NCBI GenBank assembly: GCA_038063755.1
Contig: JBBTUL010000011.1
Location: 3,946 to 67,945 of the forward strand
Length of the DNA: 64,000 nt
Reading direction: 5' to 3'
From: Patescibacteria group bacterium
Lineage (GTDB): Bacteria > Patescibacteriota > Minisyncoccia > UBA6257 > 2-01-FULL-56-20
The position numbers and the translations under genes were made by a program. Positions 1-64,000 of this stretch are shown here, piece by piece (position 1 is the first letter of the stretch; each line of letters begins with the position of its first letter). Under the pieces are notes generated by a model. That model was not told the origin of the DNA, made no database searches, and saw only the letters and a program-made list of their open reading frames with translations.

Positions 1-1985
1 CAGGATTTCGAGAAGTGCGCGTGGACGGAAAACTCCGCTCGCTTCGAGAACGAATCGAGATGAGCAGATACAAACAGCACACCATCGAGCTCATCGTCGA
101 TAGAATTCCATCAATCATGGACTTCAAAGACAAGGATAATCGTTTGCGCCTTGCCGAGGCAGTTGAGTCGGCTTTGAAATACGGGAACGACGTTGTGACG
201 ATCGTCGCAGAAGAAGAAGTTTCACTTTCGGCAAAGTTTACTTGTCCAGAGGACGGTTTCTCATTTCCCGAAATTGAGCCACGACTTTTTTCTTTCAATA
301 GTCCTTTTGGCGCCTGCGAGATGTGTCACGGTCTCGGGACGGAAGATCTGTGGTCTGATAAAATCTGCCCTGCATGCGACGGAAGAAGGTTGAAGCCAGA
401 GAGCCTAAGCGTCTTAATACAGGGAAAAAATATCGCACAGACAACCGCATTCTCGATTGTTCAGGCCGAGCAGTTTTTCAAAACAATTAAACTAAAACCA
501 GCGTTTCAGGAGGTTGCCGAGGTACCGCTTCGCGAAATAAGAAGTCGCCTCAAGTTCCTCGTGGATGTTGGTCTCGAATATCTTACGCTTGAAAGAAGAG
601 CGGGAACTCTTTCGGGGGGAGAGGCGCAGCGTATACGGCTTGCCTCTCAGATCGGTTCTCGTCTTGTTGGGACGCTCTACATTCTCGATGAGCCGACGAT
701 CGGATTACACCAGAGAGACAACGATAAACTTATCAAGACATTGCACGAGCTGCGGGATCTTGGAAATACGGTTATCGTCGTTGAACACGATGAGGATACC
801 ATTCGATCGGGTGACTACATTGTCGATTTCGGTCCAGGGGCGGGGGTTCACGGAGGGAAGGTGGTAGCCGAGGGTGAGTTGCCGAGCATCCTTAAGAATA
901 TGAAACAGACATCGCTTACGCTTGACTATCTGCGCGGAAAGAAGAAGATTGCCGTTCCTGAAAAAAGAAGAAAAGTTTCGAAAGATCATGACTATTTAAA
1001 AGTGAGGGATGCGTATGTCAATAACTTACAAAATGTGAATGTCGATATTCCGCTTAGGCGATTTACCGCAATCACCGGTGTTTCAGGTTCAGGGAAGAGC
1101 TCGTTGCTTTACGATGTGGTCTACAAGGTTTTGGCAAATAAATTCAATGGCGCGACGTACAAGGTCAAAGGAGTAAAAGGCATTCTGGGGCTCGAATACG
1201 TGAATCGCGTGGTGAACATCGACCAGTCTGCGATCGGGAGAACGCCTCGCTCAAATCCTGCAACCTACGTCGGTGCATGGACATTTATCAGAGACCTTTT
1301 TACCGCGACAGAAGGTGCTCGAGTGCGAGGATACAAGCCTGGACGCTTCAGCTTTAACGTTCCCGGAGGGCGTTGTGAGAATTGCGAGGGTCATGGAACG
1401 ATTGCGATCGAGATGCACTTTTTACCGACGGTGTATGTTCCTTGCGATGTTTGCAAGGGGAAAAGATTTGACAGAGAAACGCTCGAAGTGGAATACAAAG
1501 GAAAGAATATCTATGAGATTCTTAAAATGACGATTGAAGAAGCGGTAAAGTTTTTCGATGATATTCCATGGTTGCACGATCGATTGACCGTACTTCAAGA
1601 GGTTGGGTTGGGATATCTTGAGTTGGGGCAGTCTGCTACGACACTTTCGGGGGGCGAAGCTCAACGAGTGAAGCTCTCCGCCGAACTCGGTAAGAGAGAC
1701 ACGCGAAAGACGCTTTATCTTTTGGATGAGCCGACGACCGGATTACATTTCGCCGATATCGCGAACCTACTCATAGTTCTCCAGCGACTTGTTGATCGCG
1801 GGAATACCGTGATTGTTATTGAACATAATCTCGACGTTATTAAATCTGCTGATTGGGTCATTGATCTTGGGCCGGAGGGAGGGGATAATGGCGGAAAGAT
1901 CGTTGCCGTTGGAACTCCAGAGGAAGTTTCTATTTGCGCGGGAAGCATAACCGGATCGTATCTGCGGAAGATGTTCAAGAGATAG
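1..1985 (+). CDS. uvrA: Excinuclease ABC subunit A (UvrA), 5-prime truncated by window edge
   Basis: ORF runs from the window start. Two ABC signature motifs LSGGEAQR, a CxxC zinc-finger region, Walker B LYILDEPTIGLH and C-terminal LYLLDEPTTGLH are all UvrA-like. Confidence 0.9.
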   Translation, partial: GFREVRVDGKLRSLRERIEMSRYKQHTIELIVDRIPSIMDFKDKDNRLRLAEAVESALKYGNDVVTIVAEEEVSLSAKFTCPEDGFSFPEIEPRLFSFNSPFGACEMCHGLGTEDLWSDKICPACDGRRLKPESLSVLIQGKNIAQTTAFSIVQAEQFFKTIKLKPAFQEVAEVPLREIRSRLKFLVDVGLEYLTLERRAGTLSGGEAQRIRLASQIGSRLVGTLYILDEPTIGLHQRDNDKLIKTLHELRDLGNTVIVVEHDEDTIRSGDYIVDFGPGAGVHGGKVVAEGELPSILKNMKQTSLTLDYLRGKKKIAVPEKRRKVSKDHDYLKVRDAYVNNLQNVNVDIPLRRFTAITGVSGSGKSSLLYDVVYKVLANKFNGATYKVKGVKGILGLEYVNRVVNIDQSAIGRTPRSNPATYVGAWTFIRDLFTATEGARVRGYKPGRFSFNVPGGRCENCEGHGTIAIEMHFLPTVYVPCDVCKGKRFDRETLEVEYKGKNIYEILKMTIEEAVKFFDDIPWLHDRLTVLQEVGLGYLELGQSATTLSGGEAQRVKLSAELGKRDTRKTLYLLDEPTTGLHFADIANLLIVLQRLVDRGNTVIVIEHNLDVIKSADWVIDLGPEGGDNGGKIVAVGTPEEVSICAGSITGSYLRKMFKR

Positions 1986-2024
1986 GCGTTTTTGTTTCTA
2001 GCCACGGAGGCATATACTTAAGCC

Positions 2025-2303
2025 ATGATTAAAATCGTCGGGAATGATATTTTGCGCTCCGGATCTAAGATTGGCTGGATTGAGTCAAACGATATTTTTG
2101 ACCATAGCGGAAAGAAGCGAGGATATTTTACCGAGAACGATATTTTCGAATACAGTGGGAAGAAAATAGGATGGGTTTTGGGAAACGAAATTCATGCCGT
2201 TGGTGGCAGGGCTATGCGACTTGATGATAATAGAAGAATCGTCTCCGGAGGATCTTACCCCGACATTGTGCGAGCGGCGATACGGCTTATTCTCGGAGAG
2301 TGA
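2025..2303 (+). CDS. Small hypothetical protein with three tandem SGKKIGW / NDIF(D/E)(H/Y) repeats (WG/KWG-like)
   Basis: 92-aa ORF in the uvrA-uvrC gap. Internal repeats GSKIGWIESNDIFDHSGKKRGYFTENDIFEYSGKKIGWVLGNEIH are visible by eye. Confidence 0.4.
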   Translation: MIKIVGNDILRSGSKIGWIESNDIFDHSGKKRGYFTENDIFEYSGKKIGWVLGNEIHAVGGRAMRLDDNRRIVSGGSYPDIVRAAIRLILGE

Positions 2304-2337
2304 TCGTTTACGCCCCACTTTTCCGCAAAGAGAACGG

Positions 2338-3543
2338 ATGCACATGAAGAAGCTTTACGCGAATCTCCCAGAGACTCCAGGCGTCTATCTCTTCAAAGAC
2401 AAAAGAGGAGATTTGCTTTATGTGGGGAAGGCGGCGAGCCTTAAGAAACGAGTCTCGAGTTATTTCTTGCGTCCACATGAAGCGCGAATACAAAGACTCG
2501 TTTCCCTTGTGCGCCATATTGACTATCAAAAGACCGATACGGCGCTTGAGGCCCTGATCCTTGAGGCGGAACTGATAAAGAAAAACCAACCTCCCTTTAA
2601 TGTTCTTGAGAAAGACGACAAATCTTTTCTTTATGTTCAGATAACAGCCGAGGAATTTCCCCGAGTACTTCCGATTCGAGGAAAAGACTTAAAAACGAGC
2701 AAGTTAACGGTTCAATTCGGTCCGTTTACGTCTGCTACAAGCGTGCGACAGGCCCTGACGCTTATTCGCCGCATCTTTCCTTTTCACACACACCTCCCGA
2801 ATGAGGTCGGGCGCATGAAGCGACCATGTTTTAATCATGAGATCGGACTTTGTCCCGGTGTTTGTGCGGGCCTCATATCGAAAAATGCCTACGGGAAAAT
2901 CGTAAGAAACATTAAACTTTTTTTTACCGGCAAGAAAGATCGGATTATTTCATCTCTTACGGCAGATATGCAAAAAGCGGCTCGTTCGCTTGACTACGAA
3001 GGCGCCGCGGATTTAAGAAGAAGGCTTTTCGCGATTCAGCACATACAAGACATAGCTTTTATCGGAGAAAACGAAGTTGGAAGCCCCGATGATTCCAACT
3101 TTAGGATGAGGGTTGAGGGTTATGACATTTCAAACATCTCAGGAGATTCAGCGGTAGGTTCAATGGTTGTTTTTATTAATGGAAAACCTGCTCGGAGTGA
3201 GTATAGAAAATTTAAAATAAAAACCGTGAAAGGTCCGAATGATGTAAAAATGCTCGAGGAAGTTCTTCTTCGGAGATTTCGAAATGCGTGGGAGTTGCCA
3301 AGTCTTATTTTAATCGACGGAGGCCTGGGGCAAGTCGGCATTGCTCAAAAAGTTTTGCGGTTACAAAATCTTGCCATCCCGATTTTAGGGATGATAAAGG
3401 GGCCGAAGCGGAAGAGAGTGGATGTACTCGGTGCCGTTCCCGACGGTGTTAGTCAGAAAACACTTATTCGCGTGAGAGACGAGGCTCACCGATTTGCGAT
3501 TCAATATCATCGAGCGATGCGTCGTGCTAGAATGAGCCAATAA
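2338..3543 (+). CDS. uvrC: Excinuclease ABC subunit C (UvrC), short form lacking the C-terminal (HhH)2 domain
   Basis: GIY-YIG motif GVYLFKDKRGDLLYVGKA at the N-terminus. UVR domain (LDYEGAADLRRRLFAIQ). RNase-H-like endonuclease region (SMVVFINGKPARSEYRKFKIKTV ... LILIDGGLGQ ... RVRDEAHRFAIQYHR). The ORF opens at 2194, but the GIY-YIG region begins at ATG 2338/2344. Confidence 0.8.
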   Translation: MHMKKLYANLPETPGVYLFKDKRGDLLYVGKAASLKKRVSSYFLRPHEARIQRLVSLVRHIDYQKTDTALEALILEAELIKKNQPPFNVLEKDDKSFLYVQITAEEFPRVLPIRGKDLKTSKLTVQFGPFTSATSVRQALTLIRRIFPFHTHLPNEVGRMKRPCFNHEIGLCPGVCAGLISKNAYGKIVRNIKLFFTGKKDRIISSLTADMQKAARSLDYEGAADLRRRLFAIQHIQDIAFIGENEVGSPDDSNFRMRVEGYDISNISGDSAVGSMVVFINGKPARSEYRKFKIKTVKGPNDVKMLEEVLLRRFRNAWELPSLILIDGGLGQVGIAQKVLRLQNLAIPILGMIKGPKRKRVDVLGAVPDGVSQKTLIRVRDEAHRFAIQYHRAMRRARMSQ

Positions 3544-3547
3544 GATC

Positions 3548-5392
3548 ATGTGCGGAATCGTCGGATATCTGGGAAAGGAGCGGGCGTTGCCGATTTTAAT
3601 CGATGGTCTTAAGAATCTCGAATATCGTGGATATGATTCCTCCGGCGTTGTTATTCTCGACAAGAACGGCGCAAGCATCACGCGTTCTGTTGGAAGAGTC
3701 CAAAATCTTGAGGCTCGTCTTGAAGATGGGGGAGTTGAGTTAAACGGAGTAATCGGAATTGCTCACACGAGGTGGGCAACACACGGCAAGGTTTCGGAAG
3801 AGAACGCGCATCCGCATCGTGATTGTCGAGGGCAGATTTTCGTTGTTCATAATGGCATTATCGAGAATTACAAAGAGTTGAAAACAGAACTCGCCAAAGA
3901 AGGCCATCAATTTTTTTCTGAAACCGACACCGAAGTTCTTGCGCATCTCATAGAGAAGCATTACAAGCCGGAGGATGGGGTTACTCTTTTTGTCGCGGTG
4001 AGAAGCGCGCTTCGCGAGATTCGAGGAACATACGGGATAGCGGTCGTTTCTTCCCTTGAGCCGTCGAAGATTATTGCCGCAAGAAACTCGAGCCCTCTTA
4101 TATTGGGAATCGGGGCGACTGGAAATATTGTTGCTTCGGATGCTTCGGCGATCGTACACCAGACAAAAGACGTGGTGTACTTAAAAGATGAAGAAATCGT
4201 TGAGCTAACGGCAGATAATTTTAAAATTGAAACTTTAGGATCGGCTATTACTACGAGAGCTCCCGAAAGACTAGAGTGGGATGCGGAAACCATAAAGAAG
4301 GGTGGGCACGAACACTTCATGCACAAAGAGATTTTTGAAATACCCGAAACGATCAAAAATTCGACGAGAGGAAGAATGATTATCGACGATGGAATGGCGA
4401 AGCTTGGCGGCATCGAGAGCATAAAAGAGAAGCTTCTGGGAATTGAGCGTCTCAAGCTTATTGCCTGCGGGACTGCGTCGTACGCCGCACGTGTCGGAGA
4501 ATACATGCTTGAAGAATACGCCGGGATACCGACCGAGGTTGATATTGGATCAGAGTTTCGTTATCGAAAGCCAATTCTTGATTCAAAGACCGCGCTTGTT
4601 GTCGTTTCTCAGTCCGGGGAAACGGCAGACACTCTCGCTGCGGTGAAGGAGGCAAAGGAGAAAGGCATTCTTACGCTTGGTATTGTAAATGTTGTCGGGT
4701 CAAGTATCGCCCGCGAAGCCGGTGTTGGAATCTACAATCATGCAGGTCCTGAGATAAGCGTTGCCTCTACGAAAGCGTTCGTTTCTCAGCTTTCGGTTCT
4801 CGCACTTCTCACCGTGTTTTTGGGTCGTCAGCGACAGATGTCGCTTGTTATGGGCAAACGCATCCTTGAGGAGCTTTCTCGTTTACCCGAATTGGTTTCG
4901 GTAATTCTCGCGGGCGAGAAACGAATCATCGAAGTCGCAGAAAAATACAAGGATATTGAGCACATAATGTATCTCGGAAGAAAATACAACTACCCGACCG
5001 CTCTTGAGGGGGCGCTGAAACTGAAGGAGGTGACTTATATTCACGCCGAGGGGCTTGCCTCCGGTGAGATCAAGCATGGTCCGATCGCCATGATTGACGA
5101 GCGCTTTCCGACGTTTTTTATTGCGCCGAAGGACAGCGTATATGAAAAAACAGTTTCAAATATGGAAGAGATTCGAGCGCGTGGCGGGAGAATTATCGCG
5201 CTTACCACCGAGGGAAATACCGAACTTGAAAATCTTGCCGAGGACGTACTCTATATTCCGAAGACTCTTGAAATGCTCACCCCCATCCTCGCTGCCGTTC
5301 CGCTTTATCTTTTTGCATATCACATCGCGGTGATGCGCGGTAGAGACGTTGATAAACCGAGAAACTTGGCGAAAAGCGTGACGGTTGAATAG
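3548..5392 (+). CDS. glmS: Glutamine--fructose-6-phosphate aminotransferase (GlmS)
   Basis: Starts MCGIVGY (N-terminal nucleophile Cys). Two SIS domains. 614 aa. Confidence 0.93.
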   Translation: MCGIVGYLGKERALPILIDGLKNLEYRGYDSSGVVILDKNGASITRSVGRVQNLEARLEDGGVELNGVIGIAHTRWATHGKVSEENAHPHRDCRGQIFVVHNGIIENYKELKTELAKEGHQFFSETDTEVLAHLIEKHYKPEDGVTLFVAVRSALREIRGTYGIAVVSSLEPSKIIAARNSSPLILGIGATGNIVASDASAIVHQTKDVVYLKDEEIVELTADNFKIETLGSAITTRAPERLEWDAETIKKGGHEHFMHKEIFEIPETIKNSTRGRMIIDDGMAKLGGIESIKEKLLGIERLKLIACGTASYAARVGEYMLEEYAGIPTEVDIGSEFRYRKPILDSKTALVVVSQSGETADTLAAVKEAKEKGILTLGIVNVVGSSIAREAGVGIYNHAGPEISVASTKAFVSQLSVLALLTVFLGRQRQMSLVMGKRILEELSRLPELVSVILAGEKRIIEVAEKYKDIEHIMYLGRKYNYPTALEGALKLKEVTYIHAEGLASGEIKHGPIAMIDERFPTFFIAPKDSVYEKTVSNMEEIRARGGRIIALTTEGNTELENLAEDVLYIPKTLEMLTPILAAVPLYLFAYHIAVMRGRDVDKPRNLAKSVTVE

Positions 5393-5412
5393 AAAGCTGA
5401 TATAATAGTAAT

Positions 5413-6372
5413 ATGGAACTTACACAGGCAACGCCAAAGGCGAGTCCGCGAGATGTTTTTCTTCATCTCCTTGCTATTATCACCTTATATGCGAGCGCGA
5501 CTGCTCTTATCGCGTTGCTGTTTCAATACATTGAGCTCGGTTTTCCTGATTCGTTGAGAATCGAAACAGGTGGTCAATATTATCGCGATAGTATCTATCG
5601 GGCGATTCGTGTCGCTGTAGCTACGCTCATCGTTGTTTTTCCGGCATACATTACGGCAAGCCGCTTTTTGGGCAAGATCGGGCGTGTGACGCCAGAAAAG
5701 AGAAGTTTGAAAATCAGGAAATGGCTTCTTTACTTTACGGTTTTTATCGCCGCTCTTATTATGCTTGGAGACTTTGTGACGCTTGTTTACAACCTGCTGA
5801 ATGGAGAATCGAGTATTTCATTCTTTCTCAAAGTGCTTTCGGTGTTTCTCGTTGCCGGAAGTGTTTTTCTGTACTATCTTTGGGATTTGCATGAGACTTC
5901 GCCAAGTGGAAAGATGAAGTGGTTTTCGTATGCTGTCATTGTGTTGGTTTCAATCGCGGTGGTTTGCGGATTTTTTGCAGTAGGATCTCCGAGCGAGAAG
6001 CGCGACAGGGATTTCGATGCTCAACGTGTGGGCAACCTCCAGGCAATTCAGTCGTCGATTGTCCAATATTGGCGGAGTAAGGGAAGGCTGCCCGAAAACC
6101 TCGGTGTCCTTGCAGATCCACTGCGTTATGTAACCATCCCCGTAGACCCGCAGACAAAAGCATCGTATGAGTACGAGGTCAAGGGCGAGAAAACTTTTGT
6201 GTTGTGCGCAGATTTCAAATTCTCAAGCGCCCTAGAAGGCGCACCTGCGGTTTATATGCCATCGGTTGAATTGTGGGATCACGCGAGTGGACGATTCTGT
6301 TTCGAGAGAAGTATAGACGCGGATTTTTTCAAGGACAAATCGATGGGAATCGAGCCGTCTTTTCCAAGATAG
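5413..6372 (+). CDS. Polytopic membrane protein with C-terminal pilin/pseudopilin-like globular domain
   Basis: About five hydrophobic helices, then RDRDFDAQRVGNLQAIQSSIVQYW...IPVDPQTKASYEYEV..FVLCADF. That tail resembles the conserved post-helix region of type IV pilins / T2SS pseudopilins. Confidence 0.6.
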   Translation: MELTQATPKASPRDVFLHLLAIITLYASATALIALLFQYIELGFPDSLRIETGGQYYRDSIYRAIRVAVATLIVVFPAYITASRFLGKIGRVTPEKRSLKIRKWLLYFTVFIAALIMLGDFVTLVYNLLNGESSISFFLKVLSVFLVAGSVFLYYLWDLHETSPSGKMKWFSYAVIVLVSIAVVCGFFAVGSPSEKRDRDFDAQRVGNLQAIQSSIVQYWRSKGRLPENLGVLADPLRYVTIPVDPQTKASYEYEVKGEKTFVLCADFKFSSALEGAPAVYMPSVELWDHASGRFCFERSIDADFFKDKSMGIEPSFPR

Positions 6373-6410
6373 TCTTGATTTTATTTGGTTTATCGCGTAC
6401 TCTCTAGGGG

Positions 6411-6435
6411 CGTCGCCGGAGTGGCGACTTTTCTT
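6411..6435 (+). terminator. Rho-independent terminator hairpin (GTCGCC-ggagt-GGCGAC + TTTTCTT)
   Basis: Perfect 6-bp GC-rich stem followed by a T-run, directly after the 5413-6372 CDS. Confidence 0.55.
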
Positions 6436-6440
6436 AACTT

Positions 6441-8264
6441 ATGGAACGGAACATTCGGAACATTGCAATTATCGCGCACGTCGATCACGGGAAGACAACG
6501 CTTGTCGATTCTCTTCTTAAGCAATCAAAAAACTTTAAGCTGAAAAGCGGGGCGGAGTCGAATCTCATTATGGATTCAAATGAGCTTGAGCGCGAGCGAG
6601 GGATAACCATATTTTCGAAAAACGCAGCAGTCCAATATAAAGGAACGAAAATAAACATTGTCGACACCCCCGGACATGCTGATTTTGGAGGAGAAGTCGA
6701 GCGAATTATGCGGATGGTAGACGGAGCTCTGCTTCTTGTCGATGCAAAAGAGGGGCCAATGCCGCAGACGAAGTTCGTATTAAAAAAAGCGCTACAGGCC
6801 GGACATCGAATTATCGTTGTAATAAACAAAATTGATAAACCAGGGGCGAGGAGCGATTGGGCGGTAGACAGAACCTTTGATCTTTTTATTGAGCTTGGCG
6901 CGAGCGATTTACAGGCGGATTTTCCGATCATTTACGCATCTGCGATACAAGGGAAGGCAGGGCGGGAGTCGAACTTGGATGTGATGGAGGACGTCGTGCC
7001 GCTTTTTGAGGCAATCCTTGAGACGATCCCGCCACCGGTGGTTCCGGTTGGCTCTCCGTTGCAGATGCTTACCGTGAATCTTGCCTATGACAATTACAAG
7101 GGCAAGGTCGCAATCGGGCGGGTATATGGCGGAGCGCTCAAAAAAGGAATGACTGTTGCTCACATTACGCGGACAGGAGAAGTGAGGAAGGCTATACTTG
7201 CAAATGTCATGACTTTTGACGGTCTTGCGCGAGTCGATGTTGACGAGGTGGATGGTGGAGAAATTGCGGCGGTGAGTGGAATACCCGATATCTCGATCGG
7301 GGAGACCATAACCGACCCAGATCATCCAATTGCGCTTCCAACGATCGACATTGAAGAACCAACTGTAAAGATGACGTTTGCTATCAACAATTCGCCCTTT
7401 GCCGGAAGGGAGGGCGAGTACGTGACTTCTCGCAATCTTGCCGACCGTCTTTTAAAAGAAGTCGAGACCGACGTTGCCCTTCGCGTGGAGGCGACATCAT
7501 CATTTGATTCGTGGACGGTTTCTGGCAGAGGGGAGCTGCATCTCGCGATCTTAATTGAAAAGATGCGCCGCGAGGGATTCGAGTTCCAAGTTTCTCGTCC
7601 GCAGGTTATCTTTCGTGAAACTGAAGGAAAGAAGTGCGAGCCTATCGAGCGCGTTTCGATTGAGGTTCCGGAAGGTTTTACCGGAAGCGCGATCGAAGAT
7701 ATGGGGAGAAGAAAGGGCACGATGGTAGATATGCGAGTTGACGGTGGGATCGCTTTCATTGAATTTCTCATTCCCACAAGAGGCCTCATTGGTTTCCGCA
7801 ATCAATTCCTCACCAACACGAAGGGTCTCGGAATTATGAATTCTCTTTTTGAAGGATACGAGGAATTTAAAGGAGAATTTGAAGGCAACTCTCACGGATC
7901 ATTGGTCGCATCAGAGTCCGGCGTTACGAGAGCATATGGCCTCTTGAACGCGGAAGGCCGAGGTGCCTTGTTCATATCGCCAGGAACCGAGGTTTATGCC
8001 GGCATGATTGTTGGCGAGAACGCGAAAGACGAAGATCTCCGCGTGAACATTTGCAAAGAAAAGCAATTATCTAACATGCGCGCAAAAAACGACGGCGGGA
8101 TGGAATTTTTGAAAGTTGCGCGCGTTCTTACGCTCGAGGAGGCAATCGAGTATATTGGAGATGACGAGCTGGTGGAAATAACTCCGAAATCGATTCGCTT
8201 GCGCAAATTCTACTTAAATGAAAACGACGAAAAGCGCATCAAAAAAGGACTTGCGGTTGCCTAG
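6441..8264 (+). CDS. typA: Translational GTPase TypA/BipA
   Basis: AIIAHVDHGKTTL G1 motif, DTPGHADF G3, NKIDK G4. 607 aa, typical TypA length. Confidence 0.93.
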   Translation: MERNIRNIAIIAHVDHGKTTLVDSLLKQSKNFKLKSGAESNLIMDSNELERERGITIFSKNAAVQYKGTKINIVDTPGHADFGGEVERIMRMVDGALLLVDAKEGPMPQTKFVLKKALQAGHRIIVVINKIDKPGARSDWAVDRTFDLFIELGASDLQADFPIIYASAIQGKAGRESNLDVMEDVVPLFEAILETIPPPVVPVGSPLQMLTVNLAYDNYKGKVAIGRVYGGALKKGMTVAHITRTGEVRKAILANVMTFDGLARVDVDEVDGGEIAAVSGIPDISIGETITDPDHPIALPTIDIEEPTVKMTFAINNSPFAGREGEYVTSRNLADRLLKEVETDVALRVEATSSFDSWTVSGRGELHLAILIEKMRREGFEFQVSRPQVIFRETEGKKCEPIERVSIEVPEGFTGSAIEDMGRRKGTMVDMRVDGGIAFIEFLIPTRGLIGFRNQFLTNTKGLGIMNSLFEGYEEFKGEFEGNSHGSLVASESGVTRAYGLLNAEGRGALFISPGTEVYAGMIVGENAKDEDLRVNICKEKQLSNMRAKNDGGMEFLKVARVLTLEEAIEYIGDDELVEITPKSIRLRKFYLNENDEKRIKKGLAVA

Positions 8265-8847
8265 CGTTCAAGGGGTAAACGAGGTAGTTCTTGGTTGTAT
8301 CAAAGAAGGCGGAGTCGGTGTCTTTCCGACAGACACCATCTATGGAATCGTCGGATCGGCTTTTCAGAAAAAAGCTGTTCAGAGGATTTATCGCTTAAAA
8401 CGCAGGGAAAGGAAAAAACCATTCATTATTCTTATTTCTTCGGTGTCAGAAATAAGAAGATTCGGAATCCACCTTTCTGCGAAAAAAGAAAGGTTTTTAC
8501 GGAGTCTTTGGCCGGCGAAAGTGAGCGTCCGTATCACGTGCCCTGCGCGGAAATTCAGATATCTTCATCGAGGACTTTCGTCGTTAGTGTTTCGCCTACC
8601 ACCAAAAAAAATGTTACGGGAGATTTTGAAAAAAACAGGGCCGCTTGTCGCTCCGAGCGCTAACGTTTCGGGTATGCCTCCGGCGAAAAATGTTTGGGAA
8701 GCGAGACGATATTTTGGGTCAAGCGTTGATTTTTATGTCGATGGAGGAACCATTGTCGGAAAGCCGTCGACGGTCATCGGATTCGGAGTAGGCGGCGCAA
8801 TTATTGTTCTACGAAAGGGGGCGGGAAGGATTCCGCAGATGATATAA
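8218..8847 (+). CDS. tsaC: L-threonylcarbamoyladenylate synthase YrdC/TsaC family
   Basis: GGVGVFPTDTIYGI motif typical of YrdC/Sua5. Overlaps the typA end; the true start may be TTG 8257. Confidence 0.8.
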   Translation: MKTTKSASKKDLRLPSVQGVNEVVLGCIKEGGVGVFPTDTIYGIVGSAFQKKAVQRIYRLKRRERKKPFIILISSVSEIRRFGIHLSAKKERFLRSLWPAKVSVRITCPARKFRYLHRGLSSLVFRLPPKKMLREILKKTGPLVAPSANVSGMPPAKNVWEARRYFGSSVDFYVDGGTIVGKPSTVIGFGVGGAIIVLRKGAGRIPQMI

Positions 8848-8854
8848 TTAGCGA

Positions 8855-10525
8855 ATGATTCTGGATGATTTGCGGGGGGCAGTTCGCGGAGAGGTTTTAG
8901 GCGATGAGCAGTCGCTTTCTAAGTACAGTCACGATGCCTCCATATTTGAAGTAAAGCCGCAGGCGGTAGTACAACCACTCGACGTGGAGGATATAAAAAG
9001 CCTCGTTCGGTTCGCAACGGAAAAAAACGAGCAAGGGGAGCGAGTTTCGCTCTCCGGCCGTGCCGCAGGGACTGATATGAGCGGCGGACCGCTTACCGAG
9101 TCGATCGTAGTCGACTTCATGAAGCACCTAAACCATGTTGTTTCCGTTTCCCCGGAAGTCAACAGCCAAGGAGTCATAACTGGAGGGTCAGCCGTAACGG
9201 AGCCCGGAGTGTTTTATAGGGACTTCGAAAAAGAAACGATGAAGGTGAATCTCATCATGCCTTCATACCCGGCCTCACGCGAACTTTGTGCAATCGGAGG
9301 AATTGTTTCAAACAATTCGGGAGGAGAAAAAACGCTTATGTTCGGAAAAACCGAAGATTACGTGAGCCGCCTTAAGGTGGTCTTGAGCGATGGGAATGAA
9401 TACGAGTTTCGTTCGCTTTCTCCCGAAGAGCTCGCCAAAAAAAGGGAGCTCAAGACTTTTGAGGGAGAGATTTATCGAAAAATGTTTAAGCTTCTCGAAG
9501 AGAACTACGAAACGATTCAGCGTGCGCGCCCTGATGTCTCAAAAAATTCCGCGGGGTACTTTTTGTGGAATGTATGGGACAAAAAGAAGTTTGATCTTAC
9601 CAAGTTATTTGTTGGTGCGCAGGGTACGCTCGGTCTTATCACCGAAGTCGAATTTCAACTTGTTCCGGTCAAAAAGCATTCGCGTATGGTAATAGTTTCG
9701 CTTCGAAACACCGACGTGGTGAGCGAGATGATCAACGTGATACTTTCCTTCAAGCCGGAGAGCTTCGAGTCGTATGATGACAAAACGCTCAAGCTTGCTA
9801 TGAAATTTGCTCCCGAACTGGTCCGGAAGCTTAAAAAGAATATTTTTGTCCTTGCATGGGAATTTCTTCCGAGCATTTTAGCGATGCTCCGTATCGGATT
9901 TCCAAAGCTTGTTTTACTTGTCGAGTTCAACGGAGACAACGAAGCTGAACTCGAGGAGAAGACAAAAGAAGTTGCGAAAGCGCTCAAGCGTTTTCGCTCT
10001 CCAGTGCGGAGAACGCGGAGCGAAGAAGAGGGGAAGGAGTACTGGGAAATTCGAAGAGAGAGCTTCAGCCTGCTGCGTGGCCACGTGAAGGACAGGCACA
10101 CCGTTCCCTTTATAGACGATGTTATCGTAAAACCCGAACACCTTCCTGAATTCCTACCGAAACTCGACGCCATCCTTGCGCCGTACAAAGACAAGATGAT
10201 TTACACGATTGCCGGGCACGAAGGAAATGGAAACTTCCATATTATTCCTCTTATGAAAATTGAAGATCCAGAAACTCGCGCGCTCATTCCCAAAATCTCA
10301 GATGCGGTTTACGACCTGGTGCTCGAGTATGGAGGTTCGATTACGGCAGAACACAATGATGGAATTATCCGGACGCCATACCTTACGAAGATGTATGGGG
10401 AGGGGGTCGTCAAATTGTTCGAGGATACGAAGAACATTTTCGATCCAAAAGGCATTTTTAACCCGGGAAAGAAGGTCAGGGGGACTCTCGAGTATGCCAT
10501 GAGCCATATCCGTGAGCGGTGGTAG
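8855..10525 (+). CDS. FAD-binding oxidoreductase (FAD-linked oxidase / GlcD-like dehydrogenase)
   Basis: N-terminal PCMH-type FAD-binding domain (RAAGTDMSGGPL, GGIVSNNSGGEK). C-terminal FAD-oxidase domain. 556 aa. Confidence 0.8.
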   Translation: MILDDLRGAVRGEVLGDEQSLSKYSHDASIFEVKPQAVVQPLDVEDIKSLVRFATEKNEQGERVSLSGRAAGTDMSGGPLTESIVVDFMKHLNHVVSVSPEVNSQGVITGGSAVTEPGVFYRDFEKETMKVNLIMPSYPASRELCAIGGIVSNNSGGEKTLMFGKTEDYVSRLKVVLSDGNEYEFRSLSPEELAKKRELKTFEGEIYRKMFKLLEENYETIQRARPDVSKNSAGYFLWNVWDKKKFDLTKLFVGAQGTLGLITEVEFQLVPVKKHSRMVIVSLRNTDVVSEMINVILSFKPESFESYDDKTLKLAMKFAPELVRKLKKNIFVLAWEFLPSILAMLRIGFPKLVLLVEFNGDNEAELEEKTKEVAKALKRFRSPVRRTRSEEEGKEYWEIRRESFSLLRGHVKDRHTVPFIDDVIVKPEHLPEFLPKLDAILAPYKDKMIYTIAGHEGNGNFHIIPLMKIEDPETRALIPKISDAVYDLVLEYGGSITAEHNDGIIRTPYLTKMYGEGVVKLFEDTKNIFDPKGIFNPGKKVRGTLEYAMSHIRERW

Positions 10526-10640
10526 TTGCCTGATCGACGGGGAAGCGCTCAGAAGTTGACAAGGCCCTATTGCGCTTGCGAAAAAGAGCGTGCTATATTG
10601 CAGGTAGGACTTTGACTTCTTCAAAAAAAGGAGTGAACCA

Positions 10641-13388
10641 GTGAACGTCAAAGCTAAAAAAGCGCTTTCGGAGCCGAATTTTAAGGACTCTGAGTTTGCA
10701 AGTTTCGCGAATAAACTAATCGAACGCGGGATTCTTGAGAAACCCGTTTCGGAGTTCGTTCGTGAATTGAACAAAGAGTCTTTCGGTGGTGATTCTCCGT
10801 GGCGGAGGATCAAGGTTGCCGATCTTACGAAGTCGGTGCTCGATTCTATTATTTGGACGAAGGATCGTCTTGATTTATTGAAGGATCACGTTCGACTTGG
10901 AGTCGAACTTGGTCCGGTCTATAAGATTCTTGCATATATCCCGAAGAAGATGGTTGATGCAAAGGCATCCGATCTTCGGGGAAAGAGCCGCAAGACTATT
11001 TTTCCTGAGCTGTCCGAGCCGGGCGTGGGGAGACTCGCAACCGACGAGGAAATCAAAAAGGGGCACATTGTCCCACTCAAGACATACACGCTAAAGAAGC
11101 CGTACGTTGTTTCGATTCCTGACCCTGAGAAATTCAGAGTGCTTTTCGTGAACGCGCCTCATCTTGGACTCGAATACAATCGAGTTCTTGCGGAGAACTT
11201 TTTGCGAAACGCGCTCGTTCGAGCGGAGAAGAAAAAGTTCGATGCAGTGGTTTTAACGGGTGCTCTTATGTGGCTCGATGCGAGTCGAGCGCATGGACAC
11301 CTTACCACTCACCGGGCGCTTTACTCCGGACTGGATTTTGATCCAGACGCGCTTGACCCTGGATACGGGGAAAAGGCAAAAAAAGTTCGCAAAGAAAAGA
11401 ATCCGAACGTTGTTACCTTCTCGACGCTTAGAGAGCGAGTGAAGATGGCGATGGGTGGATACAGGAAGGTTTTTCTTCTCGACGAGCGGAATCCTGTTTT
11501 CTCGGGTAAGGTCTACGTTTGCTTCGGAAAGCAGGAAGAAGAAATGATCGAGGCCGCGGCCCACGATCACATTCGATACGTCGTAGATAGGATGCGAGGA
11601 AGTGTCGATACCGAAAAGAAGGCCCTCGAGGCCGAGCTTAGATTCAAGTTGAGCGATGGGTCGAGTGGCGGTAAAGGGATTGACGAACTTCGTGAACGTA
11701 TCGACGAGCTCCGTCGTGAGGAGCAGAGAATGATTCAAACGAACGTTGATGTCATTGATAGGCGACGATTCGTTGACATCATTCGGACCCTCCTGATTTC
11801 CTGGTATAAGGAGGTAATTCCAAACTGTGAATTTGTTGCGCAAGGATCGACGGTTTTCTCGATCGGTGGAAAAACGATCCAAATCCTTCAAGAGGGCGAT
11901 GATTCGCTTTCCCGCGCGAAAATCGATAATGCCATGAAGGGGAGTTCGGGAAGAGCCCTTGGCGGGCGACTCTCGGACTTTGTTCTTGCTGCTGGACCGT
12001 ACAGTGTCGACGCTCGCGAGGGAATCATTGAGCGGGTTTCCGGGAAGAACCGTGAAACGACGCGTGTCTGGACGCTTCCTGTGGCAATCGACGTTGATTA
12101 TTTGCGGAATGCTCGACCGGAGCTTGTCCGGCGCGCTTCACCGCTCGAGAGATTGTTGGGAGATGCGGGCTTTAGTCCGGGAGTTTTCGAGCTTGGTTTT
12201 GTAAATGGTATTTGGGATTGCAGCGTTATCTCTCCAAGGACTTTCGGACACAAGGCACCGAAGGTGGTGGGTAGCACCCCATATATCTATCTCATTGCTG
12301 ATGGAGACTATCATTATGGTGCTCCTGCGAAAGACTGGATTTTTGATCCGGTAACCAGGTCCTATCTTCCTATTGAAGTTGCGGCATCGGAACTTTTCAT
12401 GAGAGAGTTCGTTGCCAAAGGAAAGGACCTTCCATTTTCTGGGTGGCATTGCGGAGGCGACTTCCTCCACGGGAAGCACTTCCCAACGCACCAGGCGAGA
12501 AATCCTGGAACGTTACCCTACGCGACCATCGCGAAAAGATTGAGCGAGGCCAGGAAGGATTCCGGCAAGGTTCAAGAGGTTTTGAATCTTATCGATAGTC
12601 AACTTCAGAAGAGGGGAGAGGTGTGGATGAACTCTCAGCTCGAAGAAGCGATCAGGATATCGATTCTTCCGAGAATTCCCTTCTTTGCTGCGGTTCTGAA
12701 GCACGCGAAGGATGCAGGAGTTCGGATGCGAGGGACCGCGGAGGTTTATACTGGGTCTTCTGATCTTGCGTCGATAGATATGGGATGTCTTAACGTTTTG
12801 GGCGGCAATCACGCGGAAAAGACGACTTTCGGAGAGTTTCTCGAAAGTCCTGTGATTGCGTGGATGATTCGCCTTGCTCTTGTCCCGAGCGGGTTTAGCC
12901 TCGAAGAGCTGGAACGGCTCGTTCGGGCGCCGCTTTTCGGACCGGAGAACATTGGATATGGTCTGCTCTCTGTGCCGGATGGGTACGAGTGGGCGATTCA
13001 TATTCGCCACGATCCTCCAGTCAAAGGTCCGCAGAACGGATGGACCTTGAGGGGAGTCGCGGAGAAATATCGCGAACGCGGTGACTATCCAAGGATTTTC
13101 ACTGGGCGGCACATGATCGCAATGAGTTCGGATATTCACCGAGCTGGAGCAAGTTTCGGACCTGATATCCATGTTGTTTCTGTGCCGGCGTGCACTGATG
13201 GCGATGCCTACGGTGAGCGTTTTGGCATGAGTCGGAACAACATCGGGTTTACCGTGGTCGGACTTCCGGTTCATGGACCGCTGGCTGGTCCTGTCCGGGT
13301 AATTCAGTTCACTCACGATATTTTGAGGAAGTATTTTGCGAATCCTTGGTCGATCGACTGGGACACCTTGTTCCGGGGAGCGATCTAG
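10641..13388 (+). CDS. Large hypothetical protein (915 aa); C-terminal half with ordered calcineurin-like metallophosphoesterase-like motifs
   Basis: GTG start 7 nt after AAGGAG. No recognisable family overall. Motifs in order: DGDYHYG (~12300), GGDFLHG (~12455), GGNHAE (~12801), HIRHD. An N-terminal weaker echo is present (FVNAPHLG ... FDAVVLTGALMWLD). Confidence 0.7.
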   Translation: MNVKAKKALSEPNFKDSEFASFANKLIERGILEKPVSEFVRELNKESFGGDSPWRRIKVADLTKSVLDSIIWTKDRLDLLKDHVRLGVELGPVYKILAYIPKKMVDAKASDLRGKSRKTIFPELSEPGVGRLATDEEIKKGHIVPLKTYTLKKPYVVSIPDPEKFRVLFVNAPHLGLEYNRVLAENFLRNALVRAEKKKFDAVVLTGALMWLDASRAHGHLTTHRALYSGLDFDPDALDPGYGEKAKKVRKEKNPNVVTFSTLRERVKMAMGGYRKVFLLDERNPVFSGKVYVCFGKQEEEMIEAAAHDHIRYVVDRMRGSVDTEKKALEAELRFKLSDGSSGGKGIDELRERIDELRREEQRMIQTNVDVIDRRRFVDIIRTLLISWYKEVIPNCEFVAQGSTVFSIGGKTIQILQEGDDSLSRAKIDNAMKGSSGRALGGRLSDFVLAAGPYSVDAREGIIERVSGKNRETTRVWTLPVAIDVDYLRNARPELVRRASPLERLLGDAGFSPGVFELGFVNGIWDCSVISPRTFGHKAPKVVGSTPYIYLIADGDYHYGAPAKDWIFDPVTRSYLPIEVAASELFMREFVAKGKDLPFSGWHCGGDFLHGKHFPTHQARNPGTLPYATIAKRLSEARKDSGKVQEVLNLIDSQLQKRGEVWMNSQLEEAIRISILPRIPFFAAVLKHAKDAGVRMRGTAEVYTGSSDLASIDMGCLNVLGGNHAEKTTFGEFLESPVIAWMIRLALVPSGFSLEELERLVRAPLFGPENIGYGLLSVPDGYEWAIHIRHDPPVKGPQNGWTLRGVAEKYRERGDYPRIFTGRHMIAMSSDIHRAGASFGPDIHVVSVPACTDGDAYGERFGMSRNNIGFTVVGLPVHGPLAGPVRVIQFTHDILRKYFANPWSIDWDTLFRGAI

Positions 13389-13491
13389 GTCGCAGATATT
13401 CGTACAGCCGAGATTTTCTCGGCTGTTTTTTATTGACAAAAAAAGCGATTCAGCTTTAAGCTGTGGTCAGCAATCTCCTTTCGGAGGGGAC

Positions 13492-14628
13492 ATGAAAATT
13501 TGCGGCAGAGATATCGGTATTCAAGGGGTCATCACGATATTCCTGATCTTCCTCGGCACGGTCTCACTGGTTGTATCGAGTACGCCGACCGAGATCCTGA
13601 TCCTGATGCTCTTGGCCTACGCCTCGAATGCGAGCTATTCGATGGTGAGCCGGTCTGCGGTGAGAACAAGCGTGCTTTACCACGCGCTTACCGTCTTCTT
13701 AAACAACACCTTGTTCTATTTGGTGTTGCACCGGCTTGTCCAGAACGATCTGAGCATTGTGCTCTTCATTCCGTATACCGTAGCCACGGTTTTCGGGAGT
13801 CAGAATGGCTCTCTCGCTTCGATGAGGATAGAGGAGAGGTTTGGCATCAAGGCGAACCCGGACAAGAAGGCGAAGCCTACGCCCCAGTCAGTCCTCGCTC
13901 AGAAGCTGTTGCTTGGTTTCGTGGGAGTGTTGGGTATCGTTGCGGCGGTTTTTACGCGCGACTTGAAGACCGCAGCGTTCGTCGCATTCCTCGCCCTCGC
14001 GGACAACCTTACCTTCTCGGTTTTGCGGCGCTCCAGGAATACCAACAACGTTGCATATCACATCATTGCATCGATCGCGAAAGGTACGGTGTGGTATTTG
14101 CTGTTCCGAGAACTCTCGCTTTCAAAAATGGCGCTCGGATTCTTTCCGCAGTACTGTTTCGGGTCCGTGCTTGGCGGGCTGATCGGTCAAGACGTGTCGT
14201 TGCGGATTGAGCGGTTGATAGGTGCATCCGCGGACGACCACCTAAAGTCCAAAGCGAAGCACTTCATGCCGACCGTTTCCCTCGCCATCCTTTCCCTTGG
14301 GGTGGTCGCGATCTCGTTTTTTGCGAACGAACCGAGCTTTGCCGTCTACCTTGCCTTGCTCTCCGGAGCCCAACAGGTGTCTTTCACCATCGTGAGTCGC
14401 TCCCGAAACCGAGGCCACATGGGCTACCACATGCTTGCTTCGATCTTGAGCAATGGGGTGTGGTTCTTGACGTTTCGCCAGGCGAACCTGGAACATTGGT
14501 CCCCAGACCTCTATCTACCATTTGCCCTCGGCGGAACTGCCGGAAGCATTAGCGGAGCCGGGATTTCGATGCAGATCGAACGCAAGCTTGGTATTTCCTC
14601 TGACGCGCATCTTGCGAAGCCTGCATAG
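13492..14628 (+). CDS. Integral membrane protein built from three ~115-aa internal repeats
   Basis: Each repeat has two TM helices, a (S/T)xVSRS(A/R)...Y(H)...L motif, then RIEERFGI / RIERLIGAS / QIERKLGIS. The ORF opens at 13336, but the likely start is ATG 13492 (MKICGRD). Confidence 0.65.
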   Translation: MKICGRDIGIQGVITIFLIFLGTVSLVVSSTPTEILILMLLAYASNASYSMVSRSAVRTSVLYHALTVFLNNTLFYLVLHRLVQNDLSIVLFIPYTVATVFGSQNGSLASMRIEERFGIKANPDKKAKPTPQSVLAQKLLLGFVGVLGIVAAVFTRDLKTAAFVAFLALADNLTFSVLRRSRNTNNVAYHIIASIAKGTVWYLLFRELSLSKMALGFFPQYCFGSVLGGLIGQDVSLRIERLIGASADDHLKSKAKHFMPTVSLAILSLGVVAISFFANEPSFAVYLALLSGAQQVSFTIVSRSRNRGHMGYHMLASILSNGVWFLTFRQANLEHWSPDLYLPFALGGTAGSISGAGISMQIERKLGISSDAHLAKPA

Positions 14629-14634
14629 TGATAC

Positions 14635-14660
14635 AACCCGACTTGCGTCGGGTTTTTTGT
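14635..14660 (+). terminator. Rho-independent terminator (AACCCGAC-ttgc-GTCGGGTT + T6)
   Basis: Perfect stem followed by TTTTTTG, just past the membrane-protein stop. Confidence 0.65.
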
Positions 14661-14727
14661 TTGGGACTTGCATTGCGGCAGGCGAGATGTTTAAGTCTTT
14701 ATAGTTGCGATTTAAAAGGAGGATTTT

Positions 14728-15468
14728 TTGTCTAGACGAAGAGTCGCCGTGTTCTTTGATTGGAACGGGACGCTCTTGAACGATCTGCCGCTAGTGTTCA
14801 AAAGCGTAATGGAGATTTTCAAACGGTATTCGGTTCGCCCTCCGAGCAAGAGGCAATACCTTGCGGAGATTAATGGAGACTTTATGAAATTCTACTGGGG
14901 ACATGGAATTCCTCCGAATAGATCCGCGTCCGACTTGAATAAGATCAGAAGGGGAATCATTTTTGAGAACTCAATTCCGACATCGCTCCATCAAAACGCG
15001 AGAAGGACTTTAAGCTCCCTGGAGAGAATGGGATTCACGCTTGCGCTTATCAGCGCAGAAGACTCCGCCCTTCTTGCTTCGGAAACCGCACGCTTTCACG
15101 TTCGCGAGAAGTTTAGCCTGATTCGTGGAGATTCTCGAAAGAAGACTCCGGTAATCAGGCGAGCGCTTCGCGAACTCGACGTTTCTCCAGAACGGGTGCT
15201 CTACGTTGGAGATACAGTTGATGATGTTGTTTCTGCAAGGAGAGCCGGAGTGCTCACCGTTGCATTCTCGAGGGGATATAATTCGAAGAGAAGGCTTGAG
15301 CGTGCCGCTCCGTCTTTCCTCATCGACAATCTCATTGATGTGCCAAGAATTGCCAAGCGGCTTTTTCTTGATGCAGGGTGCAATCTTGGAAGCAAGTCGG
15401 GGCGCGCGGTCTCGTCGCCTTGTTACGACGACCTACCCAGATTTGCGAGAAGCACCTTCCTCGACTGA
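14728..15468 (+). CDS. HAD-superfamily hydrolase
   Basis: TTG start 6 nt after AAAGGAGG. Motif I FFDWNGTL (DxN variant), motif IV VGDTVDDV. Confidence 0.75.
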   Translation: MSRRRVAVFFDWNGTLLNDLPLVFKSVMEIFKRYSVRPPSKRQYLAEINGDFMKFYWGHGIPPNRSASDLNKIRRGIIFENSIPTSLHQNARRTLSSLERMGFTLALISAEDSALLASETARFHVREKFSLIRGDSRKKTPVIRRALRELDVSPERVLYVGDTVDDVVSARRAGVLTVAFSRGYNSKRRLERAAPSFLIDNLIDVPRIAKRLFLDAGCNLGSKSGRAVSSPCYDDLPRFARSTFLD

Positions 15469-15560
15469 GGTTGATATTCACCAGTTGCCCGACATTTGTC
15501 GGGCACTTTAATTTTGTTATACTAGGGGCAGAAGCTTGAAAAGACAGAAAGGACTATGCG

Positions 15561-18254
15561 ATGGAAGCGGATCTTTCAAAGGTTCCGAAGAGATTGGTTG
15601 TTATGAACTGGAGTAACCCAGGAGGCAGTCCGAAGGTCTGCTTTCCTGGAGTACGGGCAGTACTTCCGTTCCCAGATTTGAGCGGTGCCCCGAGTATTGA
15701 AAAAGGGGTTGCCAAAATGAAAGAAGACGGGGCTTTTCTCGTCCAGTATCAGAAAGAAGACGTATCGTTTCCGGTTTCTCTCATTGTTCTCATCAAAGAA
15801 GCGAAGAACGTGGAAAAAGACGGAAGAAAAATCACGTTGATCATCGGAGAATTTACTCGAAGAGTTCTGTTGTCATCTCATTGCGATGAGGAGTTCGGAA
15901 GCAGTTATGAGTGGACTCCTGCGGAAGAGACTTGCTTTTCCGAAGAAGAGTTTGGCAGTCAGGAGACACAGGAAATGATTCAAGGTGTCGCAAGGTTAAG
16001 CGAAGAGCTTTTGGACCTCATGCAGCAGGGGAGCCCCAGTATTTTGCCCGAAATTTGGAAGCTTTGCGAAAAAAGAGAGTCAATCGGGGAATTTCTCGAC
16101 AATATTTCTTCGCCGCTCTTGAGCGTCTGCTCGATGAGTAAGGAAGTTGCCGATGCAGCCGAGGCGCTCATCTGTGAGCTGGGACATAAAAAGCGACTTG
16201 AAATTTTGTCTTTCATATATCCCATTGCCATTGATCTTCTGAAGAAGGAGAAGGATAGCAGCGAGACCTTTGATGGGCTTGTCGCGATTCCGTTTGACGT
16301 CAATGACGGGACAGAGCTTATCATGTTCCCCGGAACTCCATTTATGACCTCGCTTGGTGTAAAGGGATCGCTTTCCGAGGAAAGACTTCTTAAAAAGATA
16401 AGAGAAGACAAAGAAATGGTCTTCTATACCCCGAAAGACGGCATGATTCCGCAGATCGGAATTTTGGTTCATGTCAGGACGTCTCGGAATAACGGACTTA
16501 GATCAATTTCCTGCCGCGCGCTTCGACGCGTTGAAATACTTGATTACCAAATAGATCAAGGGATGTTTGGCGTAAAACACGGCGACGTAGATGAAATTCA
16601 GCTTGGTGAAAAAGAATTTCTAAGTGCCGAAGTGCAGAAAAAGATTTCCGATCTCAAGGCTTTTAGCGAAAGATTTCTGAGTTTTTTCAGGGCGGATGAA
16701 TCGGGTGGAGATGTTGAAATAGACGAACGGCATATCAAGAATTCGGAAAGCGTCGAGAGTCTTGGGAAATACCTTGACGTCCTTGCGCAACAACTTGTTT
16801 TTATTTTTCCACCCATAGACTCGATAATTACATCATCGCTTCGGGAACTGATTTGCGAGCTTGATCAAAAGAAGCGGATCGAGATTCTCTTGAACGCCTA
16901 TCCGCTCGCCATAGAATTTGCGAAAAAAACGGTAAGCGGGGAAAGCTTGATCATTGCTCCTTCGCCTGATCTTCTTGCGAATCCTTCGCAGCATGCCGAA
17001 CGACGAACCGCGTTCAAGCTCGAGGATTTTGCAAATGATTCCGCAGAAGTGGAAGTTCCTCTCTCGGATAAGCCTGGTCAACGACATCGTTCTCCAGAAG
17101 TCGAGACGTTCTATCGTTTTCTTCGGAAGAACGTTATTGGCGAAGGCGGACAAAAGCGTGCGATCAAGCGCCTTACTACTAGATTTGAGGTTTATCGCTC
17201 GCTTTTCCGGAAGCACCGCAAGCCGATAGGAACATTTCTATTTTTGGGTCCCTCGGGAGTCGGCAAGACAGAGCTTGCCGAACGGGTGGCAGAATTTCTT
17301 CTTGGACAGAAAACGTCTGTCACAAAAATTGCCTGCGGTGAGTATACAGAAGGGCATCAGGTTTCGAGGCTCATCGGCTCGCCGCCCGGATACGTTGGAT
17401 CGGACGATCGGCCGCTCCTTGCTCAGGAGCGAGTTGATAGGTATGGCATTGAGGCCGAAATCAAATGGCTGCAATCTCAACTAAACGAACCGAATTTGCC
17501 ACCGGAGAAAGAGAAGGTTTTGCTCGAGAGACTGAAAATTTTCGGATCTCATCTCGGGCACAAGCAGGGTTCGCGGTCAGGGGAGAGCTCAAAAGCAATC
17601 CGTACGGCGGATCTTGCGAGGGCCTATCCGGTTCTCTCGGTTCTCCTTGTCGACGAAATTGACAAAGCGCACGAAAATCTTTTAAAGTTTTTTCTTGAGG
17701 TTTCTTCAAAGGGGGTCGCGCAGCTTTCGAACGGTGAGGAAGTTGACCTTTCGAACTCGTTCATTATCTTCACGAGCAATCATGGATCGAAAAAAATCGC
17801 ACAGATTCTTCATGGAAAGGTCACGAGAGTAGGTTTCGGAGACGGCCACCAAGAAAAGTCTGTTTACGAGGTTGCCATGGATGAACTGAGGAGAGTCCTT
17901 CCGCCGGAACTTATCGGACGGATTCAAGATGACATTGTTGTTTTTTCGGAGTTGAGCCACGAAGAGATGCGGAAGATTCGAGACCTGAGATTTTCCGAGC
18001 TCGATCTGCAAATTCGGGCGAAGATGCCCAATCTTTCGGTCGAGTTTGATGGGGCTGCAAAAGAATTCATCTTTTCGAAATCCTCCGATCACCCGGAGTA
18101 CGGGGCACGAGTCCTGGAGGCGAAGATTGATCACTATGTCATCGAACCTTTAGCAGAACAGCTGAATAATGGCGAGCTAAAGGACGGCGACAAGGTTTTG
18201 GGGGTCCTCCTTGCGGGGGACGAGGAGATGGAGATTCGTTTCAAGAAGGTGTAA
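15561..18254 (+). CDS. Atypical AAA+ protein: novel ~520-aa N-terminal region plus a single ClpA/ClpB D2-like ATPase module
   Basis: Walker A FLFLGPSGVGKTELAE, GSPPGYVGSDD, Walker B LLVDEIDKAHENLLKFFLEV, sensor IIFTSNHGS and the D2 small domain are all ClpA/B-like. A ~60-aa coiled-coil insert sits between Walker A and Walker B. The N-terminus has two LICEL(G/D)xKKR(L/I)EIL..YP(I/L)AI repeats. Confidence 0.8.
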   Translation: MEADLSKVPKRLVVMNWSNPGGSPKVCFPGVRAVLPFPDLSGAPSIEKGVAKMKEDGAFLVQYQKEDVSFPVSLIVLIKEAKNVEKDGRKITLIIGEFTRRVLLSSHCDEEFGSSYEWTPAEETCFSEEEFGSQETQEMIQGVARLSEELLDLMQQGSPSILPEIWKLCEKRESIGEFLDNISSPLLSVCSMSKEVADAAEALICELGHKKRLEILSFIYPIAIDLLKKEKDSSETFDGLVAIPFDVNDGTELIMFPGTPFMTSLGVKGSLSEERLLKKIREDKEMVFYTPKDGMIPQIGILVHVRTSRNNGLRSISCRALRRVEILDYQIDQGMFGVKHGDVDEIQLGEKEFLSAEVQKKISDLKAFSERFLSFFRADESGGDVEIDERHIKNSESVESLGKYLDVLAQQLVFIFPPIDSIITSSLRELICELDQKKRIEILLNAYPLAIEFAKKTVSGESLIIAPSPDLLANPSQHAERRTAFKLEDFANDSAEVEVPLSDKPGQRHRSPEVETFYRFLRKNVIGEGGQKRAIKRLTTRFEVYRSLFRKHRKPIGTFLFLGPSGVGKTELAERVAEFLLGQKTSVTKIACGEYTEGHQVSRLIGSPPGYVGSDDRPLLAQERVDRYGIEAEIKWLQSQLNEPNLPPEKEKVLLERLKIFGSHLGHKQGSRSGESSKAIRTADLARAYPVLSVLLVDEIDKAHENLLKFFLEVSSKGVAQLSNGEEVDLSNSFIIFTSNHGSKKIAQILHGKVTRVGFGDGHQEKSVYEVAMDELRRVLPPELIGRIQDDIVVFSELSHEEMRKIRDLRFSELDLQIRAKMPNLSVEFDGAAKEFIFSKSSDHPEYGARVLEAKIDHYVIEPLAEQLNNGELKDGDKVLGVLLAGDEEMEIRFKKV

Positions 18255-18308
18255 TAATCCGGCATGAAAATGCCGGTTTTTTATTTCAAAATCAGCGATT
18301 TTCATCCG

Positions 18309-18337
18309 TTGACAAGCATGATGTCATCGGCTACTAT
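18309..18337 (+). promoter_or_regulatory. Sigma70-like promoter TTGACA-N17-TACTAT for rpsP
   Basis: Consensus -35 with 17-nt spacer. The -10 ends 10 nt before ATG 18348, implying an (almost) leaderless mRNA. Confidence 0.5.
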
Positions 18338-18347
18338 GGCTTCCATA

Positions 18348-18671
18348 ATGCTTGCTATAAAACTTCAGCGAATCGGAAAAAAGAAACAGCCAAGCTACCG
18401 TATCGTGGTGGCGGAAAGGCGATCGAAACTCGGAGCTCCTCCGGTTGAAGATATGGGGTCATACAACTCGGTTACCAAAAAAGGATCTGTGGCAAATGAC
18501 CGTGTTTTGTATTGGGTCTCAAAAGGCGCAAAACCGACGACAACCGCGCACAACCTTCTCGTTCGTCTCGGCGCGCTTTCTTCTCCAAAGATTGCGGTAA
18601 AAATGAAGAAAAAAGCGGTCTTGGAGGAAACCGCAAAGGCGCCGGAGATGTCTCCAGAGAAGGCCGAATAG
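18348..18671 (+). CDS. rpsP: 30S ribosomal protein S16
   Basis: MLAIKLQRIGKKKQPSYRIVVAERRS matches the S16 N-terminus. The ORF opens at 18264, but the S16 homology starts at ATG 18348. Confidence 0.8.
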   Translation: MLAIKLQRIGKKKQPSYRIVVAERRSKLGAPPVEDMGSYNSVTKKGSVANDRVLYWVSKGAKPTTTAHNLLVRLGALSSPKIAVKMKKKAVLEETAKAPEMSPEKAE

Positions 18672-18785
18672 GGCAAGTATTCTTCCAGGGAGACGTTGAC
18701 ACAGGATAATTTTTGTGCTAGAATTGTAAAATCTTCATACTGGGGAATTGAACGAAAGGAAAGGTCGAAAACGAATTGATATGAA

Positions 18786-19082
18786 ATGTCAGAAACCGTA
18801 GATAAAGCATTCCTCGAATTTCTTGTTAAGTCTCTCGTTGATCATCCCGATGACGTTCGTGTTGACCGGAAGGTTGACGAGCGCGGTGTGCTTCTCACTC
18901 TTCATGTAAACTCATCCGACATGGGACACGTTGTCGGACGTCGCGGAGCAACCGCAAACGCGATCCGATCGCTTGTTCGTATCGTAGGTATCAAAAACGA
19001 TTCTAGGATAAACTTGAAGATCGAGGAACCCGAGGGCTCAATGAGACGAGAACATCCGATGGGTGCCGAAGGAACATTGTAG
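18786..19082 (+). CDS. khpA: KH-domain RNA-binding protein (KhpA/UPF0109)
   Basis: GHVVGRRGATANAIRSLV is the KH GxxG core. Conserved position after rpsP. Confidence 0.75.
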   Translation: MSETVDKAFLEFLVKSLVDHPDDVRVDRKVDERGVLLTLHVNSSDMGHVVGRRGATANAIRSLVRIVGIKNDSRINLKIEEPEGSMRREHPMGAEGTL

Positions 19083-19164
19083 GACGCAATTTCCCAAAGA
19101 TGCCACTGTGCTGATCTAGACACGCGGTGGTGTTTTTGTATATACTGGAAAAACTGAAAGAAAC

Positions 19165-19734
19165 ATGCTTGCATACACCGACCTAAAAAAAGGGACACTC
19201 TTTGTACTTGATGGCGATCCGTATGAGGTGATTGAATCGCATTTTTTGCGTATGCAGCAGCGAAAGGCGGTTGTTCAGACGAAGATACAGAATCTTATTA
19301 CGGGAAAGATCCTCGATCGAAATTGGCAAGCAAGCGACAATTTTGAAGAGGCCGAAGTGGAAAAGAAAAAAGCAATTTTTATTTATAGCCATCGCGGAGA
19401 ATGCTGGTTTACGGAAGAAGGAAACCCAAAAAATCGATTTCCTCTTACGGCAGATTCTATCGGAGAACAGGCAAGGTTTTTGAAACCGAACACGCCCGTT
19501 GGAACGACCGTGTTTAACGAAAAAGTTATCAAGATTGAACTTCCGGTAAAAATGGATTTTGTGGTGACGGAGGCTCCTCCTTCCATAAAAGGGAATACCG
19601 CACAAGGAGGCAACAAGACGGTAACTCTTGAGGGAGGAGTTACCATCCTCGCCCCGCTTTTTATAAACACCGGAGACGTGGTGCGAGTAAATACTGAGAC
19701 AGGAGAGTACGCAGAACGGATCGATAAAAAATAA
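19165..19734 (+). CDS. efp: Elongation factor P
   Basis: 189 aa, three OB/KOW-like domains, MLAYTDLKKGTLFVLDGDPYEVIE start. Confidence 0.92.
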   Translation: MLAYTDLKKGTLFVLDGDPYEVIESHFLRMQQRKAVVQTKIQNLITGKILDRNWQASDNFEEAEVEKKKAIFIYSHRGECWFTEEGNPKNRFPLTADSIGEQARFLKPNTPVGTTVFNEKVIKIELPVKMDFVVTEAPPSIKGNTAQGGNKTVTLEGGVTILAPLFINTGDVVRVNTETGEYAERIDKK

Positions 19735-19838
19735 AAACCCCGACCAAGGTCGGAGTGTTGCATTACTTGTCGAACACACTTGCGATTATGCGCACCAGCG
19801 GCCCTTCGGTAAGGCCGCTTATGGTCAACTAGATTTTT

Positions 19839-20951
19839 ATGCTAAAAAAGAAAGGAAAAACAGTGTTTGTCGGCATGTCCGGGGGAGTTGATTCCTCGGT
19901 TGCGGCTTACCTTTTGAAGCGCAGCGGTCATTGCGTCATCGGGATTTTTTTGCGCTGCTGGAGCGGCCCCGATGCCGGCGGAGTCGGGGTAAACTGCGCC
20001 GAACGTGATGCAGAAGACGCACGACGCGTTGCCGAGGTTCTTAAAATACCATTTTATGTTTGGGATTTTGAGAGAGAATACGAGCAAAAAGTTGTGGAGT
20101 ACATGGTTCAAGGATATCGAGAGGGGATAACACCGAATCCTGACGTTGCGTGCAACCGCGAGATAAAATTCGGACTTTTTCTGAAGCGAGCCAAGCTGCT
20201 CGGCGCAGACCATGTCGCGACAGGGCACTACGCGAGAATCAAAAGCTCAAAATCTGGGATGAAAGACGGGAGGGAATATCGACTCAGCGCTGCGAAAGAC
20301 AAGAATAAAGATCAAAGCTATTTCCTGTGGACATTAACCCAGCGCGACCTTAAGCATGTGCTTTTTCCGATCGGCGTTTATTTAAAAAGCGAGGTTCGCG
20401 AGATTGCTCGGAGGGCGAATCTTCCTACGGCCGAGAAGAAAGATTCGCAAGGAATATGCTTCTTGGGGAAAATTACGATTGAAGATTTCCTTCGTTCATA
20501 CATTTCCCCAAAGAAAGGGGCAGTACTTTCGGTTAAAAACGAGATCCTCGGCGAACATGAAGGAGCTCACCTTTATACGGTTGGACAAAGGCGCGGAATA
20601 GGAAATATAAAACATCAAAAAGGCATGAACACCCACAAGCCGCTTTATGTTTCGGCGAAAGATATGGCGATGAACACCGTCACGGTCGCCGAAGAGAATG
20701 ACCATAAAGCGTTATGTCGCGACACAATTACCCTTAAAAATATAAACTGGGTTTCGCGTGCGCCGAGAGATAATGAAAAGATTCTAGTGCGCACTCGCTA
20801 TCGACAGGCGCTCCGTGAGGCGGTCTTCAAAAAGGATGGCAAAAACTGCATCCTCAAATTCACTACTCCCCAAAGGTTTGTTGCGCCCGGTCAGTCTGCT
20901 GTTGTGTATGTGAAGAGCGGAGAGATGCTTGGAGGAGGCGTCATTCTTTAG
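19839..20951 (+). CDS. mnmA: tRNA-specific 2-thiouridylase MnmA
   Basis: PP-loop FVGMSGGVDSSVAAYLL. 370 aa. Confidence 0.9.
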   Translation: MLKKKGKTVFVGMSGGVDSSVAAYLLKRSGHCVIGIFLRCWSGPDAGGVGVNCAERDAEDARRVAEVLKIPFYVWDFEREYEQKVVEYMVQGYREGITPNPDVACNREIKFGLFLKRAKLLGADHVATGHYARIKSSKSGMKDGREYRLSAAKDKNKDQSYFLWTLTQRDLKHVLFPIGVYLKSEVREIARRANLPTAEKKDSQGICFLGKITIEDFLRSYISPKKGAVLSVKNEILGEHEGAHLYTVGQRRGIGNIKHQKGMNTHKPLYVSAKDMAMNTVTVAEENDHKALCRDTITLKNINWVSRAPRDNEKILVRTRYRQALREAVFKKDGKNCILKFTTPQRFVAPGQSAVVYVKSGEMLGGGVIL

Positions 20952-21009
20952 CCTTTACACAAACGTTGATCCGTCCTATTGTTGGAGAAGAAATTTTGAG
21001 GGAGGTTTG

Positions 21010-21210
21010 ATGGAGAAGCTCCGAAGATTTATAGAACGGCATCGAAGCGGGCACATCAATATGCCCCACGAAGTTTTACGGGAGTTCCTGAATGTGGAAG
21101 CTGACGGAAGTTTTTTAACCATTCCTGAGTCCGAAAGAAAGATTCTTTTAGGATGTCTCGCGTGCAAGGCTAAAATAGACATCGAACGAGCGGGAATGCA
21201 TGCAGAATAG
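21010..21210 (+). CDS. Small hypothetical protein (66 aa)
   Basis: ATG follows a GGAGG. The upstream part of the 93-aa ORF overlaps mnmA, so it was trimmed. Confidence 0.3.
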   Translation: MEKLRRFIERHRSGHINMPHEVLREFLNVEADGSFLTIPESERKILLGCLACKAKIDIERAGMHAE

Positions 21211-21268
21211 GTCGATCTTTCGGTCGGCCCTTTTTAATAAAGGCCGTGCCGATGTGGGCGGGGGGGGG

Positions 21269-21297
21269 TGGACAAGAGAAATTCGGCATATTATAAT
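21269..21297 (+). promoter_or_regulatory. Sigma70-like promoter TGGACA-N17-TATAAT for rpsB
   Basis: Perfect -10, near-consensus -35, 17-nt spacer. The -10 ends 7 nt before ATG 21305 (leaderless). Confidence 0.5.
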
Positions 21298-21304
21298 TGT
21301 TGCC

Positions 21305-22087
21305 ATGTCAGATGAAGCTTTGATTTCAGCACAAAAAAACGAAGAGGTAGTAGTAGAATCGGGGCCCCTCGATCCTGAGCTAAAAGAGATGCTTGATGCA
21401 GGGGTGTTTTATGGCAGGACAAGAACGAAAACCCACCCGAGACTTAAGCCGTACATTACCGCAAACAGGAGTGGTATAGAAATTATTAATCTTGAAAAAG
21501 TTTTGCCGATGCTTCGCACGGCAGAAGAGTTTCTCGTGAGCCGGGTGGAAAAAGGCGCCCTCCCGATCGTTGTGGGAACCCAGCCGATGGCCCAAGAAAT
21601 TGTTTCAGAGACCATATCGCCATTTGGAATTCCATTTGTAACCAACCGCTGGCTTGGAGGAACGCTTACTAATTTCAAGATCATTTCAAAGAGAATTGAG
21701 TATTTTACGAAATTAAAAGAAGGCCTTGCTTCGGGGGCATTTAAGGGATACACCAAGAAGGAGCAGCTTGATCTTGAAAAAGAATCAGTTCGAATGAATG
21801 TGCTTTTCGGAAGTATTGAAGTGATGAGCGCACGGCCCGACCTCCTTTTGGTGATTGATCCGGTGGTTCACAAGACCGCCGTGCAAGAGGCGAGGCGCTT
21901 AGGAATACCGGTGCTTGCTTTCATGAACACAGATGCTGACCCAGACAGTGTCGACTACCCCGTCCTGGGGAACACGAAAGCAAAAGAAAGTATTCAATGG
22001 TTCCTTTCGAAGATGGCTGGGGCCATCAATGAGGGGAAGAAAAAAATATCGGTTGTCGAACCAGCAGTAGTAACTGCGAAGGAATAG
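21305..22087 (+). CDS. rpsB: 30S ribosomal protein S2
   Basis: MLDAGVFYGRTRTKTHPRLKPYI and the rest of S2. The ORF opens at 21200, but S2 homology starts at MSDEAL (21305). Confidence 0.88.
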   Translation: MSDEALISAQKNEEVVVESGPLDPELKEMLDAGVFYGRTRTKTHPRLKPYITANRSGIEIINLEKVLPMLRTAEEFLVSRVEKGALPIVVGTQPMAQEIVSETISPFGIPFVTNRWLGGTLTNFKIISKRIEYFTKLKEGLASGAFKGYTKKEQLDLEKESVRMNVLFGSIEVMSARPDLLLVIDPVVHKTAVQEARRLGIPVLAFMNTDADPDSVDYPVLGNTKAKESIQWFLSKMAGAINEGKKKISVVEPAVVTAKE

Positions 22088-22088
22088 C

Positions 22089-22538
22089 ATGGGAGTAAAC
22101 ACGCAAGAAGTACAACGGCTTCGAGAGACGACAGGAGCAGGAGTTGTTGAGTGTAAGAAGGCACTGGACGAGGCGAAAGGGGACTTTGAAGTCGCGAAAA
22201 AGATAATTCACGAAAAAGGACTTGCGAAGGTGGAGAAAAGGGCGGGAAGAGAAGCCGGTTCAGGTCTTATTTTCTCATACGTGCACAGCGACCGGATCGG
22301 GGTTTTGGTTGATGTTCGAGCCGAGACCGACTTTGTGGTTCGCTCCGAACCATTTCGGACGCTTGTCCGCGAGGTTGCCATGCAGATTTCTGCGATGGCC
22401 CCGCAGAACGTCGACGATCTTTTGGAGCAACCCTATATTCGTGATGAATCGAAAAAAATTTCCGACCTTGTAAATGAAGTCATCGCGCGGGTTGGTGAGA
22501 ATGTGAAGGTTTCAAGTTTCTACCGAATGGAGATTTAG
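22089..22538 (+). CDS. tsf: Elongation factor Ts (short form)
   Basis: N-terminal UBA-like region TGAGVVECKKALDEAKGDFEVA. 149 aa. Directly after rpsB, with an AGGAA RBS. Confidence 0.88.
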   Translation: MGVNTQEVQRLRETTGAGVVECKKALDEAKGDFEVAKKIIHEKGLAKVEKRAGREAGSGLIFSYVHSDRIGVLVDVRAETDFVVRSEPFRTLVREVAMQISAMAPQNVDDLLEQPYIRDESKKISDLVNEVIARVGENVKVSSFYRMEI

Positions 22539-22542
22539 AGTC

Positions 22543-22905
22543 TTGATGATGACCGAACTTATTGTCTCAACTGTTTTCATGATTGCCGTAGGGGTTCTGG
22601 TGTATTTAGTTGTCCGAACCATTCCCAGGATTGATGAGGGCGCGGGAGGTGGACAAAGGACATGGGAGAGGTGGTTTACCGCCGAACTTCCCGAGAAGCT
22701 TGATGGCGTTACGAACGCATTTTTGGTGAAGTTTTTCAGAAAGGCAAAGGTGGTTGTTTTGAAGCTCGATAATTTTTTGAACCGAGAGTTAAAAAGGGTC
22801 CGACCGGAGGACGGAATTGCGGCAGCGCAGAAGCCTGATTTTAAGGACTTGGCGGGAGAGCAAGCCGCGTTGAGAGAGAGAAAAGACGAAGCCGAGAAGA
22901 ATTGA
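22543..22905 (+). CDS. Small membrane protein (1 TM + charged tail)
   Basis: One hydrophobic helix in a 120-aa ORF packed immediately after tsf. Confidence 0.45.
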   Translation: MMMTELIVSTVFMIAVGVLVYLVVRTIPRIDEGAGGGQRTWERWFTAELPEKLDGVTNAFLVKFFRKAKVVVLKLDNFLNRELKRVRPEDGIAAAQKPDFKDLAGEQAALRERKDEAEKN

Positions 22906-22930
22906 AAGTTTTTGCTAAGAGTCATATAAT
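22902..22930 (+). promoter_or_regulatory. Sigma70-like promoter TTGAAA-N17-TATAAT upstream of tRNA-Tyr
   Basis: Consensus spacing. The -10 ends 21 nt before tRNA nucleotide 1. Confidence 0.5.
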
Positions 22931-22951
22931 TCTTTTGTTTAGGTTTCAAAC

Positions 22952-23038
22952 GCCGCGGTGGCGGAGTGGTCAATCGCAACAGACTGTAAATCTGTCGCCC
23001 AATGGGCTACGCAGGTTCGAATCCTGCCCGCGGCACCA
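22952..23038 (+). tRNA. tRNA-Tyr (anticodon GTA), class II long variable arm, CCA encoded
   Basis: Hand-folded cloverleaf: acceptor GCCGCGG/CCGCGGC, anticodon loop CTGTAAA, variable arm GCCC-AATG-GGGC, T-loop TTCGAAT, ends ACCA. Confidence 0.85.
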
Positions 23039-23150
23039 GAAAGCGAAGGGTTGCATAATTTTTTTAGGGTAAGTATTATAAAAGTAGAGTTCCTTTCGGC
23101 GGCATCATCGCCGACTGGAGCCGCTGCCCCGGGGGAAAACCCCTGCGGCA

Positions 23151-23192
23151 GGCTGGGCTGGCACCACCGTTGCCGCCCAGCCTTCTTTTTTT
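23151..23192 (+). terminator. Strong rho-independent terminator (GGCTGGGCTGGCA...TGCCGCCCAGCC + T-run)
   Basis: 12-bp interrupted GC stem then TTCTTTTTTT. Confidence 0.7.
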
Positions 23193-23238
23193 AAGAGCTA
23201 TACCACAGTAACGAGAGCGCATATATTGATGTAGAATT

Positions 23239-23748
23239 GTGTGTATGCGTGAATACGTAACCGACGCGATAGTGCTCGACAGAGAGCCTTCAGGAGAGAG
23301 AGATTTTCGTGTCGTTTTGTTTACAAAGCTCTTTGGGAAGATCGACGCTCGCGCGAAGAGTGCGAGAAATATAACGTCGAAGCTTTCGTCCCACTTAAAT
23401 CCTGGAGCGGTTGTCCGGGTTCGTGTCGTAGAGAAGAAAAACAGACACATTGTAGACGCTATTAGGGAAGGGACGGTTGTTTCTTCTCCGACATCGCTTC
23501 ACCGCCTTTTGGGGCTTTTGCCAGATGAAGTTCCAGAGATTGAGCTTTGGGACATGCTGCTTTCCGGAGCGCCTCGATGGAGTGACGTCCTTACGGCTCT
23601 CGGATGGGGTCCAAAGAGCGCTGAGTGCGAGCTTTGTACATCTACGGACCACCTTTTGTTCCATCCGCGAACGCAGAAGTTTTTCTGCATAAACTGCGCT
23701 TCAAAACTTCCCCTGAAGGAAGTACTATATATTCATGAGTCTCTTTAG
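23239..23748 (+). CDS. recO: DNA repair protein RecO (compact form)
   Basis: N-terminal OB-fold pattern (YVTDAIVLDREPSGERDFRVVLFT). C-terminal CxxC...CxxC zinc finger (CELC ... CINC). Confidence 0.65.
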   Translation: MCMREYVTDAIVLDREPSGERDFRVVLFTKLFGKIDARAKSARNITSKLSSHLNPGAVVRVRVVEKKNRHIVDAIREGTVVSSPTSLHRLLGLLPDEVPEIELWDMLLSGAPRWSDVLTALGWGPKSAECELCTSTDHLLFHPRTQKFFCINCASKLPLKEVLYIHESL

Positions 23749-25477
23749 TATTCGCAGGCGAAGCGGGGGCGTAGGGACAGTTATGATCGTTGTGATCGCG
23801 GTTATTGCCATAGCCGTATTTGGCTATTTAAGCTTTTTTTCGAAGTCGCGACCGAGCGTTGCGATTGAGGTTACGAAGCCAGACGAAGTTCTCGTCGGAG
23901 AGCCGTTTTCGGTTACCGTTGCATACTCAAACGAATCTGAACAGGTTCTTAAAAATGTACAAGTCGGTCTTTCGGTGCCGGAGGATATTATTTTTGTTGG
24001 CGGGAAAGGGGAGCGAGCGAGAGATGAGTCTGTGGGAGATATCGGACCCGGGAGCATGAACCAAAAAACATTTACCTTACTCGTGACGAAAGGAGAGCAA
24101 AGCGTGCGGCAGCTCGTCGCAAGGCTTCGCTATGGGATTGAGGGGAGCGCAAAGGCTCAATTTGAGGAGACTACGAAAGCAGACATTGTTGTTGGCCGAT
24201 CAAGTATAGCTCTTCATCTCACGACTCCGGAGACCGTATTTAGTGGAGAGCGATTTGAAACAAAGATCGAGTATCAGAATGACAGCAAACAGGAATTCAA
24301 AAATCTTAAGGTTGTTGCCGAATATCCTCAAAACTACCAGATTGAAGAGACTAACCCGTTTCCTTCACAGAAAAATAATGAATGGGATATACGAAGCATC
24401 CTTCCTGGGGAGCGAGGAACCATTCTTGTTTCAGGGAACGCGATCGGGGAAGAGGGATCGTTCTTCTCGTTGAACGTGAAACTGTTAGGCGAGTTTTTCG
24501 GAGAGGAGCAGCAGCTAAACGCCCAAGAGGCATCGGTTGGGATTTCCGTCGCGCCTCTGTCGCTTAGAATACTTTTGAACGGAGAGAACGATCCAACGGT
24601 CAAAAGCGGAGATACGCTTCGATATGCGCTGATGTATAAAAACAACTCCGACACCCCCCTTAAAGACCTTTCTGCCCAAGTTGGACTCACGGGAGAGCTT
24701 TATGACTTCAGGACCCTGCACACGCAAGGATCGTTCAACTCCATAACAAATATGCTAAGTTGGGCGGTAGCAAATGTGAAAGAACTTTCTTCTCTTGAGC
24801 CAGGCGAAGAAGGGACGCTCACGTTCGAAGTAAACACAAAGAGGGATTTTACGATCAAACGACTTAGCGATAAAAATTATACTCTGCGTGTTCGTGCAAA
24901 TATGCAGTCACCGACTGTCCCTCCTGGCGTGCAAGCTCAAAAAACGGTTTCTATTGCCATGAAGGAAACGAAAGTACAGGGGAGGCTTGCGTTGAAGTCT
25001 TCGGGATATTTTTATGATGCACAGTCGGGGATACTTAATAAAGGCCAATATCCACCTCGCGTAAATCAACCGACACAGTACACGATGCACTGGAAACTCA
25101 CAAATTATTCAACCGACGTGAAAAATATTCGTGTTTCGGCATTTCTTCAGTCAGGCGCAAAGTTTACCGGGGAAGTTAAAACAAATATTGACTCGCCTCC
25201 GATCTATAATTCAGAGACTGGCGAGGTTGTTTGGGAGGTCCCATTTCTTTCATCCGGTAGGGGGATAATAAACACAGCCCCTGAAGTAGTTTTCCAGATT
25301 GAAGTAATCCCGCCAATTACGGCGCTCAATCAGGACCTTGCGCTTCTTAGCGAGTCGCGATTTCGAGGAGAAGATGTGTTTACGGGGAGTATCCTTGAGG
25401 GCGTTACCCCTCCGATTTCGACGGCACTTCCTGATGATACAAAAATCAGTACGCAGAATCGACAGGTTCAAAATTGA
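23735..25477 (+). CDS. Membrane-anchored surface protein with tandem beta-sandwich (DUF11/CARDB-like) repeats
   Basis: N-terminal TM helix. Repeated V.(K/T)P(D/E).V..GE.F...V.Y.N.S units. Confidence 0.55.
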   Translation: MSLFSIRRRSGGVGTVMIVVIAVIAIAVFGYLSFFSKSRPSVAIEVTKPDEVLVGEPFSVTVAYSNESEQVLKNVQVGLSVPEDIIFVGGKGERARDESVGDIGPGSMNQKTFTLLVTKGEQSVRQLVARLRYGIEGSAKAQFEETTKADIVVGRSSIALHLTTPETVFSGERFETKIEYQNDSKQEFKNLKVVAEYPQNYQIEETNPFPSQKNNEWDIRSILPGERGTILVSGNAIGEEGSFFSLNVKLLGEFFGEEQQLNAQEASVGISVAPLSLRILLNGENDPTVKSGDTLRYALMYKNNSDTPLKDLSAQVGLTGELYDFRTLHTQGSFNSITNMLSWAVANVKELSSLEPGEEGTLTFEVNTKRDFTIKRLSDKNYTLRVRANMQSPTVPPGVQAQKTVSIAMKETKVQGRLALKSSGYFYDAQSGILNKGQYPPRVNQPTQYTMHWKLTNYSTDVKNIRVSAFLQSGAKFTGEVKTNIDSPPIYNSETGEVVWEVPFLSSGRGIINTAPEVVFQIEVIPPITALNQDLALLSESRFRGEDVFTGSILEGVTPPISTALPDDTKISTQNRQVQN

Positions 25478-25495
25478 TGGTTATAGTTAGGTACC

Positions 25496-26818
25496 ATGAG
25501 TGATCAGGAGAAGAGAATGGATAAAATTGTGAGCCTTGCGAAACGCAGGGGTTTTGTATTTCCCGGTTCCGAGATTTACGGAGGTTTGCGGGGAACTTGG
25601 GATTACGGGCCTTTGGGGGCATTACTCAAGAAGAACTTTAAAGATGAATGGTGGAAGGAGATGGTGCAATTGCGAGACGATGTTGTAGGTATCGATGCCG
25701 CAATCATGATGAACCCGAAAGCGTGGGAAGCTTCCGGTCATGTAGAAGCTTTTACCGATCCGCTCGTCGAGTGCAAAGTTTGCCACCAGCGTTTTAGAGC
25801 AGACAAGCCTGACGAAATAAAAGAGCACGAAGGAACACACAAGGGAAAGAAAGTTGAATGGACCGATCCGCAGAAATTCAATCTTTTGGTACGGGCATAC
25901 TTAGGAGTGCTTGAGGGAAAAGAATCGGAAATATTCCTGCGTGGAGAAATCACGAACGGTGTACATGTGAATTTTAAAAATATCGTGGACTCCACACGCA
26001 TCAAGATACCTTTCGGCGTCGCGCAAATCGGAAAAGCGTTTCGTAACGAAATCACTCCCGGTAATTTTATTTTCCGGAGCCGAGAGTTTGAGCAGGCGGA
26101 ACTTCAGTTCTACGTGAAACCGGAAGAAGAAGAGGGGAGAAAGTGGTTCGAATATTGGAAACAGAACAGGATGGATTGGTTTTTGAAAATCGGATTCAAC
26201 GAGTCTCATTTGCGCTTCCGTGATCACGAACCGGATGAACGCGCCCACTACGCGCGTTTTGCAACAGACATTGAATACAACGCCCCCTGGGGATGGGACG
26301 AGATGATGGGAATTCACCACAGAGGAGATTGGGACCTAAAGAGGCATCAGGAATATTCTGGCGTTGATATGTCATACAATGACCCACAAACCGGAGAAAA
26401 GTTTATTCCGTGGGACATCGAAACGTCTTCCGGCGTTGACCGACCGATCCTATTCCTCCTCCTTGACGCGTACACGGAAGATGGCGAGCGTATTTATTTG
26501 AAGCTGAATCCAAGACTTGCACCATACAAGGCCGCGGTCTTTCCTCTCTTGGCGAATAAGCCGGAGCTTGTGGAGCTCGCGAAAAAGATTCGGGACGATT
26601 TAAAAAAGAATTTTATGATTGCCTGGGACGACAGAGGAAACATCGGAAAACGCTATTACGCACAGGACGAGATTGGGACTCCTTACTGCATTACTATTGA
26701 TTTTCAGACGCTTGAAGACGGTACCGTGACCGTCCGAGACAGAGATTTCGCAAAACAAATACGCAAACCGATAGAGGAGCTTGCGGCATACATCTCCGAG
26801 GCAGTTCGCGGGTCGTAA
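25496..26818 (+). CDS. glyS: Glycine--tRNA ligase, class II alpha2 (archaeal/eukaryote-type)
   Basis: FVFPGSEIYGGLRGTWDYGPLG and later class II motifs. 440 aa. Confidence 0.9.
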   Translation: MSDQEKRMDKIVSLAKRRGFVFPGSEIYGGLRGTWDYGPLGALLKKNFKDEWWKEMVQLRDDVVGIDAAIMMNPKAWEASGHVEAFTDPLVECKVCHQRFRADKPDEIKEHEGTHKGKKVEWTDPQKFNLLVRAYLGVLEGKESEIFLRGEITNGVHVNFKNIVDSTRIKIPFGVAQIGKAFRNEITPGNFIFRSREFEQAELQFYVKPEEEEGRKWFEYWKQNRMDWFLKIGFNESHLRFRDHEPDERAHYARFATDIEYNAPWGWDEMMGIHHRGDWDLKRHQEYSGVDMSYNDPQTGEKFIPWDIETSSGVDRPILFLLLDAYTEDGERIYLKLNPRLAPYKAAVFPLLANKPELVELAKKIRDDLKKNFMIAWDDRGNIGKRYYAQDEIGTPYCITIDFQTLEDGTVTVRDRDFAKQIRKPIEELAAYISEAVRGS

Positions 26819-26827
26819 AAGAAAGAT

Positions 26828-26857
26828 CCCCAGTATATCACATATGATATACTGGGG
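26828..26857 (+). promoter_or_regulatory. Perfect inverted repeat CCCCAGTATATCA-cata-TGATATACTGGGG ending 3 nt before the murA ATG
   Basis: 13-bp arms, 4-nt spacer. Lies between the glyS stop and the HTH-MurA start. Candidate operator for the fused XRE HTH, or an SD-sequestering hairpin. Confidence 0.5.
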
Positions 26858-26859
26858 AT

Positions 26860-28383
26860 ATGAAAGATTTATCCGAACAGCAGAAGATCGGGCGTTTTAT
26901 TGCGGATCTTCGGGAGCATGCACACATGACGCAGGGGGATTTGGCAAAAGCACTCTCTACAAGCCAGAGTGCGGTTGCGCGGATGGAGGCGGGAGAGCAA
27001 AACTTCTCGACCGAAATGCTCGCGAAAGTTTCCCGCGCGCTTGGGCGGGATATCGTTACACTTTCTTCCGGGGCGATGAACTTTCGCATCGAAGGAGGGA
27101 AGAAGCTTTCCGGAAAAGTCACTACCAACACCTCAAAGAATTCTGCGGTTGGGCTTTTATGCGCCTCGCTCTTAAATAGAGGAAGGACTGAGTTCCGCGA
27201 TATGCCTCGCATAGAAGAGGTGAATCGGATCGTCGAGGTGCTCATCTCAATTGGCGTATCTATAAAATGGCTAAACGAAAACGATCTCGAAATAATCCCG
27301 CCGAAACGATTTTCAATGGATAATCTTAACGTGCAGGCGGCGATGAAGACGCGAAGTGTTCTGATGCTTCTGGGACCGCTCATACATGAGCTTCAGAACT
27401 TCGTGATTCCCTATCCGGGTGGATGCAAGCTTGGTCGGAGGTCGGTTCGCCCGCATCTTTTTGCGCTGCAGAAGCTTGGCGTAAAGATCGGTGCCTCGAA
27501 GGGCAATTATCATGTTTCGGTAAAGAAGTTAAAGCCAGCGAACGTTGTCCTTTACGAGGCGGGAGATACTGTCACCGAAAATGCCCTCATGGCGGCCGCG
27601 CGTATTCCTGGAGTGACGACCCTCAAGTTTGCATCGGCAAACTACATGGTTCAGGATGTTGCTCGCTTCATTGAGGCGCTCGGCGTGAGGATTGATGGAA
27701 TCGGGACATCGACGCTTGTCGTCCATGGGAAGCAGGACATCCAAAAATCGGTTGTTTTTTATCCAAGCGAGGATCCAATCGAATCAATGCTTTTCCTTTC
27801 TCTTGCCGCGACGACGAACTCATCAATCGTGATTGAGCGATGCCCGATTGATTTTTTGGAGCTAGAACTTTTGAAATTGGAAAAGATGGGGTTCAAATAT
27901 AAAATCCTTCGACGTTACAAATCAAAGAATGAGATTACGAATCTTGTGGATATCAAAACATTTTCGTCAAAACTTATTGCGCTTGAAGAGAAGATTCATC
28001 CGCTTCCTTCCGCTGCCGGCATAAATATAGACAATTTACCGTTTTTCGTGCCAGTCGCGGCCTGCGCGAAGGGAACAACGCTTATCCATGACTGGGTGTA
28101 TGAGAATCGAGCTATCTATTATATGGAGCTTCAAAAGCTCGGAGTAAATATCATCTTAGCTGATCCGCATCGAGTCTACGTTGAGGGACCAACCGAGTTT
28201 CGGGCGTCCGAGGTGGTGTGCCCTCCGGCTCTCCGCCCCGCAGTTATTATACTTATCGCTATGATTGCTGCTCCTGGTGTTTCGATTTTGCGAAATGTTT
28301 ATTCGATCAACAGAGGGTACGAGGACTTGGTAAACCGCTTGAACAGGCTCGGAGCAAGGGTTGAGATTTTGCACGGGATATAA
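26860..28383 (+). CDS. murA: UDP-N-acetylglucosamine 1-carboxyvinyltransferase (MurA) with N-terminal XRE-type HTH domain
   Basis: Residues ~5-65 form a canonical Cro/C1 HTH (IGRFIADLREHAHMTQGDLAKALSTSQSAVARMEAG). The remaining ~430 aa align with MurA (KLSGKVTTNTSKNSAVGLLCASLL...). Confidence 0.88.
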   Translation: MKDLSEQQKIGRFIADLREHAHMTQGDLAKALSTSQSAVARMEAGEQNFSTEMLAKVSRALGRDIVTLSSGAMNFRIEGGKKLSGKVTTNTSKNSAVGLLCASLLNRGRTEFRDMPRIEEVNRIVEVLISIGVSIKWLNENDLEIIPPKRFSMDNLNVQAAMKTRSVLMLLGPLIHELQNFVIPYPGGCKLGRRSVRPHLFALQKLGVKIGASKGNYHVSVKKLKPANVVLYEAGDTVTENALMAAARIPGVTTLKFASANYMVQDVARFIEALGVRIDGIGTSTLVVHGKQDIQKSVVFYPSEDPIESMLFLSLAATTNSSIVIERCPIDFLELELLKLEKMGFKYKILRRYKSKNEITNLVDIKTFSSKLIALEEKIHPLPSAAGINIDNLPFFVPVAACAKGTTLIHDWVYENRAIYYMELQKLGVNIILADPHRVYVEGPTEFRASEVVCPPALRPAVIILIAMIAAPGVSILRNVYSINRGYEDLVNRLNRLGARVEILHGI

Positions 28384-28408
28384 AAGCGTATTGGTTGACA
28401 GATAGCTC

Positions 28409-28756
28409 TTGGGAGCGCTAGGCTCATTAAAGACATTTGAAGAAAGCGAGGATCTTATGTGGAGTCAGGAGTCCGCCATCCTTCTCAATTTCAAAGATAT
28501 TCCAGGACGGAGGCGCTGGGAGCTGGCACTCCTTTTCGCCTTTGTGAGACAAGTGAAAGTTTTTTTTCAAGAGGGCAGGGGGGATCTGGTGGTGACGAGG
28601 GTTCAATCGGTTCCTGTTTTTTCACCATCGACTGCTCGTTTGGCGAGAGATCGATGGATGGAAAGACTTTCAGAAATTGAAAACCTCGGCCTAGAAGCCG
28701 ATGAACGCGAGCTTCTTCAAAGGGCGATTCAGCAAATCGTCCCGTACTGCTCGTAG
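28409..28756 (+). CDS. Hypothetical protein
   Basis: ORF with no recognisable motifs. A better RBS (GAGGAT) precedes the internal ATG at 28458. Confidence 0.4.
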   Translation: MGALGSLKTFEESEDLMWSQESAILLNFKDIPGRRRWELALLFAFVRQVKVFFQEGRGDLVVTRVQSVPVFSPSTARLARDRWMERLSEIENLGLEADERELLQRAIQQIVPYCS

Positions 28757-28770
28757 CCGACAGAAATTAT

Positions 28771-28804
28771 AATGCTTCGACCATGGTCGAAGCATTTTTT
28801 GTTT
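28771..28804 (+). terminator. Rho-independent terminator (AATGCTTCGACC-atg-GTCGAAGCATT + T6)
   Basis: 11-12-bp perfect stem followed by TTTTTTG. Confidence 0.7.
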
Positions 28805-28996
28805 ACATGGTTTTGGGCGGACCCACTGAATGCACCGTTAAAAATGAAAAGAAGGCAGTGTTTGCCTCCTTGGATGTTTGACTGCAGGCTTACCGGCTCT
28901 TCGTTAGCGATCCTGCGAGTGATACGACCGCTAATGCCAGGTAAAGGAAAAAAATATAGACGTCAGAGAAAAATCCTGCTGCATCGCCGTTTCCGC

Positions 28997-29221
28997 TCAT
29001 ACGTCATCCTTCCACTTCAGAATCGCGGAAACGATGCTGATCACGCTCAGCGTAAGTAGCAGCGATAAACCGCAGGGTGCGCCAACGAACAAAAGAAGGT
29101 TTTCTGAGGTTAATTTTCCCTGTGCCAGTGTCTCGAGGAGACATGCCACGTAGAAGAAAGAAAGAAAAAGACCGATGAACAGTAACCCGCACCCGACGAA
29201 AAGATGGTCCCTCGCGCTCAT
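28997..29221 (-). CDS. Small two-helix membrane protein (74 aa)
   Basis: The only plausible ORF in the 28.8-29.36 kb gap. Two hydrophobic helices. AAGGGTAAGGAA lies upstream of the ATG on the minus strand. Confidence 0.3.
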   Translation of the reverse strand: MSARDHLFVGCGLLFIGLFLSFFYVACLLETLAQGKLTSENLLLFVGAPCGLSLLLTLSVISIVSAILKWKDDV

Positions 29222-29325
29222 TCCTTACCCTTTCCTTGAAGATGCTGAACGCATCATAGCATAGCAAAGCCTTTTGTCAATCTCTTTCTGCCAGGATTTT
29301 CTGTCGCCCAGAAACAATTCCGAAA

Positions 29326-29354
29326 TTGACTTTCAATCTTAAATCACCTTAAAT
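29326..29354 (+). promoter_or_regulatory. Sigma70-like promoter TTGACT-N17-TTAAAT for mreB
   Basis: The -10 ends 7 nt before ATG 29362 (leaderless arrangement). Confidence 0.45.
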
Positions 29355-29361
29355 ACATATA

Positions 29362-30369
29362 ATGTTTTCAAGAAAGATAGGAATCGATCTTGGTACCGCG
29401 AATACCGTCGTTTTTGTTCCCGGACGAGGTTTTATTATCAACGAGCCAACAATCGTCGCGCTTTCAAAACCAGAAAACACCGTTCTTGCGGTGGGGGTCG
29501 AGGCAAAAGAAATGATCGGAAGAACGCCCGAGGAGATCGTCGCGTATCGTCCGCTTAAAGATGGCGTCATTGCCGACTACTATATTACCAGAGCGCTTCT
29601 TACGTATTTCATTGCGAAAGCATCGCATTGGATGAATCCTTTCAAGCCGGACGTTGTGATATCGGTACCCGCCGGAATTACACAGACCGAGCGAAGAGCT
29701 GTTGTGAATGCTGCGAGGGAGGCCGGAGCGAGAAACGCGTTTATTGTACGCGAGCCAGTTCTTGCGGCGCTTGGGGCAGGGATACCGATAAATGCTCGTT
29801 CGGGGCATATGATCATAAATATAGGAGGTGGTACGTCAGAAGTTGCGGTTATCGCACTCGGAAACATTGTTTCTTGGACCAGCCTTCGTGTCGCCGGAAA
29901 TAAGTTTGATCGCGCGATCAGCGATTATGTAAAGAAAAAGTATGGCTTGGCGATTGGCGAGCAAACCGCGGAAAAAGTTAAGATCGAGATCGGGTCAGCG
30001 CTTCAGGTCAAGCAGAAGAAGGAATTCGAACTGCGCGGACGAGATTTAGTGAGCGGTCTTCCGAAGGATATCGTAATCAATTCAAGCGAGATTGCGGAGG
30101 CTCTAAACCCGCTTCTTATGGAAATTGCCGACTCGGTGCAGACGGTATTCAATAGCACGCCACCGGAGCTTGTCGCGGATATCATGGAGAAGGGAATTAT
30201 TCTTTCTGGAGGAAGCGCACAGCTCAATAATCTTACAGACTTTTTTGAGCAGATATTCCGTGTTCCTTCTTACGTTGCCGAAGATCCGCTATTTTGCGTT
30301 GCTCGCGGCACAGGCCTTATTTTAAATCACCTCGATGCATACAAGCGGACTTTGCTAAACAAGAGATAG
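29362..30369 (+). CDS. mreB: Rod-shape determining protein MreB
   Basis: IGIDLGTANTVVFV phosphate-1 motif. 335 aa actin-like ATPase. Confidence 0.9.
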   Translation: MFSRKIGIDLGTANTVVFVPGRGFIINEPTIVALSKPENTVLAVGVEAKEMIGRTPEEIVAYRPLKDGVIADYYITRALLTYFIAKASHWMNPFKPDVVISVPAGITQTERRAVVNAAREAGARNAFIVREPVLAALGAGIPINARSGHMIINIGGGTSEVAVIALGNIVSWTSLRVAGNKFDRAISDYVKKKYGLAIGEQTAEKVKIEIGSALQVKQKKEFELRGRDLVSGLPKDIVINSSEIAEALNPLLMEIADSVQTVFNSTPPELVADIMEKGIILSGGSAQLNNLTDFFEQIFRVPSYVAEDPLFCVARGTGLILNHLDAYKRTLLNKR

Positions 30370-30372
30370 GGC

Positions 30373-31221
30373 ATGGTTATCGGAAACAGGCATGTTCAAG
30401 CTGAATTCGAGCGGCTTGCCAAGAAGAAGAGACTTTCACACGGGTACCTTTTTTTTGGCCCAGCCGGATCCGGCAAGACAACATTTGCGAAAGAATTCGC
30501 GTATTTCCTAGAACACGGTTCGTACTTTGAGGGGAGGGAAGAGGAGAATAAAACACCGCTCATCGATTTTCGTTTCATTTCTCCAGGAGAAAGCGGGAGC
30601 ATTGGGATCGATGAGTCCCGAGCGGTAAAACATTTTTTATGGCAGAGACCAGTAAAAAGTTTATATCGAACGTGCATTATTGATCACGCAGAGCTGCTCA
30701 CCGCAGAAGCTCAGAACGCACTTCTTAAAATTACGGAAGAACCGCCATCGTATGCACTCCTCATTCTCATTCTGCAAGATCACGAATCTCTTCCGGTCAC
30801 TCTTGTCTCTCGTCTTCACAAGGCCTACTTTGGTCTTTCTGGCGTGAAAGAAGTGGAAGATTGGCTCGCCGGTTTTCATGGAGTTGCCCGCGAAGATGCC
30901 GTCAAGGTATCGCTCCAAACCCGCGGGAGCCCTGGTCTTGCCTGGAAAATGCTTTTTGACGAAAAGCTTAAAGGAAAAATTGCTGACGCAAAAAAGTTTC
31001 TCCACGTTCGTCCAGAGGAAAGAAAGGATTTCCTGAAAAAACTTCTTGAAGACGAAATGTTTTCACTTCCGATTTTTCTTGATGCGCTCGTTCTCTCGAC
31101 ATGCGGAGAAGGAGATATTTATGGAAAATTTTGGCATGCCATGCTAGAATTGAGAGGTGCTGCGGATGGGACGCCGCTCAATCCGCGGATTCAACTTTCA
31201 GAATTATGGAACAAAACATAA
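30373..31221 (+). CDS. holB: DNA polymerase III delta-prime subunit-like AAA+ protein
   Basis: GYLFFGPAGSGKTT P-loop without a classic Walker B acidic pair. Sits between mreB and frr. Confidence 0.7.
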   Translation: MVIGNRHVQAEFERLAKKKRLSHGYLFFGPAGSGKTTFAKEFAYFLEHGSYFEGREEENKTPLIDFRFISPGESGSIGIDESRAVKHFLWQRPVKSLYRTCIIDHAELLTAEAQNALLKITEEPPSYALLILILQDHESLPVTLVSRLHKAYFGLSGVKEVEDWLAGFHGVAREDAVKVSLQTRGSPGLAWKMLFDEKLKGKIADAKKFLHVRPEERKDFLKKLLEDEMFSLPIFLDALVLSTCGEGDIYGKFWHAMLELRGAADGTPLNPRIQLSELWNKT

Positions 31222-31757
31222 AAGAACTCGAAGCCTCGCTCAAGGGACTCACTGCGTATTTAAGCGATGAGCTCAAAGGGATTCGAACAAACCGTCCTTC
31301 GGTTGAGCTCATTGAAAGCATTAAGGTCAACTATTTTGATGACTGGCTTACTATTCAACAGCTTGGATCAATTTCTGTCGTTCCTCCGCGTGAAATACGA
31401 ATTTCCGTTTGGGATAAAAATGCAACCGGCCCCATAACAAAAGCGATAGAGGACGCAAACGCAGGGCTGACGGTCTCTGTCGACGGAACCGCTATCCGAG
31501 CGACGCTTTCGCAGATGAGCAACGAGCGACGGGAGGAGTTTATGAAAATTGCCAAAAAGAAGGCGGAATCTACCCGTATCGAGATACGGGGGAAGCGTGA
31601 CGAAACCATGAAGAGAATGAAGGCGATGCAGGACTCGGGGGGTATTACCGAAGACCAGGCTTTTAAAGGTAAGGAGCGAATTCAGAAGGTTGTTGATGGC
31701 GAAAACAAGCGAGTAGAGGCACTTCTTGAGGAGAAACTTAGGGAGCTGGAAGAATAA
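31206..31757 (+). CDS. frr: Ribosome recycling factor
   Basis: 183 aa. LKGIRTNRPSVELIESIKV and the RRF C-terminal coiled coil. The ATG overlaps the holB end by 16 nt. Confidence 0.88.
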   Translation: MEQNIKELEASLKGLTAYLSDELKGIRTNRPSVELIESIKVNYFDDWLTIQQLGSISVVPPREIRISVWDKNATGPITKAIEDANAGLTVSVDGTAIRATLSQMSNERREEFMKIAKKKAESTRIEIRGKRDETMKRMKAMQDSGGITEDQAFKGKERIQKVVDGENKRVEALLEEKLRELEE

Positions 31758-31765
31758 ACTAAACC

Positions 31766-32803
31766 ATGGTCATCTTTTTCATTGTTCTTTTCGGACTTTC
31801 TGCGTTGATCTTGGGACACGAAGCGGGTCATTTTTTTGCTGCGCGTTGGTTCAAGTTGAAAATAGAAGAGTTCGGAATTGGTTTTCCGCCGCGTATTTTC
31901 GCCAGGAAGAAAGGAGAAACCGAGTACAGTGTGAATTGGCTTCCATTCGGTGGATTCGTGAGAATCGCCGGCGAGAACGACGGAATGAAAAACGAAGAAG
32001 AGCCCATAGCGAACGAAGATCGCTCGAGGTATTTTTCTACGCAACCCGCGTGGAAGCGAGCAGTGATAATGTTCGCGGGAGTTTTTGTGAACTTTATTCT
32101 CGGCTGGTTGCTTCTTTCGGCGGTTTTTCTTTCGGGAACTCCAAAAATACTCCTTGTTGCGGATGTTGAACCGAATTCGCCAGCCGCATCGGTTGGGCTA
32201 AAGCGAGGTGATGTGATAAAGGACTATCAACAAGCCGAGCAGTTTATTAGTTTCGTAAACGAAAATCGTGGCAAGGAAATATCGTTTGCGATTATTCGCG
32301 ATGGGAAAGAGATTTTTATGGTTACAACTCCGCGCGGAACTGTTTCTGACGGGAAGGGGGCGTTGGGAGTTTTTCTGGAGGAAGGAGGTTCGGAGCGATC
32401 CGGATTTTTTGCATCACTTGCAAAAGGATTCAGCGCCGCACTCAGCATGATTGTTCTTACCATTCAATCATTTTATGAGCTTATTAGAAATTTTGTTTCG
32501 AGCGGAACACTGCTTGAGGGAGTCGTCGGACCGGTTGGGATTTTTTCTGTTGCCGCAAGCGCAAGTAAGTTTGGTCTCGTTTATCTTTTTCAGATTCTCG
32601 GAATTATTTCGGTCAATCTCGCGGTTCTAAATCTCATTCCGTTTCCGGCCCTCGACGGGGGAAGGCTTTTCCTCCTTTTGATAGAGAAAATAAAAGGAAC
32701 TCCGGTTCCGAGGAGGACCGAGATGATTGCAAACGGAATCGGATTTGCCCTGCTTATTCTTCTTATGATTGTTGTGACCGTTCGAGATGTCGTGCGATGG
32801 TAG
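31766..32803 (+). CDS. rseP: RIP metalloprotease RseP (site-2 protease, M50) with PDZ domain
   Basis: HEAGH zinc motif within the first TM helix. PDZ segment. LDGG motif near the C-terminus. Confidence 0.88.
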   Translation: MVIFFIVLFGLSALILGHEAGHFFAARWFKLKIEEFGIGFPPRIFARKKGETEYSVNWLPFGGFVRIAGENDGMKNEEEPIANEDRSRYFSTQPAWKRAVIMFAGVFVNFILGWLLLSAVFLSGTPKILLVADVEPNSPAASVGLKRGDVIKDYQQAEQFISFVNENRGKEISFAIIRDGKEIFMVTTPRGTVSDGKGALGVFLEEGGSERSGFFASLAKGFSAALSMIVLTIQSFYELIRNFVSSGTLLEGVVGPVGIFSVAASASKFGLVYLFQILGIISVNLAVLNLIPFPALDGGRLFLLLIEKIKGTPVPRRTEMIANGIGFALLILLMIVVTVRDVVRW

Positions 32804-33141
32804 ATTTTCTTGCCGTAAATAATCGTTTTCTTGAAGAAATCAATTTTCGCGCCGCGGATGGAATTTTTTAAGCGTTCCGAAGGGTGAAAGGAAGGGCGAT
32901 TAAGAAGATTCTTGTTTTGCATCTTAAGCTTTCAACGGGCAACATATCCATCTTGACACCCTTTCGTGTCTGGGACTTGAGGGTGTGAATCATTTTTTGC
33001 GACAAGGTTTTCCAATGCGAAAGTTTGGGGATAACTAATTCTTTGACATGGATCGAGGGTCGGCCCTACACTTTTTTATAGGGGATGTTCTGTCGACTCC
33101 CAACTAAAAAAACAGGGTAGCCGTTTTACGGCACCATCCAT

Positions 33142-35868
33142 ATGCCCAAAGAAAAAACAAATCGGTCAGTAGCTCGTCGTATACTCGCAACACCATCTCA
33201 CCTTCGGAGATTTTACACAAAGGAAGGAGTACATCCTTTCGCCGAGGTTGAGTGGAAGAGCGCCGTTGTGACTGTACCAGGAGTTACCGGCATGCTTGAG
33301 CGGGAGGTTGAGGTTCCGGCATCATGGTCAGAGCATGCGGTTCGAATTGCAGCGGCGAAGTATTTTCGAGGACGGATTGGGACAAGCGAGTGGGAGTCTT
33401 CGGTGAAGCAGATGATCTCTCGCGTCGCAGGGACGATCCGCGATTGGGGAAAAAAATTCGGTTATTTCTCAAGCGAAGAAGCATCGAGTGTTTTTCATGA
33501 TGAACTCACTTCGATTTTACTTCATCAGCGCGCTGCGTTTAATTCTCCGGTTTGGTTCAACGTTGGCGTTATGGCCGAGCCGCAATGTTCCGCGTGTTTT
33601 ATTCTTTCGGTTGAGGATAATATGGATTCTATTTTGGACTGGATTAAAAACGAGGGACTCATCTTTAAGCGGGGGTCTGGTGCCGGAATAAATCTTTCAA
33701 CGCTTCGTGCCGAACGAGAGACGCTATCGCAAGGAGGACATTCTTCGGGACCTGTTTCGTTTATGCGAGGTGCCGATTCGGTTGCAGGGATGATCGCTTC
33801 CGGTGGTTCCACGAGGCGTGCCGCAAAGATGGTCGTGATGAATATTGATCACCCCGACATCATGCAGTTCGTTTCTTCAAAGGCAGAAGAGGAGAAGAAG
33901 ATCAGAGCGTTTATTGATGCGGGATACAATATGTATGACTTAAACAATGAAGCGTGGCACTCCATCCAATATCAGAATGCGAATAATTCTGTTCGAGTGA
34001 CAGACGAGTTTATGTCAGCGGTTGAGCGGGACGAATCATTCTCGACAAAGTTCATTCGTAATAACGACGTTGCGGAAACACATCGCGCGAAAGATATGAT
34101 GCGTTCGATTGCGCAAGCGGCATGGGATTGCGGGGACCCAGGAATCCAATTCGATACCATCATCAACAGGTGGCATACGTGTCCCGTGACGGGGCGTATT
34201 AATGCGTCGAATCCATGCAGCGAATACATGCACCTTGACGATTCCGCATGCAACCTTGCCTCGATAAATCTCATGAAGTATCTCGGCGAAGATGGGTCGT
34301 TCGACGTTGATGCCTTCAGGCATACCGTTCGAATCATGATCCTTGCCCAGGAGATTGCGGTTGAGGGTTCTTCCTATCCAACGAAAAAAATAACCGAAAA
34401 CGCGAGGAATTTCAGGCAGCTTGGCCTGGGATATGCGAATTTGGGAGCGCTTCTTATGAAAAAAGGTATCGCGTATGATTCGGAGGAGGGCCGACACTCA
34501 GCTGCTTCGATTACGGCGCTCATGACCGGAGAGGCGTATCGCTGGTCCGCGGTCATTGCAAAGGAAAAAGGACCGTTTGTGGGTTTTGATGTGAACCGAA
34601 AGCCGATGCTGCGCGTGCTTGGCATGCATCGTGACGCACTTGATCAAATAAGACCGGAAAGAGTTTTTGACCGTCGGGTGTTGAGCGAAGCGGTAGAGGC
34701 GTGGGATGAGGCAGTGCAATTTGGCGGAAAATACGGAGTCCGAAATTCTCAAGCAACCGTTCTCGCTCCGACGGGAACCATAGCGCTTATGATGGACTGT
34801 ACAACGACCGGCATCGAGCCGGAGTTCGCTCTCGTGAAAACGAAACATCTTGTTGGCGGAGGGACGATGAAATTTATTAACTCTGTGGTGCGGGATGCGC
34901 TCGTGACGCTTGGTTATGGCGAAGAAGAACGAAATGCTATCGTTTCATACATCGAGGACAAAGGGGTTGCCGAGGGAGCGCCGTATCTGAAAGCAGAACA
35001 TCTTTCGGTTTTTGACTGTGCGGTGCGATCTCAGAACGGAACGCGATCAATCCCGTGGCAGGGTCACGTGAAGATGGTCGCGGCCGCGCAGCCATTCCTC
35101 TCGGGAGCAGTTTCAAAAACTTTCAACATGTCTGCCGAGACGACGGTCGAAGAGATAATGGAAGCATATGTTTCAGCGTGGAAGTTGGGACTCAAGGCTT
35201 TTGCGGTGTACCGCGATGGCTCAAAGGCTGCGCAGCCGCTTGTTACGGGAAACGGAGGCGGAACGAAAAGGAAGAAGCAGGAAGAACCGGTGCGAAGGCG
35301 CTTGTCCGCTACTCGCAAATCGGAAACGCATAAGTTTTCCATTGCAGGGCACGAAGGATACCTCACGCATAGCATTTTCGACAACGGAGATCTCGCAGAA
35401 ATTTTTATTAAAATGTCGAAACAAGGATCGACACTTGCTGGACTTCTCGATACTTTTGCGATTGCGGTTTCTATCGCCATTCAGTACGGAGTGCCTCTTT
35501 CGACTTTGGTACAGAAGTTCTCGCACGGGAGGTATGAGCCAGCTGGATTTACCGCAAATCCGGATATTCCTGTTGCCACGTCTATCACCGACTATATTTT
35601 TCGATATCTCGCGGTAAAGTTTCTGACTTCGACAGAACTTGAAGACCTCGGAATTTCGGGCACCTCTCAAATTAAGAGCGACACGACGACAAAAGAAGAG
35701 GTCGAGGTTGAGCTTGAAAAACCGGCAGCGCTTCCTCCAAAAAGAGAGGCCTCAAGCGGCGGCGTGGTGTATGCCGACAGTGTTTGCCGCGCGTGCGGCG
35801 GTATGCTCATCCAGACGGGATCTTGTAAGACCTGTATTCAGTGCGGTACTTCAAACGGCGGTTGCTGA
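33142..35868 (+). CDS. nrdJ: Ribonucleoside-diphosphate/triphosphate reductase, class II (adenosylcobalamin-dependent, NrdJ)
   Basis: 908 aa. ATP-cone-less class II layout. Conserved NPCSE-like catalytic region. C-terminal Cys-rich zinc ribbon (CRACGG...CKTCIQCG). Confidence 0.9.
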   Translation: MPKEKTNRSVARRILATPSHLRRFYTKEGVHPFAEVEWKSAVVTVPGVTGMLEREVEVPASWSEHAVRIAAAKYFRGRIGTSEWESSVKQMISRVAGTIRDWGKKFGYFSSEEASSVFHDELTSILLHQRAAFNSPVWFNVGVMAEPQCSACFILSVEDNMDSILDWIKNEGLIFKRGSGAGINLSTLRAERETLSQGGHSSGPVSFMRGADSVAGMIASGGSTRRAAKMVVMNIDHPDIMQFVSSKAEEEKKIRAFIDAGYNMYDLNNEAWHSIQYQNANNSVRVTDEFMSAVERDESFSTKFIRNNDVAETHRAKDMMRSIAQAAWDCGDPGIQFDTIINRWHTCPVTGRINASNPCSEYMHLDDSACNLASINLMKYLGEDGSFDVDAFRHTVRIMILAQEIAVEGSSYPTKKITENARNFRQLGLGYANLGALLMKKGIAYDSEEGRHSAASITALMTGEAYRWSAVIAKEKGPFVGFDVNRKPMLRVLGMHRDALDQIRPERVFDRRVLSEAVEAWDEAVQFGGKYGVRNSQATVLAPTGTIALMMDCTTTGIEPEFALVKTKHLVGGGTMKFINSVVRDALVTLGYGEEERNAIVSYIEDKGVAEGAPYLKAEHLSVFDCAVRSQNGTRSIPWQGHVKMVAAAQPFLSGAVSKTFNMSAETTVEEIMEAYVSAWKLGLKAFAVYRDGSKAAQPLVTGNGGGTKRKKQEEPVRRRLSATRKSETHKFSIAGHEGYLTHSIFDNGDLAEIFIKMSKQGSTLAGLLDTFAIAVSIAIQYGVPLSTLVQKFSHGRYEPAGFTANPDIPVATSITDYIFRYLAVKFLTSTELEDLGISGTSQIKSDTTTKEEVEVELEKPAALPPKREASSGGVVYADSVCRACGGMLIQTGSCKTCIQCGTSNGGC

Positions 35869-35880
35869 AATCCATCGACC

Positions 35881-36402
35881 ATGTTTTTACTGTTCACCGG
35901 AAACGGCAAGGGAAAAACGACATCCGCAATCGGACAAGCGGTACGAATGTTGGGCGAGGGGAAGCGGGTACTCATGATCCAATTTATTAAAGGCCCGTGG
36001 AAGTCCGGAGAGGACGAGTCGTCAAAGCTGCTTCATCCGAATTTCCGGATCATAAAGTCGGGGAAAGGGTTTGTGGGAATATTGGGAGACAAACTGCCTC
36101 GCGAGGTGCACCGTGCGGCCGCGCGAAAAGGACTTGCGCTCGCCATAAAAGAGGCGAAATCGAGAAGATGGGACGCTCTTATCTTGGATGAGGTTCATAA
36201 CGCGATAAAACTTCGCTTGCTTACCACAAAGGATGTGCTGTCTTTTGTCGATATCGCGCTTAAGAAGCTCGAGCATCTAATTCTTACCGGGCGGGATGCG
36301 CCCCGCGCGCTTATCTCTCGTGCCGATCTCGTGACGGAGATGCGCGAAATAAAGCATCCATACGCGAAAGGAAAGAAGGCCGAGAAGGGAATAGAATACT
36401 AA
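35881..36402 (+). CDS. cobO: ATP:cob(I)alamin adenosyltransferase (CobA/CobO/BtuR family)
   Basis: P-loop GNGKGKTTSAIG and IQFIKG motif typical of CobA/BtuR. 173 aa. Confidence 0.85.
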   Translation: MFLLFTGNGKGKTTSAIGQAVRMLGEGKRVLMIQFIKGPWKSGEDESSKLLHPNFRIIKSGKGFVGILGDKLPREVHRAAARKGLALAIKEAKSRRWDALILDEVHNAIKLRLLTTKDVLSFVDIALKKLEHLILTGRDAPRALISRADLVTEMREIKHPYAKGKKAEKGIEY

Positions 36403-36422
36403 AAACCAACCGTGACCAATAT

Positions 36423-36959
36423 ATGATTAATCGCTTCACGAACATCATAAAATATCTTTTAGGAATCGGCATCTGTCTTGGCATTCGGTTTCTTCCATTT
36501 CGCGCGCCGAATGTCGAGCCGGTAATGGGGACGCTTATGCCCTTCGCGAAGCGATTCGGTTATCTTTCGGGTTTTCTTTTTGGGTTTGTGAATATTTTCC
36601 TCTATGACATTTTGACCGGAAAGATTGGCATGTGGACATGGGTGACTGCATGCTCGTATGGACTGCTTGGTCTTGCAGCGGGTTTGTTTTTTAAAAACCG
36701 GAAGGGAAGCCCCGCGAACTTTTTCGCGTTTTCTGTGATCGGAACAATTGCCTACGACGCGATTACCGGACTTACGATCGGGCCGGTTTTCTACGGGCAG
36801 CCGTTTTTGAACGCACTCACTGGGCAGATTCCGTTTACCGCATTGCATCTTTTGGGTAACGGCGTTTTCGCTCTTGCTATCTCTCCGCTCATTGATCGCT
36901 TTATCGTTTCGAACAAGAGTATTGAGCTTGCGGTAATACGAGAAAAGTTTGCCACGTAG
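36423..36959 (+). CDS. Small 5-6 TM membrane protein; candidate ECF-type vitamin S-component
   Basis: 178 aa, hydrophobic throughout. The functional guess rests only on size, topology and position next to nrdJ-cobO. Confidence 0.45.
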   Translation: MINRFTNIIKYLLGIGICLGIRFLPFRAPNVEPVMGTLMPFAKRFGYLSGFLFGFVNIFLYDILTGKIGMWTWVTACSYGLLGLAAGLFFKNRKGSPANFFAFSVIGTIAYDAITGLTIGPVFYGQPFLNALTGQIPFTALHLLGNGVFALAISPLIDRFIVSNKSIELAVIREKFAT

Positions 36960-37082
36960 GAGAAAGGGAGAAAACCATTGCAAATGCTTGCGGTTTCCAT
37001 AGATTGACAAAACCTGTGTAAATGTTAATATATAGGGAGCACGAAGAAAATCTATCAACTCTAAAACCCAGGGAGGTCTCTC

Positions 37083-38222
37083 ATGAAGATCGCGCGTTTG
37101 CTTTGTGTCGTGGCGGCGCTACTCAGCGTCGCAACGGAAAGCTTCGGCGCCTCTTCAGGGAGGTCGCCGGAATTTTTCGGGTACAACAATAACCTTTCAA
37201 TCTCTTCTCGGCAAGGTATTACCGCCGAGGCGGCGATGCTCGGTGCGAAAGGCGGGATGAAGTGGTCCCGCTACACGCTTTACTGGAATCGGGTGAACCC
37301 CGAACCGGGAGTGTATGACTGGTCGCAGGTCGACCAGCAGCTCCAGGTTACGTACGACGCCGGTGGCGTTGTATATGTAAACCTGAAGTGGGCTCCGGCT
37401 CATGCGGCGGAGGGGAGGAACACATACCTCCCGTTCTACTGCATGAAGTTGGACGGTTCGGAGCCCGACGGCTTCGATCGTTCCAAGCCGGACTGCACTG
37501 ATCCGGCTCCGCTCGATTCAGCGAAGTTGCGGACAGTCATCCGCGAGTTCCTCACGTCGCATGTACTGGACGTGAAGGCGGGCAGGATTGCCGCGTTTGG
37601 GTGCTTCAACGAACCGGCGGACCAGATCTATTGGCCGCCGGGATCGCCCCAGGAACTCGTGGATCGGGTCCTTCGCCCGTGCGCGGAGGAGGTTCGGAAG
37701 TTTCGGAAGGAAAACCGGATCTCGGCCGCGAAGCTACCGATCGTGGGGCCGGAAGAAATCGATCCGGCCAACCTCGAGCGGATTTTCAAGCTTGAGGAAG
37801 CCGGAAAGATCTCGCTCTTCGACGTGGTAAGTTTTCATCTTTACCACGGTCCGAAGGGTATGGAATACCCGGTGGGACCGCTCACATTCTACGATCATCG
37901 CTACCGGCCGCTCATCGAGCGGTACGGAGCGAATCGTCCCGTCTGGATCACCGAGACAGGCGCAAAGCCCCTCGGTGAGACGTTCGCGGATCTTCGAGAT
38001 CAGGGCGTTCGCTTGGTCTCAATGCTCTCCGAGCTCGAGGCCAGGAGGACGTTCGTCGTAAAGAGCGGCGGGAAGAACATTACCCGCCGAGGAGTTGAGA
38101 AAATTTTCATATATAAACTAGTTGCTGGGTCGTGCCCGGGGAGCGAGTATACGCTTCTCGATTGCACGGGAAAGGTCAAGCCCAGCTACCGCCAGGTGAA
38201 GGCCTTCATTCTCGGCAAGTAG
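37083..38222 (+). CDS. Secreted TIM-barrel glycoside-hydrolase-like protein
   Basis: Signal peptide MKIARLLCVVAALLSVA. The W..VNPEPGVYDW motif resembles GH5/GH39/GH42-type barrels. Locally GC-rich. Confidence 0.5.
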   Translation: MKIARLLCVVAALLSVATESFGASSGRSPEFFGYNNNLSISSRQGITAEAAMLGAKGGMKWSRYTLYWNRVNPEPGVYDWSQVDQQLQVTYDAGGVVYVNLKWAPAHAAEGRNTYLPFYCMKLDGSEPDGFDRSKPDCTDPAPLDSAKLRTVIREFLTSHVLDVKAGRIAAFGCFNEPADQIYWPPGSPQELVDRVLRPCAEEVRKFRKENRISAAKLPIVGPEEIDPANLERIFKLEEAGKISLFDVVSFHLYHGPKGMEYPVGPLTFYDHRYRPLIERYGANRPVWITETGAKPLGETFADLRDQGVRLVSMLSELEARRTFVVKSGGKNITRRGVEKIFIYKLVAGSCPGSEYTLLDCTGKVKPSYRQVKAFILGK

Positions 38223-38234
38223 TTCATCGTTTCT

Positions 38235-38261
38235 CCCGCGGACAACCGCGGGCTTTTTTTT
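38235..38261. terminator. Bidirectional rho-independent terminator (CCCGCGG-acaa-CCGCGGG + T8)
   Basis: Sits between convergent genes. The T-run is on the + side; the A-rich flank on the other side serves the minus gene. Confidence 0.7.
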
Positions 38262-38265
38262 ATAG

Positions 38266-38820
38266 CTAAAGCGAGGTCAGAGAAAGAAAATCGAAAAGCA
38301 CTCTGGTTATTGGGTCCGCATCCGGTCCGTAGACAAGGATTCCGCCCAAGGCACCGGTTAAAAGAAGTGCGGAAAGTCCGAAGAGGGCGAAAAGAAGAAT
38401 GAGTGGGGTTTCGACAACAAGACGAAGAATGCCGGAGAAGAATGCGAAAATCTTTCGAATGGCACTTTCGCTTGGAATCGCAAGGAATGCGAAAATTTTC
38501 TCGTGTAAGTCTTCTCTGATAAGCCAACGAATAAAATAGAGTGCTGTGATGAAGATAAAAATCGCAGTCGTAAGTTCCGCCGCTGATTCATGGAGCTTAA
38601 AGACGGCACTTTCTAGAAATGCTTCTCCCTTTGATTCCGCATCAAGCTCTCCGGTTTTGAGCGTCGCAAGCGCGCCAAGTGTTCCGGTTATGAGGAGGAT
38701 GAGCTTGGTGTTAAACCACGAATTGCTCTCTACGAGCTTCCTGAATCTGAAAAGCTCAAGAAATGCGTAGAGAGAAAGAAGGGCTACCGGGAAATGAACG
38801 AATAAGGGATGTATAACCAT
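38266..38820 (-). CDS. Membrane protein (DUF2231-like HP..VHFP family)
   Basis: N-terminal MVIHPLFVHFPVALL motif. 4-5 TM helices. Confidence 0.55.
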   Translation of the reverse strand: MVIHPLFVHFPVALLSLYAFLELFRFRKLVESNSWFNTKLILLITGTLGALATLKTGELDAESKGEAFLESAVFKLHESAAELTTAIFIFITALYFIRWLIREDLHEKIFAFLAIPSESAIRKIFAFFSGILRLVVETPLILLFALFGLSALLLTGALGGILVYGPDADPITRVLFDFLSLTSL

Positions 38821-38894
38821 GCATTCAGTATATCACCACGAAGGCCCTCTCTTGCGCGAGATGCCTTTTCGCAAGAGTTGTATTTTCTTGTAAT

Positions 38895-39902
38895 TTGTGC
38901 TATAATGCAAAAATGAGAAATTGGCTCAGAGATCATTTTCTTCCGCATCAAGGGAATGAACAAAAGCCGCAGCTGCTCCGCTCGCAAGCGGCGATTCTTC
39001 TTTTTGTCCTGGTTCTTTTCCTAGAGCTTGGATTTTTCCTCCGAACTTCCGTTGACGGGAAACTAGATACGTTTTTTGCCGCAGTTTTGCCGAGCGTCCT
39101 TGTCGACAAGACCAATGAAGTTCGTATTTCAGAGAGGGTTGGGTTATTAAAACAAAGTCCGGCGCTTGAAGTTGCGGCTATCGCCAAGGCGAAGGATATG
39201 GCGAAAAAAGGATATTTTGCGCATACGAGCCCCGACGGAGTGAGTCCGTGGTCTTGGATCAAAGGGGCGGGGTACACATACAGCCATGCGGGAGAAAATC
39301 TTGCGATAAATTTTACGGATTCTCGCGATGTCGTCGATGCATGGCTTGCGTCCCCCCGACATCGTGCAAATCTCTTAAACGGAAAATATACAGAGATCGG
39401 CATTGCGACCGCGGAGGGCGTTTATGAAGGGCGCGACGCGATATTCATCGTTCAGTTTTTTGGACGTCCTGCACGACCGAAAACAAGGCTCGCGGAAAAA
39501 GACACTGACACAATTAATATTTCGCCCTCCGGAGGAAAGAGTGTCTTGGAAAACAGGCCGATTGTTTCGGAGGCGGTTGTTTTAAAAAATACTCAAGCGA
39601 TTGCGGTAAAGGGAGAGATCGATGAAAACTTCATTGCGGAGACTACGGGAAGCACGGTTTCAATGCTCACGCCCTACGCAACCATTTCGCAGAAGATATT
39701 CGCAAATCCGAAGATGACGCTAACGACTCTTTTTTCGATTCTCGCCGCGGCGATTTTTGCAGCGCTACTCTTTATGCTCGCGCTCAACACCCGCATCGTT
39801 CATCCGAAGCTTATCGCGAACGGAATTTTACTCCTTGTTCTTATTGACGGATTTTTCCTTCTGAACGACTATCTTACGCTTGCTCGTTCGAGTATTGAGT
39901 AA
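38895..39902 (+). CDS. CAP/SCP/PR1-like domain protein with N- and C-terminal TM anchors
   Basis: GYFAHTSPDG...YSHAGENLA...ASPRHRANLL matches the bacterial CAP (YkwD-like) domain. Confidence 0.75.
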   Translation: MCYNAKMRNWLRDHFLPHQGNEQKPQLLRSQAAILLFVLVLFLELGFFLRTSVDGKLDTFFAAVLPSVLVDKTNEVRISERVGLLKQSPALEVAAIAKAKDMAKKGYFAHTSPDGVSPWSWIKGAGYTYSHAGENLAINFTDSRDVVDAWLASPRHRANLLNGKYTEIGIATAEGVYEGRDAIFIVQFFGRPARPKTRLAEKDTDTINISPSGGKSVLENRPIVSEAVVLKNTQAIAVKGEIDENFIAETTGSTVSMLTPYATISQKIFANPKMTLTTLFSILAAAIFAALLFMLALNTRIVHPKLIANGILLLVLIDGFFLLNDYLTLARSSIE

Positions 39903-40872
39903 TCGCTTTCCCAAGAACGGCGAGAGCTTCACGCGCGTTTTTGGTTTCCATGAGTTGAACGCGCAATTCGCGAGCTCCAGAAAATCCCTCAACGTAGGAT
40001 TTAAAATGTTTTTTCATATTGGCGAAATTTTTTATGTCGCCCAGTAGTTTTTCAAAATAACCAATGTGTTCGGAAAGTGCCTGTATGCGTTCAGTTGGCG
40101 TCGGGGAGTACCCCGTGAAAAACCACGGGTTGCCGAATAAACCGCGCCCAATCATGACGCCATCGGCACCACTTTCTTTTGCCCTTATTTTCGCCTCTTC
40201 TATCGAGCGGACATCTCCATTTCCGATGATAAGTGTTTTGCTATTTAGTCTGTTGCGAATATCGACAGCCTTTTCGATCGCGTCCCAGTTCGCCGGAACT
40301 TTCGAAAGTTCTTTTTTCGTTCGTGCGTGAAGCGTGATTGCCGCCGGCTCTTCGGCGAGGAGTTCCGGAAGCCAGATGTCGAGTTCGTCCTCCGCATATC
40401 CAATCCTCGTCTTTACGGAAACGGGAAGTCCATTCGACACTTCTTTCGTCACGCGAATAATTTCTCTGGCAACCTTCGGGTTTTTAATGAGCGCCGCTCC
40501 CGCGCCTTGACGGCACACGCCCTTGTCGGGACAACCCATATTAATGTCGACACCGTCAAACCCGAGTTTCGCGACGAGTGCCGAGGCCCTTTTCATGAGT
40601 TCGATGTCGGAAGAAAATATCTGCGCCACGATAGGCCGCTCTTCGGAAGAAAAAAGAAAGTCTTTCGAGAGCACGTCAAAATTGCCGCGGAAAAGGCCGT
40701 CGGCAGAGACAAATTCAGTCCAAAAAACATCTGGGCCGCCCTTGCGATCATTTCGCTTGCTAAGATCGCCGTATTTCACAAACATTTTTCGAAATGCAGC
40801 ATCGGTAACGTTTGCCATGGGTGCAAGGCAGAAAAAAGGACGCGGAAGGTTGTCCCAAAATGATTTTTTCAT
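39874..40872 (-). CDS. dus: tRNA-dihydrouridine synthase
   Basis: FFCLAPMANVTD and the internal Cys motif. The ORF opens at 40920, but ATG 40872 (MKKSFWDN) is the likely start. Confidence 0.85.
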   Translation of the reverse strand: MKKSFWDNLPRPFFCLAPMANVTDAAFRKMFVKYGDLSKRNDRKGGPDVFWTEFVSADGLFRGNFDVLSKDFLFSSEERPIVAQIFSSDIELMKRASALVAKLGFDGVDINMGCPDKGVCRQGAGAALIKNPKVAREIIRVTKEVSNGLPVSVKTRIGYAEDELDIWLPELLAEEPAAITLHARTKKELSKVPANWDAIEKAVDIRNRLNSKTLIIGNGDVRSIEEAKIRAKESGADGVMIGRGLFGNPWFFTGYSPTPTERIQALSEHIGYFEKLLGDIKNFANMKKHFKSYVEGFSGARELRVQLMETKNAREALAVLGKAITQYSNEQA

Positions 40873-40916
40873 GCGAGTCCTGTGTATTGGAGCACGGGGT
40901 CGATGTCGAAGTTTAG

Positions 40917-41318
40917 TCATGTGCTGCCTTTGAGCGAGGAAAAATAGTCTTCTGCTATTTTGTTATCGTGAAATCCAAGGTCCATTTTTTCAATGGTGGA
41001 TTCATCGAAGTACTGGATCTTTTGACCTTCGTGAAGCTGGATGTGTGCCGCATCCAAGTTCATCTTTGCATAGTACATGTGCTCAATCTTTTCCGGCCAA
41101 TCATATGTTCGGAAAAATAAGATATTTGGTATCTTGAGTTCCATTTCCTCTTTCATTTCTCGCGTGATTGCTTCTTGTGGTGTTTCCCCGGCTTCAACTA
41201 CGCCTCCAGGGATGTACCATCGACTTGGATATGGGATATTCGGCTTGTTGTCTCGTAACAAAAGCAGTATTTTGTTATCATCGTTTTGGATAATGATTCC
41301 TACGGTATTCTTCTTCAT
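40917..41318 (-). CDS. NUDIX hydrolase
   Basis: Nudix box GGVVEAGETPQEAITREMKEEMEL. Confidence 0.8.
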   Translation of the reverse strand: MKKNTVGIIIQNDDNKILLLLRDNKPNIPYPSRWYIPGGVVEAGETPQEAITREMKEEMELKIPNILFFRTYDWPEKIEHMYYAKMNLDAAHIQLHEGQKIQYFDESTIEKMDLGFHDNKIAEDYFSSLKGST

Positions 41319-41475
41319 TTTAATGAAGAAAGCCTACAGGGGCGATGCGTGGCGAGGAAAAGTGTCATCGGTACGATGAAGCTTTTCCGCAATTCGGACA
41401 AGAATAAAATTTCGGAGAAATCGGTTGGTGGCAGAGGGGACAGGTGGGGCTTGTCGGCTCTGGTGGTTCCATTAT

Positions 41476-41898
41476 TTAAAAAGCGATGTTGGGGTGCGCC
41501 GCGATGAGCTTTTGCAGTGAGTCCTCGTCTCCAAGCATGCGGAGCACTTCGGCGAATAATCGCTGATCGACCATCTGGCTGTGGTGATATTTTTCCCCGG
41601 CGGGATTCGTGTCGCCTCGCAGTACCCCATAGAGGGCTACCCTCGGATCAAGAGAACCGCTTGAGCTATAGAGGGCAATCCCCGAGACTTTTGCTATAAC
41701 CTCCGCTTCTGCAAAGTGCGGACGATCGAGGGTCGTAGTCTTCTCGGCTCTATCAAGCGCGCTTTGATAGTCTTTTTCGTTGATAATTCCTCCCAAGCTC
41801 TTATATTTCTCGTAGTCGCCCTTCGGTGCATATTGGACGCCCTCCCTCTTCACCCCTTCCTCATCGGGAATTTTTTCTTCGAAAGATCGTTCGTTCAT
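41476..41898 (-). CDS. Hypothetical protein
   Basis: ORF with no recognisable motifs. The ORF opens at 41934; ATG 41898 (MNERSFEEK) is the likely start. Confidence 0.4.
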   Translation of the reverse strand: MNERSFEEKIPDEEGVKREGVQYAPKGDYEKYKSLGGIINEKDYQSALDRAEKTTTLDRPHFAEAEVIAKVSGIALYSSSGSLDPRVALYGVLRGDTNPAGEKYHHSQMVDQRLFAEVLRMLGDEDSLQKLIAAHPNIAF

Positions 41899-41951
41899 GA
41901 TTTGCACTGTAGTCCCCGATGACGGGAAAAGCAAGGCACAAAGGATAGTCT

Positions 41952-42596
41952 TTAGTCGACCTCAGGACGCAAACCGACAAAATCAAAGGTATCTTTGTCG
42001 AACGAAAACTTGGTGAGCGTTCCGGTTTCAACCGAAAACTCCTCGTGCCGATCTCTGCCTGCTTTTCCGAGTATCGGCAAGACGGCCCTGAGGCATCCCT
42101 TGTGCGTGACGATGAGAATATTTTCTCCCGCATCGTTTTCATCCGCTATTTCCTCAAGGGCAGAGAATAGCCTGCGTTCCATCTGTTCCCACGATTCGCC
42201 GCCTTCGGGAATAAAACCGAACCGCCCATCGATGCTCATATTCTCGAGATTCTTTGCAACCTCGAACCACTTCATATCTTTCCATGCTCCCCAGTTGCGC
42301 TCCCGCAAACCGTCTCTTGCTTTGATCGGCAGATTCAAAGCATCCGCAATCACCTCGGCGGTTTGATACGATCGACCAAGCGGGGAGGAATAGATATCTG
42401 TCACGCGAACACCGTTTTTCTTAAAGTAGCTGGCAACCGATACGGCCTCCCGCCTGCCCCGTTCGGTAAGCGGTGCATCATTCATGACGGTGGCTTGATC
42501 GACGAAGACATTGTCCTCGCTTTGCCCGTGCCGGATAAACCAAAAGGATATCTTGGTTGATCTCTTGGAAATCTTTTGTTTTAGGCGTTCGGACAT
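41952..42596 (-). CDS. Histidine phosphatase (phosphoglycerate-mutase-like) family protein
   Basis: RHGQS catalytic motif near the N-terminus. C-terminal LIVTHKGCLRAV motif. Confidence 0.75.
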   Translation of the reverse strand: MSERLKQKISKRSTKISFWFIRHGQSEDNVFVDQATVMNDAPLTERGRREAVSVASYFKKNGVRVTDIYSSPLGRSYQTAEVIADALNLPIKARDGLRERNWGAWKDMKWFEVAKNLENMSIDGRFGFIPEGGESWEQMERRLFSALEEIADENDAGENILIVTHKGCLRAVLPILGKAGRDRHEEFSVETGTLTKFSFDKDTFDFVGLRPEVD

Positions 42597-42773
42597 GTTT
42601 CCTTGTGATGCCTAAGTATAAATCTTGAAAGGAAGAACCTCAAACCTACTTTTTACGAAGCTTGATCGGACTTTCCACTAGGCACCTTGAAAAAATATAT
42701 CGAAAAACGTAATGTTCTGTTAATGCGTTCGATGACTTTTTCCCGAAAACGCGGGGAGCAGTGCGTTTAAAAA

Positions 42774-43592
42774 ATGAAAAAGGCAAGCAAGATAATAACG
42801 CTTAAAAAACTGGGGAAGGTAGTGGAGCCCCGAAAAGTCACTTTGATCAGCGGATCTTTTGACCCATTTAACTCTTACTACCGCAAACTTCTTACGTGGG
42901 CATCGCTCCAGTCAAGACCCTTGGTTGTTGTCGTGCACACCGACAGGGCAGTAAGCATCAGGAGAGGTCTTTCAAGACCAACAGAAAACCAAAAAAAAAG
43001 AGCAGAAAATGTTGCCGGTTTGGATTTTGTCGATTACGTGGTTATTTCAAGTAAGGGTGCCCATGATAAAAAAATCGTAAAGTTGCTCAAGCCCAGGCTT
43101 CTGTTGTTCCAGCAAGACAACACAAGCTTTCTTGCGGGGCTGTTTAGCATAATCAATCGTAAGTTCCCAGGTATCGGAATCCGTGTATCTCCCATAAAAA
43201 AAGAAATCGTTATTTCCACTGTTCCTTCCAAAATTACTCCTAATAATATAAAGAACCCGATCCTGAAAAGGGTATTGGAACTGGCAAGGACATCAACCGC
43301 TCCGGTCGGGAGAGTCTCCGCCGTTTTGGTTTCAAAGAGCAAGGTGCTAGCCGAATCATCTAATCTTGCGGGGGGCGAGCATGCCGAGAAAGTAATTTTA
43401 GATAGATTGTTGGGTAAAAACATGGAAGGATGTTCTTTATACGTTCTCATTCCTCCTTGTCCCATGTGTGCCGACAGCATCATCCGCGCCAAGCTGAAAA
43501 ATGTTTATTACTTATTCAACTACGGAGATAAAATGGGTGTTGAGCGTTTGCATGAGGCGGGTATCGTTGTCAGGAAAATTAAATTGGTATAA
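42774..43592 (+). CDS. Fusion protein: PPAT/cytidylyltransferase-like domain (HxGH degenerated to NSYY) + TadA/CDA-like zinc deaminase
   Basis: N-terminal LISGSFDPFNSYY resembles the (T/G)xFDxxHxGH nucleotidyltransferase fold but lacks both His. C-terminal GGEHAEKV...PCPMCA is the H(A/C)E...PCxxC deaminase zinc site with TadA-like context. Confidence 0.7.
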   Translation: MKKASKIITLKKLGKVVEPRKVTLISGSFDPFNSYYRKLLTWASLQSRPLVVVVHTDRAVSIRRGLSRPTENQKKRAENVAGLDFVDYVVISSKGAHDKKIVKLLKPRLLLFQQDNTSFLAGLFSIINRKFPGIGIRVSPIKKEIVISTVPSKITPNNIKNPILKRVLELARTSTAPVGRVSAVLVSKSKVLAESSNLAGGEHAEKVILDRLLGKNMEGCSLYVLIPPCPMCADSIIRAKLKNVYYLFNYGDKMGVERLHEAGIVVRKIKLV

Positions 43593-43601
43593 CTTGATTG
43601 T

Positions 43602-44429
43602 ATGGAAAAGCTAGATTCCAATATCCCCATCATCCGGCACCTGGAAGACCAGGAAAACATCTTGAAGTTCGGACGCGACGGAGATTTGGTTCCGGGACAA
43701 GAAGAAGCGGCAAGGCGGATCGGAGAAAAAATCCTTGAAGACGCAAAACGAGAGAAAAAAGGAGCGATTATGTTGGTTTGCTCAAACAAAAAAAGGAGCA
43801 CTCAAACGGCGCATTTGGTTGTTGGAGAAATAAAGAAAATCGAAAGCAGTATTAAAACAAGAATCGTTCAAGAAGACCGTTTAGCTCCCATTGATGAAGG
43901 AGGGTTCGTTTTACCGGCCGATTACCGGGAAGGAGAAACATTCGAGGGACTTCCTCTCGCAAACAAGGCTTTCAACAAGGAGGCGTTCGATGAAGCAAAC
44001 GACCTATACAGATTCGGTGACCCCGTTTTACGGAACGACGGAACGTACAAATACCCAGAGTTGGTACCATATTTTAAGAGCTATGGGGAGAGCAACAGAG
44101 ATTTGATGATTAGGATTTATGAGCTCATTATCGAAACGACCCAAAAAATAGACAAATTTGATTCTAGAACAAAAGTTTTTGTTGTAACCCACTCCCAGCT
44201 CTATCAGATTTTTAGAAACTTGATGGTGGTTGCAAAGATGATCAAAACCGAAGGACTTAAGTTTGAGACCGGAGAGGTTCCGAGATTATGCTGGAACGTG
44301 TATCAGAGTAGGACCAAGCAAGAAAAGCCAACCTATGAGGCAAACCTTGTACCGATCGACGACTTGCGCGATCCTGAGATCATAGAATTGCTGAAGAAAG
44401 AAATCGAATATTTAAAAAACCTTACCTAA
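43602..44429 (+). CDS. Divergent histidine-phosphatase-like protein
   Basis: PIIRHLE (RHxE) near the N-terminus and VFVVTHSQL second-His motif. Weak assignment. Confidence 0.45.
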   Translation: MEKLDSNIPIIRHLEDQENILKFGRDGDLVPGQEEAARRIGEKILEDAKREKKGAIMLVCSNKKRSTQTAHLVVGEIKKIESSIKTRIVQEDRLAPIDEGGFVLPADYREGETFEGLPLANKAFNKEAFDEANDLYRFGDPVLRNDGTYKYPELVPYFKSYGESNRDLMIRIYELIIETTQKIDKFDSRTKVFVVTHSQLYQIFRNLMVVAKMIKTEGLKFETGEVPRLCWNVYQSRTKQEKPTYEANLVPIDDLRDPEIIELLKKEIEYLKNLT

Positions 44430-44433
44430 ACCC

Positions 44434-44928
44434 ATGAGCGACGAAAAAGAGCAAAAAATGAACACCAAGTATGTGGGACATCATATTTCTTCTGGGGGTT
44501 TTATCTTCCACGAAGACAAAGACACTGGTCTTCTGTCGGTGCTGCTTATCAAGAACAAAAAGGGAGAGTACTGGATACCAAAAGGCCACATTGAGGAGGG
44601 CGAGGATCAGATAGCTGCGGCATTTAGAGAAATTGAGGAAGAGGTCGGTCTCACGAAAGATCAGTTAACATACATCGGCCTTTGTCATCTGCACAAATTT
44701 TCTTTCGTCGACGACGGCGGGAACCCGAATACCAAGGATGTTTATATGAATCTTTTTGGGGTCCACGAAAAGCATGATCTGAAAAAAGAGGAGGGGGCGA
44801 CGGATCTCACGGATGCGGGATGGTTCGAGTTCTCAAGGGCCCTGGAAATGATCATCCCTTACAGCAAGAACGAGTTGATCAAGGCCAAGGAAATGTTCGA
44901 AAATTATTTACGAAGTTCAAGCTCATGA
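44434..44928 (+). CDS. NUDIX hydrolase
   Basis: Nudix box GHIEEGEDQIAAAFREIEEEVGL. Confidence 0.8.
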   Translation: MSDEKEQKMNTKYVGHHISSGGFIFHEDKDTGLLSVLLIKNKKGEYWIPKGHIEEGEDQIAAAFREIEEEVGLTKDQLTYIGLCHLHKFSFVDDGGNPNTKDVYMNLFGVHEKHDLKKEEGATDLTDAGWFEFSRALEMIIPYSKNELIKAKEMFENYLRSSSS

Positions 44929-45632
44929 GCAGAGGCTTCGAAGAGGTGAAAAGGAGTCTTCCGAATCAACCTTTCGCAGAGGACCTGGTTTGTTTCATTG
45001 TGTTCGGATCAAGCGTGGTAAACGCCAACATGGAGAAGGCTCCCGATGATGTGGATGTTTGCGTCGTTGCGAGCAACCGCAGGGCGGATCTGCGCCAGAT
45101 TTCGGAGTTTATATTTGATAGTTTCGAAAAGCCAGACTTCAGAATATATTTTCAAGATGAAATAGACAGCGATCTGCAATTTATGGATGTCGGGATTGGT
45201 GTTTTTGCGATGGAATACTTTGCGAATGGCATTACCTTGTTCGGAGAAAATATTTTTATTAAGAAACTGCCTCAAATCAGCAAACTGAAGTTGAAGGAAA
45301 GCTATTTGAATAAAATCTTCGAGTATATTATACGAATCCGGGTGGCCTACATTGCAAAGACTTCAACATATGAGTATAAAATGTGGCACATCTATAAGTA
45401 TGTGATACGTCTCTTGATAGACATTCTGTTATACAACGACTATATCGTTTACGGCGATCTGAAAAAAATGACAAAAATGGAGATTATCGACCTGTGCAAA
45501 AACAAGGGAATTATACGGAAAGATGTGGAAATCGATTTTACCAACCTAGAAAAAATGTATAAATTGTTTGAGGAAGTGAACTTGTATGTCGTAAATGCCC
45601 ATACCCGCCCCCGAAACGAAGGCTTACTCTAG
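44925..45632 (+). CDS. Pol-beta-superfamily nucleotidyltransferase (ANT/Lnu-like architecture)
   Basis: FGSSVVNANMEKAPDDVDVCVV is the hG[GS]...D.D NTase signature, followed by a helical C-terminal domain. ATGA overlap with the upstream NUDIX stop. Strongly AT-rich. Confidence 0.6.
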   Translation: MSRGFEEVKRSLPNQPFAEDLVCFIVFGSSVVNANMEKAPDDVDVCVVASNRRADLRQISEFIFDSFEKPDFRIYFQDEIDSDLQFMDVGIGVFAMEYFANGITLFGENIFIKKLPQISKLKLKESYLNKIFEYIIRIRVAYIAKTSTYEYKMWHIYKYVIRLLIDILLYNDYIVYGDLKKMTKMEIIDLCKNKGIIRKDVEIDFTNLEKMYKLFEEVNLYVVNAHTRPRNEGLL

Positions 45633-45677
45633 CGTTTCCTTCTGGATCGGTATGCCGACAGATGATATACTGAAATC

Positions 45678-46820
45678 ATGAGGAAAATCATAATATTTGG
45701 AGTTTTGGCGGGGTTCCTGCCGGTCATGGCACTCGCCGCGTATGTGGGAGCAGGGGAGAGTGTCATGGTTCCTCCGCCGCTTGGCGGGGCAGAGCCTGTA
45801 GTTCAGAACGCTTATCTTGTGGGCGGAACGGTTAACGTCGCGAATCCCGTTCGGGGAGATGTGGTGACTGCCGGAGGTACGATTGTTGTCTCCGGAAAAG
45901 TGGAGCAGGATATTTTTGCTTTCGGTGGCAATATAAGCATGCTCGGCATTTCTGCCGAAGACATCCGCACTGCCGGTGGTAACATCACTATTGGCGGAAA
46001 GGTGAGCGGCGAAATTCTTGTGGCGGGAGGACAGATTATGATAACGCCGGACACGACCATTGCCCGAGATTCATACATTGCGGGAGGCACGCTCGTTTTT
46101 TCAGGAACTGAAAATGGCAATCTTACCGCGGTTGGTGGTAATATCCGTATTGACGGTGTGGTCAATGGCAATCTCTTGATCAAGCAAGCGGACAAAGTTA
46201 CTTTCGGACCGCAATCGGTTGTGAAGGGTACTATCGAATATTTTGCGCCTGCGGAGGCGACGATTCTCGATGGGGCTCAACTTGCAACCGCGCCGGTGTT
46301 CCATGAGATAGAAAAAAATCGCGCTGCTGGTGCGCGCCCGCGGCTCTTCGCCGCATTCTTTGGGATCGCGATCTTTTTGAAGGCGCTCGCTCTTCTCGGT
46401 GCCGCGTATCTTCTGTGGTATTTACGCCGTCGCGACATGACAACCGCGATCGAGCAGGTTTACGGGCATTTTTGGAGCGTACTGTTCCGAGGGTTTTCAG
46501 TGCTTGTCCTCATTCCGGCTGCAAGTATCATTCTCTTATTTACTGTCATTGGATGGATTCCTGCGGCGGCAATGCTCGCCGTCTACGCCGCACTCCTTGT
46601 TCTTGCGGCTCCGGTTGCCACGATAATCGCGACCTCGTTTCTCATGACGCTTCTAAAGAAGAGCCGTACGGATCTTGCCTGGTATCACATTCTTGGAGGA
46701 CTTGTCGTCGTGAAGCTTGTCGTGGTTGTTCCGGTGGTGGGTTGGCTTATCTGCCTTGTGATCTACCTAGTGTCTCTCGGCGCGGTGGCGGGCATTGTGA
46801 AAACAAAGTTTTCGGCATAA
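45678..46820 (+). CDS. Secreted/membrane protein with bactofilin-like beta-helical G-rich repeats and C-terminal multi-TM domain
   Basis: Signal peptide, then ~10 repeats of (V/I)xGx(V/I)xxAGGx(V/I). Then 4 TM helices. Confidence 0.55.
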   Translation: MRKIIIFGVLAGFLPVMALAAYVGAGESVMVPPPLGGAEPVVQNAYLVGGTVNVANPVRGDVVTAGGTIVVSGKVEQDIFAFGGNISMLGISAEDIRTAGGNITIGGKVSGEILVAGGQIMITPDTTIARDSYIAGGTLVFSGTENGNLTAVGGNIRIDGVVNGNLLIKQADKVTFGPQSVVKGTIEYFAPAEATILDGAQLATAPVFHEIEKNRAAGARPRLFAAFFGIAIFLKALALLGAAYLLWYLRRRDMTTAIEQVYGHFWSVLFRGFSVLVLIPAASIILLFTVIGWIPAAAMLAVYAALLVLAAPVATIIATSFLMTLLKKSRTDLAWYHILGGLVVVKLVVVVPVVGWLICLVIYLVSLGAVAGIVKTKFSA

Positions 46821-46851
46821 AAGTAAAATCTTCGATATGAAGGTGTAAGCT

Positions 46852-47274
46852 ATGGAAAAGATCATAAAAGAAAAATATAAAATAGCAGTTATCGAAGATG
46901 AAGAGATTTTATCCGAATCAATTTCAGGAGAACTCGAAGATGATGGCTTTCTTGTCGTCAAGGCGTTTGATGGAGAGAGCGGGCTCGAGCTCGTACGTAA
47001 GGAAAAGCCCGACCTCATTCTGCTTGATATCATCATGTCGAAACAAGACGGATTTTATGTCCTAGGAGCAGTGAGAACAAATCCGGAATGGAAACCAGTC
47101 CCCATCATTGTGCTCTCAAATTTGGGCGGCGATGCGGAGATCAAGAGGGCGCTTGCGATGGGAGCGGATGATTATTTTGTAAAATCCCAACATCCCATCG
47201 AGATGGTGGTCGAGAAGGTTAAAGAATACCTTGAGGGAGGAAAGTCGATCAACCCCCCGAAGATTGGAACATAA
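46852..47274 (+). CDS. Single-domain response regulator (CheY-like receiver)
   Basis: IAVIEDEE, phospho-acceptor DLILLDIIM, and T/K positions conserved. 140 aa, no output domain. Confidence 0.85.
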   Translation: MEKIIKEKYKIAVIEDEEILSESISGELEDDGFLVVKAFDGESGLELVRKEKPDLILLDIIMSKQDGFYVLGAVRTNPEWKPVPIIVLSNLGGDAEIKRALAMGADDYFVKSQHPIEMVVEKVKEYLEGGKSINPPKIGT

Positions 47275-47600
47275 TGCCACTTCCTATAATACAAGTCGGG
47301 ACACTCTTGTTAGGAAGTAGCGGCGTAGTCTTATGTTTACTCCTTATTCTAGCGGGAGGATTTGGTATCGGAATGTGGTTCAGCAGAAAAAGGCAGAAGG
47401 CGTTGGTTCTGCGAACGGAATTCGCTGAATCAGAAATCACCAAAATGTTCAAACTCATTACGGATGATATCGAGGAACTTTCCCGATCGCTTAAAACTTC
47501 CTCGGGCGCTGATGACGACTATGCGTTCGAACGGCTTAGGTCTACTGTCAAAAAAATGGAACTGTATCTTAAACAAGAGGTCGGAAACATAAAAAAATAA
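47274..47600 (+). CDS. Small bitopic membrane protein with coiled-coil tail
   Basis: One TM helix plus a charged helical tail. Start overlaps the receiver stop (TAATG). Confidence 0.45.
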   Translation: MPLPIIQVGTLLLGSSGVVLCLLLILAGGFGIGMWFSRKRQKALVLRTEFAESEITKMFKLITDDIEELSRSLKTSSGADDDYAFERLRSTVKKMELYLKQEVGNIKK

Positions 47601-47637
47601 CACCTCGCGAGGACACCTCATATAACTATTCACGATT

Positions 47638-49293
47638 ATGAAGTTTGACGACAAAAAAATAAAGCAGATCCTCTTAAAAGAAAACTACGTTACCGAAGAA
47701 GATATTCGAAATGCAGAAAGTTTTACCAAAACACATCCTGTCTCGTTCACGGAGTATTTACTCAAGGAAAATCTCATCACCAAGGATCTCTTGGGGCAAA
47801 CGATCGCCGAATCGTTCGGCCTTCCGTATGCGGATCTTAACTTGCGTCCGGCAACGACCGAACAGGTTAATGTACTGCCGGAAGATATTGCGAAGAAATA
47901 TCGTCTTGTGGTGTTCTGGTGGAACGACAAGCGGGTCATTATAGCAACCGATGATCCTGGGCAACCCGGCGTGCTCGCGGCCGCGGCGCAGTTATATCCA
48001 AAGCGCGCGGTCTCTCTTGCGTACGCGTTACCAGAAGACGTTAATGCGGCATTTATTTTTTATCAAAAACCGCTCGAAACTCGCTTCGGGAAGATTATCG
48101 AGGGTCAGGGACGAATTGCTCCGGAGCTTTTGGAAGAAATTTTTGGGGACGCGATTGCGTATCACGCCTCTGATATCCATTTTGAACCTCAGCAAAAAAA
48201 TGTGCTTGTGCGATTTCGCATTGACGGAGTTTTGCACGTAGCCGGTAGGATCCCCAAAGAGTATTATGAGAATATTCTTAATCGCATAAAGGTGCAAAGC
48301 GGCCTGCTCATTGATGAACACTTTGCGGCTCAAGACGGTTCGCTTCGATATGAAAAAGACGGCTCAGCAATTGATATGCGAATTTCAATCGTGCCGACCA
48401 TTGAAGGCGAAAAAGCCGTCTTACGTATTTTAGCGGCGTATGCTCAGGGGCTTAACCTTTTAGACCTTGGACTTTCTCCATTGCATCAAGAATTACTTAA
48501 GGCATCTGCCAAAAAACCGTTTGGAATGATTCTCGTTACGGGGCCGACGGGTAGCGGAAAAACGACAACCTTGTACGCGCTCGTAAAACTCGTGAACAGC
48601 CCGGACGTGAATATCACCACCATCGAAGATCCGGTGGAATACAAGGTGCTTGGCATAAATCAAATACAAATAAATCCTCAGACTGATCTTACTTTTGCCA
48701 AAGGCTTACGCTCTATTGTGCGCCAAGACCCGGATATTATTCTCGTGGGCGAAATTCGAGATAACGAAACAGCAGAAATATCAATCAATGCGGCTTTGAC
48801 CGGACATTTGCTATACTCCACTTTTCACGCCAACGACTCCGCCGCGGCAATTCCCAGACTTCTTGATATGGGAGTTGAGCCGTTTCTCCTCGCTTCCACG
48901 CTTGAGGTGATCATTGCGCAACGGCTCGTGCGCAAAATTTGCGATCGTTGTCGTTATGGCGCGGAGAAAAAAATCGGTGATTTTGATACGCCACAATTTA
49001 AATCTGCCGCGCGTTATTTTCCCGAAGAATCCATAACGCTTTATCAAGGCAAGGGGTGCGCGTCGTGTAGCAATACGGGCTACCGAGGAAGAACTGCGAT
49101 TTTTGAGTTCATCCAAATTACTCCCGATATGCAAAATCTTATTTTACGCTCGCCGTCTTCCCAGGAAATCTGGTCTTTGGGGTGCAAAGAAGGTGCGCAA
49201 TCGCTTTTTGAAGATGGAATTCTGAAAGTAAGAGCCGGTATCACGACACTCGAAGAACTACTTCGCGTCGCTGAGCCGCCACAACAAAAATAG
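47638..49293 (+). CDS. pilB: Type IV pilus assembly ATPase PilB (GspE family)
   Basis: N-terminal GSPII_E_N-like domain, Walker A GPTGSGKTTT, Asp/His boxes, tetracysteine motif CDRC...CASC. Confidence 0.9.
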   Translation: MKFDDKKIKQILLKENYVTEEDIRNAESFTKTHPVSFTEYLLKENLITKDLLGQTIAESFGLPYADLNLRPATTEQVNVLPEDIAKKYRLVVFWWNDKRVIIATDDPGQPGVLAAAAQLYPKRAVSLAYALPEDVNAAFIFYQKPLETRFGKIIEGQGRIAPELLEEIFGDAIAYHASDIHFEPQQKNVLVRFRIDGVLHVAGRIPKEYYENILNRIKVQSGLLIDEHFAAQDGSLRYEKDGSAIDMRISIVPTIEGEKAVLRILAAYAQGLNLLDLGLSPLHQELLKASAKKPFGMILVTGPTGSGKTTTLYALVKLVNSPDVNITTIEDPVEYKVLGINQIQINPQTDLTFAKGLRSIVRQDPDIILVGEIRDNETAEISINAALTGHLLYSTFHANDSAAAIPRLLDMGVEPFLLASTLEVIIAQRLVRKICDRCRYGAEKKIGDFDTPQFKSAARYFPEESITLYQGKGCASCSNTGYRGRTAIFEFIQITPDMQNLILRSPSSQEIWSLGCKEGAQSLFEDGILKVRAGITTLEELLRVAEPPQQK

Positions 49294-49316
49294 CAACTGC
49301 TCTGTGTCTCTATTGT

Positions 49317-50408
49317 ATGCCGCAGGAAACATTACAGCGTAAATTTTTCAATATCGGCCTTGGCAGAGAACGGGAGTATTTTGTTGAAAATCTAAGTACG
49401 TTGGTCGCCGCTGGCATGCCGATCCTAAACGCGCTCGATGCCATTGTAAAAGGACTACGTTCACGCCGTATGAAGCACATCGTTGCTCTTATCCGGGATG
49501 ATATTGAATCCGGTTCGCCGATCTGGAAAGCGCTTAAGAAAACGAACCTATTCGCTGATCACGCCATCTCGCTCGTCCGGCTCGGCGAAGAAGCGGGAAG
49601 ATTGGCCGAGAACCTGAAGGTGGTCGCGAGCGAACAAGAGAAAGGGAGAGTTTTTCGCTCCAAGCTTCGTTCGGCAATGATGTATCCGGTCTTCGTGCTT
49701 TCACTCACGGTTATTATCGGCGTGGGTATTGCCTGGTTCATATTGCCCAAATTGGCGCTTGTATTTGCCCAGCTTCGAATAGAGTTGCCACTCATCACCA
49801 GGGTACTAATCGGAATCGGCATTTTTCTAAACAACTACGGGCAGTATGCCGTGCCTGCGGCCATCACGGTGCTCGTCGCTTTATTTTATTTTGCGTTTTT
49901 ATCTCCCAGGACAAAAGATATCGGTCAATTTATTTTATTTTCTTTGCCCGGCGTGAAGAGGCTTATTCAGGAGGTGGAGTTGGCGCGATTCGGTTATCTT
50001 TTGGGAACGCTTCTCGAAGCGGGCTTGCCGATCACACAGGCGCTCGGTTCGCTCGCAAGCGCGACCGAAATTCCGCAATACAGAAAACTTTACGCGTACC
50101 TTCACGATTCAGTGGAAGACGGCAACTCGTTCCAGAAAAGTTTTACTTCATTTAAGCACGTCGATCCCCTTATCTCCGTGCCCATACAGCAACTCATCAT
50201 CGTCAGCGAACAAGCCGGTACGCTTTCCAAAACGGTGCTCAAGATAGGCCAAATATATGAAACAAAGTCCGACACCACCGCAAAGAACCTCGCCGTCATT
50301 CTTGAGCCGATACTGCTTGTCATCGTGTGGCTTGGAGTCGTAGCTGTGGCGCTGGCAGTCATTCTGCCTATTTATAGTCTCATTGGCGGATTTAGTCCCA
50401 ACAATTGA
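49317..50408 (+). CDS. pilC: Type IV pilus platform protein PilC (GspF family)
   Basis: Two GspF repeats and three TM segments. Confidence 0.88.
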   Translation: MPQETLQRKFFNIGLGREREYFVENLSTLVAAGMPILNALDAIVKGLRSRRMKHIVALIRDDIESGSPIWKALKKTNLFADHAISLVRLGEEAGRLAENLKVVASEQEKGRVFRSKLRSAMMYPVFVLSLTVIIGVGIAWFILPKLALVFAQLRIELPLITRVLIGIGIFLNNYGQYAVPAAITVLVALFYFAFLSPRTKDIGQFILFSLPGVKRLIQEVELARFGYLLGTLLEAGLPITQALGSLASATEIPQYRKLYAYLHDSVEDGNSFQKSFTSFKHVDPLISVPIQQLIIVSEQAGTLSKTVLKIGQIYETKSDTTAKNLAVILEPILLVIVWLGVVAVALAVILPIYSLIGGFSPNN

Positions 50409-50412
50409 TCAG

Positions 50413-50856
50413 ATGAAAATTTGTAAGACCGGGGGCTTTACTCTGCTGGAAATAGTTCTCTCCATCGCGACGATTACGATTATTGCCGGAATTTCCATTC
50501 CCATCTATCAATCGTTCCAGGTTAAAAATGATTTGGATATTACCGCGAATACATGGGTCCAAACATTGCGGCGAGCCCAAGTACTTTCGCGCGCAGTTGA
50601 CGGAGACAGTACCTGGGGAGTAAAAATTCAACCCGCCGGTTTGATTTTATTTAAAGGCGCGAGTTACGACTCACGCGATGCTACCTTTGATGAAATTTTT
50701 ATGGTGCCCACGAGCATCAGCGCCTCCGGCATTACCGAAATCGTTTTTGCAAAGTTCACCGGCAACCCGCAGGCAACCGGTACCACAACGCTCACGGCTT
50801 CGACTGCCGAAATTAGGACGATTAACATAAATGAAAAAGGTACGCTTACATACTAA
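50413..50856 (+). CDS. Prepilin-type (minor) pilin
   Basis: MKICKTGG|FTLLEIVLS: class III signal with Glu+5. The ORF opens at 50383. Confidence 0.75.
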   Translation: MKICKTGGFTLLEIVLSIATITIIAGISIPIYQSFQVKNDLDITANTWVQTLRRAQVLSRAVDGDSTWGVKIQPAGLILFKGASYDSRDATFDEIFMVPTSISASGITEIVFAKFTGNPQATGTTTLTASTAEIRTININEKGTLTY

Positions 50857-52591
50857 GAAAGGCTTCAGTATTATTGAGGCGCTTCTCGCGGGGGCACTTT
50901 TTACGCTCATAGCCTCTGCTTTTATCGGAGCCGTCGTGTACGGCGAAGAAAGCACCCAGCTTTCGGGCGAATTGAGCCGAGGGGCAACTATTGCAGAAGA
51001 GGGAATAGAGGCGACTCGGAATATTCGAGATAACGCTTTTTCTAGCCTGACTGCCGGAAATAACGGCCTCGCGATTTCCGGAAATCAATGGATTTTCTCA
51101 GGAGTACAGGATGTCGTCGATATCTTTACCAGAAAAATTAATGTCGCTCCCAATTCGCTTGGGAGCGGGTCAAGGAGTGTGTCAGTGTCTACCACATGGA
51201 CACAAACACAGCAGAGAGGTGGTTCGATAAATATTTCTTCGTATCTCACCAACTGGCGCGGCTGCCGGGGAGGAATACTTGTCTACGGCGATGGTGGCGC
51301 GACAACTGACGCCATAAAATATAAAACCCTGAAGGGAAATGATGCCAGCGACTGTACTTGGAGTTCGGCCGCGTCCGCCGCGGATGTGGATACCGGCACT
51401 ACTAACAAAAGCCTTCGGGCGGTTCAGGTTTACGCCTCCTCCAATCGCCATGAAAAAATAATGCTCTCTCGCCATTACAATGGAACTACGCAGTATATAT
51501 ATGCGCAGGTTTTTGACGGCACTTCCGGCACATGGGGCAATGTCCAGTTGCTTTCCAGCTGGGCGGCGGCAACATTCTTAGATGTCCAAAATTTTAGCGG
51601 AACATATTTGGCGAACGGTGATTTTATGGTTGTTTATTCAGACAACGGCACCACTCCGAAATCCAGAACTTGGGACGGTTCGTCGTGGTTAGCACAAGTC
51701 TCAATGCCGGACATGGGTGGTAACCCAAACTACATTGTCGTGCGCGCAAGACCAGGTACCAACGAAGTGATGGCTGCCTTTTTTGATCAGTCGAGCGATA
51801 CAAATACAGAGTATTTCAATGGTGGAACGTATGCTACGGCAAATTGGACACTTCATACTGAACATGCAAGCGCGGCTCCGAATAACACGCAATGGCTTGT
51901 TGATTTTGCTTGGAGCCCTAACAATTCTCTTAAGGGCGGATTAATTTACTCCGATGCCGGAACTGACAAATCGCTTGATATTAAAATATGGACTGCGGAT
52001 GGTTCCGGTGGTGGATCTTGGAGTGCGGTTGTAAATAGCACTAATCAAGCAAGTAACCTCGGTCCGATGGCAATACGTGGACGACCGGGAATGGATGAAT
52101 TTGTAGCCTGTGATAAAGACGCCGGGAACCCTCCAAGAGTTATATGTTATAACAGCAATTTCACGCCAACGTGGACTAATCCGACCAACAACATAATCGT
52201 TGATGGAACAGATGCAGGCATACAGCGCAGTTTTGATATCGGTTTTGAATCAGTTTTCGGAGATCCGGCTGTGGCTGTTTATTCCGACCGAACACTGACC
52301 CCAAAGCTTAAAAAGTATACTGCCTCGACTACGACGTGGGATCTTAGCGCCACAAATTTGAGTGTGATTGACGCGGCTCTCGCGACTGTCCGCATAACTC
52401 CCTACCCAAACACGGATGAAATGATGATTCTCCTGGGTGATGTTAACTCTCGTTTTTATAGTGTTGTTTGGGACGGGGACAATAATGTCATCTACACTAC
52501 TCCCGGCGGATATGCATTTGCCGTTCATGGCGTCAATGGTTCAATAGTCGAGACAGATTATTGGTATGACTTCGCATGGGACCTTTATTAA
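50831..52591 (+). CDS. Giant pilin-like protein (586 aa) with prepilin N-terminus and WDG(S/T)xW repeat domain
   Basis: MKKVRLHTKKG|FSIIEALLAG prepilin signal. The body contains repeated ...TWDGSSW..., ...DGTSGTWGN... units. Confidence 0.75.
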   Translation: MKKVRLHTKKGFSIIEALLAGALFTLIASAFIGAVVYGEESTQLSGELSRGATIAEEGIEATRNIRDNAFSSLTAGNNGLAISGNQWIFSGVQDVVDIFTRKINVAPNSLGSGSRSVSVSTTWTQTQQRGGSINISSYLTNWRGCRGGILVYGDGGATTDAIKYKTLKGNDASDCTWSSAASAADVDTGTTNKSLRAVQVYASSNRHEKIMLSRHYNGTTQYIYAQVFDGTSGTWGNVQLLSSWAAATFLDVQNFSGTYLANGDFMVVYSDNGTTPKSRTWDGSSWLAQVSMPDMGGNPNYIVVRARPGTNEVMAAFFDQSSDTNTEYFNGGTYATANWTLHTEHASAAPNNTQWLVDFAWSPNNSLKGGLIYSDAGTDKSLDIKIWTADGSGGGSWSAVVNSTNQASNLGPMAIRGRPGMDEFVACDKDAGNPPRVICYNSNFTPTWTNPTNNIIVDGTDAGIQRSFDIGFESVFGDPAVAVYSDRTLTPKLKKYTASTTTWDLSATNLSVIDAALATVRITPYPNTDEMMILLGDVNSRFYSVVWDGDNNVIYTTPGGYAFAVHGVNGSIVETDYWYDFAWDLY

Positions 52592-52671
52592 TATATGGGC
52601 CACACCGCATATATTCTCATCCGCTCGAAAATATTTTAGCAAGCTAAATATTTTTCTCACTCATTTCGATT

Positions 52672-53127
52672 ATGAAAAAACAAAAAATCAAAATTAATTC
52701 CGGGTTCACACTTATCGAATTGCTCCTCTATGTAAGTTTGAGCGGGATAATTCTTCTTTCCACTTCTATTTTTTTGACATCACTCTTGGAAGCGAGGGTC
52801 AAGAATCAAACGATTGCGACAGTAGAACAAGAGGGGGCTCAAGTGATGGAAGCAATCAATCAAGCGGTCCGAAACGCTACCGCCATAAATTCGCCGGCAA
52901 CCGGAATGAGCGCCACGTCACTTTCAATTAATACAACCATACCGGCGAACAATCCTACTATTTTTGATTTATCGAGTGGTACTATCAAAATCCAAGAGGG
53001 AGCTGGGCCGGCGGTTTCGCTTACTTCCAATCGGAGTATTGTCTCCGGTTTAAACTTCCAGAATCTAACGAAGCCATTCACGTCAGGAAATATCCGAACA
53101 TTATTTATACTTACTCATATTCAATAA
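52672..53127 (+). CDS. Prepilin-type pilin
   Basis: MKKQKIKINSG|FTLIELLLYVSLS. Confidence 0.8.
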   Translation: MKKQKIKINSGFTLIELLLYVSLSGIILLSTSIFLTSLLEARVKNQTIATVEQEGAQVMEAINQAVRNATAINSPATGMSATSLSINTTIPANNPTIFDLSSGTIKIQEGAGPAVSLTSNRSIVSGLNFQNLTKPFTSGNIRTLFILTHIQ

Positions 53128-53139
53128 ATAACACCCAAC

Positions 53140-54207
53140 ATGAACCCGAAATTAAAAAAATCTAAAAAATGGTTTGCGCCCACTGGATTTTTTTTAGCAC
53201 TCTTTGTTGCGGTATTTTTTATAGCCAACAACATTATAGCTGCCGATGGATCGGGGACAAATACGGTAAGCCCGACCTCCGCAACCACAAGTTCTGCCGG
53301 CAACATTTTTAATTTCACCTTTACCGCTGCGGAAACAATGGATAGCGGCGAAATTAACCTTTTGACTCCGACCGGATGGAGCGCTATGCAGGGTGTTAGT
53401 GGAACTGCAGGATATACGACCGCCGCATCAACTGGCATGATTGCTAATGTTTTGGATAACGCGGATAGTATTACTGGCTGGTCGGCTGGCACCCAATGTG
53501 GCGGCGGCTTAACTTCGGATACGACAAATAAACAAGAGGGAACCGCTTCTATCAACTGCGCTGCCAACAACGAGGCTCTCGGTGATGTCTTTTATAAAAA
53601 CATTACCGCCCAGAATTGGTCTGGTTACACCAAGGTTGGTTTTTGGATACGTTCCGGTAAAGCTTTGGCCGCCGGCAATCTTCAATTCTCCTACGACGAC
53701 AGCAGTAATCTTGCCAGCCCAATTGAAAACATATCGGTTCCGGCCATCCCCTTCAATAGCCCATGGATGTATGTCGTTTTAGATTTAGGAGCTACCACCA
53801 GAACTTCGGTTGTAAGTTTTGGGTTCCGGAATAACACCGGCGGTGGGCCGTTGGACTTTACGACGTTTCGTATAGACGACCTACTAATAGGCCCCGGATC
53901 GCTCTCTTTCCCTGGCGGTGGTGTTGTCGGTGCCAGACTGCTTCAATTGTCAAACACCCAGACCGTAACAATCACGTATGGCTCCGGCGGGGGATCAAGC
54001 GGCGTCACCGCGCCGGCAATAGTGGGAGCGGCTATGGCAACTACCACGAATAGAGTTTCAGATGCCGGAACACTGACTAATGTAGGTACCCAACCAACGC
54101 TAACTGCGATCGATCCTGCCTCCACGACCACCTCTACTGCGCCGACTATTGGCCGATACGAATATATTTATTCAAGAACTTTTTCCGGCGACGCAAGCCT
54201 TAGATAA
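53140..54207 (+). CDS. Secreted Ser/Thr/Gly-rich protein in pilus locus
   Basis: Sec-type signal peptide, no Glu+5. T/S/G-rich body. Confidence 0.5.
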   Translation: MNPKLKKSKKWFAPTGFFLALFVAVFFIANNIIAADGSGTNTVSPTSATTSSAGNIFNFTFTAAETMDSGEINLLTPTGWSAMQGVSGTAGYTTAASTGMIANVLDNADSITGWSAGTQCGGGLTSDTTNKQEGTASINCAANNEALGDVFYKNITAQNWSGYTKVGFWIRSGKALAAGNLQFSYDDSSNLASPIENISVPAIPFNSPWMYVVLDLGATTRTSVVSFGFRNNTGGGPLDFTTFRIDDLLIGPGSLSFPGGGVVGARLLQLSNTQTVTITYGSGGGSSGVTAPAIVGAAMATTTNRVSDAGTLTNVGTQPTLTAIDPASTTTSTAPTIGRYEYIYSRTFSGDASLR

Positions 54208-54208
54208 T

Positions 54209-54592
54209 ATGAAAAATAAAGGATTTATAACCCTGGCAAGTGTTTTGGTTATAAGCGCAGTCGGTCTATCGATCGCGTTGTCCCTTGTACTGCTTGGCCT
54301 GGGTTCTTCACGAACCAGTTTCGCTCTTAATCAATCAATTCAGGCGAGGGGCCTGGCGAATGCCTGCGCCGAAGAATCTTTGCGTAAGGTTAAAAACTCA
54401 CTTCTCTTCGTGGGAACTTCAACCCTAACCTTACCCGGGGGCACCTGCGTGTATGCCGTTACGAATACCGGCGGTCAAGCAAGAGCCATTACCACCTCGG
54501 GCCAGGTCGGCGCCATTATCCGCAAGGTCAATATATCAATTAGTCGAATTACACCATTTATTACCGTTACCTCTTGGCAGGAATTGCCATAA
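54209..54592 (+). CDS. Pseudopilin-like minor pilin lacking Glu+5
   Basis: MKNKG|FITLASVLVIS. The ORF opens at 54149. Confidence 0.55.
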   Translation: MKNKGFITLASVLVISAVGLSIALSLVLLGLGSSRTSFALNQSIQARGLANACAEESLRKVKNSLLFVGTSTLTLPGGTCVYAVTNTGGQARAITTSGQVGAIIRKVNISISRITPFITVTSWQELP

Positions 54593-54680
54593 TTTCTGAA
54601 AAGTTTTCCTTAATGTATAATTAAGGAGGGTAAAGGTCGTTCTTAAGCAACCACTTAACTAATTAACTAAAGAGCAGCAC

Positions 54681-55169
54681 ATGAAAAAACTAATTCGTAA
54701 TTCCCGATTGCAAAGCAATCGAGGATCCTCGATTAAATCGGGACAAAAAGGGTTTACGCTTCTCGAAATTCTTCTCGTTGTCGCCGCCATCGGTACCTTG
54801 GCCGGCATCGTTATTTTGGCCATCAATCCGAACAAACAGCTTGGTGACACGAGGAACGCCCAACGGAAAGCCGATGTGAATACGATCCTGAATGCCATCT
54901 ATCAATATTCGATTGATAATAACGGAGCATTACCGGCGGCTATTACCACCGGCTCGGTAGCAATCTGCAGAACTGGCGCTGTCTGTACCGGCTTGATCGA
55001 TCTGGGCGTGCTTACCGCCAATGAGAAATATCTCACGTCAATACCGTTTGATCCGAACGGATCCACTGCGACCAGTACGGGCTATACGGTCATCAAATCC
55101 GTCAATAACAGAATAACCATAGCGGCTCCGAGTGCCGAACAGAGTGCAGTTATTAGTGTCACAAGATAA
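54681..55169 (+). CDS. pilA: Type IV major-pilin-like protein (PilA-like) with long leader and C-terminal disulfide loop
   Basis: ...GQKG|FTLLEILLVVAAIGTLAG. Cys pair CRTGAVC. Strong terminator follows. Confidence 0.8.
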   Translation: MKKLIRNSRLQSNRGSSIKSGQKGFTLLEILLVVAAIGTLAGIVILAINPNKQLGDTRNAQRKADVNTILNAIYQYSIDNNGALPAAITTGSVAICRTGAVCTGLIDLGVLTANEKYLTSIPFDPNGSTATSTGYTVIKSVNNRITIAAPSAEQSAVISVTR

Positions 55170-55293
55170 TCTCGTTGAGATGCCTGATTCCCAGACTGAT
55201 AAGGGGCGTCGCGGAACTTTAAACCACTATTACAATAGGTATATATTAGTGTAATATGCGTTTACATAATCATGCCTAATCTTCAAGACAAAA

Positions 55294-55322
55294 AGACCGC
55301 CGATTCGTTCGGTGGTTTTTTG
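55294..55322 (+). terminator. Rho-independent terminator (ACCGCCGA-ttcgt-TCGGTGGT + T6)
   Basis: 8-bp stem with one G-U pair, then TTTTTT. 125 nt after the pilA stop. Confidence 0.65.
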
Positions 55323-55567
55323 CTCTGGATACGGCGCTCAGTCCTGCCGGCAGGCAGGCGATATGACGTGGGTGGGACAGAGTGCTTTCGCTTTTCAGTT
55401 ATCGCCGCTCCTCGATTGAGATAACCGGAATTGGTGACATCTCGCCGTGCATAAGTGCGGAGCAAAACCCCGCACTAAGGGCCAGACACGCCAGACTTTA
55501 TCCACCAACAGATTCGGCGGCCTTCTGGTGCGTGGGTAGGGGGAGGTGGGCTAATGACGAACGAAAT

Positions 55568-55597
55568 AAAGCGGAAAACCATTCGCTTTATTTTTTT
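55568..55597. terminator. Bidirectional terminator hairpin (AAAGCG-10 nt loop-CGCTTT) flanked by A-run and T7
   Basis: Abuts the stop of the minus-strand P-loop kinase. It would also terminate any + strand transcript from the 55.33-55.57 kb element. Confidence 0.5.
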
Positions 55598-55599
55598 GA

Positions 55600-56145
55600 T
55601 TATAAATCCAGCCTACTCGCGAGCTGTTCTACGTCTCCATCGTTTTCTACCACAACCACCTGATATTCCTTTGCCTCTCGGATCAAATAGTCCTGAATTA
55701 TTCTTACGGCCCTAAAAATTTCTTCCTGAAGATCGCTGTGCTCTCGATGCTTGAAGTATTGGGAGTAATGTTTTTTCTCGTCGGGTGTGACGACAAGGAT
55801 CAACTTTCCATGCGGGGCAACCAATGCAGGGTTAAGAAATGCGGCTTCCATGATTAATTTGTCCGGATATTTTGCCATCTCATTTTCGACATATGGTGCC
55901 ATGCTGTTGCGAACCGCCCGAAGTCCCTTGGTGACATTCTCTTCGGTCAGTTTCCCAAACTCGCGATACGCTTCTTTGGTTCCAACCCACACAAAAGGAT
56001 CCTCTTCCCGGGTTTTTTCTTTTTGAGCCACGACTTCCCGCAAGAAATCAGCTTCAACCAATGGATAGTGAAATTTCTTTTGAAGTTCGAGGCTAAGGGT
56101 GGTCTTTCCCGATCCGGGAGCGCCATAAATTAGGATTTTGTTCAT
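55600..56145 (-). CDS. P-loop NTPase / small-molecule or nucleotide kinase-like protein
   Basis: MNKILIYGAPGSGKTTLS Walker A at the N-terminus. The ORF opens at 56205. AT-rich. Confidence 0.6.
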   Translation of the reverse strand: MNKILIYGAPGSGKTTLSLELQKKFHYPLVEADFLREVVAQKEKTREEDPFVWVGTKEAYREFGKLTEENVTKGLRAVRNSMAPYVENEMAKYPDKLIMEAAFLNPALVAPHGKLILVVTPDEKKHYSQYFKHREHSDLQEEIFRAVRIIQDYLIREAKEYQVVVVENDGDVEQLASRLDL

Positions 56146-56219
56146 CGGGTCAATGATAATGGTTAAACGGAACGGCGTTCCCAAAGTGCCGTCAGGATCT
56201 CTCAACTATTCCTGCAAAA

Positions 56220-56750
56220 TTAGATTAAAGAATCAAAAACCACACACTTTAATCGTATCAACCCCTTTTTTATTGTATCGGGGTTTGTTTTTTTGTAATA
56301 ACTGATTTCAGCTCCATATCCTGGATGAACTGCAAATATCGGATGTTTAAAAACCGGTCCAAGTCCCCACTTAGAAATCACAATGTTTCCGCCCTGAAAA
56401 ATACCAGCGTGCTTAATCACTTTATTATTTTTATAAATAATATAATCACCAACAACGGGGCTTGATATCTCTTTAAGTATTTTCCCATCAACCAACTCTT
56501 GAACACGATTTTCAGTTCCCAACAGCGCACGTTCAAAGGATGCGTCATTGTTTAGTCCAAATGCATAAACATAACAATTATGACAAGCATCATTTTTGAT
56601 GGGCAATCGAAAAAGATTTAATCCTTCAGGAAGATGCGGATGTATATTTTTTTTAAATTGGTCGGGATCATTCCAATCACTCGCATTATCATTTCGATAA
56701 TTTGATGCGATCCACCTTCTAAGCAATTTTTCTTTTTCTGTTACATTCAT
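56220..56750 (-). CDS. Putative papain-like Cys/His amidase (NlpC/P60- or YiiX-like)
   Basis: Candidate Cys (DACHNCYVYAFG) and His (KVIKHAGIF...ISKWG) motifs in NlpC/P60-like order. AT-rich. Weak assignment. Confidence 0.4.
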   Translation of the reverse strand: MNVTEKEKLLRRWIASNYRNDNASDWNDPDQFKKNIHPHLPEGLNLFRLPIKNDACHNCYVYAFGLNNDASFERALLGTENRVQELVDGKILKEISSPVVGDYIIYKNNKVIKHAGIFQGGNIVISKWGLGPVFKHPIFAVHPGYGAEISYYKKTNPDTIKKGLIRLKCVVFDSLI

Positions 56751-56905
56751 TATTTAACAAAGAGGGTCTACCTTACTTTTTACCTTTCCGAAGCATAGGA
56801 GCTGCTAAAACCTGGTTCTTTTGGATATATTAGCCCCGCTATCGCTTCGCTCAGACGGGGCATAAGGCTTTCTAATCGCGGATACCCGATAAGAAAAGCC
56901 TAATG

Positions 56906-56976
56906 CTGGGGGTCAGGGACTCGAACCCCGATACCTGCCTCCAAAGGGCAGTGTCCTACCATTAGACGAACCCCCA
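56906..56976 (-). tRNA. tRNA-Pro (anticodon TGG), CCA not encoded
   Basis: Reverse complement folds as TGGGGGT-TC-GTCT..GGAC-A-CTGCC-TTTGGAG-GGCAG-GTAT-CGGGG-TTCGAGT-CCCTG-ACCCCCA-G. Confidence 0.85.
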
Positions 56977-57218
56977 ACGTACTTCACTATTAGATCAGTC
57001 TCGACTAGACATCAAGTCTAGGCGGGCGATCCCCCAAACGTCACTAAGCCGTTATATTATTCGCCGAATCACCCGAAAAGGCAACATATGTGCCGAGAGT
57101 TAATATAAGGAAAAGGTAAAAATGTGTTAAAATTTTTCAGTGAACCTCTTTCGGAAAAAACACGAAGGGCGGCGGTTTTTCGGCATTCGAAAAGTTCGGC
57201 ACGAATCCAACATGTTTC

Positions 57219-58190
57219 ATGACAAATAAGTTTTCCTCACTCTTTTCAAATAGGCGATTCTCCCTCTGGCTTGGAGTATTTTGTGCGGTAAGCGTCGTCT
57301 TTTCGTTTTGGCTTCTTATGTTCCGCATTCCAGCCATCCGGCGCGAAGCGCAACAGAGTTTTTACCACCAATATCCGCTCCTCGACCCCGCACGGAACTT
57401 CGTTGCCCAGGATGACTTCATCGTCAATCTTCAACCGCTTCGCGAGGAGCTGCGCGATCTCGTAAAATGGGAGTATCCTCGATCCGTTTCGCTCTATTTC
57501 GAGTTTCTGAACACCGGCGCGAACATCGCGATCAACCAAGACCTGAATGTTTGGCCTGCTTCATTGCCGAAAGTGCCGATGGCGATGGCGGTCTTGAAAA
57601 AAGTCGAGCAAGGGGTTTGGTCAATGGGTCAAAAATTCGAACTTTTGGAGTCCGACAAGGACGCGAACTACGGATCGCTTTTCAACGTGCCCTCGGGAAC
57701 CATTCTTTCGCTCGAGAGACTTTTATCCGAGATGCTTTCACGTTCCGACAATACGGCGTATAAGGTTTTTCTGCGCAATGTCAGCACAAGGGAACTGGAT
57801 GATGTTATTTTGGAGCTCGGGTTGGAAGATCTTTTCACGGAGGACGGGTTGGTGAGTTCAAAAGAGTATTCGCGCCTTTTCCGTTCCATCTACACTTCGA
57901 GCTTCCTCAAGCGTGAATACTCGACCCGTATCCTCGAGTTGCTCGCCAAATCCGACTTCAAGGACTTTCTCGCTTCAGGACTACCATCCGAAATTATATT
58001 CCCGCATAAGTTCGGGATAGACCGGACAAGAGACGCATATCTTGATGCCGGCATCGTTTACGTTCCCGACAGGCCCTACCTCATTACGGTTGCGGTTCAG
58101 GGAGAAGGCGGCCCTGGCGAAGAAGAGAAGGTCCGGGAATTTATGAAAGAGGTTTCTCGAAAGGCCTACGAATACATCTCGGCGCAATAA
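57219..58190 (+). CDS. Membrane-anchored class A beta-lactamase-like serine hydrolase (PBP-like)
   Basis: N-terminal TM helix. SxxK (SLPK), SDN (SRSDNTAYKV) and KTG-like (HKFG) motifs in canonical order. Confidence 0.7.
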   Translation: MTNKFSSLFSNRRFSLWLGVFCAVSVVFSFWLLMFRIPAIRREAQQSFYHQYPLLDPARNFVAQDDFIVNLQPLREELRDLVKWEYPRSVSLYFEFLNTGANIAINQDLNVWPASLPKVPMAMAVLKKVEQGVWSMGQKFELLESDKDANYGSLFNVPSGTILSLERLLSEMLSRSDNTAYKVFLRNVSTRELDDVILELGLEDLFTEDGLVSSKEYSRLFRSIYTSSFLKREYSTRILELLAKSDFKDFLASGLPSEIIFPHKFGIDRTRDAYLDAGIVYVPDRPYLITVAVQGEGGPGEEEKVREFMKEVSRKAYEYISAQ

Positions 58191-58192
58191 CG

Positions 58193-61100
58193 GTGCCCCA
58201 TGACCACATGAGCATTTTCTGGGAGAAAAACAAAGAGGGAAACATGATCGACGCGTTGGGTCGGAGGAAGAGCCTCTCTTTTATTTTCTCGCTGGGCCGC
58301 CGAAATACCCGTGGTGTGGTTGACCTCCGACTGCCCTTTCGCCGACGATATCCCGTCATAGCCGCATCCCTGCTCCTTGTAACCGTCATAGCCGCTTTCG
58401 GCGCGCGATCACTCCTTACGAAGGCGGAGGTGACCGATTTTCATCCGCTTACGTGTCTCGGGAGCTGGGAACATACATCCCGAGCCGAGGGGAAACCAGA
58501 AGCTCTTAACGATGCCACACTTCTCACGGCGGATGTTTCCGCGATATTTACGCAACCGACGAGCCAAATTTTTTGCGGCAACTTCATTCCTGATGATTTT
58601 AAAGAAGCAGGCACGATAACGAGTGTGGGATTGACCTTTACGTGGAAGATTGAAGGAGGGGATCAAGAGGGAAGTGTTGACCAATCCTCATCGGAAGAAA
58701 CGGTATTGCCTCCGGCAGGCGAAACGAATTTGGAGATGCCGACATCATCGGCACTTCTCGCGCCGAAGATAAAATTCTTCAGAGTTGCAAAAGCCGAGGA
58801 GGTGGTTCCACCGGAGCCGATGCCCGCGCCGGTTGAGACCGTCCCCGAAGAAACCCCGACGCCCACCCCAACCCCAGAGCTGCCTTCACCTTCCCCGGAA
58901 GTTATTCAAGACGGCGTGTCCGAACCGGAGGCGGTTCCTGTCGAAGAAAGCATCGTTCCGGAAAATGACGCTACTCCCGACGCGACATCTGGAGAAGTCC
59001 TCGGAGAATCCCAAGAGGCGGTTCCCGTAACCTCTTCGACGGAGAATGATGCGGGTAATGGTGTCGTGGATGAAAACCAAAACCCGGAAATTCCGTCGTT
59101 TGCTCCTTCCACTCCGCCGTTTCTCCGCGTGAGCTACAGTCTTGACGGTACGAACTGGTTTTCACTCGCCGACGTTTCCAGGGAGATGCTTGCCCAACTT
59201 ACGGTTTCCATTCCGCTTACTTCGTGGAGCGATCTAAAAAAACTTCAGATAGGGATCGAGGGAGTCCCTGCGGCGCTTCCGGTGCTTCCTAGAGTTCTCC
59301 TCGACGGGATGCTTCTCGAGGTGCACTACGAGATACCGCCGCTTTTCACGAACAACGAGCCGGACGAAGATATTGTTCCCGCTCCACAGGGATCGCTTCT
59401 TCCCGTTGTTCCCGTACTGCCTGCCATGGAAGGAGCGAGCACCGGCACTCCGCCTTCTTTCGGAGGAGATGAGTCGCCGAGTTTCGAGCTTGATATGGAT
59501 TCGCTCACGCCTATTCCGGAAAGTGAACTGCCTCCGCTTTCGTTTCACCATCCCGCGACAAGGAACTCTCTTTTTGGAAAAATAGCGAAGTGGTTGGGGG
59601 TCACCGGTTCCGCATTCGCACAGCAAAACGGAGAAACCCCGCCGCCGCTCCCCACGGCAGAAAACCCGATCATCGCGAGAGTTTTTAACCACGGGGACGA
59701 TGAGTTGGATATCCTTCCCCAGGTACTTCTTTCCAACAACCGCCTTAGGGTTAATGTTCCTCAACCGGCGGATCAGTTTGCTCCCGGGAAATATCTCCTC
59801 CGCGTCTGGGTGTGGCGCAACGGGAACATTTATTACACGGAAAACTCGTTTACCTGGGGCGTTCTCGCGATGAATCCGAACAAATTCGTTTATCTTCCGG
59901 GAGAGACATCGAAGATTGGCATCGCGGTTCTCGACGAGGGAGGTGACATGGTCTGCGATGCCAATGTCCGGCTCGAGATCACCACGCCCTCCAGCACGGT
60001 GCGCACGCGCGCGACGAGTGACGGAAGTATTGTCGTGAACGAGGAATGTAATCTCAAGGGATTTACGGAGAGACCGGACTACGAAACCGATTATCAAGTA
60101 GAAGAGCCGGGTATCTATCAGACGAGGCTTACGGCGACAACGGAGAACGGAACGCATACCATATACGATTCATTCGAAGTGCGTGAGTCAGTTTCATTCG
60201 ATATCGAGCGAAAATCGGCCACGCGCATTTACCCTCCCACACCGTATCCCGTCCGCATTGCGATCAAGACAACAGAGGCGTTTTCCGGAGATATCGAAGA
60301 GCGCGTACCGCTCTCCTTCGAGGTGAAGCACATATCCCACGGAGGACAAGTTGTCCGCCGGAACGAGGACCAGGTTATTCGATGGGCGGTCGATCTCCCT
60401 GCGGGAGGAACAATCGAGCTTCTGTACGATTATCTTGCTCCCGAAGTAAGTCCCCAGTTCTACCTTCTCGGCCCCCTTCGGGTCGGTACTTTCTCCGAGA
60501 CCCGGCGTTGGCAGATCGCCGCCGACGCGATCGCTTCAAACTCGGCGAGGACGTTCTACAGCGTTACCAATAATGCGGGAAGACTCATGTGGGCTACGGG
60601 AGCATCGAATTCAACGGGAGCCGAAATCGCCGGTCCGGTCGGAACGGCTGCCACCTCCTCTTTTGTGAAAGCGGCACATGGACCGACCAGGGACGAGATT
60701 TTGGCCGGAATGATAAAACGTGATGGACTGCTTGCATTGTCGCTCGTTATCGGAAACCAGGATGCCGCAGGGGATGCGGTGCTTCAGTTTGATCAGGCAA
60801 GCGTCACTTCGGCTCAAGCATGCGATGCGGTGACATTCGGTTCCTGTTGGCGCGCATTTGATATCGCTTACGAACAACTATCGGGAGAGGGAATGGTCGC
60901 ATTTGCGAGCACGACGGCATCGCGGCTCGCGTATCGTACCTGGGACGGTACAAATTGGTCTCCGGCGACAACGAGCGCTCCGAGCGTTGTGAATATGGGG
61001 GGTACCGGCGCAATCCGGTGGGTAAGGCTTATTCCAAGAGGGGAAATGCTCAAAGGAAGCCGCTCGGACGAAATACTTGTTATCACTTCGGATGCCAACT

Positions 61101-63316
61101 CCGATATCTTCGCAGGTATTTGGAATGGTTCGGCATGGACCGCCACAACAACCATCACCGCCGCCGCCTCGACGTTCCACACACAGAATTTTGACGGAGC
61201 ATGGGAGGAATCCTCCGGAGACGCGATGGTTGTCTGGGCGGAGGGAACAGCGGCGACCACCACTCCGTATCGATACAAGAAATGGACGCGATCCTCGACG
61301 ACATGGGCTTCTTCGGGGTTGCCCCTGCCGGCGATGGGAGCATCGCATATCGGACACTGGGTTGCGGCAAAGGCGGCGCCTATCGCGGGCAAAAATCATA
61401 TTGCGGTTATTACAAGCTCGGCGACCGCCGTCGGGAATAATTGCGGCACCGGAACCAACTGCCGAGCTCAACCATTTATTTGGGACGGTTCAGGTTTTAC
61501 GATGGGAAACGAATGGACGTCGCAAGAACCCGTCTGGCAACAAGCCGTGAACGTTGCGGTTGAATCGGTGAATACAAACGTACAGGTCTTTTACGCATCT
61601 TCTATTGCGCAGAGCACCACCGTTGTAAGTTCCTATGAAACATGGATAGAAGGAACGGGATTTTCCGCCGTAACCACTCTTGCCGGGTCAATGGGAGATG
61701 ATCTTGCGGGGGTACAAACGACGGCGCACCCGAATTCCACCGAAGTGTTTGTGACGGTTGAAGATGTTGATGCCGACTGTAACGGCATTGCGTGGAACGG
61801 GGCGACGACGACGGCCGCATGGGATATAACGGGGTGTAACTCCGCCGGAGAGACCGCGCTTGCTCCTCTGTCTCACACGGCGCAACCGAGCGAAGGATCC
61901 GCATTTTGGGTGGTAGCGAAGCCCTACTCGCCATGGCAGAGGAACTGGCGTTTCTACGGAGACATTACGGAAAACGACCCGGACAACACTGCGGACGTCT
62001 TGGGGACGAGCGAAAACGGATCCCCGGCGATTTCCCAGGAAGGATTCGCCCGGCTCCGAATGCAGTTTGTGGAATTAACGAACATTGCCCAGACCGATGC
62101 CCGAAAGAAGATCCAATGGACCACGGAAAACCCGGACTATTCGACATCCACCTGGACCGACGTGGGAGATACGTCGGAAACAGGAGCGGTGTGGAGATAT
62201 GCGACAGCGGCGGAAACATGCGCCAACTGTAGTGACAACACCACAATCGGAGCGACTCGTCTTACGGGAAGTTCGCAGTCCGGTACTTATATTTCGGACA
62301 AGGACGCGGCTGCGGGAACAGGAATGGATCACACTGCGCTTGCGCTCTCGGAATACGATTATCCGATTAAGGCGGAAAACGCAACCTCGGGTACCACATA
62401 CTATTTCCGCGCGTACGACAACGACCAGCTCACTCCCGTCTTTCGGGAGCAGGACAGCGACGGATCCAACGACTGCTCAAGCGCGGCATGTGTGTATCCA
62501 AGCGCCACCGTTCAAGCGCCAGCCAATAACCTTCCGACACTTTCCGCGCTCTTACTAAACGGAGGGTCGGCTATCACTGTTATAGAAAATACCTCGACTT
62601 CAATTGCGGTTACGGGTACTGCCACGGATCTCGATGGAAACGCGGACATTTCTTTCGCGACGGGAACCATCTACCGGTCGGGAGTCGGCGGGGGAGCCTC
62701 ATGCACGAGCAACGAGAATAATTGTTATCGCGTCGCATCCTCTTCATGTGCCAAATCAAACTGTTCGGGAAACAGTTGTGATTTCACCTGCACCGCGAAG
62801 ATACAGTATTTTGCGGACCCTACCGACTCGGGAGCGTTCTCTGCGGAAAACTGGCTTGGACAAATCACTGCGACGGATGCCGCGGGAGCGACGGGAGTTT
62901 CGACAACCGTCTCCGGTGTCGAACTCAACACGCTTTTTTCGCTGAATATCACCAATTCAATTAATTTCGGAAGTCTCCTGCCGGGAGGGGATAGCGGTGC
63001 CGTAAATCAGATTGCAACAACCACGAACACCGGGAATGCGGCGATCGATGTCGAATTCTCCGGGACAAATATGGTTTTCGGCGCGAATACCATCGCCGTA
63101 GGAAATGAAAGATACGCGACAAGCACCTTCACCTATTCGAGTTGTACGGTTTGTACCGCTCTTACCACCATTGCCACCGCCTACGAACTTGATCTTGCGA
63201 AACCTACCTCGACGGCTGTTGTGGAAGACACCGTTTTTTGGGGGTTAAGCGTACCGAACGGGAACCCGCCGGGAAGCTATACCGGTACGAGCACGTTTAC
63301 CGCGGTGACGGACTAA
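58193..63316 (+). CDS. Giant surface protein (1707 aa): TM anchor, Pro/Thr/Glu-rich linker, WDG(S/T)xW repeat region, C-terminal Cys-containing NNCYR domain
   Basis: GTG start. TM near aa 50-72. PEPMPAPVETVPEETPTPTPTPELPSPSPE linker. Repeats YRTWDGTNWS / IWNGSAWT / IWDGSGFT. C-terminal domain with the CTSNENNCYR motif. Confidence 0.8.
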   Translation: MPHDHMSIFWEKNKEGNMIDALGRRKSLSFIFSLGRRNTRGVVDLRLPFRRRYPVIAASLLLVTVIAAFGARSLLTKAEVTDFHPLTCLGSWEHTSRAEGKPEALNDATLLTADVSAIFTQPTSQIFCGNFIPDDFKEAGTITSVGLTFTWKIEGGDQEGSVDQSSSEETVLPPAGETNLEMPTSSALLAPKIKFFRVAKAEEVVPPEPMPAPVETVPEETPTPTPTPELPSPSPEVIQDGVSEPEAVPVEESIVPENDATPDATSGEVLGESQEAVPVTSSTENDAGNGVVDENQNPEIPSFAPSTPPFLRVSYSLDGTNWFSLADVSREMLAQLTVSIPLTSWSDLKKLQIGIEGVPAALPVLPRVLLDGMLLEVHYEIPPLFTNNEPDEDIVPAPQGSLLPVVPVLPAMEGASTGTPPSFGGDESPSFELDMDSLTPIPESELPPLSFHHPATRNSLFGKIAKWLGVTGSAFAQQNGETPPPLPTAENPIIARVFNHGDDELDILPQVLLSNNRLRVNVPQPADQFAPGKYLLRVWVWRNGNIYYTENSFTWGVLAMNPNKFVYLPGETSKIGIAVLDEGGDMVCDANVRLEITTPSSTVRTRATSDGSIVVNEECNLKGFTERPDYETDYQVEEPGIYQTRLTATTENGTHTIYDSFEVRESVSFDIERKSATRIYPPTPYPVRIAIKTTEAFSGDIEERVPLSFEVKHISHGGQVVRRNEDQVIRWAVDLPAGGTIELLYDYLAPEVSPQFYLLGPLRVGTFSETRRWQIAADAIASNSARTFYSVTNNAGRLMWATGASNSTGAEIAGPVGTAATSSFVKAAHGPTRDEILAGMIKRDGLLALSLVIGNQDAAGDAVLQFDQASVTSAQACDAVTFGSCWRAFDIAYEQLSGEGMVAFASTTASRLAYRTWDGTNWSPATTSAPSVVNMGGTGAIRWVRLIPRGEMLKGSRSDEILVITSDANSDIFAGIWNGSAWTATTTITAAASTFHTQNFDGAWEESSGDAMVVWAEGTAATTTPYRYKKWTRSSTTWASSGLPLPAMGASHIGHWVAAKAAPIAGKNHIAVITSSATAVGNNCGTGTNCRAQPFIWDGSGFTMGNEWTSQEPVWQQAVNVAVESVNTNVQVFYASSIAQSTTVVSSYETWIEGTGFSAVTTLAGSMGDDLAGVQTTAHPNSTEVFVTVEDVDADCNGIAWNGATTTAAWDITGCNSAGETALAPLSHTAQPSEGSAFWVVAKPYSPWQRNWRFYGDITENDPDNTADVLGTSENGSPAISQEGFARLRMQFVELTNIAQTDARKKIQWTTENPDYSTSTWTDVGDTSETGAVWRYATAAETCANCSDNTTIGATRLTGSSQSGTYISDKDAAAGTGMDHTALALSEYDYPIKAENATSGTTYYFRAYDNDQLTPVFREQDSDGSNDCSSAACVYPSATVQAPANNLPTLSALLLNGGSAITVIENTSTSIAVTGTATDLDGNADISFATGTIYRSGVGGGASCTSNENNCYRVASSSCAKSNCSGNSCDFTCTAKIQYFADPTDSGAFSAENWLGQITATDAAGATGVSTTVSGVELNTLFSLNITNSINFGSLLPGGDSGAVNQIATTTNTGNAAIDVEFSGTNMVFGANTIAVGNERYATSTFTYSSCTVCTALTTIATAYELDLAKPTSTAVVEDTVFWGLSVPNGNPPGSYTGTSTFTAVTD

Positions 63317-63413
63317 TGGGGAATTGTGCACATGTGGGCGCTTTCCGCCTCAAGGCATCTCTGATACAATGGAACCGAGGGGGAAAAATAAAAACTTTAT
63401 AAAATGAACCCAA

Positions 63414-64000
63414 TATTCAAGATATACGCGGTGTCAGTTGTGATGGCGCTCGGCATTCTTGGTGCGTTCGGAGCACTTCAATTTGTACTTGCGGACGGAT
63501 CAAGCACCGCAGTAGTCGTCCAGAACGCCGCTCCCTCGGTGAGTGCCGTTGATTTGACGGCGAATCCGATTACCCTTACCGAGAATACTTCTACGACCGT
63601 TACTATTACGGCGACCGTGACCGATTCGAACGGTTGCGACGACGTATTTACGAGCGGCACCATTCTTGCGACAGTCTATCGATCCGGGCTCGCGGCGACT
63701 TCCTCATGCTCGGCGGATGAAAATAACTGCTACAGAAACGTTCCTCTTGCGGAAGTGGGGAATACTTGCACGGGAGGGAGCGATACGACAGGAGACGCGT
63801 CGGGAACGATCCCGCTTTGGTATTTCGCCGAGGCAACGGATGCAAGCTCGACCTATCCCACCGAGACCTGGCAGGTTGCGGTTACCGCGCGCGATGCGAC
63901 GGGAGACTCCGGAACTTCAACCGACAGCACTCCTCCGGAGCTTAATTCGCTCTATGCCTTGAACGTCACGTCCGCCATCAACTTTGGAACAGTTCCGCCG
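63414..64000 (+). CDS. Secreted protein, 3-prime truncated by window edge; paralog of the C-terminal NNCYR domain of the preceding giant protein
   Basis: Hand translation: MNPIFKIYAVSVVMALGILGAFGA...SSCSADENNCYRNVPLAEVGNTC...NVTSAINFGTVPP. It aligns position-for-position with residues ~1500-1650 of the 58193 protein. Confidence 0.7.

What the first reader, a model, noticed from the sequence alone, without database searches (positions are those of the whole stretch)
10641..18254. Four-gene accessory block of unassignable proteins: 915-aa orphan, triplicated membrane protein, HAD hydrolase, Clp-like ATPase with novel N-terminus
Between the FAD oxidase and the rpsP operon lie four co-directional genes bounded by a terminator at 14635 and a consensus promoter at 18309. 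None maps to a named pathway. Two of them (915 aa and 897 aa) are the largest non-surface proteins in the window. The mix is unusual: a putative phosphoesterase-like domain, a polytopic membrane repeat protein, a small HAD phosphatase and a Clp-D2-type unfoldase module without a partner protease. It does not match any described defence or housekeeping system I can name, so this is the best candidate for an undescribed functional module here.
Basis: partly seen in the sequence, partly recalled or inferred. Interest (0 to 1): 0.75.

Follow-up and report, generated by a model that had tools for sequence, protein, structure and literature searches.

The report
Conserved phosphoesterase–membrane protein pair, unknown function
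Two of the four genes, a large double-phosphoesterase protein and a 12-helix membrane protein built from a unit found in phage DNA-replication modules, are always neighbours in Paceibacterota genomes, a Clp-like ATPase joins them in some genomes, and no library or paper search used here describes the set.

Summary
The four ORFs are real and their domain calls are mostly right, but they are not one four-gene unit.

- **Conserved core: g1 + g2.** They are adjacent in every related locus examined (about 13 distinct genomes). This holds down to 24-27% identity and after rearrangement to convergent, swapped or split forms.
- **g2.** It has 12 predicted TM helices arranged as three (1+3)-helix repeats. 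The 3-TM unit occurs as a ~100-aa stand-alone gene (PHROG 33664, unknown function) in phage DNA-replication and recombination modules.
- **g4.** It is a D2-only Clp-type AAA+ with a family-specific 62-aa insertion and a tandemly duplicated, probably Lon-N-like, N-domain. Relatives lie next to g1/g2 in four genomes.
- **g3 (HAD).** It is found only in this organism.

Function is unknown. My best guess is a membrane-docked phosphodiesterase or nuclease with an accessory unfoldase. No library or paper search used here describes such a module.

The parts
10641..13388 (+). g1: 915-aa cytoplasmic protein. Helical N-domain (res 1-113), MPE-like N-lobe (res ~150-545), MPE-like C-lobe (res ~545-915).
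11088..12275 (+). g1 N-lobe: degenerate metallophosphoesterase-fold domain.
11535..11816 (+). Three long helices (res 299-392) inserted in the g1 N-lobe; coiled-coil-like.
   Evidence: Secondary structure of both models. Weak MukB/SNARE sequence hits at residues 318-377.
12273..13385 (+). g1 C-lobe: probable active metallophosphoesterase domain, with a helical insertion between motifs II and III.
   Evidence: Motifs DGDYH (D556-x-H558), GGDFLHG (D607), GGNHAE ([N/D]723-H724) and G-[DH]-x-H are conserved in all sequences that cover them, including homologues at 24-27% identity. Active MPEs (Mre11, SbcD, Rv0805) align longer to the full model than to the N-half alone (vs 93). The fold of this lobe alone was not searched.
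13404..13426 (+). Terminator-like hairpin plus T-run directly after g1, followed by TTGACA at 13431.
   Evidence: The 57-nt segment 13389-13445 folds at -19.6 kcal/mol, z -5.1. Same position in L001 and L004.
13492..14628 (+). g2: 378-aa membrane protein with 12 predicted TM helices. Three repeats of one linker TM plus a 3-TM unit (res 1-126, 127-253, 254-378).
   Evidence: Repeat alignment. K+R count is 24 in the predicted cytoplasmic loops against 3 outside. PHROG 33664, E 2.3e-13. 199 representatives in the exhaustive search. Alignment with phage units.
14635..14654 (+). Terminator-like hairpin after g2.
14728..15468 (+). g3: HAD-superfamily hydrolase. Not part of the conserved module.
   Evidence: Pfam HAD_2 at 72.6 bits; no NCBIfam equivalog cut-off reached. 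Absent from L001 and all other related loci; found only in L025, the same organism. Motif I reads DWNGT.
15561..16970 (+). g4 N-terminal region: two tandem copies (res 1-240 and 241-470) of a ~235-aa domain, probably Lon-N-like.
   Evidence: The copies are 26% identical to each other. The L001 orthologue has a single copy. No Pfam or PDB hit. hhalign against the E. coli Lon N-domain gives E 0.014-0.015, collinear over 137 columns. The L029 counterpart hits LON_substr_bdg at E 3e-4.
17088..18254 (+). g4 AAA+ module of Clp D2 type plus D2-small domain. Carries a 62-aa insertion (res ~629-690, nt 17445-17630) after the GYVG pore loop, and a VGF tripeptide after sensor 1.
   Evidence: AAA_2 113.7 bits, ClpB_D2-small 46.4 bits. 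Alignment with ClpC/ClpB-type D2 modules. An insertion at the same place in L001 and L033, and probably L029.
18259..18276 (+). Terminator-like hairpin after g4.
   Evidence: An equivalent hairpin is present in L001.
18309..18337 (+). Promoter-like site (TTGACA-17-TACTAT) in front of rpsP.
   Evidence: Equivalent TTGACA-17-TACCAT in L001.

Best explanation
**Shown**
- The region holds a two-gene core, found so far only in Patescibacteria-type genomes (named ones are Paceibacterota/Parcubacteria), plus one recurrent accessory gene and one unrelated insertion.
- g1 is a soluble 915-aa protein made of two metallophosphoesterase-fold lobes, a fused pseudo-dimer. The N-lobe has lost the canonical metal-ligand motifs and carries a three-helix insertion. 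The C-lobe keeps D-x-H, G-D, G-[N/D]-H and G-[DH]-x-H across the whole family.
- g2 is a membrane protein with 12 predicted TM helices, both ends predicted cytoplasmic, made of three copies of a 3-TM unit, each preceded by a linker helix. The same unit is a stand-alone ~100-aa gene in phage DNA-replication and recombination modules.
- g4 is a single-ring, D2-only Clp-type AAA+ with all ATPase and pore-loop motifs, a family-specific insertion, and a duplicated N-domain.

**Inferred**
- g2 (and, by analogy, a trimer of the phage unit) forms a membrane platform or conduit. Its conserved cytoplasmic SRSRNR loops and IE(R/K)xxGxxSDxHL tails would dock g1.
- The g1 C-lobe would then hydrolyse a phosphodiester substrate at the membrane. 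DNA or RNA ends are the most likely substrate, because the nearest folds are Mre11/SbcD/PolD-DP1-type and the phage unit sits beside such nucleases, polymerases, ligase and ribonucleotide reductase. The purpose could be processing, salvage or exclusion of incoming nucleic acid.
- Where present, the g4 hexamer would use Lon-N-like domains to bind a protein of this complex or a substrate and unfold it, possibly handing it to a ClpP encoded elsewhere through its VGF loop.
- g3 (HAD) is not part of the module.
For: - **g1-g2 linkage.** They are adjacent in L001-L011, L027 (convergent; g1 24% identical, E 2e-64), L028 (one gene between), L029 (order swapped), L031, L032, and L033 (g1 split exactly at the lobe boundary, g2 divergent).
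- **g1 fold.**
- **Motif conservation.**
- **g2 repeats and topology.**
- **Phage units and their context.**
  - 12 IMG/VR contigs carry the unit.
  - Neighbours include ribonucleotide reductase, phrog_704/284 exonucleases (one with a weak Metallophos_2 hit), an SbcC-like ATPase, a PD-(D/E)XK nuclease, primase and helicase.
  - In Tenacibaculum phage Larrie the unit lies between DNA pol III alpha and DNA ligase.
  - In L030 it lies near a primase-helicase.
- **g4.**. g4-like genes lie beside g1/g2 in L001, L029 and L033, with an insertion at the same place in L001 and L033.
- **Lon-N signals.**
Against: - The C-lobe fold was not searched separately.
- Sequence-level links of g1 to any MPE family are insignificant. 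There is no Pfam hit. hhalign against the phage phrog_704 nucleases gives P 0.03, and 1 of 100 column shuffles scores as well.
- Motif IV His (H790) is replaced in divergent members.
- Every gene has its own hairpin and a promoter-like element, so co-transcription is not shown.
- g4-like genes accompany the pair in only 4 of about 13 genomes.
- Other recurrent neighbours (PCMT in 5 genomes, Ddl in 6 loci) point to protein repair or cell-wall themes.
- g1 has no relative in phage collections, so the phage unit works without it.
- The Lon-N assignment rests on three sub-threshold signals. Profile searches against PDB sequences found no Lon.
Confidence: 0.4

Rival explanations
1. Anti-phage defence or exclusion module: a membrane sensor or anchor (g2), a nuclease effector (g1) and an AAA+ partner (g4), comparable in logic to membrane-plus-effector systems such as Zorya or Kiwa (my knowledge) or to the ClpB-domain DolB of Dodola. 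The phage-borne unit would then act as superinfection exclusion or a decoy.
For: - The composition fits: membrane protein, nuclease-like fold, ATPase.
- g4 hits PADLOC models PDC-M37B (E 1e-35) and DolB (E 2e-15). DolB is described as carrying a ClpB domain (PMC11514479).
- Phages carry the g2 unit.
- g4 and PCMT presence is patchy, and the position of the pair varies between genomes.
Against: - g1 and g2 hit no PADLOC model, and the g4 hits cover only the generic AAA_2 region.
- Flanks are housekeeping genes in every locus (rpsP, EF-P, MnmA, Ddl, fmt/def, ribosomal proteins), not defence islands or mobile elements.
- g1 and g2 diverge together from 63/87% to 24/27% identity, as expected for vertical inheritance.
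- In phages the unit lies in replication modules, not at typical moron positions.
Confidence: 0.2
2. Small-molecule or ion system. g2 (and the phage unit) is a channel or transporter, for example for a divalent metal such as Mn2+/Fe2+ or for a nucleoside or cofactor. g1 is a metal-dependent phosphodiesterase or pyrophosphatase acting on a nucleotide, a second messenger or a lipid-linked envelope precursor.
For: - Polar residues inside TM helices (N, S, Y-H, P-Y, G-x-x-x-G-x-x-x-S) and cytoplasmic E/D/H residues are invariant or nearly invariant from phage units to g2 repeats.
- The (1+3)x3 pseudo-symmetry is typical of channels and transporters (my knowledge).
- The phage unit lies next to metal- or cofactor-dependent enzymes such as ribonucleotide reductase and MPE nucleases.
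- Neighbours include Ddl (six loci), IMPDH in L029, and a weak MurG-like N-terminus fused to a unit in P0167.
Against: - g2 hits no transporter family in Pfam or NCBIfam.
- No structure of g2 could be obtained.
- A 915-aa two-lobed protein with a coiled-coil insertion is unusually elaborate for a simple nucleotide phosphodiesterase.
- The top fold matches are DNA-handling MPEs.
Confidence: 0.2
3. Protein quality-control or repair module. g1 acts as a protein phosphatase or scaffold at a membrane complex, working with protein-repair and unfolding enzymes.
For: - The two recurrent accessory neighbours are both protein-maintenance enzymes: PCMT in 5 genomes, including the rearranged L027, and the Lon-N-like/Clp AAA+ in 4 genomes.
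Against: - PPP phosphatases score well below the nuclease and Pol-B-subunit hits.
- PCMT and the AAA+ never co-occur with each other in the loci seen.
- The phage context of the unit is DNA metabolism, not proteostasis.
Confidence: 0.1
4. No module beyond chance synteny: four independent genes, each with its own promoter and terminator, that happen to be neighbours.
For: - Hairpin terminators follow every gene, and promoter-like hexamers precede g2 and rpsP.
- The HAD gene is not conserved.
- g4-like genes are absent from most g1-g2 loci.
Against: - g1-g2 adjacency survives in all of about 13 genomes, in four different arrangements and in several different neighbourhoods. Shared ancestry of gene order does not explain this.
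- g4-like genes with an insertion at the same place recur beside the pair in three different arrangements.
Confidence: 0.07

Closest known systems
Mre11 / SbcD and archaeal PolD DP1 nucleases, and the inactive B-subunits of eukaryotic DNA polymerases (calcineurin-like metallophosphoesterase superfamily)
   Same: - The g1 C-lobe keeps the dimetal-site motifs.
- The degenerate N-lobe is like the inactive Pol B-subunits, which are its best matches.
- Mre11/SbcD work as dimers (my knowledge), and g1 has two lobes in one chain.
- In phages the g2 unit lies near SbcD- and SbcC-like genes.
   Different: - There is no significant sequence match to any MPE family model.
- No Rad50/SbcC partner lies beside g1.
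- g1 has a tandem-lobe architecture, large helical insertions, a helical N-domain, and an obligate membrane-protein neighbour.
PHROG 33664 (phage protein family of unknown function)
   Same: Each g2 repeat is homologous to this ~100-aa 3-TM protein (E 2.3e-13; 37-56% identity to the unit of IMG/VR contig L012, up to 61% in tblastn segments).
   Different: g2 is a threefold fusion with added linker helices, sits in a cellular genome, and is always paired with g1. The phage proteins are single units without any g1 relative.
Class I Clp/Hsp100 ATPases (ClpC, ClpA, ClpB) and D2-only relatives such as human Skd3/CLPB
   Same: - The g4 AAA+ module aligns to D2 with Walker A/B, sensor 1, Arg finger, sensor 2, GYVG pore loop and D2-small domain.
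- Like Skd3, it has a single D2-type module behind an unrelated N-terminal domain (my knowledge; Skd3 paper listed).
- VGF lies where ClpC-type relatives in alignment A4 have M-G-F / F-G-F.
   Different: - g4 has no D1, no Clp_N and no M-domain.
- It has a 62-aa insertion after the pore loop.
- Its N-terminus is two copies of a probable Lon-N-like domain.
- It scores far below every NCBIfam equivalog cut-off (187 vs 1232 bits for ClpB).
Lon protease N-terminal (LON_substr_bdg) domain
   Same: The separate N-part gene in L029 matches PF02190 over nearly its full length (E 3e-4).
   Different: All signals are below family thresholds. There is no Lon AAA or protease domain. The domain is duplicated in the window and attached to a Clp-type, not Lon-type, AAA+.
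Dodola (DolA/DolB) and PADLOC candidate PDC-M37
   Same: g4 hits the ClpB-like models DolB and PDC-M37B.
   Different: The hits cover only the generic AAA_2 region. None of g1-g3 matches any PADLOC model, including the partner proteins.

Membership tests
Calcineurin-like metallophosphoesterase superfamily (g1) | Two-layer beta-sandwich MPE fold | tested here: met
   [not shown]
Calcineurin-like metallophosphoesterase superfamily (g1) | Metal-ligand motifs D-x-H, G-D, G-N-H-[DE], H, G-H-x-H | tested here: inconclusive
   C-lobe: motifs I, II, III and V are conserved in all sequences that cover them, and motif IV His is variable. N-lobe: motifs II and III are absent and the motif I His is not conserved.
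Calcineurin-like metallophosphoesterase superfamily (g1) | Match to a family sequence model (Pfam Metallophos / Metallophos_2) | tested here: not met
   No Pfam, NCBIfam or PHROG hit at E <= 1. The profile against PDB sequences found nothing.
Calcineurin-like metallophosphoesterase superfamily (g1) | Metal-dependent phosphoester hydrolysis | not testable with these tools
   Needs enzyme assays.
Mre11/SbcD nuclease family (g1) | Partner Rad50/SbcC ABC ATPase and sequence membership | tested here: not met
   No SbcC-like gene lies next to g1 in the window or most relatives. No NCBIfam or Pfam Mre11/SbcD hit.
PHROG 33664 (g2 repeat unit) | Significant match to the family profile | tested here: met
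   E 2.3e-13 with 2 stretches. All three repeats align with the phage units. The family has no known function.
Clp/Hsp100 class I ATPases ClpA/ClpB/ClpC (g4) | Two AAA+ modules (D1 + D2), with Clp_N and/or M-domain | tested here: not met
   Only AAA_2 + ClpB_D2-small at residues ~510-897. No Clp_N or D1. Scores are far below NCBIfam equivalog cut-offs.
Clp/Hsp100 D2-type AAA+ module (g4) | Walker A/B, sensor 1, Arg finger, sensor 2, aromatic pore loop, D2-small domain | tested here: met
   GPSGVGKT, VDEIDKAH, TSN, GR, GAR and GYVG all align with the D2 of ClpC/ClpB-type proteins. PF07724 113.7 bits, PF10431 46.4 bits.
ClpP-partnered unfoldases (g4) | [LIVM]-G-[FL] docking loop after sensor 1, and a ClpP in the genome | tested here: inconclusive
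   VGF (window), MGF (L001) and IGI (L033) lie where ClpC-type sequences in alignment A4 have M-G-F / F-G-F; that this is the ClpP-docking loop is my knowledge. The rest of the genome was not available.
Lon N-terminal domain, PF02190 (g4 N-domains) | Match to the family model at the gathering threshold | tested here: not met
   No hit for either window copy, even at E <= 10. The L029 counterpart scores 21.2 bits against a cut-off of 28.7, and L033 gives E 0.04. hhalign against E. coli Lon N gives E 0.015. The resemblance stands as a lead only.
HAD superfamily (g3) | Pfam HAD model above threshold and the catalytic motif I DxDx[TV] | tested here: met
   HAD_2 at 72.6 bits against 23.8. Motif I is DWNGT, so the Asp+2 position is Asn. 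No specific equivalog is reached (65 bits against 225 for phosphoglycolate phosphatase).
Known anti-phage defence systems (PADLOC-DB v2) | All components of a listed system present | tested here: not met
   g1, g2 and g3 have no hits. g4 hits only the ClpB-like subunits PDC-M37B and DolB.
SWEET / PnuC-type triple-helix-bundle transporters (g2) | 3-TM bundle repeats joined by linker helices, and family sequence motifs | not tested
   The 3+1 repeat logic is a resemblance from memory only. No Pfam hit.

The most novel reading that the evidence does not exclude
A previously undescribed membrane-anchored machine of Paceibacterota. A pseudo-trimeric membrane protein, derived from (or donated to) a small membrane protein of phage replication modules, recruits a fused pseudo-dimeric Mre11-like nuclease, and in some lineages a dedicated Lon-N/Clp-D2 unfoldase. 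The machine would process nucleic acid at the cell membrane, for DNA uptake and nucleotide salvage or for exclusion of foreign DNA, in bacteria reported to lack nucleotide synthesis (my knowledge).
Probability: 0.25. Interest if true: 0.8.

Novelty: categorically new. Interest (0 to 1): 0.62.

Why it matters
- **For Patescibacteria.** These bacteria are small, mostly uncultured, thought to live on other cells, and full of unannotated genes (my knowledge). A conserved gene pair whose parts have recognisable folds but no described relatives gives a concrete, testable handle on lineage-specific biology.
- **For phage biology.** The same 3-TM unit is widespread in phage DNA-replication modules, with about 100 single-unit representatives among the 150 listed, and no function is known for it. 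Solving the cellular pair would probably explain a recurrent phage gene too.
- **For protein families.**
  - The tandem active/inactive MPE architecture has no hit in any sequence library searched here.
  - I know of no described Clp-D2 ATPase with Lon-N-like domains.

Tried and rejected
- **g1 sequence searches.**
  - Pfam, NCBIfam, PADLOC and PHROGs gave nothing.
  - phmmer and a profile against PDB sequences gave only noise such as SIR3 and MukB.
- **g1 internal duplication.** hhalign of the N-half against the C-half was not detectable (P 0.64). The tandem-MPE reading therefore rests on fold and motifs.
- **g1 C-lobe vs phage phrog_704/284 nucleases.** Only the GNH block aligned. The score was 22 against 15.4 +/- 2.6 for column shuffles, with 1 of 100 as good. 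I treat this as a motif-level resemblance, not homology.
- **g1 in phages.** tblastn against GenBank phages and a pattern scan of IMG/VR found none.
- **g4 N-terminus.**
  - The word-index search with residues 1-510 returned nothing, not even the protein itself.
  - Profiles A3 and A7 against PDB found no Lon.
  - The L029 Lon-N-like protein against profile A3 was not significant.
  - A metagenome scan with patterns specific to the insertion found only the same organism.
- **Fusion partners of the g2 unit.** Only coiled-coil tails turned up, plus one weak MurG-like N-terminus.
- **Cluster names.** None was available for g2 relatives.
- **Literature.** No paper held both 'Patescibacteria' and 'metallophosphoesterase'; other searches found nothing relevant.
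- **Rejected: a four-gene operon.** Hairpins follow every gene, and HAD is absent from relatives.
- **Rejected: g1 as an Mre11/SbcD member or g4 as ClpB/ClpC/ClpA.** Defining features were tested and not met.


Full report
**1. What is there**

The window holds four co-directional ORFs at the stated coordinates: g1 10641-13388 (915 aa), g2 13492-14628 (378 aa), g3 14728-15468 (246 aa) and g4 15561-18254 (897 aa). An FAD-linked oxidase lies upstream and rpsP downstream.

- g1 and g2 have no significant hit in Pfam, NCBIfam or PADLOC.
- g3 is a HAD_2 hydrolase (72.6 bits).
- g4 has AAA_2 + ClpB_D2-small only at residues ~510-897.
- The source is a Patescibacteria MAG: an identical protein carries NCBI locus tag AAB495_02480.

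**2. Corrections to the observation**

- Terminator-like hairpins follow each of the four genes, at 13404, 14635, 15486 and 18259.
- The one after g1 is strong: a 10-bp stem plus a T-run, in a segment (13389-13445) that folds at -19.6 kcal/mol, z = -5.1. A TTGACA follows it. Hairpins sit at the same place in relatives with 63% and 43% identical g1.
- The promoter-like site at 18309 is real (10 of 12 matches).
- The 908-aa ORF at 33142-35868 is a class II ribonucleotide reductase. g4 is therefore not among the two largest non-surface proteins.

**3. Which genes belong together**

g1 has 21 homologue clusters; those that carry a name are all Patescibacteria/Paceibacterota.

| Locus | Arrangement |
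|---|---|
| Window | FAD oxidase / g1 g2 HAD g4 / rpsP |
| L001, L002 (g1 63%, g2 86-87% identical) | g1 g2 g4(657 aa) / rpsP; no HAD |
| L003/L006, L004, L005/L008, L007, L010 (g1 ~43%) | Ddl g1 g2 PCMT |
| L009 (Azambacteria; g1 27%, g2 49%) | g1 g2 |
| L011 (g1 41%) | g1 g2, contig ends inside g2 |
| L027 (g1 24%, E 2e-64) | PCMT(-) g2(+) g1(-), convergent |
| L028 | g2, a 199-aa gene on the other strand, g1 |
| L029 (g1 39%, g2 39%) | g2, g1, 331-aa gene, 386-aa AAA_2+D2-small gene |
| L031, L032 | g1 g2, in other housekeeping contexts |
| L033 | g1 split at the lobe boundary into 748-aa and 388-aa genes, then a 759-aa g4-like gene; g2 divergent |

- g1-g2 adjacency holds in every case, through four different arrangements.
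- The HAD gene occurs only in the window's own organism (L025 is the same organism, 100% identical).
- g4-like genes accompany the pair in four genomes.
- PCMT accompanies the pair in five genomes, and Ddl in six loci.

**4. g1**

- An AlphaFold2 model from the 21-sequence alignment is of moderate quality (pLDDT 65). Foldseek against PDB found nothing.
- A second model of residues 140-545 alone is better (pLDDT 72, pTM 0.72). It is again an MPE fold: Pol alpha B 13.4, MJ0936 13.1, Pol delta small subunit 13.0, DP1 12.0, Mre11 11.8.
- This N-lobe lacks canonical motifs II and III, and its motif I His is N or L in divergent members. It carries three long inserted helices (res 299-392).
- The C-half has, in the canonical order, DGDYH, GGDFLHG, GGNHAE, RHD and SSDIH. 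D556, H558, D607, H724 and the last His are conserved in every sequence that covers them, down to 24% identity.
- Catalytically active MPEs align longer, and with different percent identity, to the full model than to the N-half (for example Rv0805 193 vs 168 residues, Mre11 219 vs 198). I infer that the C-lobe is a second MPE domain, but its fold was not searched on its own.
- The split of g1 in L033 falls exactly between the lobes.
- g1 has no hydrophobic segment of TM character. I therefore take it to be cytoplasmic.

**5. g2**

- It consists of three ~125-aa repeats, each with one linker helix plus three helices.
- With 12 TM helices and both ends inside, the predicted cytoplasmic loops hold 24 K+R against 3 outside.
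- Each repeat carries the motifs QN.SF..VSRSRNR....YH..AS..SN..WFLTFRQ and PY..G....GS..G...SM.IER..GA.SD.HL.
- The 3-TM core matches PHROG 33664 (E 2.3e-13, unknown function).
- It occurs as a ~100-aa stand-alone gene on 12 IMG/VR contigs at 42-61% identity.
- The exhaustive phmmer search found 199 representatives. Of the 150 listed, about 43 are multi-repeat forms of 345-570 aa and about 100 are single units. Some single units are fused to coiled-coil tails with no known domain.
- In phages the unit always lies in DNA and nucleotide metabolism modules:
  - beside ribonucleotide reductase (L013, L017);
  - beside phrog_704/284 'DNA repair exonucleases', one with a weak Metallophos_2 hit (L013, L019-L021);
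  - beside an SbcC-like ATPase (L018);
  - beside a PD-(D/E)XK nuclease and an AAA_24 ATPase (L012, L016);
  - beside a primase-helicase (L014, L030) and a Dda-like helicase (L022);
  - between DNA pol III alpha and DNA ligase in Tenacibaculum phage Larrie.
- No g1 relative was found in phages.

**6. g4**

- The AAA+ module aligns with the D2 of ClpC/ClpB-type proteins. It has intact Walker A/B, sensor 1, Arg finger, sensor 2 and the GYVG pore loop.
- It has a 62-aa insertion right after the pore loop. An insertion at the same place occurs in L001 and L033 and, from the stretched Pfam AAA_2 match, probably in L029.
- A VGF tripeptide sits where ClpC-type relatives in alignment A4 have M-G-F / F-G-F, the ClpP-docking loop position by my knowledge.
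- The N-terminal 470 residues are two copies (26% identical) of a ~235-aa domain that is present once in L001.
- No library recognises this domain. Three weak, independent signals point to the Lon N-terminal domain:
  - The separate 331-aa gene preceding the AAA gene in L029 matches PF02190 nearly end to end (E 3e-4, 21.2 bits against a cut-off of 28.7).
  - The L033 protein gives E 0.04.
- I put the Lon-N assignment at about 60%.
- PADLOC hits (PDC-M37B, DolB) cover only the generic AAA_2 region. DolB is a ClpB-domain subunit of Dodola (PMC11514479).

**7. g3**

g3 is a generic HAD-IA type hydrolase that reaches no equivalog cut-off. Its motif I is DWNGT. It is absent from the sister genome, where g2 and g4 are 98 nt apart. 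I treat it as an unrelated insertion.

**8. How it most likely works**

Shown:
- The architecture of the three proteins.
- The strict g1-g2 linkage.
- The recurrent g4 linkage.
- The phage distribution of the unit.

Inferred:
- g2 is a membrane platform or conduit whose conserved cytoplasmic loops and tails bind g1.
- The conserved C-lobe site of g1 hydrolyses phosphodiester bonds at the membrane. Nucleic acid is the most likely substrate, given the nearest folds and the phage context.
- g4, where present, remodels a component or substrate and may feed a ClpP encoded elsewhere.

The rivals are a defence or exclusion system, a transporter plus small-molecule phosphodiesterase, and a proteostasis module with PCMT and Clp. 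None is excluded. The overall mechanism is held at about 0.4, and the nuclease-specific part at about 0.25-0.3.

**9. Novelty**

- Neither g1 nor g2 belongs to a described family. The only family hit is a PHROG of unknown function.
- None of the libraries searched, and none of the paper searches, describes the pair or the three-component set.
- The folds (MPE, AAA+) are known. The tandem active/inactive MPE protein, the triplicated phage-type membrane unit, their obligate pairing and the Lon-N/Clp-D2 ATPase are not described in anything I searched.
- I therefore rate the module as new at the system level, with function unproven.

Noticed in passing
L033:4134-9815 (minus strand): Here g1 is split into two genes (748 aa and 388 aa) exactly at the boundary between the two MPE lobes, directly followed by a 759-aa g4-like ATPase. 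The 748-aa part is ~200 aa longer than the window's N-half.
   Followed up: partly
L029:7044-9202: The g4-type protein is encoded as two adjacent genes in different frames: a 331-aa Lon-N-like protein and a 386-aa AAA_2+D2-small protein. This could be a genuine split or a frameshift in the assembly.
   Followed up: partly
L003:15935-17339: A diversity-generating-retroelement-like pair (bAvd accessory protein plus an RVT_1 reverse transcriptase) lies ~3 kb downstream of the g1-g2-PCMT cluster in a 304-kb Paceibacterota contig.
   Followed up: no
window 33142-35868: A 908-aa class II (B12-dependent) ribonucleotide reductase with a TSCPD domain. In phages the g2-type unit often lies next to ribonucleotide reductase genes.
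   Followed up: no
window 58193-63316: A 1707-aa ORF with no significant Pfam hit (only a weak MG2 match, E 0.19), inside a stretch of higher G+C (0.54-0.56 against ~0.48 elsewhere). It is probably a large surface protein or foreign DNA.
   Followed up: no
window 14728-15468 (g3): HAD motif I reads DWNGT. The Asp+2 general acid/base of HAD phosphatases is replaced by Asn, so the enzyme may not be an ordinary phosphatase.
   Followed up: no
window 18264-18671: The mechanical rpsP ORF starts at 18264, inside the g4 terminator. From the S16-like sequence MLAIKLQRIGKKK the real start is probably near 18348, just after the promoter-like site at 18309-18337.
   Followed up: partly
window ~48000-56000: Cumulative GC skew rises steadily to ~50 kb (2.61) and then falls, and GC skew changes sign near 52 kb. 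This may be a replication origin or terminus, or a switch in gene orientation.
   Followed up: no
P0172, P0186, P0189, P0195, P0200 (representatives); context of P0172 in L030: Single g2-type units are fused to long C-terminal coiled-coil tails with no known domain. P0172 lies in a phage- or plasmid-like contig near a primase-helicase (DUF5906/VapE) and a MazG-like gene.
   Followed up: partly
P0167 (305 aa): A g2-type unit is preceded by an N-terminal segment with weak similarity to the MurG glycosyltransferase N-domain (E 0.004). This could be a fusion artefact or a hint of a cell-wall neighbourhood.
   Followed up: no
P0097, P0099, P0104, P0108, P0115, P0126, P0131, P0183: A subgroup of g2 relatives of 447-464 aa matches the query in 3-4 separate stretches, which may mean a fourth repeat or extra helices.
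   Followed up: no

Follow-up and report, generated by a model that had tools for sequence, protein, structure and literature searches.

Gene and family

Does the C-terminal half of a large hypothetical protein encoded by a small Patescibacteria genome form a calcineurin-like metallophosphoesterase (MPE), and if so, on which phosphoester does it act? The window, which is the whole 64,000-nucleotide stretch of DNA analysed here, comes from a genome assigned to Patescibacteria/Paceibacterota and contains the following features at the locus in question.

10641–13388, + strand: complete open reading frame (ORF) of 915 amino acids with a GTG start
13404–13436, + strand: intrinsic-terminator-like hairpin with a 10-bp stem, six GC pairs and a T-run
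13486–14628, + strand: gene for a multi-pass membrane protein of 380 amino acids with three ~115-residue repeats, of no known family

The best explanation of the observations described below is that residues ~548–915 are a very divergent, catalytically intact calcineurin-like MPE domain of a lineage-restricted family, and this explanation is likely to be correct. The first-pass annotation had interpreted the C-terminal half as an Mre11-type MPE domain with doubled motif spacing and an internal duplication; the domain is supported by the present analysis, whereas the doubled spacing and the duplication are not. Although the MPE superfamily itself is already very well known, a hitherto unannotated family thereby gains a testable biochemical assignment as a two-metal phosphoesterase.

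An AGGAG sequence is located 8 nt upstream of the GTG start codon, the homologues start at the same alignment column, and the terminator-like hairpin begins 16 nt past the stop codon. The product is identical to the NCBI entry 'MAG: hypothetical protein AAB495_02480 [Patescibacteria group bacterium]'. Its sequence contains no transmembrane segment, signal peptide or Walker A motif, and it is predicted to be a soluble, cytoplasmic protein of ~105 kDa; a chain of 915 residues is a large investment for so small a genome. The family comprises at least 187 representative clusters at 50% identity and is almost confined to Patescibacteria (Paceibacterota/Parcubacteria) metagenomes, with one GTDB record labelled Saccharibacteria, and all of its named members are called 'hypothetical'.

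Motifs of the C-terminal domain

The C-terminal domain and its elements are as follows, all on the + strand.

12282–13385, + strand: putative catalytic MPE domain, residues 548–915, assigned from Foldseek matches in PDB and BFVD and from ligand-column conservation
12300–12320, + strand: motif I, DGDYHYG (D556, H558, G560), residues 554–560, after strand 548–554
12453–12473, + strand: motif II, GGDFLHG (D607, G611), residues 605–611, after strand 599–604
12474–12788, + strand: mostly helical insertion of ~105 residues in the II–III spacer, with 'HFPT', 'RGE.W' and Q666
12801–12818, + strand: motif III, GGNHAE (G722, N723, H724), residues 721–726, after strand 717–719
12999–13013, + strand: motif IV, HIRHD (candidate ligand H790, conserved R789), residues 787–791, with strand 784–789 preceding H790
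13125–13142, + strand: motif V, SSDIHR (D831, H833), residues 829–834, after strand 825–829

The four motifs already named in the first-pass annotation, DGDYHYG, GGDFLHG, GGNHAE and HIRHD, are present where it placed them and in canonical order. SSDIHR is a fifth motif found in this analysis and corresponds to motif V (GHxH) of MPEs, so that all five motifs occur in canonical order, each directly after a β-strand predicted by DSSP in the AlphaFold model. Relatives have SGHIHF or GDxHR/F as motif V, giving a family consensus of G-D/H-x-H, and the 915-residue protein has Asp instead of His as the first ligand and Ser instead of the family Gly. An Asp residue at the first position of motif V can still bind metal.

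The spacers I–II and II–III had been described as about twice the usual length. The I–II spacer is 51 residues long compared with 40 in E. coli SbcD, a ratio of ~1.3, and the II–III spacer is 116 residues long compared with 35, a ratio of ~3.3. The excess between motifs II and III is due to the helical insertion, which contains helices 627–639, 644–658 and 663–692 and in which Q666 (nt 12636–12638) is present in 114/114 homologues.

A loose regular expression for the five motifs matches 5 of 20,000 shuffled versions of the 915-residue protein (~2.5 × 10⁻⁴), and a three-motif expression, GDxH...GD...GNH, matches 9 of 20,000. Among the 81 six-frame ORFs of at least 150 amino acids in the window, the one that matches the motif expression is the 915-residue ORF itself, and no canonical MPE was found by regular-expression search elsewhere in the window or in related loci. 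The low rate in shuffled sequences argues against the alternative that the motifs are a chance string. In another form of the same alternative, the C-terminal domain would be a catalytically dead MPE-like scaffold comparable with the eukaryotic polymerase B-subunits and Vps29, which are MPE-derived folds that have lost the ligands and have a scaffold role. The Asp residue in motif V would be in keeping with such a scaffold, as would the results of the profile searches described next.

Sequence and profile searches

No MPE match was obtained for the 915-residue protein in Pfam, NCBIfam, PHROGs or PADLOC at E ≤ 10. A Pfam scan of 50 diverse family members gave no match to Metallophos at E ≤ 1 (0/50) and returned only scattered helix-turn-helix (HTH) matches in N-terminal extensions; apart from these, no Pfam or NCBIfam domain is found in family members. 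No MPE was recovered from the PDB by sequence search, whether the query was the single protein or a profile of 21 or 114 sequences, and matches to SIR3 and TFIIS in these searches were rejected as spurious. Comparison of the C-terminal half with E. coli SbcD by hhalign (E = 0.2) and hmmsearch was not significant, with only motif I in register, and an SbcD-seeded homology search recovered only homologues at least 78% identical, leaving the profile too shallow to help. A tblastn search of 50,697 phage records gave no match, and nothing relevant was found in the literature on Patescibacteria or the CPR with the terms metallophosphoesterase or calcineurin-like.

The first-pass annotation had regarded the absence of a relaxed-threshold match to any MPE family as a refutation of its proposal. 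No such match was found, and this test is too strict: the relationship can be recognised from fold and conservation alone. Since no MPE profile matches, the 915-residue protein is placed in a new divergent family within the known MPE superfamily, outside the existing Pfam families. A well-known catalytic superfamily has thus been missed by every HMM library, and yet it is recognisable through a deep-alignment model combined with conservation.

Conservation and covariation of ligand positions

Conservation was analysed in an alignment of 114 homologues that are 19–64% identical to the query. In motif I, D556 is conserved in 99/109, H558 in 107/109 and G560 in 102/109 sequences, and the residue at position 556 is Cys in ten distant family members ('GCxH'). 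D607 of motif II is invariant (113/113), and position 610 is occupied by Gln or His, with Gln in most relatives. In motif III, H724 is present in all 114 sequences, G722 in 112 and N723 in 102, with Asp replacing N723 in ten; the following residue, Ala in the 915-residue protein, is variable family-wide, so that the acidic residue of G-N-H-(D/E) is not kept. In motif V, G830 is found in 111 and H833 in 113 of the 114 homologues, and position 831 is Asp in 96 and His in 13. The polar columns of the C-terminal half with at least 80% conservation are D556, H558, D607, Q654, Q666, D710, N723, H724, E735, D801, D831, H833 and D855, and the MPE ligand positions D556, H558, D607, N723, H724, D831 and H833 are all among the best-conserved of them. 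The near-invariance of these positions at 19–64% identity suggests selection on the site and speaks against a dead scaffold.

H790 of motif IV is invariant in the close subfamily and is found in only 47/114 sequences family-wide, which at first sight would favour loss of the site. However, the loss of H790 is paired with the gain of an Asp residue at position 606, immediately before the motif II Asp, where the 915-residue protein has Gly: 47 sequences have H790 only, 66 have D606 only, one has neither and none has both, so that all but one of the 67 sequences without H790 have Asp at position 606. On a neighbour-joining tree built without these two columns, the switch has occurred ~3–4 independent times. 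Such mutual exclusion would be predicted for two positions that contribute to the same metal site. Both this switch and the replacement of the motif I Asp by Cys are natural variations of a dinuclear site.

Predicted structure and fold matches

The first-pass annotation had called for a structure prediction, and the model recovers the MPE fold. AlphaFold gave a pLDDT of 94.2 and a pTM of 0.93 from the 114-sequence alignment. A model from 21 sequences had a pLDDT of 65, and Foldseek returned only noise and no MPE with it; taken alone, that model would wrongly have argued against an MPE, and alignment depth is therefore decisive. With the deep model, the best 50 PDB matches are all of the MPE fold (PolD DP1, Mre11/SbcD and purple acid phosphatase), the best being PolD DP1 (6hmf/5ihe) with an E-value of 1.5 × 10⁻⁴ and a probability of 0.99. 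Matches in the viral BFVD database have E-values from 1 × 10⁻⁶ to 5.6 × 10⁻⁹, and those that are named are metallophosphatases, 'DNA polymerase II small subunit' proteins or SbcD, with one exception, the top match, which is labelled only 'Hint domain N-terminal region'. The whole protein was used as the query, and the placement of the match on residues 548–915 rests on the motifs. The E-values are modest and the TM-scores low (0.3–0.6 on target), which is compatible with a core fold that carries large insertions. The uniformity of the PDB matches, together with the MPE-type names of all but one of the named BFVD matches, is a further argument against a chance motif string or dead scaffold, an alternative that is very improbable.

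Relation to known metallophosphoesterases

PolD DP1 structures (5IHE, 6HMF and 8PPT) are the best PDB folds, with E-values of 1.5 × 10⁻⁴ to 2 × 10⁻³ and probabilities of 0.97–0.99, and phage 'DNA polymerase II small subunit' proteins are among the best BFVD matches. DP1 is the 3′–5′ proofreading exonuclease and small subunit of the archaeal D-family polymerase, and in members of its family an OB fold precedes the MPE domain and the protein is complexed with the catalytic subunit DP2. DP1 shares with the 915-residue protein an MPE core with DxH, GD, GNH and GxxH motifs, but the likeness is at the fold level only, with no similarity at the sequence level. Unlike DP1, the present protein is 915 residues long, has the ~105-residue helical insertion in its II–III spacer and, upstream, a ~385-residue non-catalytic domain, and comes from a bacterial host in which a DP2 partner is not expected; PolD is not known from bacteria.

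Mre11/SbcD structures (4M0V, 4LTY, 3THN, 9BI5 and 7ZR1) match with E-values of 6.6 × 10⁻⁴ to 3 × 10⁻². The motif V 'DIHRA' of the 915-residue protein resembles 'GHIHRA'/'HIHRA' of SbcD, and motif II of the Mre11 type is GDxxH, the same shape as 'GDFLH'. In contrast to the SbcD homologues listed, all of which contain PF00149, PF12850 and PF12320, the 915-residue protein has none of these domains, nor does it have a Rad50/SbcC-like ATPase, and it differs further in the 116-residue II–III spacer and the Asp at the first motif V position. A fused Rad50–Mre11 protein was rejected because there is no Walker A motif, and no SbcC-like gene is found among the neighbours read by Pfam.

Purple acid phosphatases (1UTE, 1QHW and 7OV8) give the top PDB TM-scores on target (0.40–0.43) and the lowest rmsd, and share the two-metal β-sandwich core. 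They act on monoesters, are either secreted or located in lysosomes, and bind Fe(III) through a Tyr ligand, but neither such a Tyr motif nor a signal peptide was identified in the 915-residue protein. The lariat debranching enzyme Dbr1 has Cys for the motif I Asp, as in the ten distant family members, which is a lead only: Dbr1 is not among the best 50 PDB fold matches, and the 915-residue protein keeps the Asp.

N-terminal half and the proposed duplication

The features of the N-terminal half are as follows.

10854–10985, + strand: helical module 'WTKDRLDLLK...IPKKMVDAKASDLRG', residues 72–115, with helices 74–86, 91–96 and 102–113
11100–12245, + strand: large domain, residues ~154–535, well conserved and with no metal-ligand signature
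11145–11168, + strand: FVNAPHLG, residues 169–176
11238–11279, + strand: FDAVVLTGALMWLD, residues 200–213
11529–11816, + strand: three long helices inserted in the large domain, residues 297–338, 345–363 and 371–392, from DSSP of the model

The first ~115 residues are predicted to form small helical modules that may bind DNA. W72 is invariant, and the family profile has a weak match (E = 0.69), spanning exactly residues 72–115, to the GcrA DNA-binding domain 5yiu_A; one family member matches PF07750 GcrA at 0.0086, and some members have extra N-terminal HTH_11/HTH_24 domains. Residues 72–115 are possibly a GcrA/Myb-like HTH, a tentative assignment.

Since the large domain has no metal-ligand signature, it is considered non-catalytic, and its fold may be MPE-like and degenerate. 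The first-pass annotation had proposed an internal duplication with one degenerate copy in the N-terminal half, pointing to FVNAPHLG; we regard this as unproven. According to the duplication hypothesis, the protein consists of tandem MPE folds, the N-terminal copy of which has been inactivated and now packs against the other as a pseudo-dimer partner. The N-terminal half begins with strand 164–171, helix 187–197 and strand 202–206, which corresponds to the strand-helix-strand start of the MPE fold, and the strands end in the motif-like sequences 'NAPHLG' and 'DAVVLTGAL..D' ('TGNLLD' in the family consensus). The homodimeric state of many MPEs is also in keeping with the hypothesis. An MPE origin of the N-terminal half is itself weakly suggested by one observation, a pairwise match of '...AEKKKFDAVVLTGALMWLD' to the helix-strand-motif II region of SbcD (E = 0.0014–0.006 in a single comparison), for which the hhalign probability is 6–16% and the register is unconvincing beyond motif II. 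Against the hypothesis, hhalign finds no similarity between the two halves with shallow or deep alignments in local or global mode (E = 0.1–0.6, wrong register), no member has the first motif I Asp in its N-terminal half, no His column there reaches 80% conservation, and H174 of FVNAPHLG is His in only 26/104 sequences. The case for and the case against a duplication are evenly balanced, and a duplication would be compatible with a divergent C-terminal MPE domain. The N-terminal domain may be analogous to the polymerase B-subunits and Vps29, with the difference that the 915-residue protein would have an active copy in the same chain.

Proposed mechanism, substrate and membrane partner

We infer that the residues of the motifs meet at a single two-metal site, for which the covariation of H790 and D606 is indirect support. 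In the arrangement suggested by MPEs of known structure, D556, H558, D607 and H833 would coordinate one metal ion, and the second would be bound by N723, H790, D831 and D607, the last of these as the bridging ligand. Phosphate binding and stabilisation of the transition state would fall to H724 and H610, the latter being Gln in most relatives, and a metal-bridging hydroxide would attack the phosphoester. The ~105-residue helical insertion with its invariant Gln probably caps the site and sets the substrate specificity, and residues ~154–535 would form a conserved non-catalytic domain, perhaps the inactivated copy of the pseudo-dimer.

The substrate may be a nucleic-acid phosphodiester, in which case the enzyme would be a Mn²⁺/Fe-dependent nuclease; this is a tentative assignment, somewhat short of an even chance. 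It is favoured because the best structural neighbours are nucleases, because 'GDFLH' of motif II and 'DIHRA' of motif V resemble the Mre11/SbcD forms, and because there is a weak GcrA-like HTH signal together with HTH fusions in some members.

The conserved neighbour of the gene is a membrane protein gene and not a DNA-metabolism gene. The gene for the triple-repeat membrane protein adjoins the 915-residue homologue in 9/9 of the nearest distinct loci with a judgeable flank, although the other neighbours differ among these nine loci, and in two of them it is on the opposite strand in convergent orientation. Between loci, the partner is more conserved than the 915-residue protein (52% versus 43% and 86% versus 63% identity). 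These observations favour a rival hypothesis in which an active MPE is not a nuclease but works with the membrane protein at the inner membrane face, on the phosphoester of a small molecule, a lipid-linked compound or an envelope precursor, in a manner comparable with LpxH, purple acid phosphatases and GpdQ. The position of purple acid phosphatases among the best folds, with the top PDB TM-score on target, and the near-confinement of both families to Patescibacteria are consistent with this hypothesis. However, the enzyme has neither a transmembrane segment nor a signal peptide, the strong terminator-like hairpin separates the two genes, and the partner is absent within 6–8 kb of the distant family members at loci L015 and L016 and was not found within ~1.8 kb of downstream sequence at L013. 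The partner, moreover, has no recognisable function: it has no match in Pfam, NCBIfam, PADLOC or PDB, and its homologues form 47 clusters with no informative name or domain, the few named ones being from Patescibacteria lineages. Action on such a substrate together with the membrane protein is rather unlikely.

Whatever the substrate of the putative MPE, the conserved pairing with a membrane protein provides a lead into unexplored Patescibacteria biology. One speculative and distinctly improbable extension is that the two proteins form an undescribed Patescibacteria-specific two-gene module, in which a single-chain pseudo-dimer with a dead N-terminal and a live C-terminal MPE and a unique helical lid would act as a membrane-coupled nuclease or phosphodiesterase. 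Such a module could, for example, process imported nucleic acid or nucleotides; Patescibacteria largely lack de novo nucleotide synthesis.

A role of the 915-residue protein as a defence-system component was rejected, given the lack of a PADLOC match and the housekeeping neighbours. The neighbours read by Pfam encode an FAD oxidase, a membrane protein, a HAD hydrolase and a ClpB-like AAA+ protein.

Motif string and conservation of the 915-aa protein

The first-pass annotation had proposed that the C-terminal half (C-half) of a 915-aa protein carries calcineurin-like metallophosphoesterase (MPE) motifs in canonical order. All of the motif strings that it quoted lie where it had placed them within a single open reading frame (ORF), and a fifth element that it had overlooked, SSDIHR, appears to correspond to motif V (GHxH) of MPEs, since relatives have SGHIHF or GDxHR/F at that spot. 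The ORF and its motifs are as follows.

10641–13388, plus strand: ORF of 915 aa, GTG start with AGGAG 8 nt upstream
11145–11168, plus strand: FVNAPHLG, aa 169–176
11238–11279, plus strand: FDAVVLTGALMWLD, aa 200–213
12300–12320, plus strand: DGDYHYG, aa 554–560, motif I
12453–12473, plus strand: GGDFLHG, aa 605–611, motif II
12801–12818, plus strand: GGNHAE, aa 721–726, motif III
12999–13013, plus strand: HIRHD, aa 787–791, motif IV
13125–13142, plus strand: SSDIHR, aa 829–834, motif V

Of 20,000 shuffled versions of the protein, 5 match a loose five-motif pattern and 9 a three-motif pattern. The window has 81 six-frame ORFs that reach 150 aa or more, and the motif pattern is found in this one only; a chance origin of the motif string is unlikely. 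The motif I–II and II–III spacers had been described as about twice the usual length, which does not hold: the I–II spacer is nearly normal (51 residues, compared with 40 in E. coli SbcD as read from the genome), and the II–III spacer is more than 3 times the SbcD value (116 and 35 residues, respectively) because of a helical insertion.

An alignment of 114 family members that are 19–64% identical to the query has a mean column identity of 16%. Near-invariant columns are scarce, and the canonical MPE positions are among them.

Conservation of canonical MPE positions (sequences with the residue)
D556: 99 of 109, Cys in the remaining 10
H558: 107 of 109
G560: 102 of 109
D607: 113 of 113
G722: 112 of 114
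N723: 102 of 114
H724: 114 of 114
G830: 111 of 114
D831: 96 of 114, His in 13
H833: 113 of 114

Polar columns conserved at 80% or more in the C-half are D556, H558, D607, Q654, Q666, D710, N723, H724, E735, D801, D831, H833 and D855, and those in the N-terminal half (N-half) are just N186, E265, E299, N368 and D484, with no His. In alignment A2, Cys replaces Asp in motif I ('GCxH') in the 10 most distant members (P0119, P0120, P0127, P0132, P0137, P0139, P0148, P0150, P0152 and P0160), which are about 20% identical and lack the first ~140 residues. The Dbr1 debranching enzyme has the same Asp-to-Cys substitution in motif I.

Covariation between motifs II and IV

The motif IV residue H790 is His in just 47 of the 114 sequences of alignment A2. 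Directly ahead of the bridging motif II Asp, position 606 holds an Asp in 66 of the 67 sequences that lack H790 and in 0 of the 47 with it, so that 47 sequences have the His only, 66 the Asp only, 1 neither and 0 both. Sequences bearing H790 have Gly or Ala ahead of the motif II Asp, and 66 of the 67 others read 'DD'. In the window protein these positions (aa 606, nt 12456–12458; aa 790, nt 13008–13010) are 184 residues apart. Across the family a metal-capable side chain is swapped reciprocally between them, as expected if both residues face the same metal. A rough neighbour-joining tree that omits columns 606 and 790 gives about 3–4 independent switches of state, and columns 678, 680 and 815 likewise follow the H790/D606 split. 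This coordinate-free covariation supports, although it does not prove, a common site for motifs II and IV.

Predicted fold

The 114-sequence alignment yields a model with a pLDDT of 94.2 and a pTM of 0.93, in which all five motifs are preceded by a β-strand in canonical order (residues 548–554 before motif I, 599–604 before motif II, 717–719 before motif III, 784–789 before motif IV and 825–829 before motif V). The best 50 PDB matches of this model in a Foldseek search are all MPE-fold proteins, headed by PolD DP1 (6hmf and 5ihe; E 1.5e-4, probability 0.99), with Mre11/SbcD and then purple acid phosphatases behind it. A Foldseek search of BFVD gives 28 matches at E ≤ 1e-3, and each named one is a metallophosphatase, a 'DNA polymerase II small subunit' or an SbcD-like protein, except for the top one, 'Hint domain N-terminal region'. 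TM-scores on the target are low (0.3–0.6), the matches being to the whole-protein query with the aligned query residues not given. A first model of the same protein from a 21-sequence alignment has a pLDDT of 65, and its Foldseek matches are noise with no MPE among them, indicating that the shallow alignment alone would have led to a false refutation of the MPE fold (pLDDT 65 versus 94).

Family membership and placement in the MPE superfamily

The protein is identical to GenBank 'MAG: hypothetical protein AAB495_02480 [Patescibacteria group bacterium]'. In a word-indexed search 21 homologues came up; each is ~930 aa long, none has a Pfam domain, and every named one is 'hypothetical'. When the family profile was used for an exhaustive HMMER search, 187 cluster representatives matched at E ≤ 0.001 and 135 at E ≤ 1e-30; among the matches listed, the majority are ~820–1270 aa long and span most of the profile, alongside some shorter, partial ones. 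The gene is present in seven GTDB species representatives, six labelled Paceibacterota or Parcubacteria and one, L011 (CAYIUL010000017.1), which has the gene together with that of the membrane protein described below, labelled 'uncultured Candidatus Saccharibacteria'; the last label could stem from mislabelling or a binning problem, or the distribution could genuinely be wider.

No MPE family in Pfam, NCBIfam, PHROGs or PADLOC matches the protein at E ≤ 10, Metallophos matches none of 50 diverse family members at E ≤ 1, and no MPE was found among PDB sequences with the single sequence, the 21-sequence profile or the 114-sequence profile. The first-pass annotation had taken such a lack of profile matches at relaxed thresholds as grounds for rejecting its own proposal, but the conservation, fold and covariation evidence indicates that this criterion is too strict. 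Motifs, conservation, fold matches and the 606/790 covariation agree that residues 548–915 are an MPE domain, carrying a helical insertion of ~105 residues (612–716) with the invariant Q666.

Motifs I–IV and the fold are those of the calcineurin-like MPE superfamily, motif V usually having Asp in place of its first His, and the predicted domain almost certainly works like its members and descends from it. Unlike Mre11/SbcD, the 915-aa protein lacks their capping/C-terminal domain, and there is no Rad50/SbcC partner among the window neighbours. PolD DP1, the best fold match, has an OB fold and the DP2 partner as its accessories. Since no existing family HMM is matched and the Mre11/SbcD accessories are missing, the proteins are best filed as a lineage-restricted, divergent new family with a new architecture inside the known superfamily. 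A Patescibacteria family that had no annotation thus gains one that is solid and testable; its chemistry is familiar, and the ligand swap and a conserved partner of no known family add value.

Proposed catalytic site and domain layout

By analogy with solved MPEs, metal 1 would be held by D556, H558, D607 and H833, and metal 2 by D607, N723, H790 and D831, with H724 and H610 acting on the phosphate. The best structural neighbours, which are nucleases, the Mre11/SbcD-like variants of motifs II and V and the possible HTH modules lean towards nucleic acid, and we tentatively predict that the substrate is a nucleic-acid phosphodiester.

Residues 1–115 form small helical modules. Residues 72–115 (WTKDRLDLLK...LRG) weakly match the GcrA DNA-binding domain (E 0.69), and one relative matches Pfam GcrA at 0.0086, so that a GcrA-like DNA-binding module may be regarded as a lead only. 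Some longer members (>1000 aa) in alignment A3 have an extra N-terminal winged-helix/HTH (HTH_11, 4e-7; HTH_24, 1e-5; HVO_A0261_N, 3e-5). The domain at residues ~154–535 is well conserved, contains an insertion of three long helices (297–392) and shows no metal-ligand signature. The enzyme has no hydrophobic segment of membrane-spanning length, and a Walker A motif is absent from the 915-aa protein.

The N-half had been suggested to be a degenerate copy arising from internal duplication. Its profile matches the helix–strand–motif II segment of SbcD (E ~1e-3 for a single comparison; hhalign probability 6–16%), with the family consensus 'nalreAerrgvdavvltGnlld' pairing with SbcD 'WLLETAQTHQVDAIIVAGDVFD', and the order of its secondary-structure elements in the model is compatible with the start of the MPE fold. 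Against this, profile–profile comparison finds no similarity between the N-half and the C-half, H174 is His in just 26 of 104 sequences, and the motif I Asp is missing from the N-half in all members. G176 is invariant. A degenerate MPE copy is plausible, about as likely as not.

Membrane partner and gene neighbourhood

Downstream of the enzyme gene lie the following features.

13404–13436, plus strand: strong terminator-like hairpin directly 3' of the enzyme stop codon
13486–14628, plus strand: 380-aa membrane protein with three ~115-aa repeats and several hydrophobic segments
14635–14664, plus strand: strong intrinsic-terminator-like hairpin directly 3' of the membrane-protein gene

Two segments, 'S.xSRSxxxxxxxYH' and 'G..G...S..IE...G', recur in every repeat of the membrane protein. 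The protein has no match in Pfam, NCBIfam, PADLOC or PDB, and its family comprises 47 clusters that carry no useful annotation; the handful of members with a name come from Patescibacteria lineages. Conservation is higher in this protein than in the enzyme, and its homologue directly adjoins the enzyme gene in 9 of 10 distinct close-relative loci, on the convergent strand in L005 and L011, while the other neighbours vary. The tenth close locus, L013, shows no homologue within ~1.8 kb of downstream sequence, which is uninformative because just that stretch downstream of the enzyme gene is covered. No partner gene was seen in the vicinity of two distant members of the enzyme family (L015 and L016), and the hairpins behind both genes suggest that enzyme and partner may be separate transcription units. 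A small-molecule or lipid phosphoesterase linked to this membrane partner is somewhat less likely than a nucleic-acid phosphodiesterase, the reading towards which we lean.

Around the enzyme gene, the window carries housekeeping genes, which encode GlmS, BipA, a Sua5/YrdC protein, an FAD-linked oxidase, a HAD hydrolase, a ClpB-like AAA+ protein, EF-P and MnmA. In the 897-aa ClpB-like protein (15561–18254, plus strand), AAA_2 and ClpB_D2-small are confined to the last ~350 residues, and no Pfam domain matches the first ~540, which look internally repetitive; the L002 orthologue is just 657 aa long. In L001, a related Paceibacterota contig, a diversity-generating-retroelement-like pair (bAvd and an RVT_1 reverse transcriptase; 13935–15339), ~3 kb downstream of the enzyme homologue, is probably unrelated to the enzyme family. 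A 1707-aa ORF without a Pfam domain (58193–63316, plus strand) follows a beta-lactamase-family gene (57219–58190), and in this region the G+C content of the window climbs from ~0.47 to 0.55.

What the first reader, a model, noticed from the sequence alone, without database searches (positions are those of the whole stretch)
13492..14628. Membrane protein composed of three tandem ~115-aa repeats
Reading the translation shows three consecutive units, each with two hydrophobic helices. Each carries the motif S(Y/F)(S/T)xVSRS(A/R)...(Y)H and ends with an amphipathic RIE(E)R(F/L/K)GI...H/D...KxK segment. The three endings are RIEERFGIKANPDKKAKP, RIERLIGASADDHLKSKAKH and QIERKLGISSDAHLAKPA. A triplicated fold suggests a pseudo-threefold channel or transporter assembled from one chain. 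I cannot place the repeat in a known family.
Basis: seen in the sequence. Interest (0 to 1): 0.55.

Follow-up and report, generated by a model that had tools for sequence, protein, structure and literature searches.

The report
Three small membrane proteins fused
This gene of an uncultivated groundwater bacterium encodes a 12-helix membrane protein made by fusing three copies of a small three-helix membrane protein otherwise found mostly in phages; the family is undescribed and repeatedly sits next to enzymes that cut or repair nucleic-acid ends.

Summary
Window 13492-14628 (+) encodes a 378-aa protein with three tandem repeats (pairwise E 3e-15 to 1e-24). Each repeat has four helices, not two.

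- **Architecture.** A 100-residue model of free-standing three-helix proteins matches residues 33-125, 161-254 and 285-376. One poorly conserved extra helix precedes each copy and restores topology, giving (1+3)x3 with both termini inside.
- **Family shape.** Only one-copy and three-copy forms look genuine, which points to a trimeric ancestor.
- **Known families.** There is no Pfam, NCBIfam, PADLOC or PDB match, and no Foldseek match for a confident model (pLDDT 88). The only hits are PHROG 33664 (function unknown) and a sub-threshold resemblance to TauE/TSUP.
- **Distribution.** Three-copy forms are confined to Patescibacteria. They always lie beside a ~915-1110-aa soluble protein whose model weakly resembles Mre11-type metallophosphoesterases.
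- **Phage context.** One-copy forms sit in phage DNA-replication modules. They are directly adjacent to metallophosphoesterase "repair exonucleases" more often than chance (13 loci against 4 expected). In some phages they are fused to, or overlap, a polynucleotide-kinase-like domain.

My best reading is a single-chain trimeric membrane subunit that works with nucleic-acid end-processing enzymes. The architecture is solid; the function is inferred.

The parts
13492..14628 (+). Coding sequence of the 378-aa, 12-helix membrane protein (three fused units)
   Evidence: Translation. 51 homologues of 213-409 aa, nearly all about 320-409 aa. AlphaFold2 pLDDT 88, pTM 0.87.
13483..13489 (+). Shine-Dalgarno-like GGAGGGG just upstream of the ATG
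   Evidence: Read directly from the sequence.
13519..13575 (+). Linker helix 1 (residues 10-28), outside the repeat core
   Evidence: Helix in the model. Not covered by the one-unit HMM. No column conserved at 90% or more.
13588..13866 (+). Core unit 1 (residues 33-125): three helices plus a C-terminal amphipathic segment
   Evidence: One-unit HMM match, E 1.1e-29.
13882..13956 (+). Linker helix 2 (residues 131-155)
13972..14253 (+). Core unit 2 (residues 161-254)
   Evidence: One-unit HMM match, E 4.2e-32.
14272..14316 (+). Linker helix 3 (residues 261-275)
14344..14619 (+). Core unit 3 (residues 285-376), the unit closest to free-standing one-unit proteins
   Evidence: One-unit HMM match, E 6.1e-37. 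Smallest distance to single units.
10641..13388 (+). Conserved neighbour: 915-aa soluble protein of unknown family, possibly with a metallophosphoesterase fold
   Evidence: Homologues are adjacent to the three-unit gene in every Patescibacteria locus with enough flank. Foldseek top hits are Mre11, purple acid phosphatase and LpxH, but only at E about 1e-2. No Pfam hit.
13404..13433 (+). Terminator-like hairpin plus T-run between the partner gene and the membrane-protein gene
14635..14662 (+). Terminator-like hairpin plus T-run just after the stop codon

Best explanation
**Shown.**
- The protein is a covalent fusion of three copies of a roughly 100-aa, three-helix membrane protomer.
- By the positive-inside rule the protomer has its N-terminus outside and its C-terminus inside.
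- Each copy is preceded by one poorly conserved linker helix. That helix returns the chain to the outer face, so all three copies insert in parallel: (1+3)x3, 12 helices, both termini cytoplasmic.
- All three copies keep the family's conserved residues: the Arg-rich S-R-x-R-N loop, Y-H, a Pro, a G-x3-G-x3-S face and a Glu at the inner end of the last helix.

**Inferred.**
- The free protomer works as a homotrimer, and the fused chain is a pseudo-trimer.
- It is the membrane-embedded subunit of a two-part module. The soluble part is a phosphoester- or nucleic-acid-end-processing enzyme: a large Mre11-like metallophosphoesterase-type protein in Patescibacteria, and metallophosphoesterase "repair exonucleases" or a polynucleotide-kinase-like domain in phages.
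- The conserved cytoplasmic face (Arg loop, Tyr-His, Glu, and the Asp/His of the C-terminal amphipathic segment) docks or cooperates with that enzyme at the inner face of the membrane.
- Whether the helices also conduct a substrate, a product or an ion is open.
For: **Repeats and architecture.**
- Repeat significance.
- The one-unit HMM matches residues 33-125, 161-254 and 285-376.
- 12 helices, pTM 0.87.
- Linker helices have 0 of 59 columns conserved at 90% or more, against 77 of 279 in the cores.
- Positive charges lie on the even-numbered loops.

**Trimer inference.**
- HMMER over 1.84 billion representatives finds 464 relatives.
- Among the retrieved proteins there are 85 with three units and 90 with one.
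- Of the 12 two-unit proteins I read, about half are visibly truncated three-unit gene calls and I saw no clear genuine two-unit form; three of the 15 were not read.
- (1+3)-helix monomers exist, for example L075 and L079.

**Partner in Patescibacteria.**
- A homologous large protein is adjacent in the window and in L003, L005 and L006.
- It is adjacent in 10 of 10 three-unit genome loci with flank, and in the two one-unit loci L075 and L079, in co-directional, convergent and divergent arrangements.
- It lies on the same contigs in at least 10 further cases, judged from matching contig lengths, plus one pair of adjacent locus tags.
- Its model's best Foldseek hits are almost all metallophosphoesterases, with Mre11 at probability 0.63-0.90.

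**Phages.**
- 61 viral loci were retrieved.
- Neighbours are DNA polymerase, ribonucleotide reductase, MazG and exonucleases.
- A metallophosphoesterase-like gene is directly adjacent in 13 of 29 dereplicated loci that have one, against 4.0 expected, P about 4e-5.
- Cellulophaga phage phi18:3 gp100 (metallophosphoesterase) lies directly upstream of gp101 (unit).
- A polynucleotide-kinase-like domain is fused in frame to the unit's cytoplasmic C-terminus in L049 and L052. It is the overlapping or abutting next ORF in L045, L056 and L062.
- A DNA ligase lies directly downstream in Tenacibaculum phage Larrie.
Against: - No physical interaction is shown.
- The metallophosphoesterase status of the Patescibacteria partner is weak. 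Foldseek E is about 1e-2 on a pLDDT-69 model. There is no Pfam Metallophos hit even at E 10. hhalign against the phage metallophosphoesterase clusters is not significant.
- The phage association could partly reflect simple residence in the replication module.
- About three quarters of the dereplicated phage loci (38 of 51) have no metallophosphoesterase directly adjacent.
- Conserved mid-membrane polar residues (Q/N, S-N, W, T, G-S) and the 12-helix total suggest an intrinsic transport function that a mere anchor would not need.
- I could not read model coordinates, so threefold geometry is inferred rather than seen.
Confidence: 0.45

Rival explanations
1. It is an autonomous small-solute transporter or channel built from three 4-helix repeats, perhaps a very distant relative of the 4-helix-repeat TauE/SafE (TSUP) anion transporters. 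The neighbouring enzymes are only metabolically related (for example nucleoside, nucleotide, phosphate or Mn2+ traffic) or incidental.
For: - 39 of 103 one-unit proteins give sub-threshold Pfam TauE hits, always to the same region (profile positions 171-219), with best E 6e-4.
- JGI labels several members 'YfcA'.
- The one-unit HMM aligns its last two helices to helices 3-4 of E. coli YfcA, but at only 1.8 bits.
- Mid-membrane polar residues and a glycine face are conserved.
- The 12-helix architecture is typical of transporters.
- Phage neighbours include nucleotide-metabolism genes.
Against: - TauE scores of 13-18 bits are far below the 32.6-bit cut-off.
- hhalign against YfcA gives probability 0.15.
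- Foldseek finds no transporter fold (best E 0.17, TM at most 0.21).
- TSUP proteins have two repeats, not three.
- This reading does not explain the in-frame fusion to a kinase domain, or the invariant adjacency to the large soluble protein across rearranged Patescibacteria loci.
Confidence: 0.3
2. It is a membrane-embedded enzyme acting on a lipid- or polyprenyl-phosphate substrate. Three composite active sites would lie at the cytoplasmic interfaces of a trimer, as in the small trimeric membrane enzymes DgkA and the MAPEG family. The adjacent kinase or phosphoesterase would act in the same pathway.
For: - Invariant Arg, Asn, Tyr-His and Glu residues, and a nearly invariant Asp, cluster at the cytoplasmic membrane boundary in every unit.
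- Conservation is unusually high for a phage small membrane protein (52% mean column identity).
- A trimer is inferred.
Against: - There is no sequence or fold similarity to DgkA, MAPEG, PAP2 or any solved enzyme.
- The neighbours are annotated as nucleic-acid enzymes, not lipid enzymes.
- The comparison with DgkA and MAPEG comes from general knowledge only.
Confidence: 0.1
3. It is a holin-like or superinfection-exclusion membrane protein. The free protomer has the class I holin topology (three helices, N-out, C-in, charged C-terminus), and the bacterial version is a domesticated copy.
For: - Size of about 100 aa, three helices and a charged C-terminal tail.
- Mostly phage-borne.
Against: - The gene lies in replication and nucleotide-metabolism modules, not beside any gene identified as a lysin among the neighbour clusters I annotated.
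- Its strongly conserved polar motifs are unlike holins.
- Patescibacteria keep it as a conserved chromosomal gene among housekeeping genes, paired with a large soluble protein.
- No PHROG holin family matches.
Confidence: 0.07

Closest known systems
PHROG family phrog_33664 (118-aa phage proteins, function unknown)
   Same: It matches the repeat units at E 2e-13 to 2e-15. Cellulophaga phage phi18:3 gp101 (118 aa) belongs to the same unit family.
   Different: The PHROG describes single-unit phage proteins with no function assigned. The window protein is a three-unit fusion in a bacterial chromosome.
SemiSWEET to SWEET evolution (three-helix bundle protomers fused through an inversion linker helix, 3-1-3)
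   Same: The construction logic is the same. A three-helix protomer that works as an oligomer is fused into one chain, with one extra helix per junction so that the copies stay parallel (PMC6783836 for SWEETs; here).
   Different: There are three copies rather than two, plus an extra N-terminal helix. There is no MtN3/PQ-loop Pfam match. No fold match to solved SemiSWEET or SWEET chains appears in the Foldseek list.
Mitochondrial carrier family (three tandem ~100-aa repeats, pseudo-threefold single chain)
   Same: Three tandem repeats of about 100-125 aa in one membrane chain, each ending in an amphipathic segment on the inner face.
   Different: Carriers have 2 helices per repeat and the P-x-[DE]-x-x-[KR] signature. 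Here there are 4 helices per repeat, no such motif and no Mito_carr hit.
TauE/SafE (TSUP, Pfam PF01925; E. coli YfcA)
   Same: A 4-helix repeat unit. There is a weak, recurrent similarity of the last two helices of the unit to the last two helices of a TSUP repeat.
   Different: All scores are below the curated threshold, hhalign is negative, and there are three repeats instead of two.
Small homotrimeric membrane enzymes (DgkA, MAPEG)
   Same: Small protomers with three or four helices, an inferred trimer, and conserved charged residues at the cytoplasmic boundary.
   Different: No sequence or structural similarity was detected. The resemblance comes from general knowledge only.
Polynucleotide kinase-phosphatase end-healing enzymes (T4 PseT; Clostridium thermocellum Pnkp = P-loop kinase + metallophosphoesterase + ligase)
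   Same: The partners that travel with the unit are of these enzyme classes. They include a PseT-like kinase domain (tblastn to 201 phage pseT records; PDB 4JST at E 0.015 and 1LY1 at E 0.15), metallophosphoesterases and a ligase.
   Different: Known Pnkp and PseT enzymes are soluble and have no membrane subunit. The Patescibacteria partner shows no P-loop motif on reading its sequence and no match to Pnkp chains in the PDB sequence searches.

Membership tests
phrog_33664 (phage protein family, unknown function) | Significant match to the PHROG profile | tested here: met
   E 2.3e-13 for the window protein with two matched stretches; E 1.6e-15 for P0021 with three.
TauE/SafE (TSUP), Pfam PF01925 | Score at or above the Pfam gathering threshold (32.6 bits) | tested here: not met
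   The window protein gives no hit at E up to 10. One-unit relatives score 13-18 bits.
TauE/SafE (TSUP), Pfam PF01925 | Remote homology of the 4-helix repeat | tested here: inconclusive
   39 of 103 relatives hit the same profile region weakly. hhalign against E. coli YfcA gives probability 0.15. hmmsearch gives 1.8 bits. I could not build a diverse TSUP profile.
TauE/SafE (TSUP), Pfam PF01925 | Two 4-helix repeats per chain (8 helices) | tested here: not met
   Three repeats and 12 helices.
SWEET / SemiSWEET (MtN3_slv, PQ-loop) | Pfam MtN3_slv or PQ-loop match; PQ motif in helix 1 | tested here: not met
   No such hit at E up to 10 for the window protein or for 103 relatives.
SWEET / SemiSWEET (MtN3_slv, PQ-loop) | Three-helix protomers joined by a linker helix that preserves parallel topology | tested here: met
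   The HMM covers three helices per unit, and one extra unconserved helix precedes each unit. This is an analogy of design, not membership.
Mitochondrial carrier family | Three repeats of two helices with P-x-[DE]-x-x-[KR]; Pfam Mito_carr | tested here: not met
   Four helices per repeat, no Pfam hit, and no motif in the sequence.
   No hit at E up to 10.
Class I holins | About 100 aa, three helices, N-out and C-in, charged C-terminus | tested here: met
   The one-unit relatives have this layout by hydropathy and charge. Topology is predicted, not measured.
Class I holins | Gene in a lysis cassette next to an endolysin | tested here: not met
   Neighbours are replication, recombination and nucleotide-metabolism genes. 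Only the ten largest neighbour clusters were annotated.
Known anti-phage defence proteins (PADLOC) | Match to any PADLOC model | tested here: not met
   No hit for the 378-aa protein, its 915-aa neighbour or a one-unit relative.
Homotrimeric small membrane proteins (DgkA, MAPEG) | Trimeric assembly with interfacial sites | not testable with these tools
   No multimer prediction and no access to coordinates. There is no sequence or fold similarity.

The most novel reading that the evidence does not exclude
The three-helix protomer defines a previously unrecognised trimeric membrane fold. It would be the membrane half of a machine shared by phages and Patescibacteria, coupling the cytoplasmic membrane to nucleic-acid end processing by an Mre11-like phosphoesterase, a polynucleotide kinase and a ligase. 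Possible roles are handling DNA or RNA ends at the point of entry or uptake, or salvaging nucleic acids in organisms that cannot make nucleotides. The Patescibacteria version would be a single-chain, asymmetrically diverged trimer.
Probability: 0.25. Interest if true: 0.85.

Novelty: new variant of a known kind. Interest (0 to 1): 0.62.

Why it matters
- **Evolution of membrane proteins.** It is a clean natural example of an oligomeric membrane protein turned into one chain by adding linker helices. Free (3 and 1+3 helix) and fused (12 helix) forms are both available, and the three fused copies have diverged unequally. Threefold cases of this kind are rare.
- **An undescribed family.** It has no Pfam or NCBIfam entry and no solved structural relative.
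- **Two conserved genes of unknown function in Patescibacteria.** The pair is tightly linked in a group with minimal genomes that depend on scavenging.
- **A link to phage biology.** The repeated link to phosphoesterases and a polynucleotide kinase suggests that some nucleic-acid end processing is organised at the membrane, which is not part of the current picture of these enzymes.
- **A tractable system.** Cellulophaga phage phi18:3 gp100 and gp101 offer a cultured system to test it.

Tried and rejected
- **Self-BLAST of the whole protein** reported only the identity hit. The repeats became visible once the protein was split into units.
- **Family libraries.** Pfam, NCBIfam and PADLOC gave nothing for the protein or its 915-aa neighbour.
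- **PDB sequence and profile searches** with A1, A2, A3, A4 and single sequences gave nothing meaningful.
- **Foldseek of the 12-helix model** against PDB and BFVD gave no match at E of 1e-3 or better.
- **TauE/TSUP.** hhalign against E. coli YfcA was negative.
- **Homology between the Patescibacteria partner and the phage metallophosphoesterase clusters**, and an internal repeat in the partner, were both not significant.
- **Partner homologues in phage loci** were not found.
- **"Tandem paralogues of the unit" in L045, L056 and L062** were rejected. The clustering joined them only through the L049 fusion protein, and the second ORF is a kinase-like domain.
- **"Two-unit" proteins** were rejected as a real class on present evidence. 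About half of those I read are visibly truncated three-unit gene calls and none is a clear genuine case.
- **Domain search of long or extended relatives** gave no informative Pfam domain. P0304 is a spurious repetitive sequence.
- **A literature search for the SRSRNR motif** returned only unrelated papers.
Full report

Yes. Window 13492-14628 (+) is an ORF of 378 codons. It has a Shine-Dalgarno-like GGAGGGG at 13483-13489 and terminator-like hairpins on both sides, at 13404-13426 and 14635-14654.

I cut the protein into residues 1-128, 129-255 and 256-378.
- The three parts align pairwise at 28-35% identity over 110-118 residues.
- BLASTP E-values are 2.9e-15, 9.4e-16 and 1.0e-24.
- Smith-Waterman scores lie 18-35 standard deviations above 500 shuffles.

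One detail was wrong. Each unit has four long helices, not two. AlphaFold2 on an alignment of 42 homologues gives 12 long helices with mean pLDDT 88 and pTM 0.87.

**2. Anatomy**

A search with a profile of the repeat unit found many free-standing proteins of about 90-110 aa. A 100-position HMM built from 103 of them matches the window protein three times:

| Match | Residues | E-value |
|---|---|---|
| 1 | 33-125 | 1e-29 |
| 2 | 161-254 | 4e-32 |
| 3 | 285-376 | 6e-37 |

- Each match covers three helices plus the amphipathic I-E-x-x-x-G segment.
- The helices left over (10-28, 131-155, 261-275) precede each match.
- Those leftover helices have no column conserved at 90% or more (0 of 59), against 77 of 279 in the cores.
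- Lys and Arg cluster on the even-numbered loops. This predicts that a free protomer is N-out and C-in, and that the fused chain has both termini inside.

The architecture is therefore (1+3)x3. A three-helix protomer cannot be concatenated in parallel without one extra helix per junction, and that is exactly what is present. Eukaryotic SWEETs (3-1-3) are thought to have arisen from SemiSWEETs by the same logic (PMC6783836).

All three units keep the conserved residues: S-R and a further Arg in the first loop, Y-H, a Pro, G-x3-G-x3-S and a Glu.

**3. The family**

*Full-length relatives.*
- The first search gave 51, all but two of 320-409 aa.
- Those with names come from Patescibacteria: Paceibacterota, Azambacteria.

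*Family size.* HMMER with the one-unit profile over 1.84 billion cluster representatives finds 464 relatives at E of 1e-3 or better.

*Architectures.* Among the retrieved sequences, 85 have three units, 90 have one and 15 have two.
- I read 12 of the two-unit proteins. About half are visibly truncated three-unit gene calls that start or end inside a unit.
- None of the rest is a clear genuine two-unit form. Three were not read.
- No real protein has four or more units.

One and three are thus the only well-supported architectures, which is what a homotrimeric ancestor predicts.

*Monomer precursors.* Some one-unit proteins already carry the extra N-terminal helix (P0059, L075, L079).

*Timing of the triplication.*
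- In a distance tree, units 1, 2 and 3 of the main family each form a pure clade of 38 of 42. The triplication therefore predates the family's spread.
- Unit 3 stays closest to the free protomers.
- About 35 other three-unit representatives do not map 1-2-3 onto this family, often mapping as 3,1,x. Circular permutation or an independent triplication could explain this. I did not resolve it.

**4. Comparison with known families**

- Pfam, NCBIfam and PADLOC give nothing.
- Profile searches of all PDB sequences give nothing.
- Foldseek of the confident model finds no match at E of 1e-3 or better. The PDB best is E 0.17 with TM at most 0.21. BFVD is likewise empty.
- The only positive hit is phrog_33664, a 118-aa phage family of unknown function (E 2e-13).

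One weak lead exists, to TauE/SafE (TSUP).
- 39 of 103 one-unit proteins give sub-threshold Pfam TauE hits of 13-18 bits against a cut-off of 32.6.
- These hits always fall on profile positions 171-219.
- JGI labels some members "YfcA".
- hhalign against E. coli YfcA is negative.
- A direct HMM comparison gives 1.8 bits.
- I could not assemble a diverse TSUP profile.

Remote kinship with the TSUP four-helix repeat therefore remains possible but unshown. Mitochondrial carriers, SWEETs, GtrA and SMR fail their defining tests (see the membership table).

**5. Genomic context in Patescibacteria**

The window is a Patescibacteria chromosome. Its neighbours include BipA, Sua5, S2, S16, EF-P and MnmA, and NCBI names the source "Patescibacteria group bacterium".

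Directly upstream lies a 915-aa soluble protein with no family assignment (10641-13388).
- Homologues of it (27-45% identity) are adjacent to the three-unit gene in L003, L005 and L006, in different orientations.
- They are adjacent in all ten three-unit loci with enough flank among GTDB species representatives.
- They are also adjacent to one-unit genes in two further Patescibacteria genomes, L075 and L079. The pairing is therefore older than the fusion.
- Matching contig lengths, plus one pair of adjacent locus tags, show at least ten further co-occurrences.

On the partner's nature:
- Invariant D556, H558, D607, H613, H724, H790 and H833 read like metallophosphoesterase motifs (my reading).
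- A moderate model (pLDDT 69) has Foldseek top hits that are nearly all of that fold. These include Mre11 (probability 0.63-0.90), purple acid phosphatases, LpxH, VPS29 and the DNA polymerase alpha B subunit. E-values are only about 1e-2.
- Pfam sees nothing even at E 10.
- Profile comparison with phage metallophosphoesterases is not significant.

I rate this assignment as plausible, not established.

**6. Genomic context in phages**

One-unit genes occur in cultured phages: Tenacibaculum phage Larrie, and Cellulophaga phages phi18:3 and phi13:2. They also occur in 61 IMG/VR loci.

They lie among DNA polymerase, ribonucleotide reductase, MazG-type pyrophosphatase, 5'-3' exonuclease, PD-(D/E)XK nuclease, RecA and ligase genes. 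None of the neighbours I could annotate is a lysis gene.

*Metallophosphoesterases.*
- Three unrelated neighbour clusters are metallophosphoesterases that PHROGs names "DNA repair exonuclease" or "exonuclease" (phrog_704, 284, 7339).
- After dereplication to 51 loci, 29 contain such a gene.
- In 13 of those it is the immediate neighbour, against 4.0 expected from random placement within the locus (P about 4e-5).
- In phi18:3 the pair is gp100 (metallophosphoesterase cluster 1, E 1e-88) and gp101.

*Polynucleotide kinase.*
- In L049 and L052 the unit is fused in frame, at its predicted cytoplasmic C-terminus, to a P-loop domain.
- In L045, L056 and L062 that domain is the overlapping or abutting next ORF.
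- It matches T4-type polynucleotide kinase PseT in 201 phage records (best E 3e-7).
- Its best PDB hits are the kinase domains of Clostridium thermocellum Pnkp (E 0.015) and T4 PNK (E 0.15).

*Other observations.* In Larrie a DNA ligase follows the unit directly. Many one-unit proteins carry other variable soluble C-terminal tails.

**7. What it most likely does**

*Shown.* It is a single-chain triple of a three-helix protomer with linker helices. It is conserved in Patescibacteria and tightly linked to a large soluble protein.

*Inferred.*
- The free protomer is a trimer.
- The membrane protein is the membrane subunit of a module whose soluble part processes phosphoester or nucleic-acid ends.
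- The conserved cytoplasmic face (Arg loop, Tyr-His, Glu, and the Asp/His of the C-terminal amphipathic segment) is the docking or co-catalytic surface.

The in-frame kinase fusion, the non-random adjacency to metallophosphoesterases and the invariant pairing in Patescibacteria support this reading. It stays at about 0.45 for three reasons:
- No interaction is shown.
- The partner's fold assignment is weak.
- The conserved mid-membrane polar residues would also suit a transporter.

| Rival explanation | Confidence |
|---|---|
| Autonomous, possibly TSUP-like, transporter | 0.30 |
| Trimeric membrane enzyme acting on a lipid phosphate | 0.10 |
| Holin or exclusion protein | 0.07 |

**8. Novelty and verdict**

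The design principle of fusing protomers with linker helices is known, which is why I rate this a new variant of a known kind. The family itself is undescribed and has no solved structural relative. The threefold (1+3)x3 layout is unusual. The link to nucleic-acid end-processing enzymes in both phages and Patescibacteria is unexpected. Interest is 0.62.

Main limits:
- I had no access to model coordinates.
- I had no multimer prediction.
- I had no AlphaFold DB or HHpred search.

Noticed in passing
window 10641-13388 (+): A 915-aa soluble protein with no Pfam, NCBIfam, PADLOC or PDB-sequence match. It is conserved next to the three-unit gene across Patescibacteria. Its invariant Asp and His pattern, and its Foldseek hits (Mre11, purple acid phosphatase, LpxH at E about 1e-2), suggest a metallophosphoesterase fold with large insertions.
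   Followed up: partly
window 15561-18254 (+): An 897-aa protein with a ClpB-like AAA_2 domain plus D2-small C-terminal part, and a roughly 500-aa N-terminal region with no domain hit. It matches the PADLOC candidate model PDC-M37B (E 1e-35) and DolB. It is adjacent only in close relatives (L001, L002), not in more distant loci.
   Followed up: no
L049 5947-6855 and L052 (fusion); L045 6347-6841, L056 6392-6898, L062 6431-6952 (separate ORFs): A polynucleotide-kinase (PseT)-like P-loop domain is fused in frame to the C-terminus of the one-unit membrane protein in two viral contigs. In three others it is encoded by the overlapping or abutting next ORF.
   Followed up: yes
L012 (Cellulophaga phage phi18:3) 3477-4970 and 4983-5339: A cultured phage carries the pair. 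gp100 is annotated as an exonuclease and belongs to phage metallophosphoesterase cluster 1. It lies directly upstream of gp101, a 118-aa member of the unit family. This gives a tractable experimental system.
   Followed up: yes
Proteins P0048, P0173, P0178-P0181, P0186, P0189, P0217, P0222, P0225, P0236, P0250 and others: A second set of three-unit proteins (about 380-460 aa) has units that do not correspond 1-2-3 to those of the window family. Often their first unit resembles the window's third. This could be circular permutation or an independent triplication.
   Followed up: partly
L075 4833-5360 and L079 4312-4899 (Patescibacteria genomes): These are one-unit proteins with an extra N-terminal helix (1+3 helices). 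Each sits next to a homologue of the large partner (1112 aa in L075). They are likely living relatives of the pre-fusion state.
   Followed up: partly
window 58001-64000: G+C rises to 0.54-0.56, against about 0.47 elsewhere. The region holds a 1707-aa ORF (58193-63316, +).
   Followed up: no
window about 40000-58000: GC skew falls from consistently positive to about zero or negative. Cumulative skew peaks near 48-52 kb. Gene orientation, almost all on the + strand up to about 38 kb, becomes mixed. This may be a replication-related switch point.
   Followed up: no
window 13500-14210 (+) and 12513-13439 (-): Long alternative-frame or antisense ORFs (236 aa and 308 aa) overlap the membrane-protein gene and its neighbour. 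They have low-complexity, Arg-rich translations and are probably not genes.
   Followed up: no
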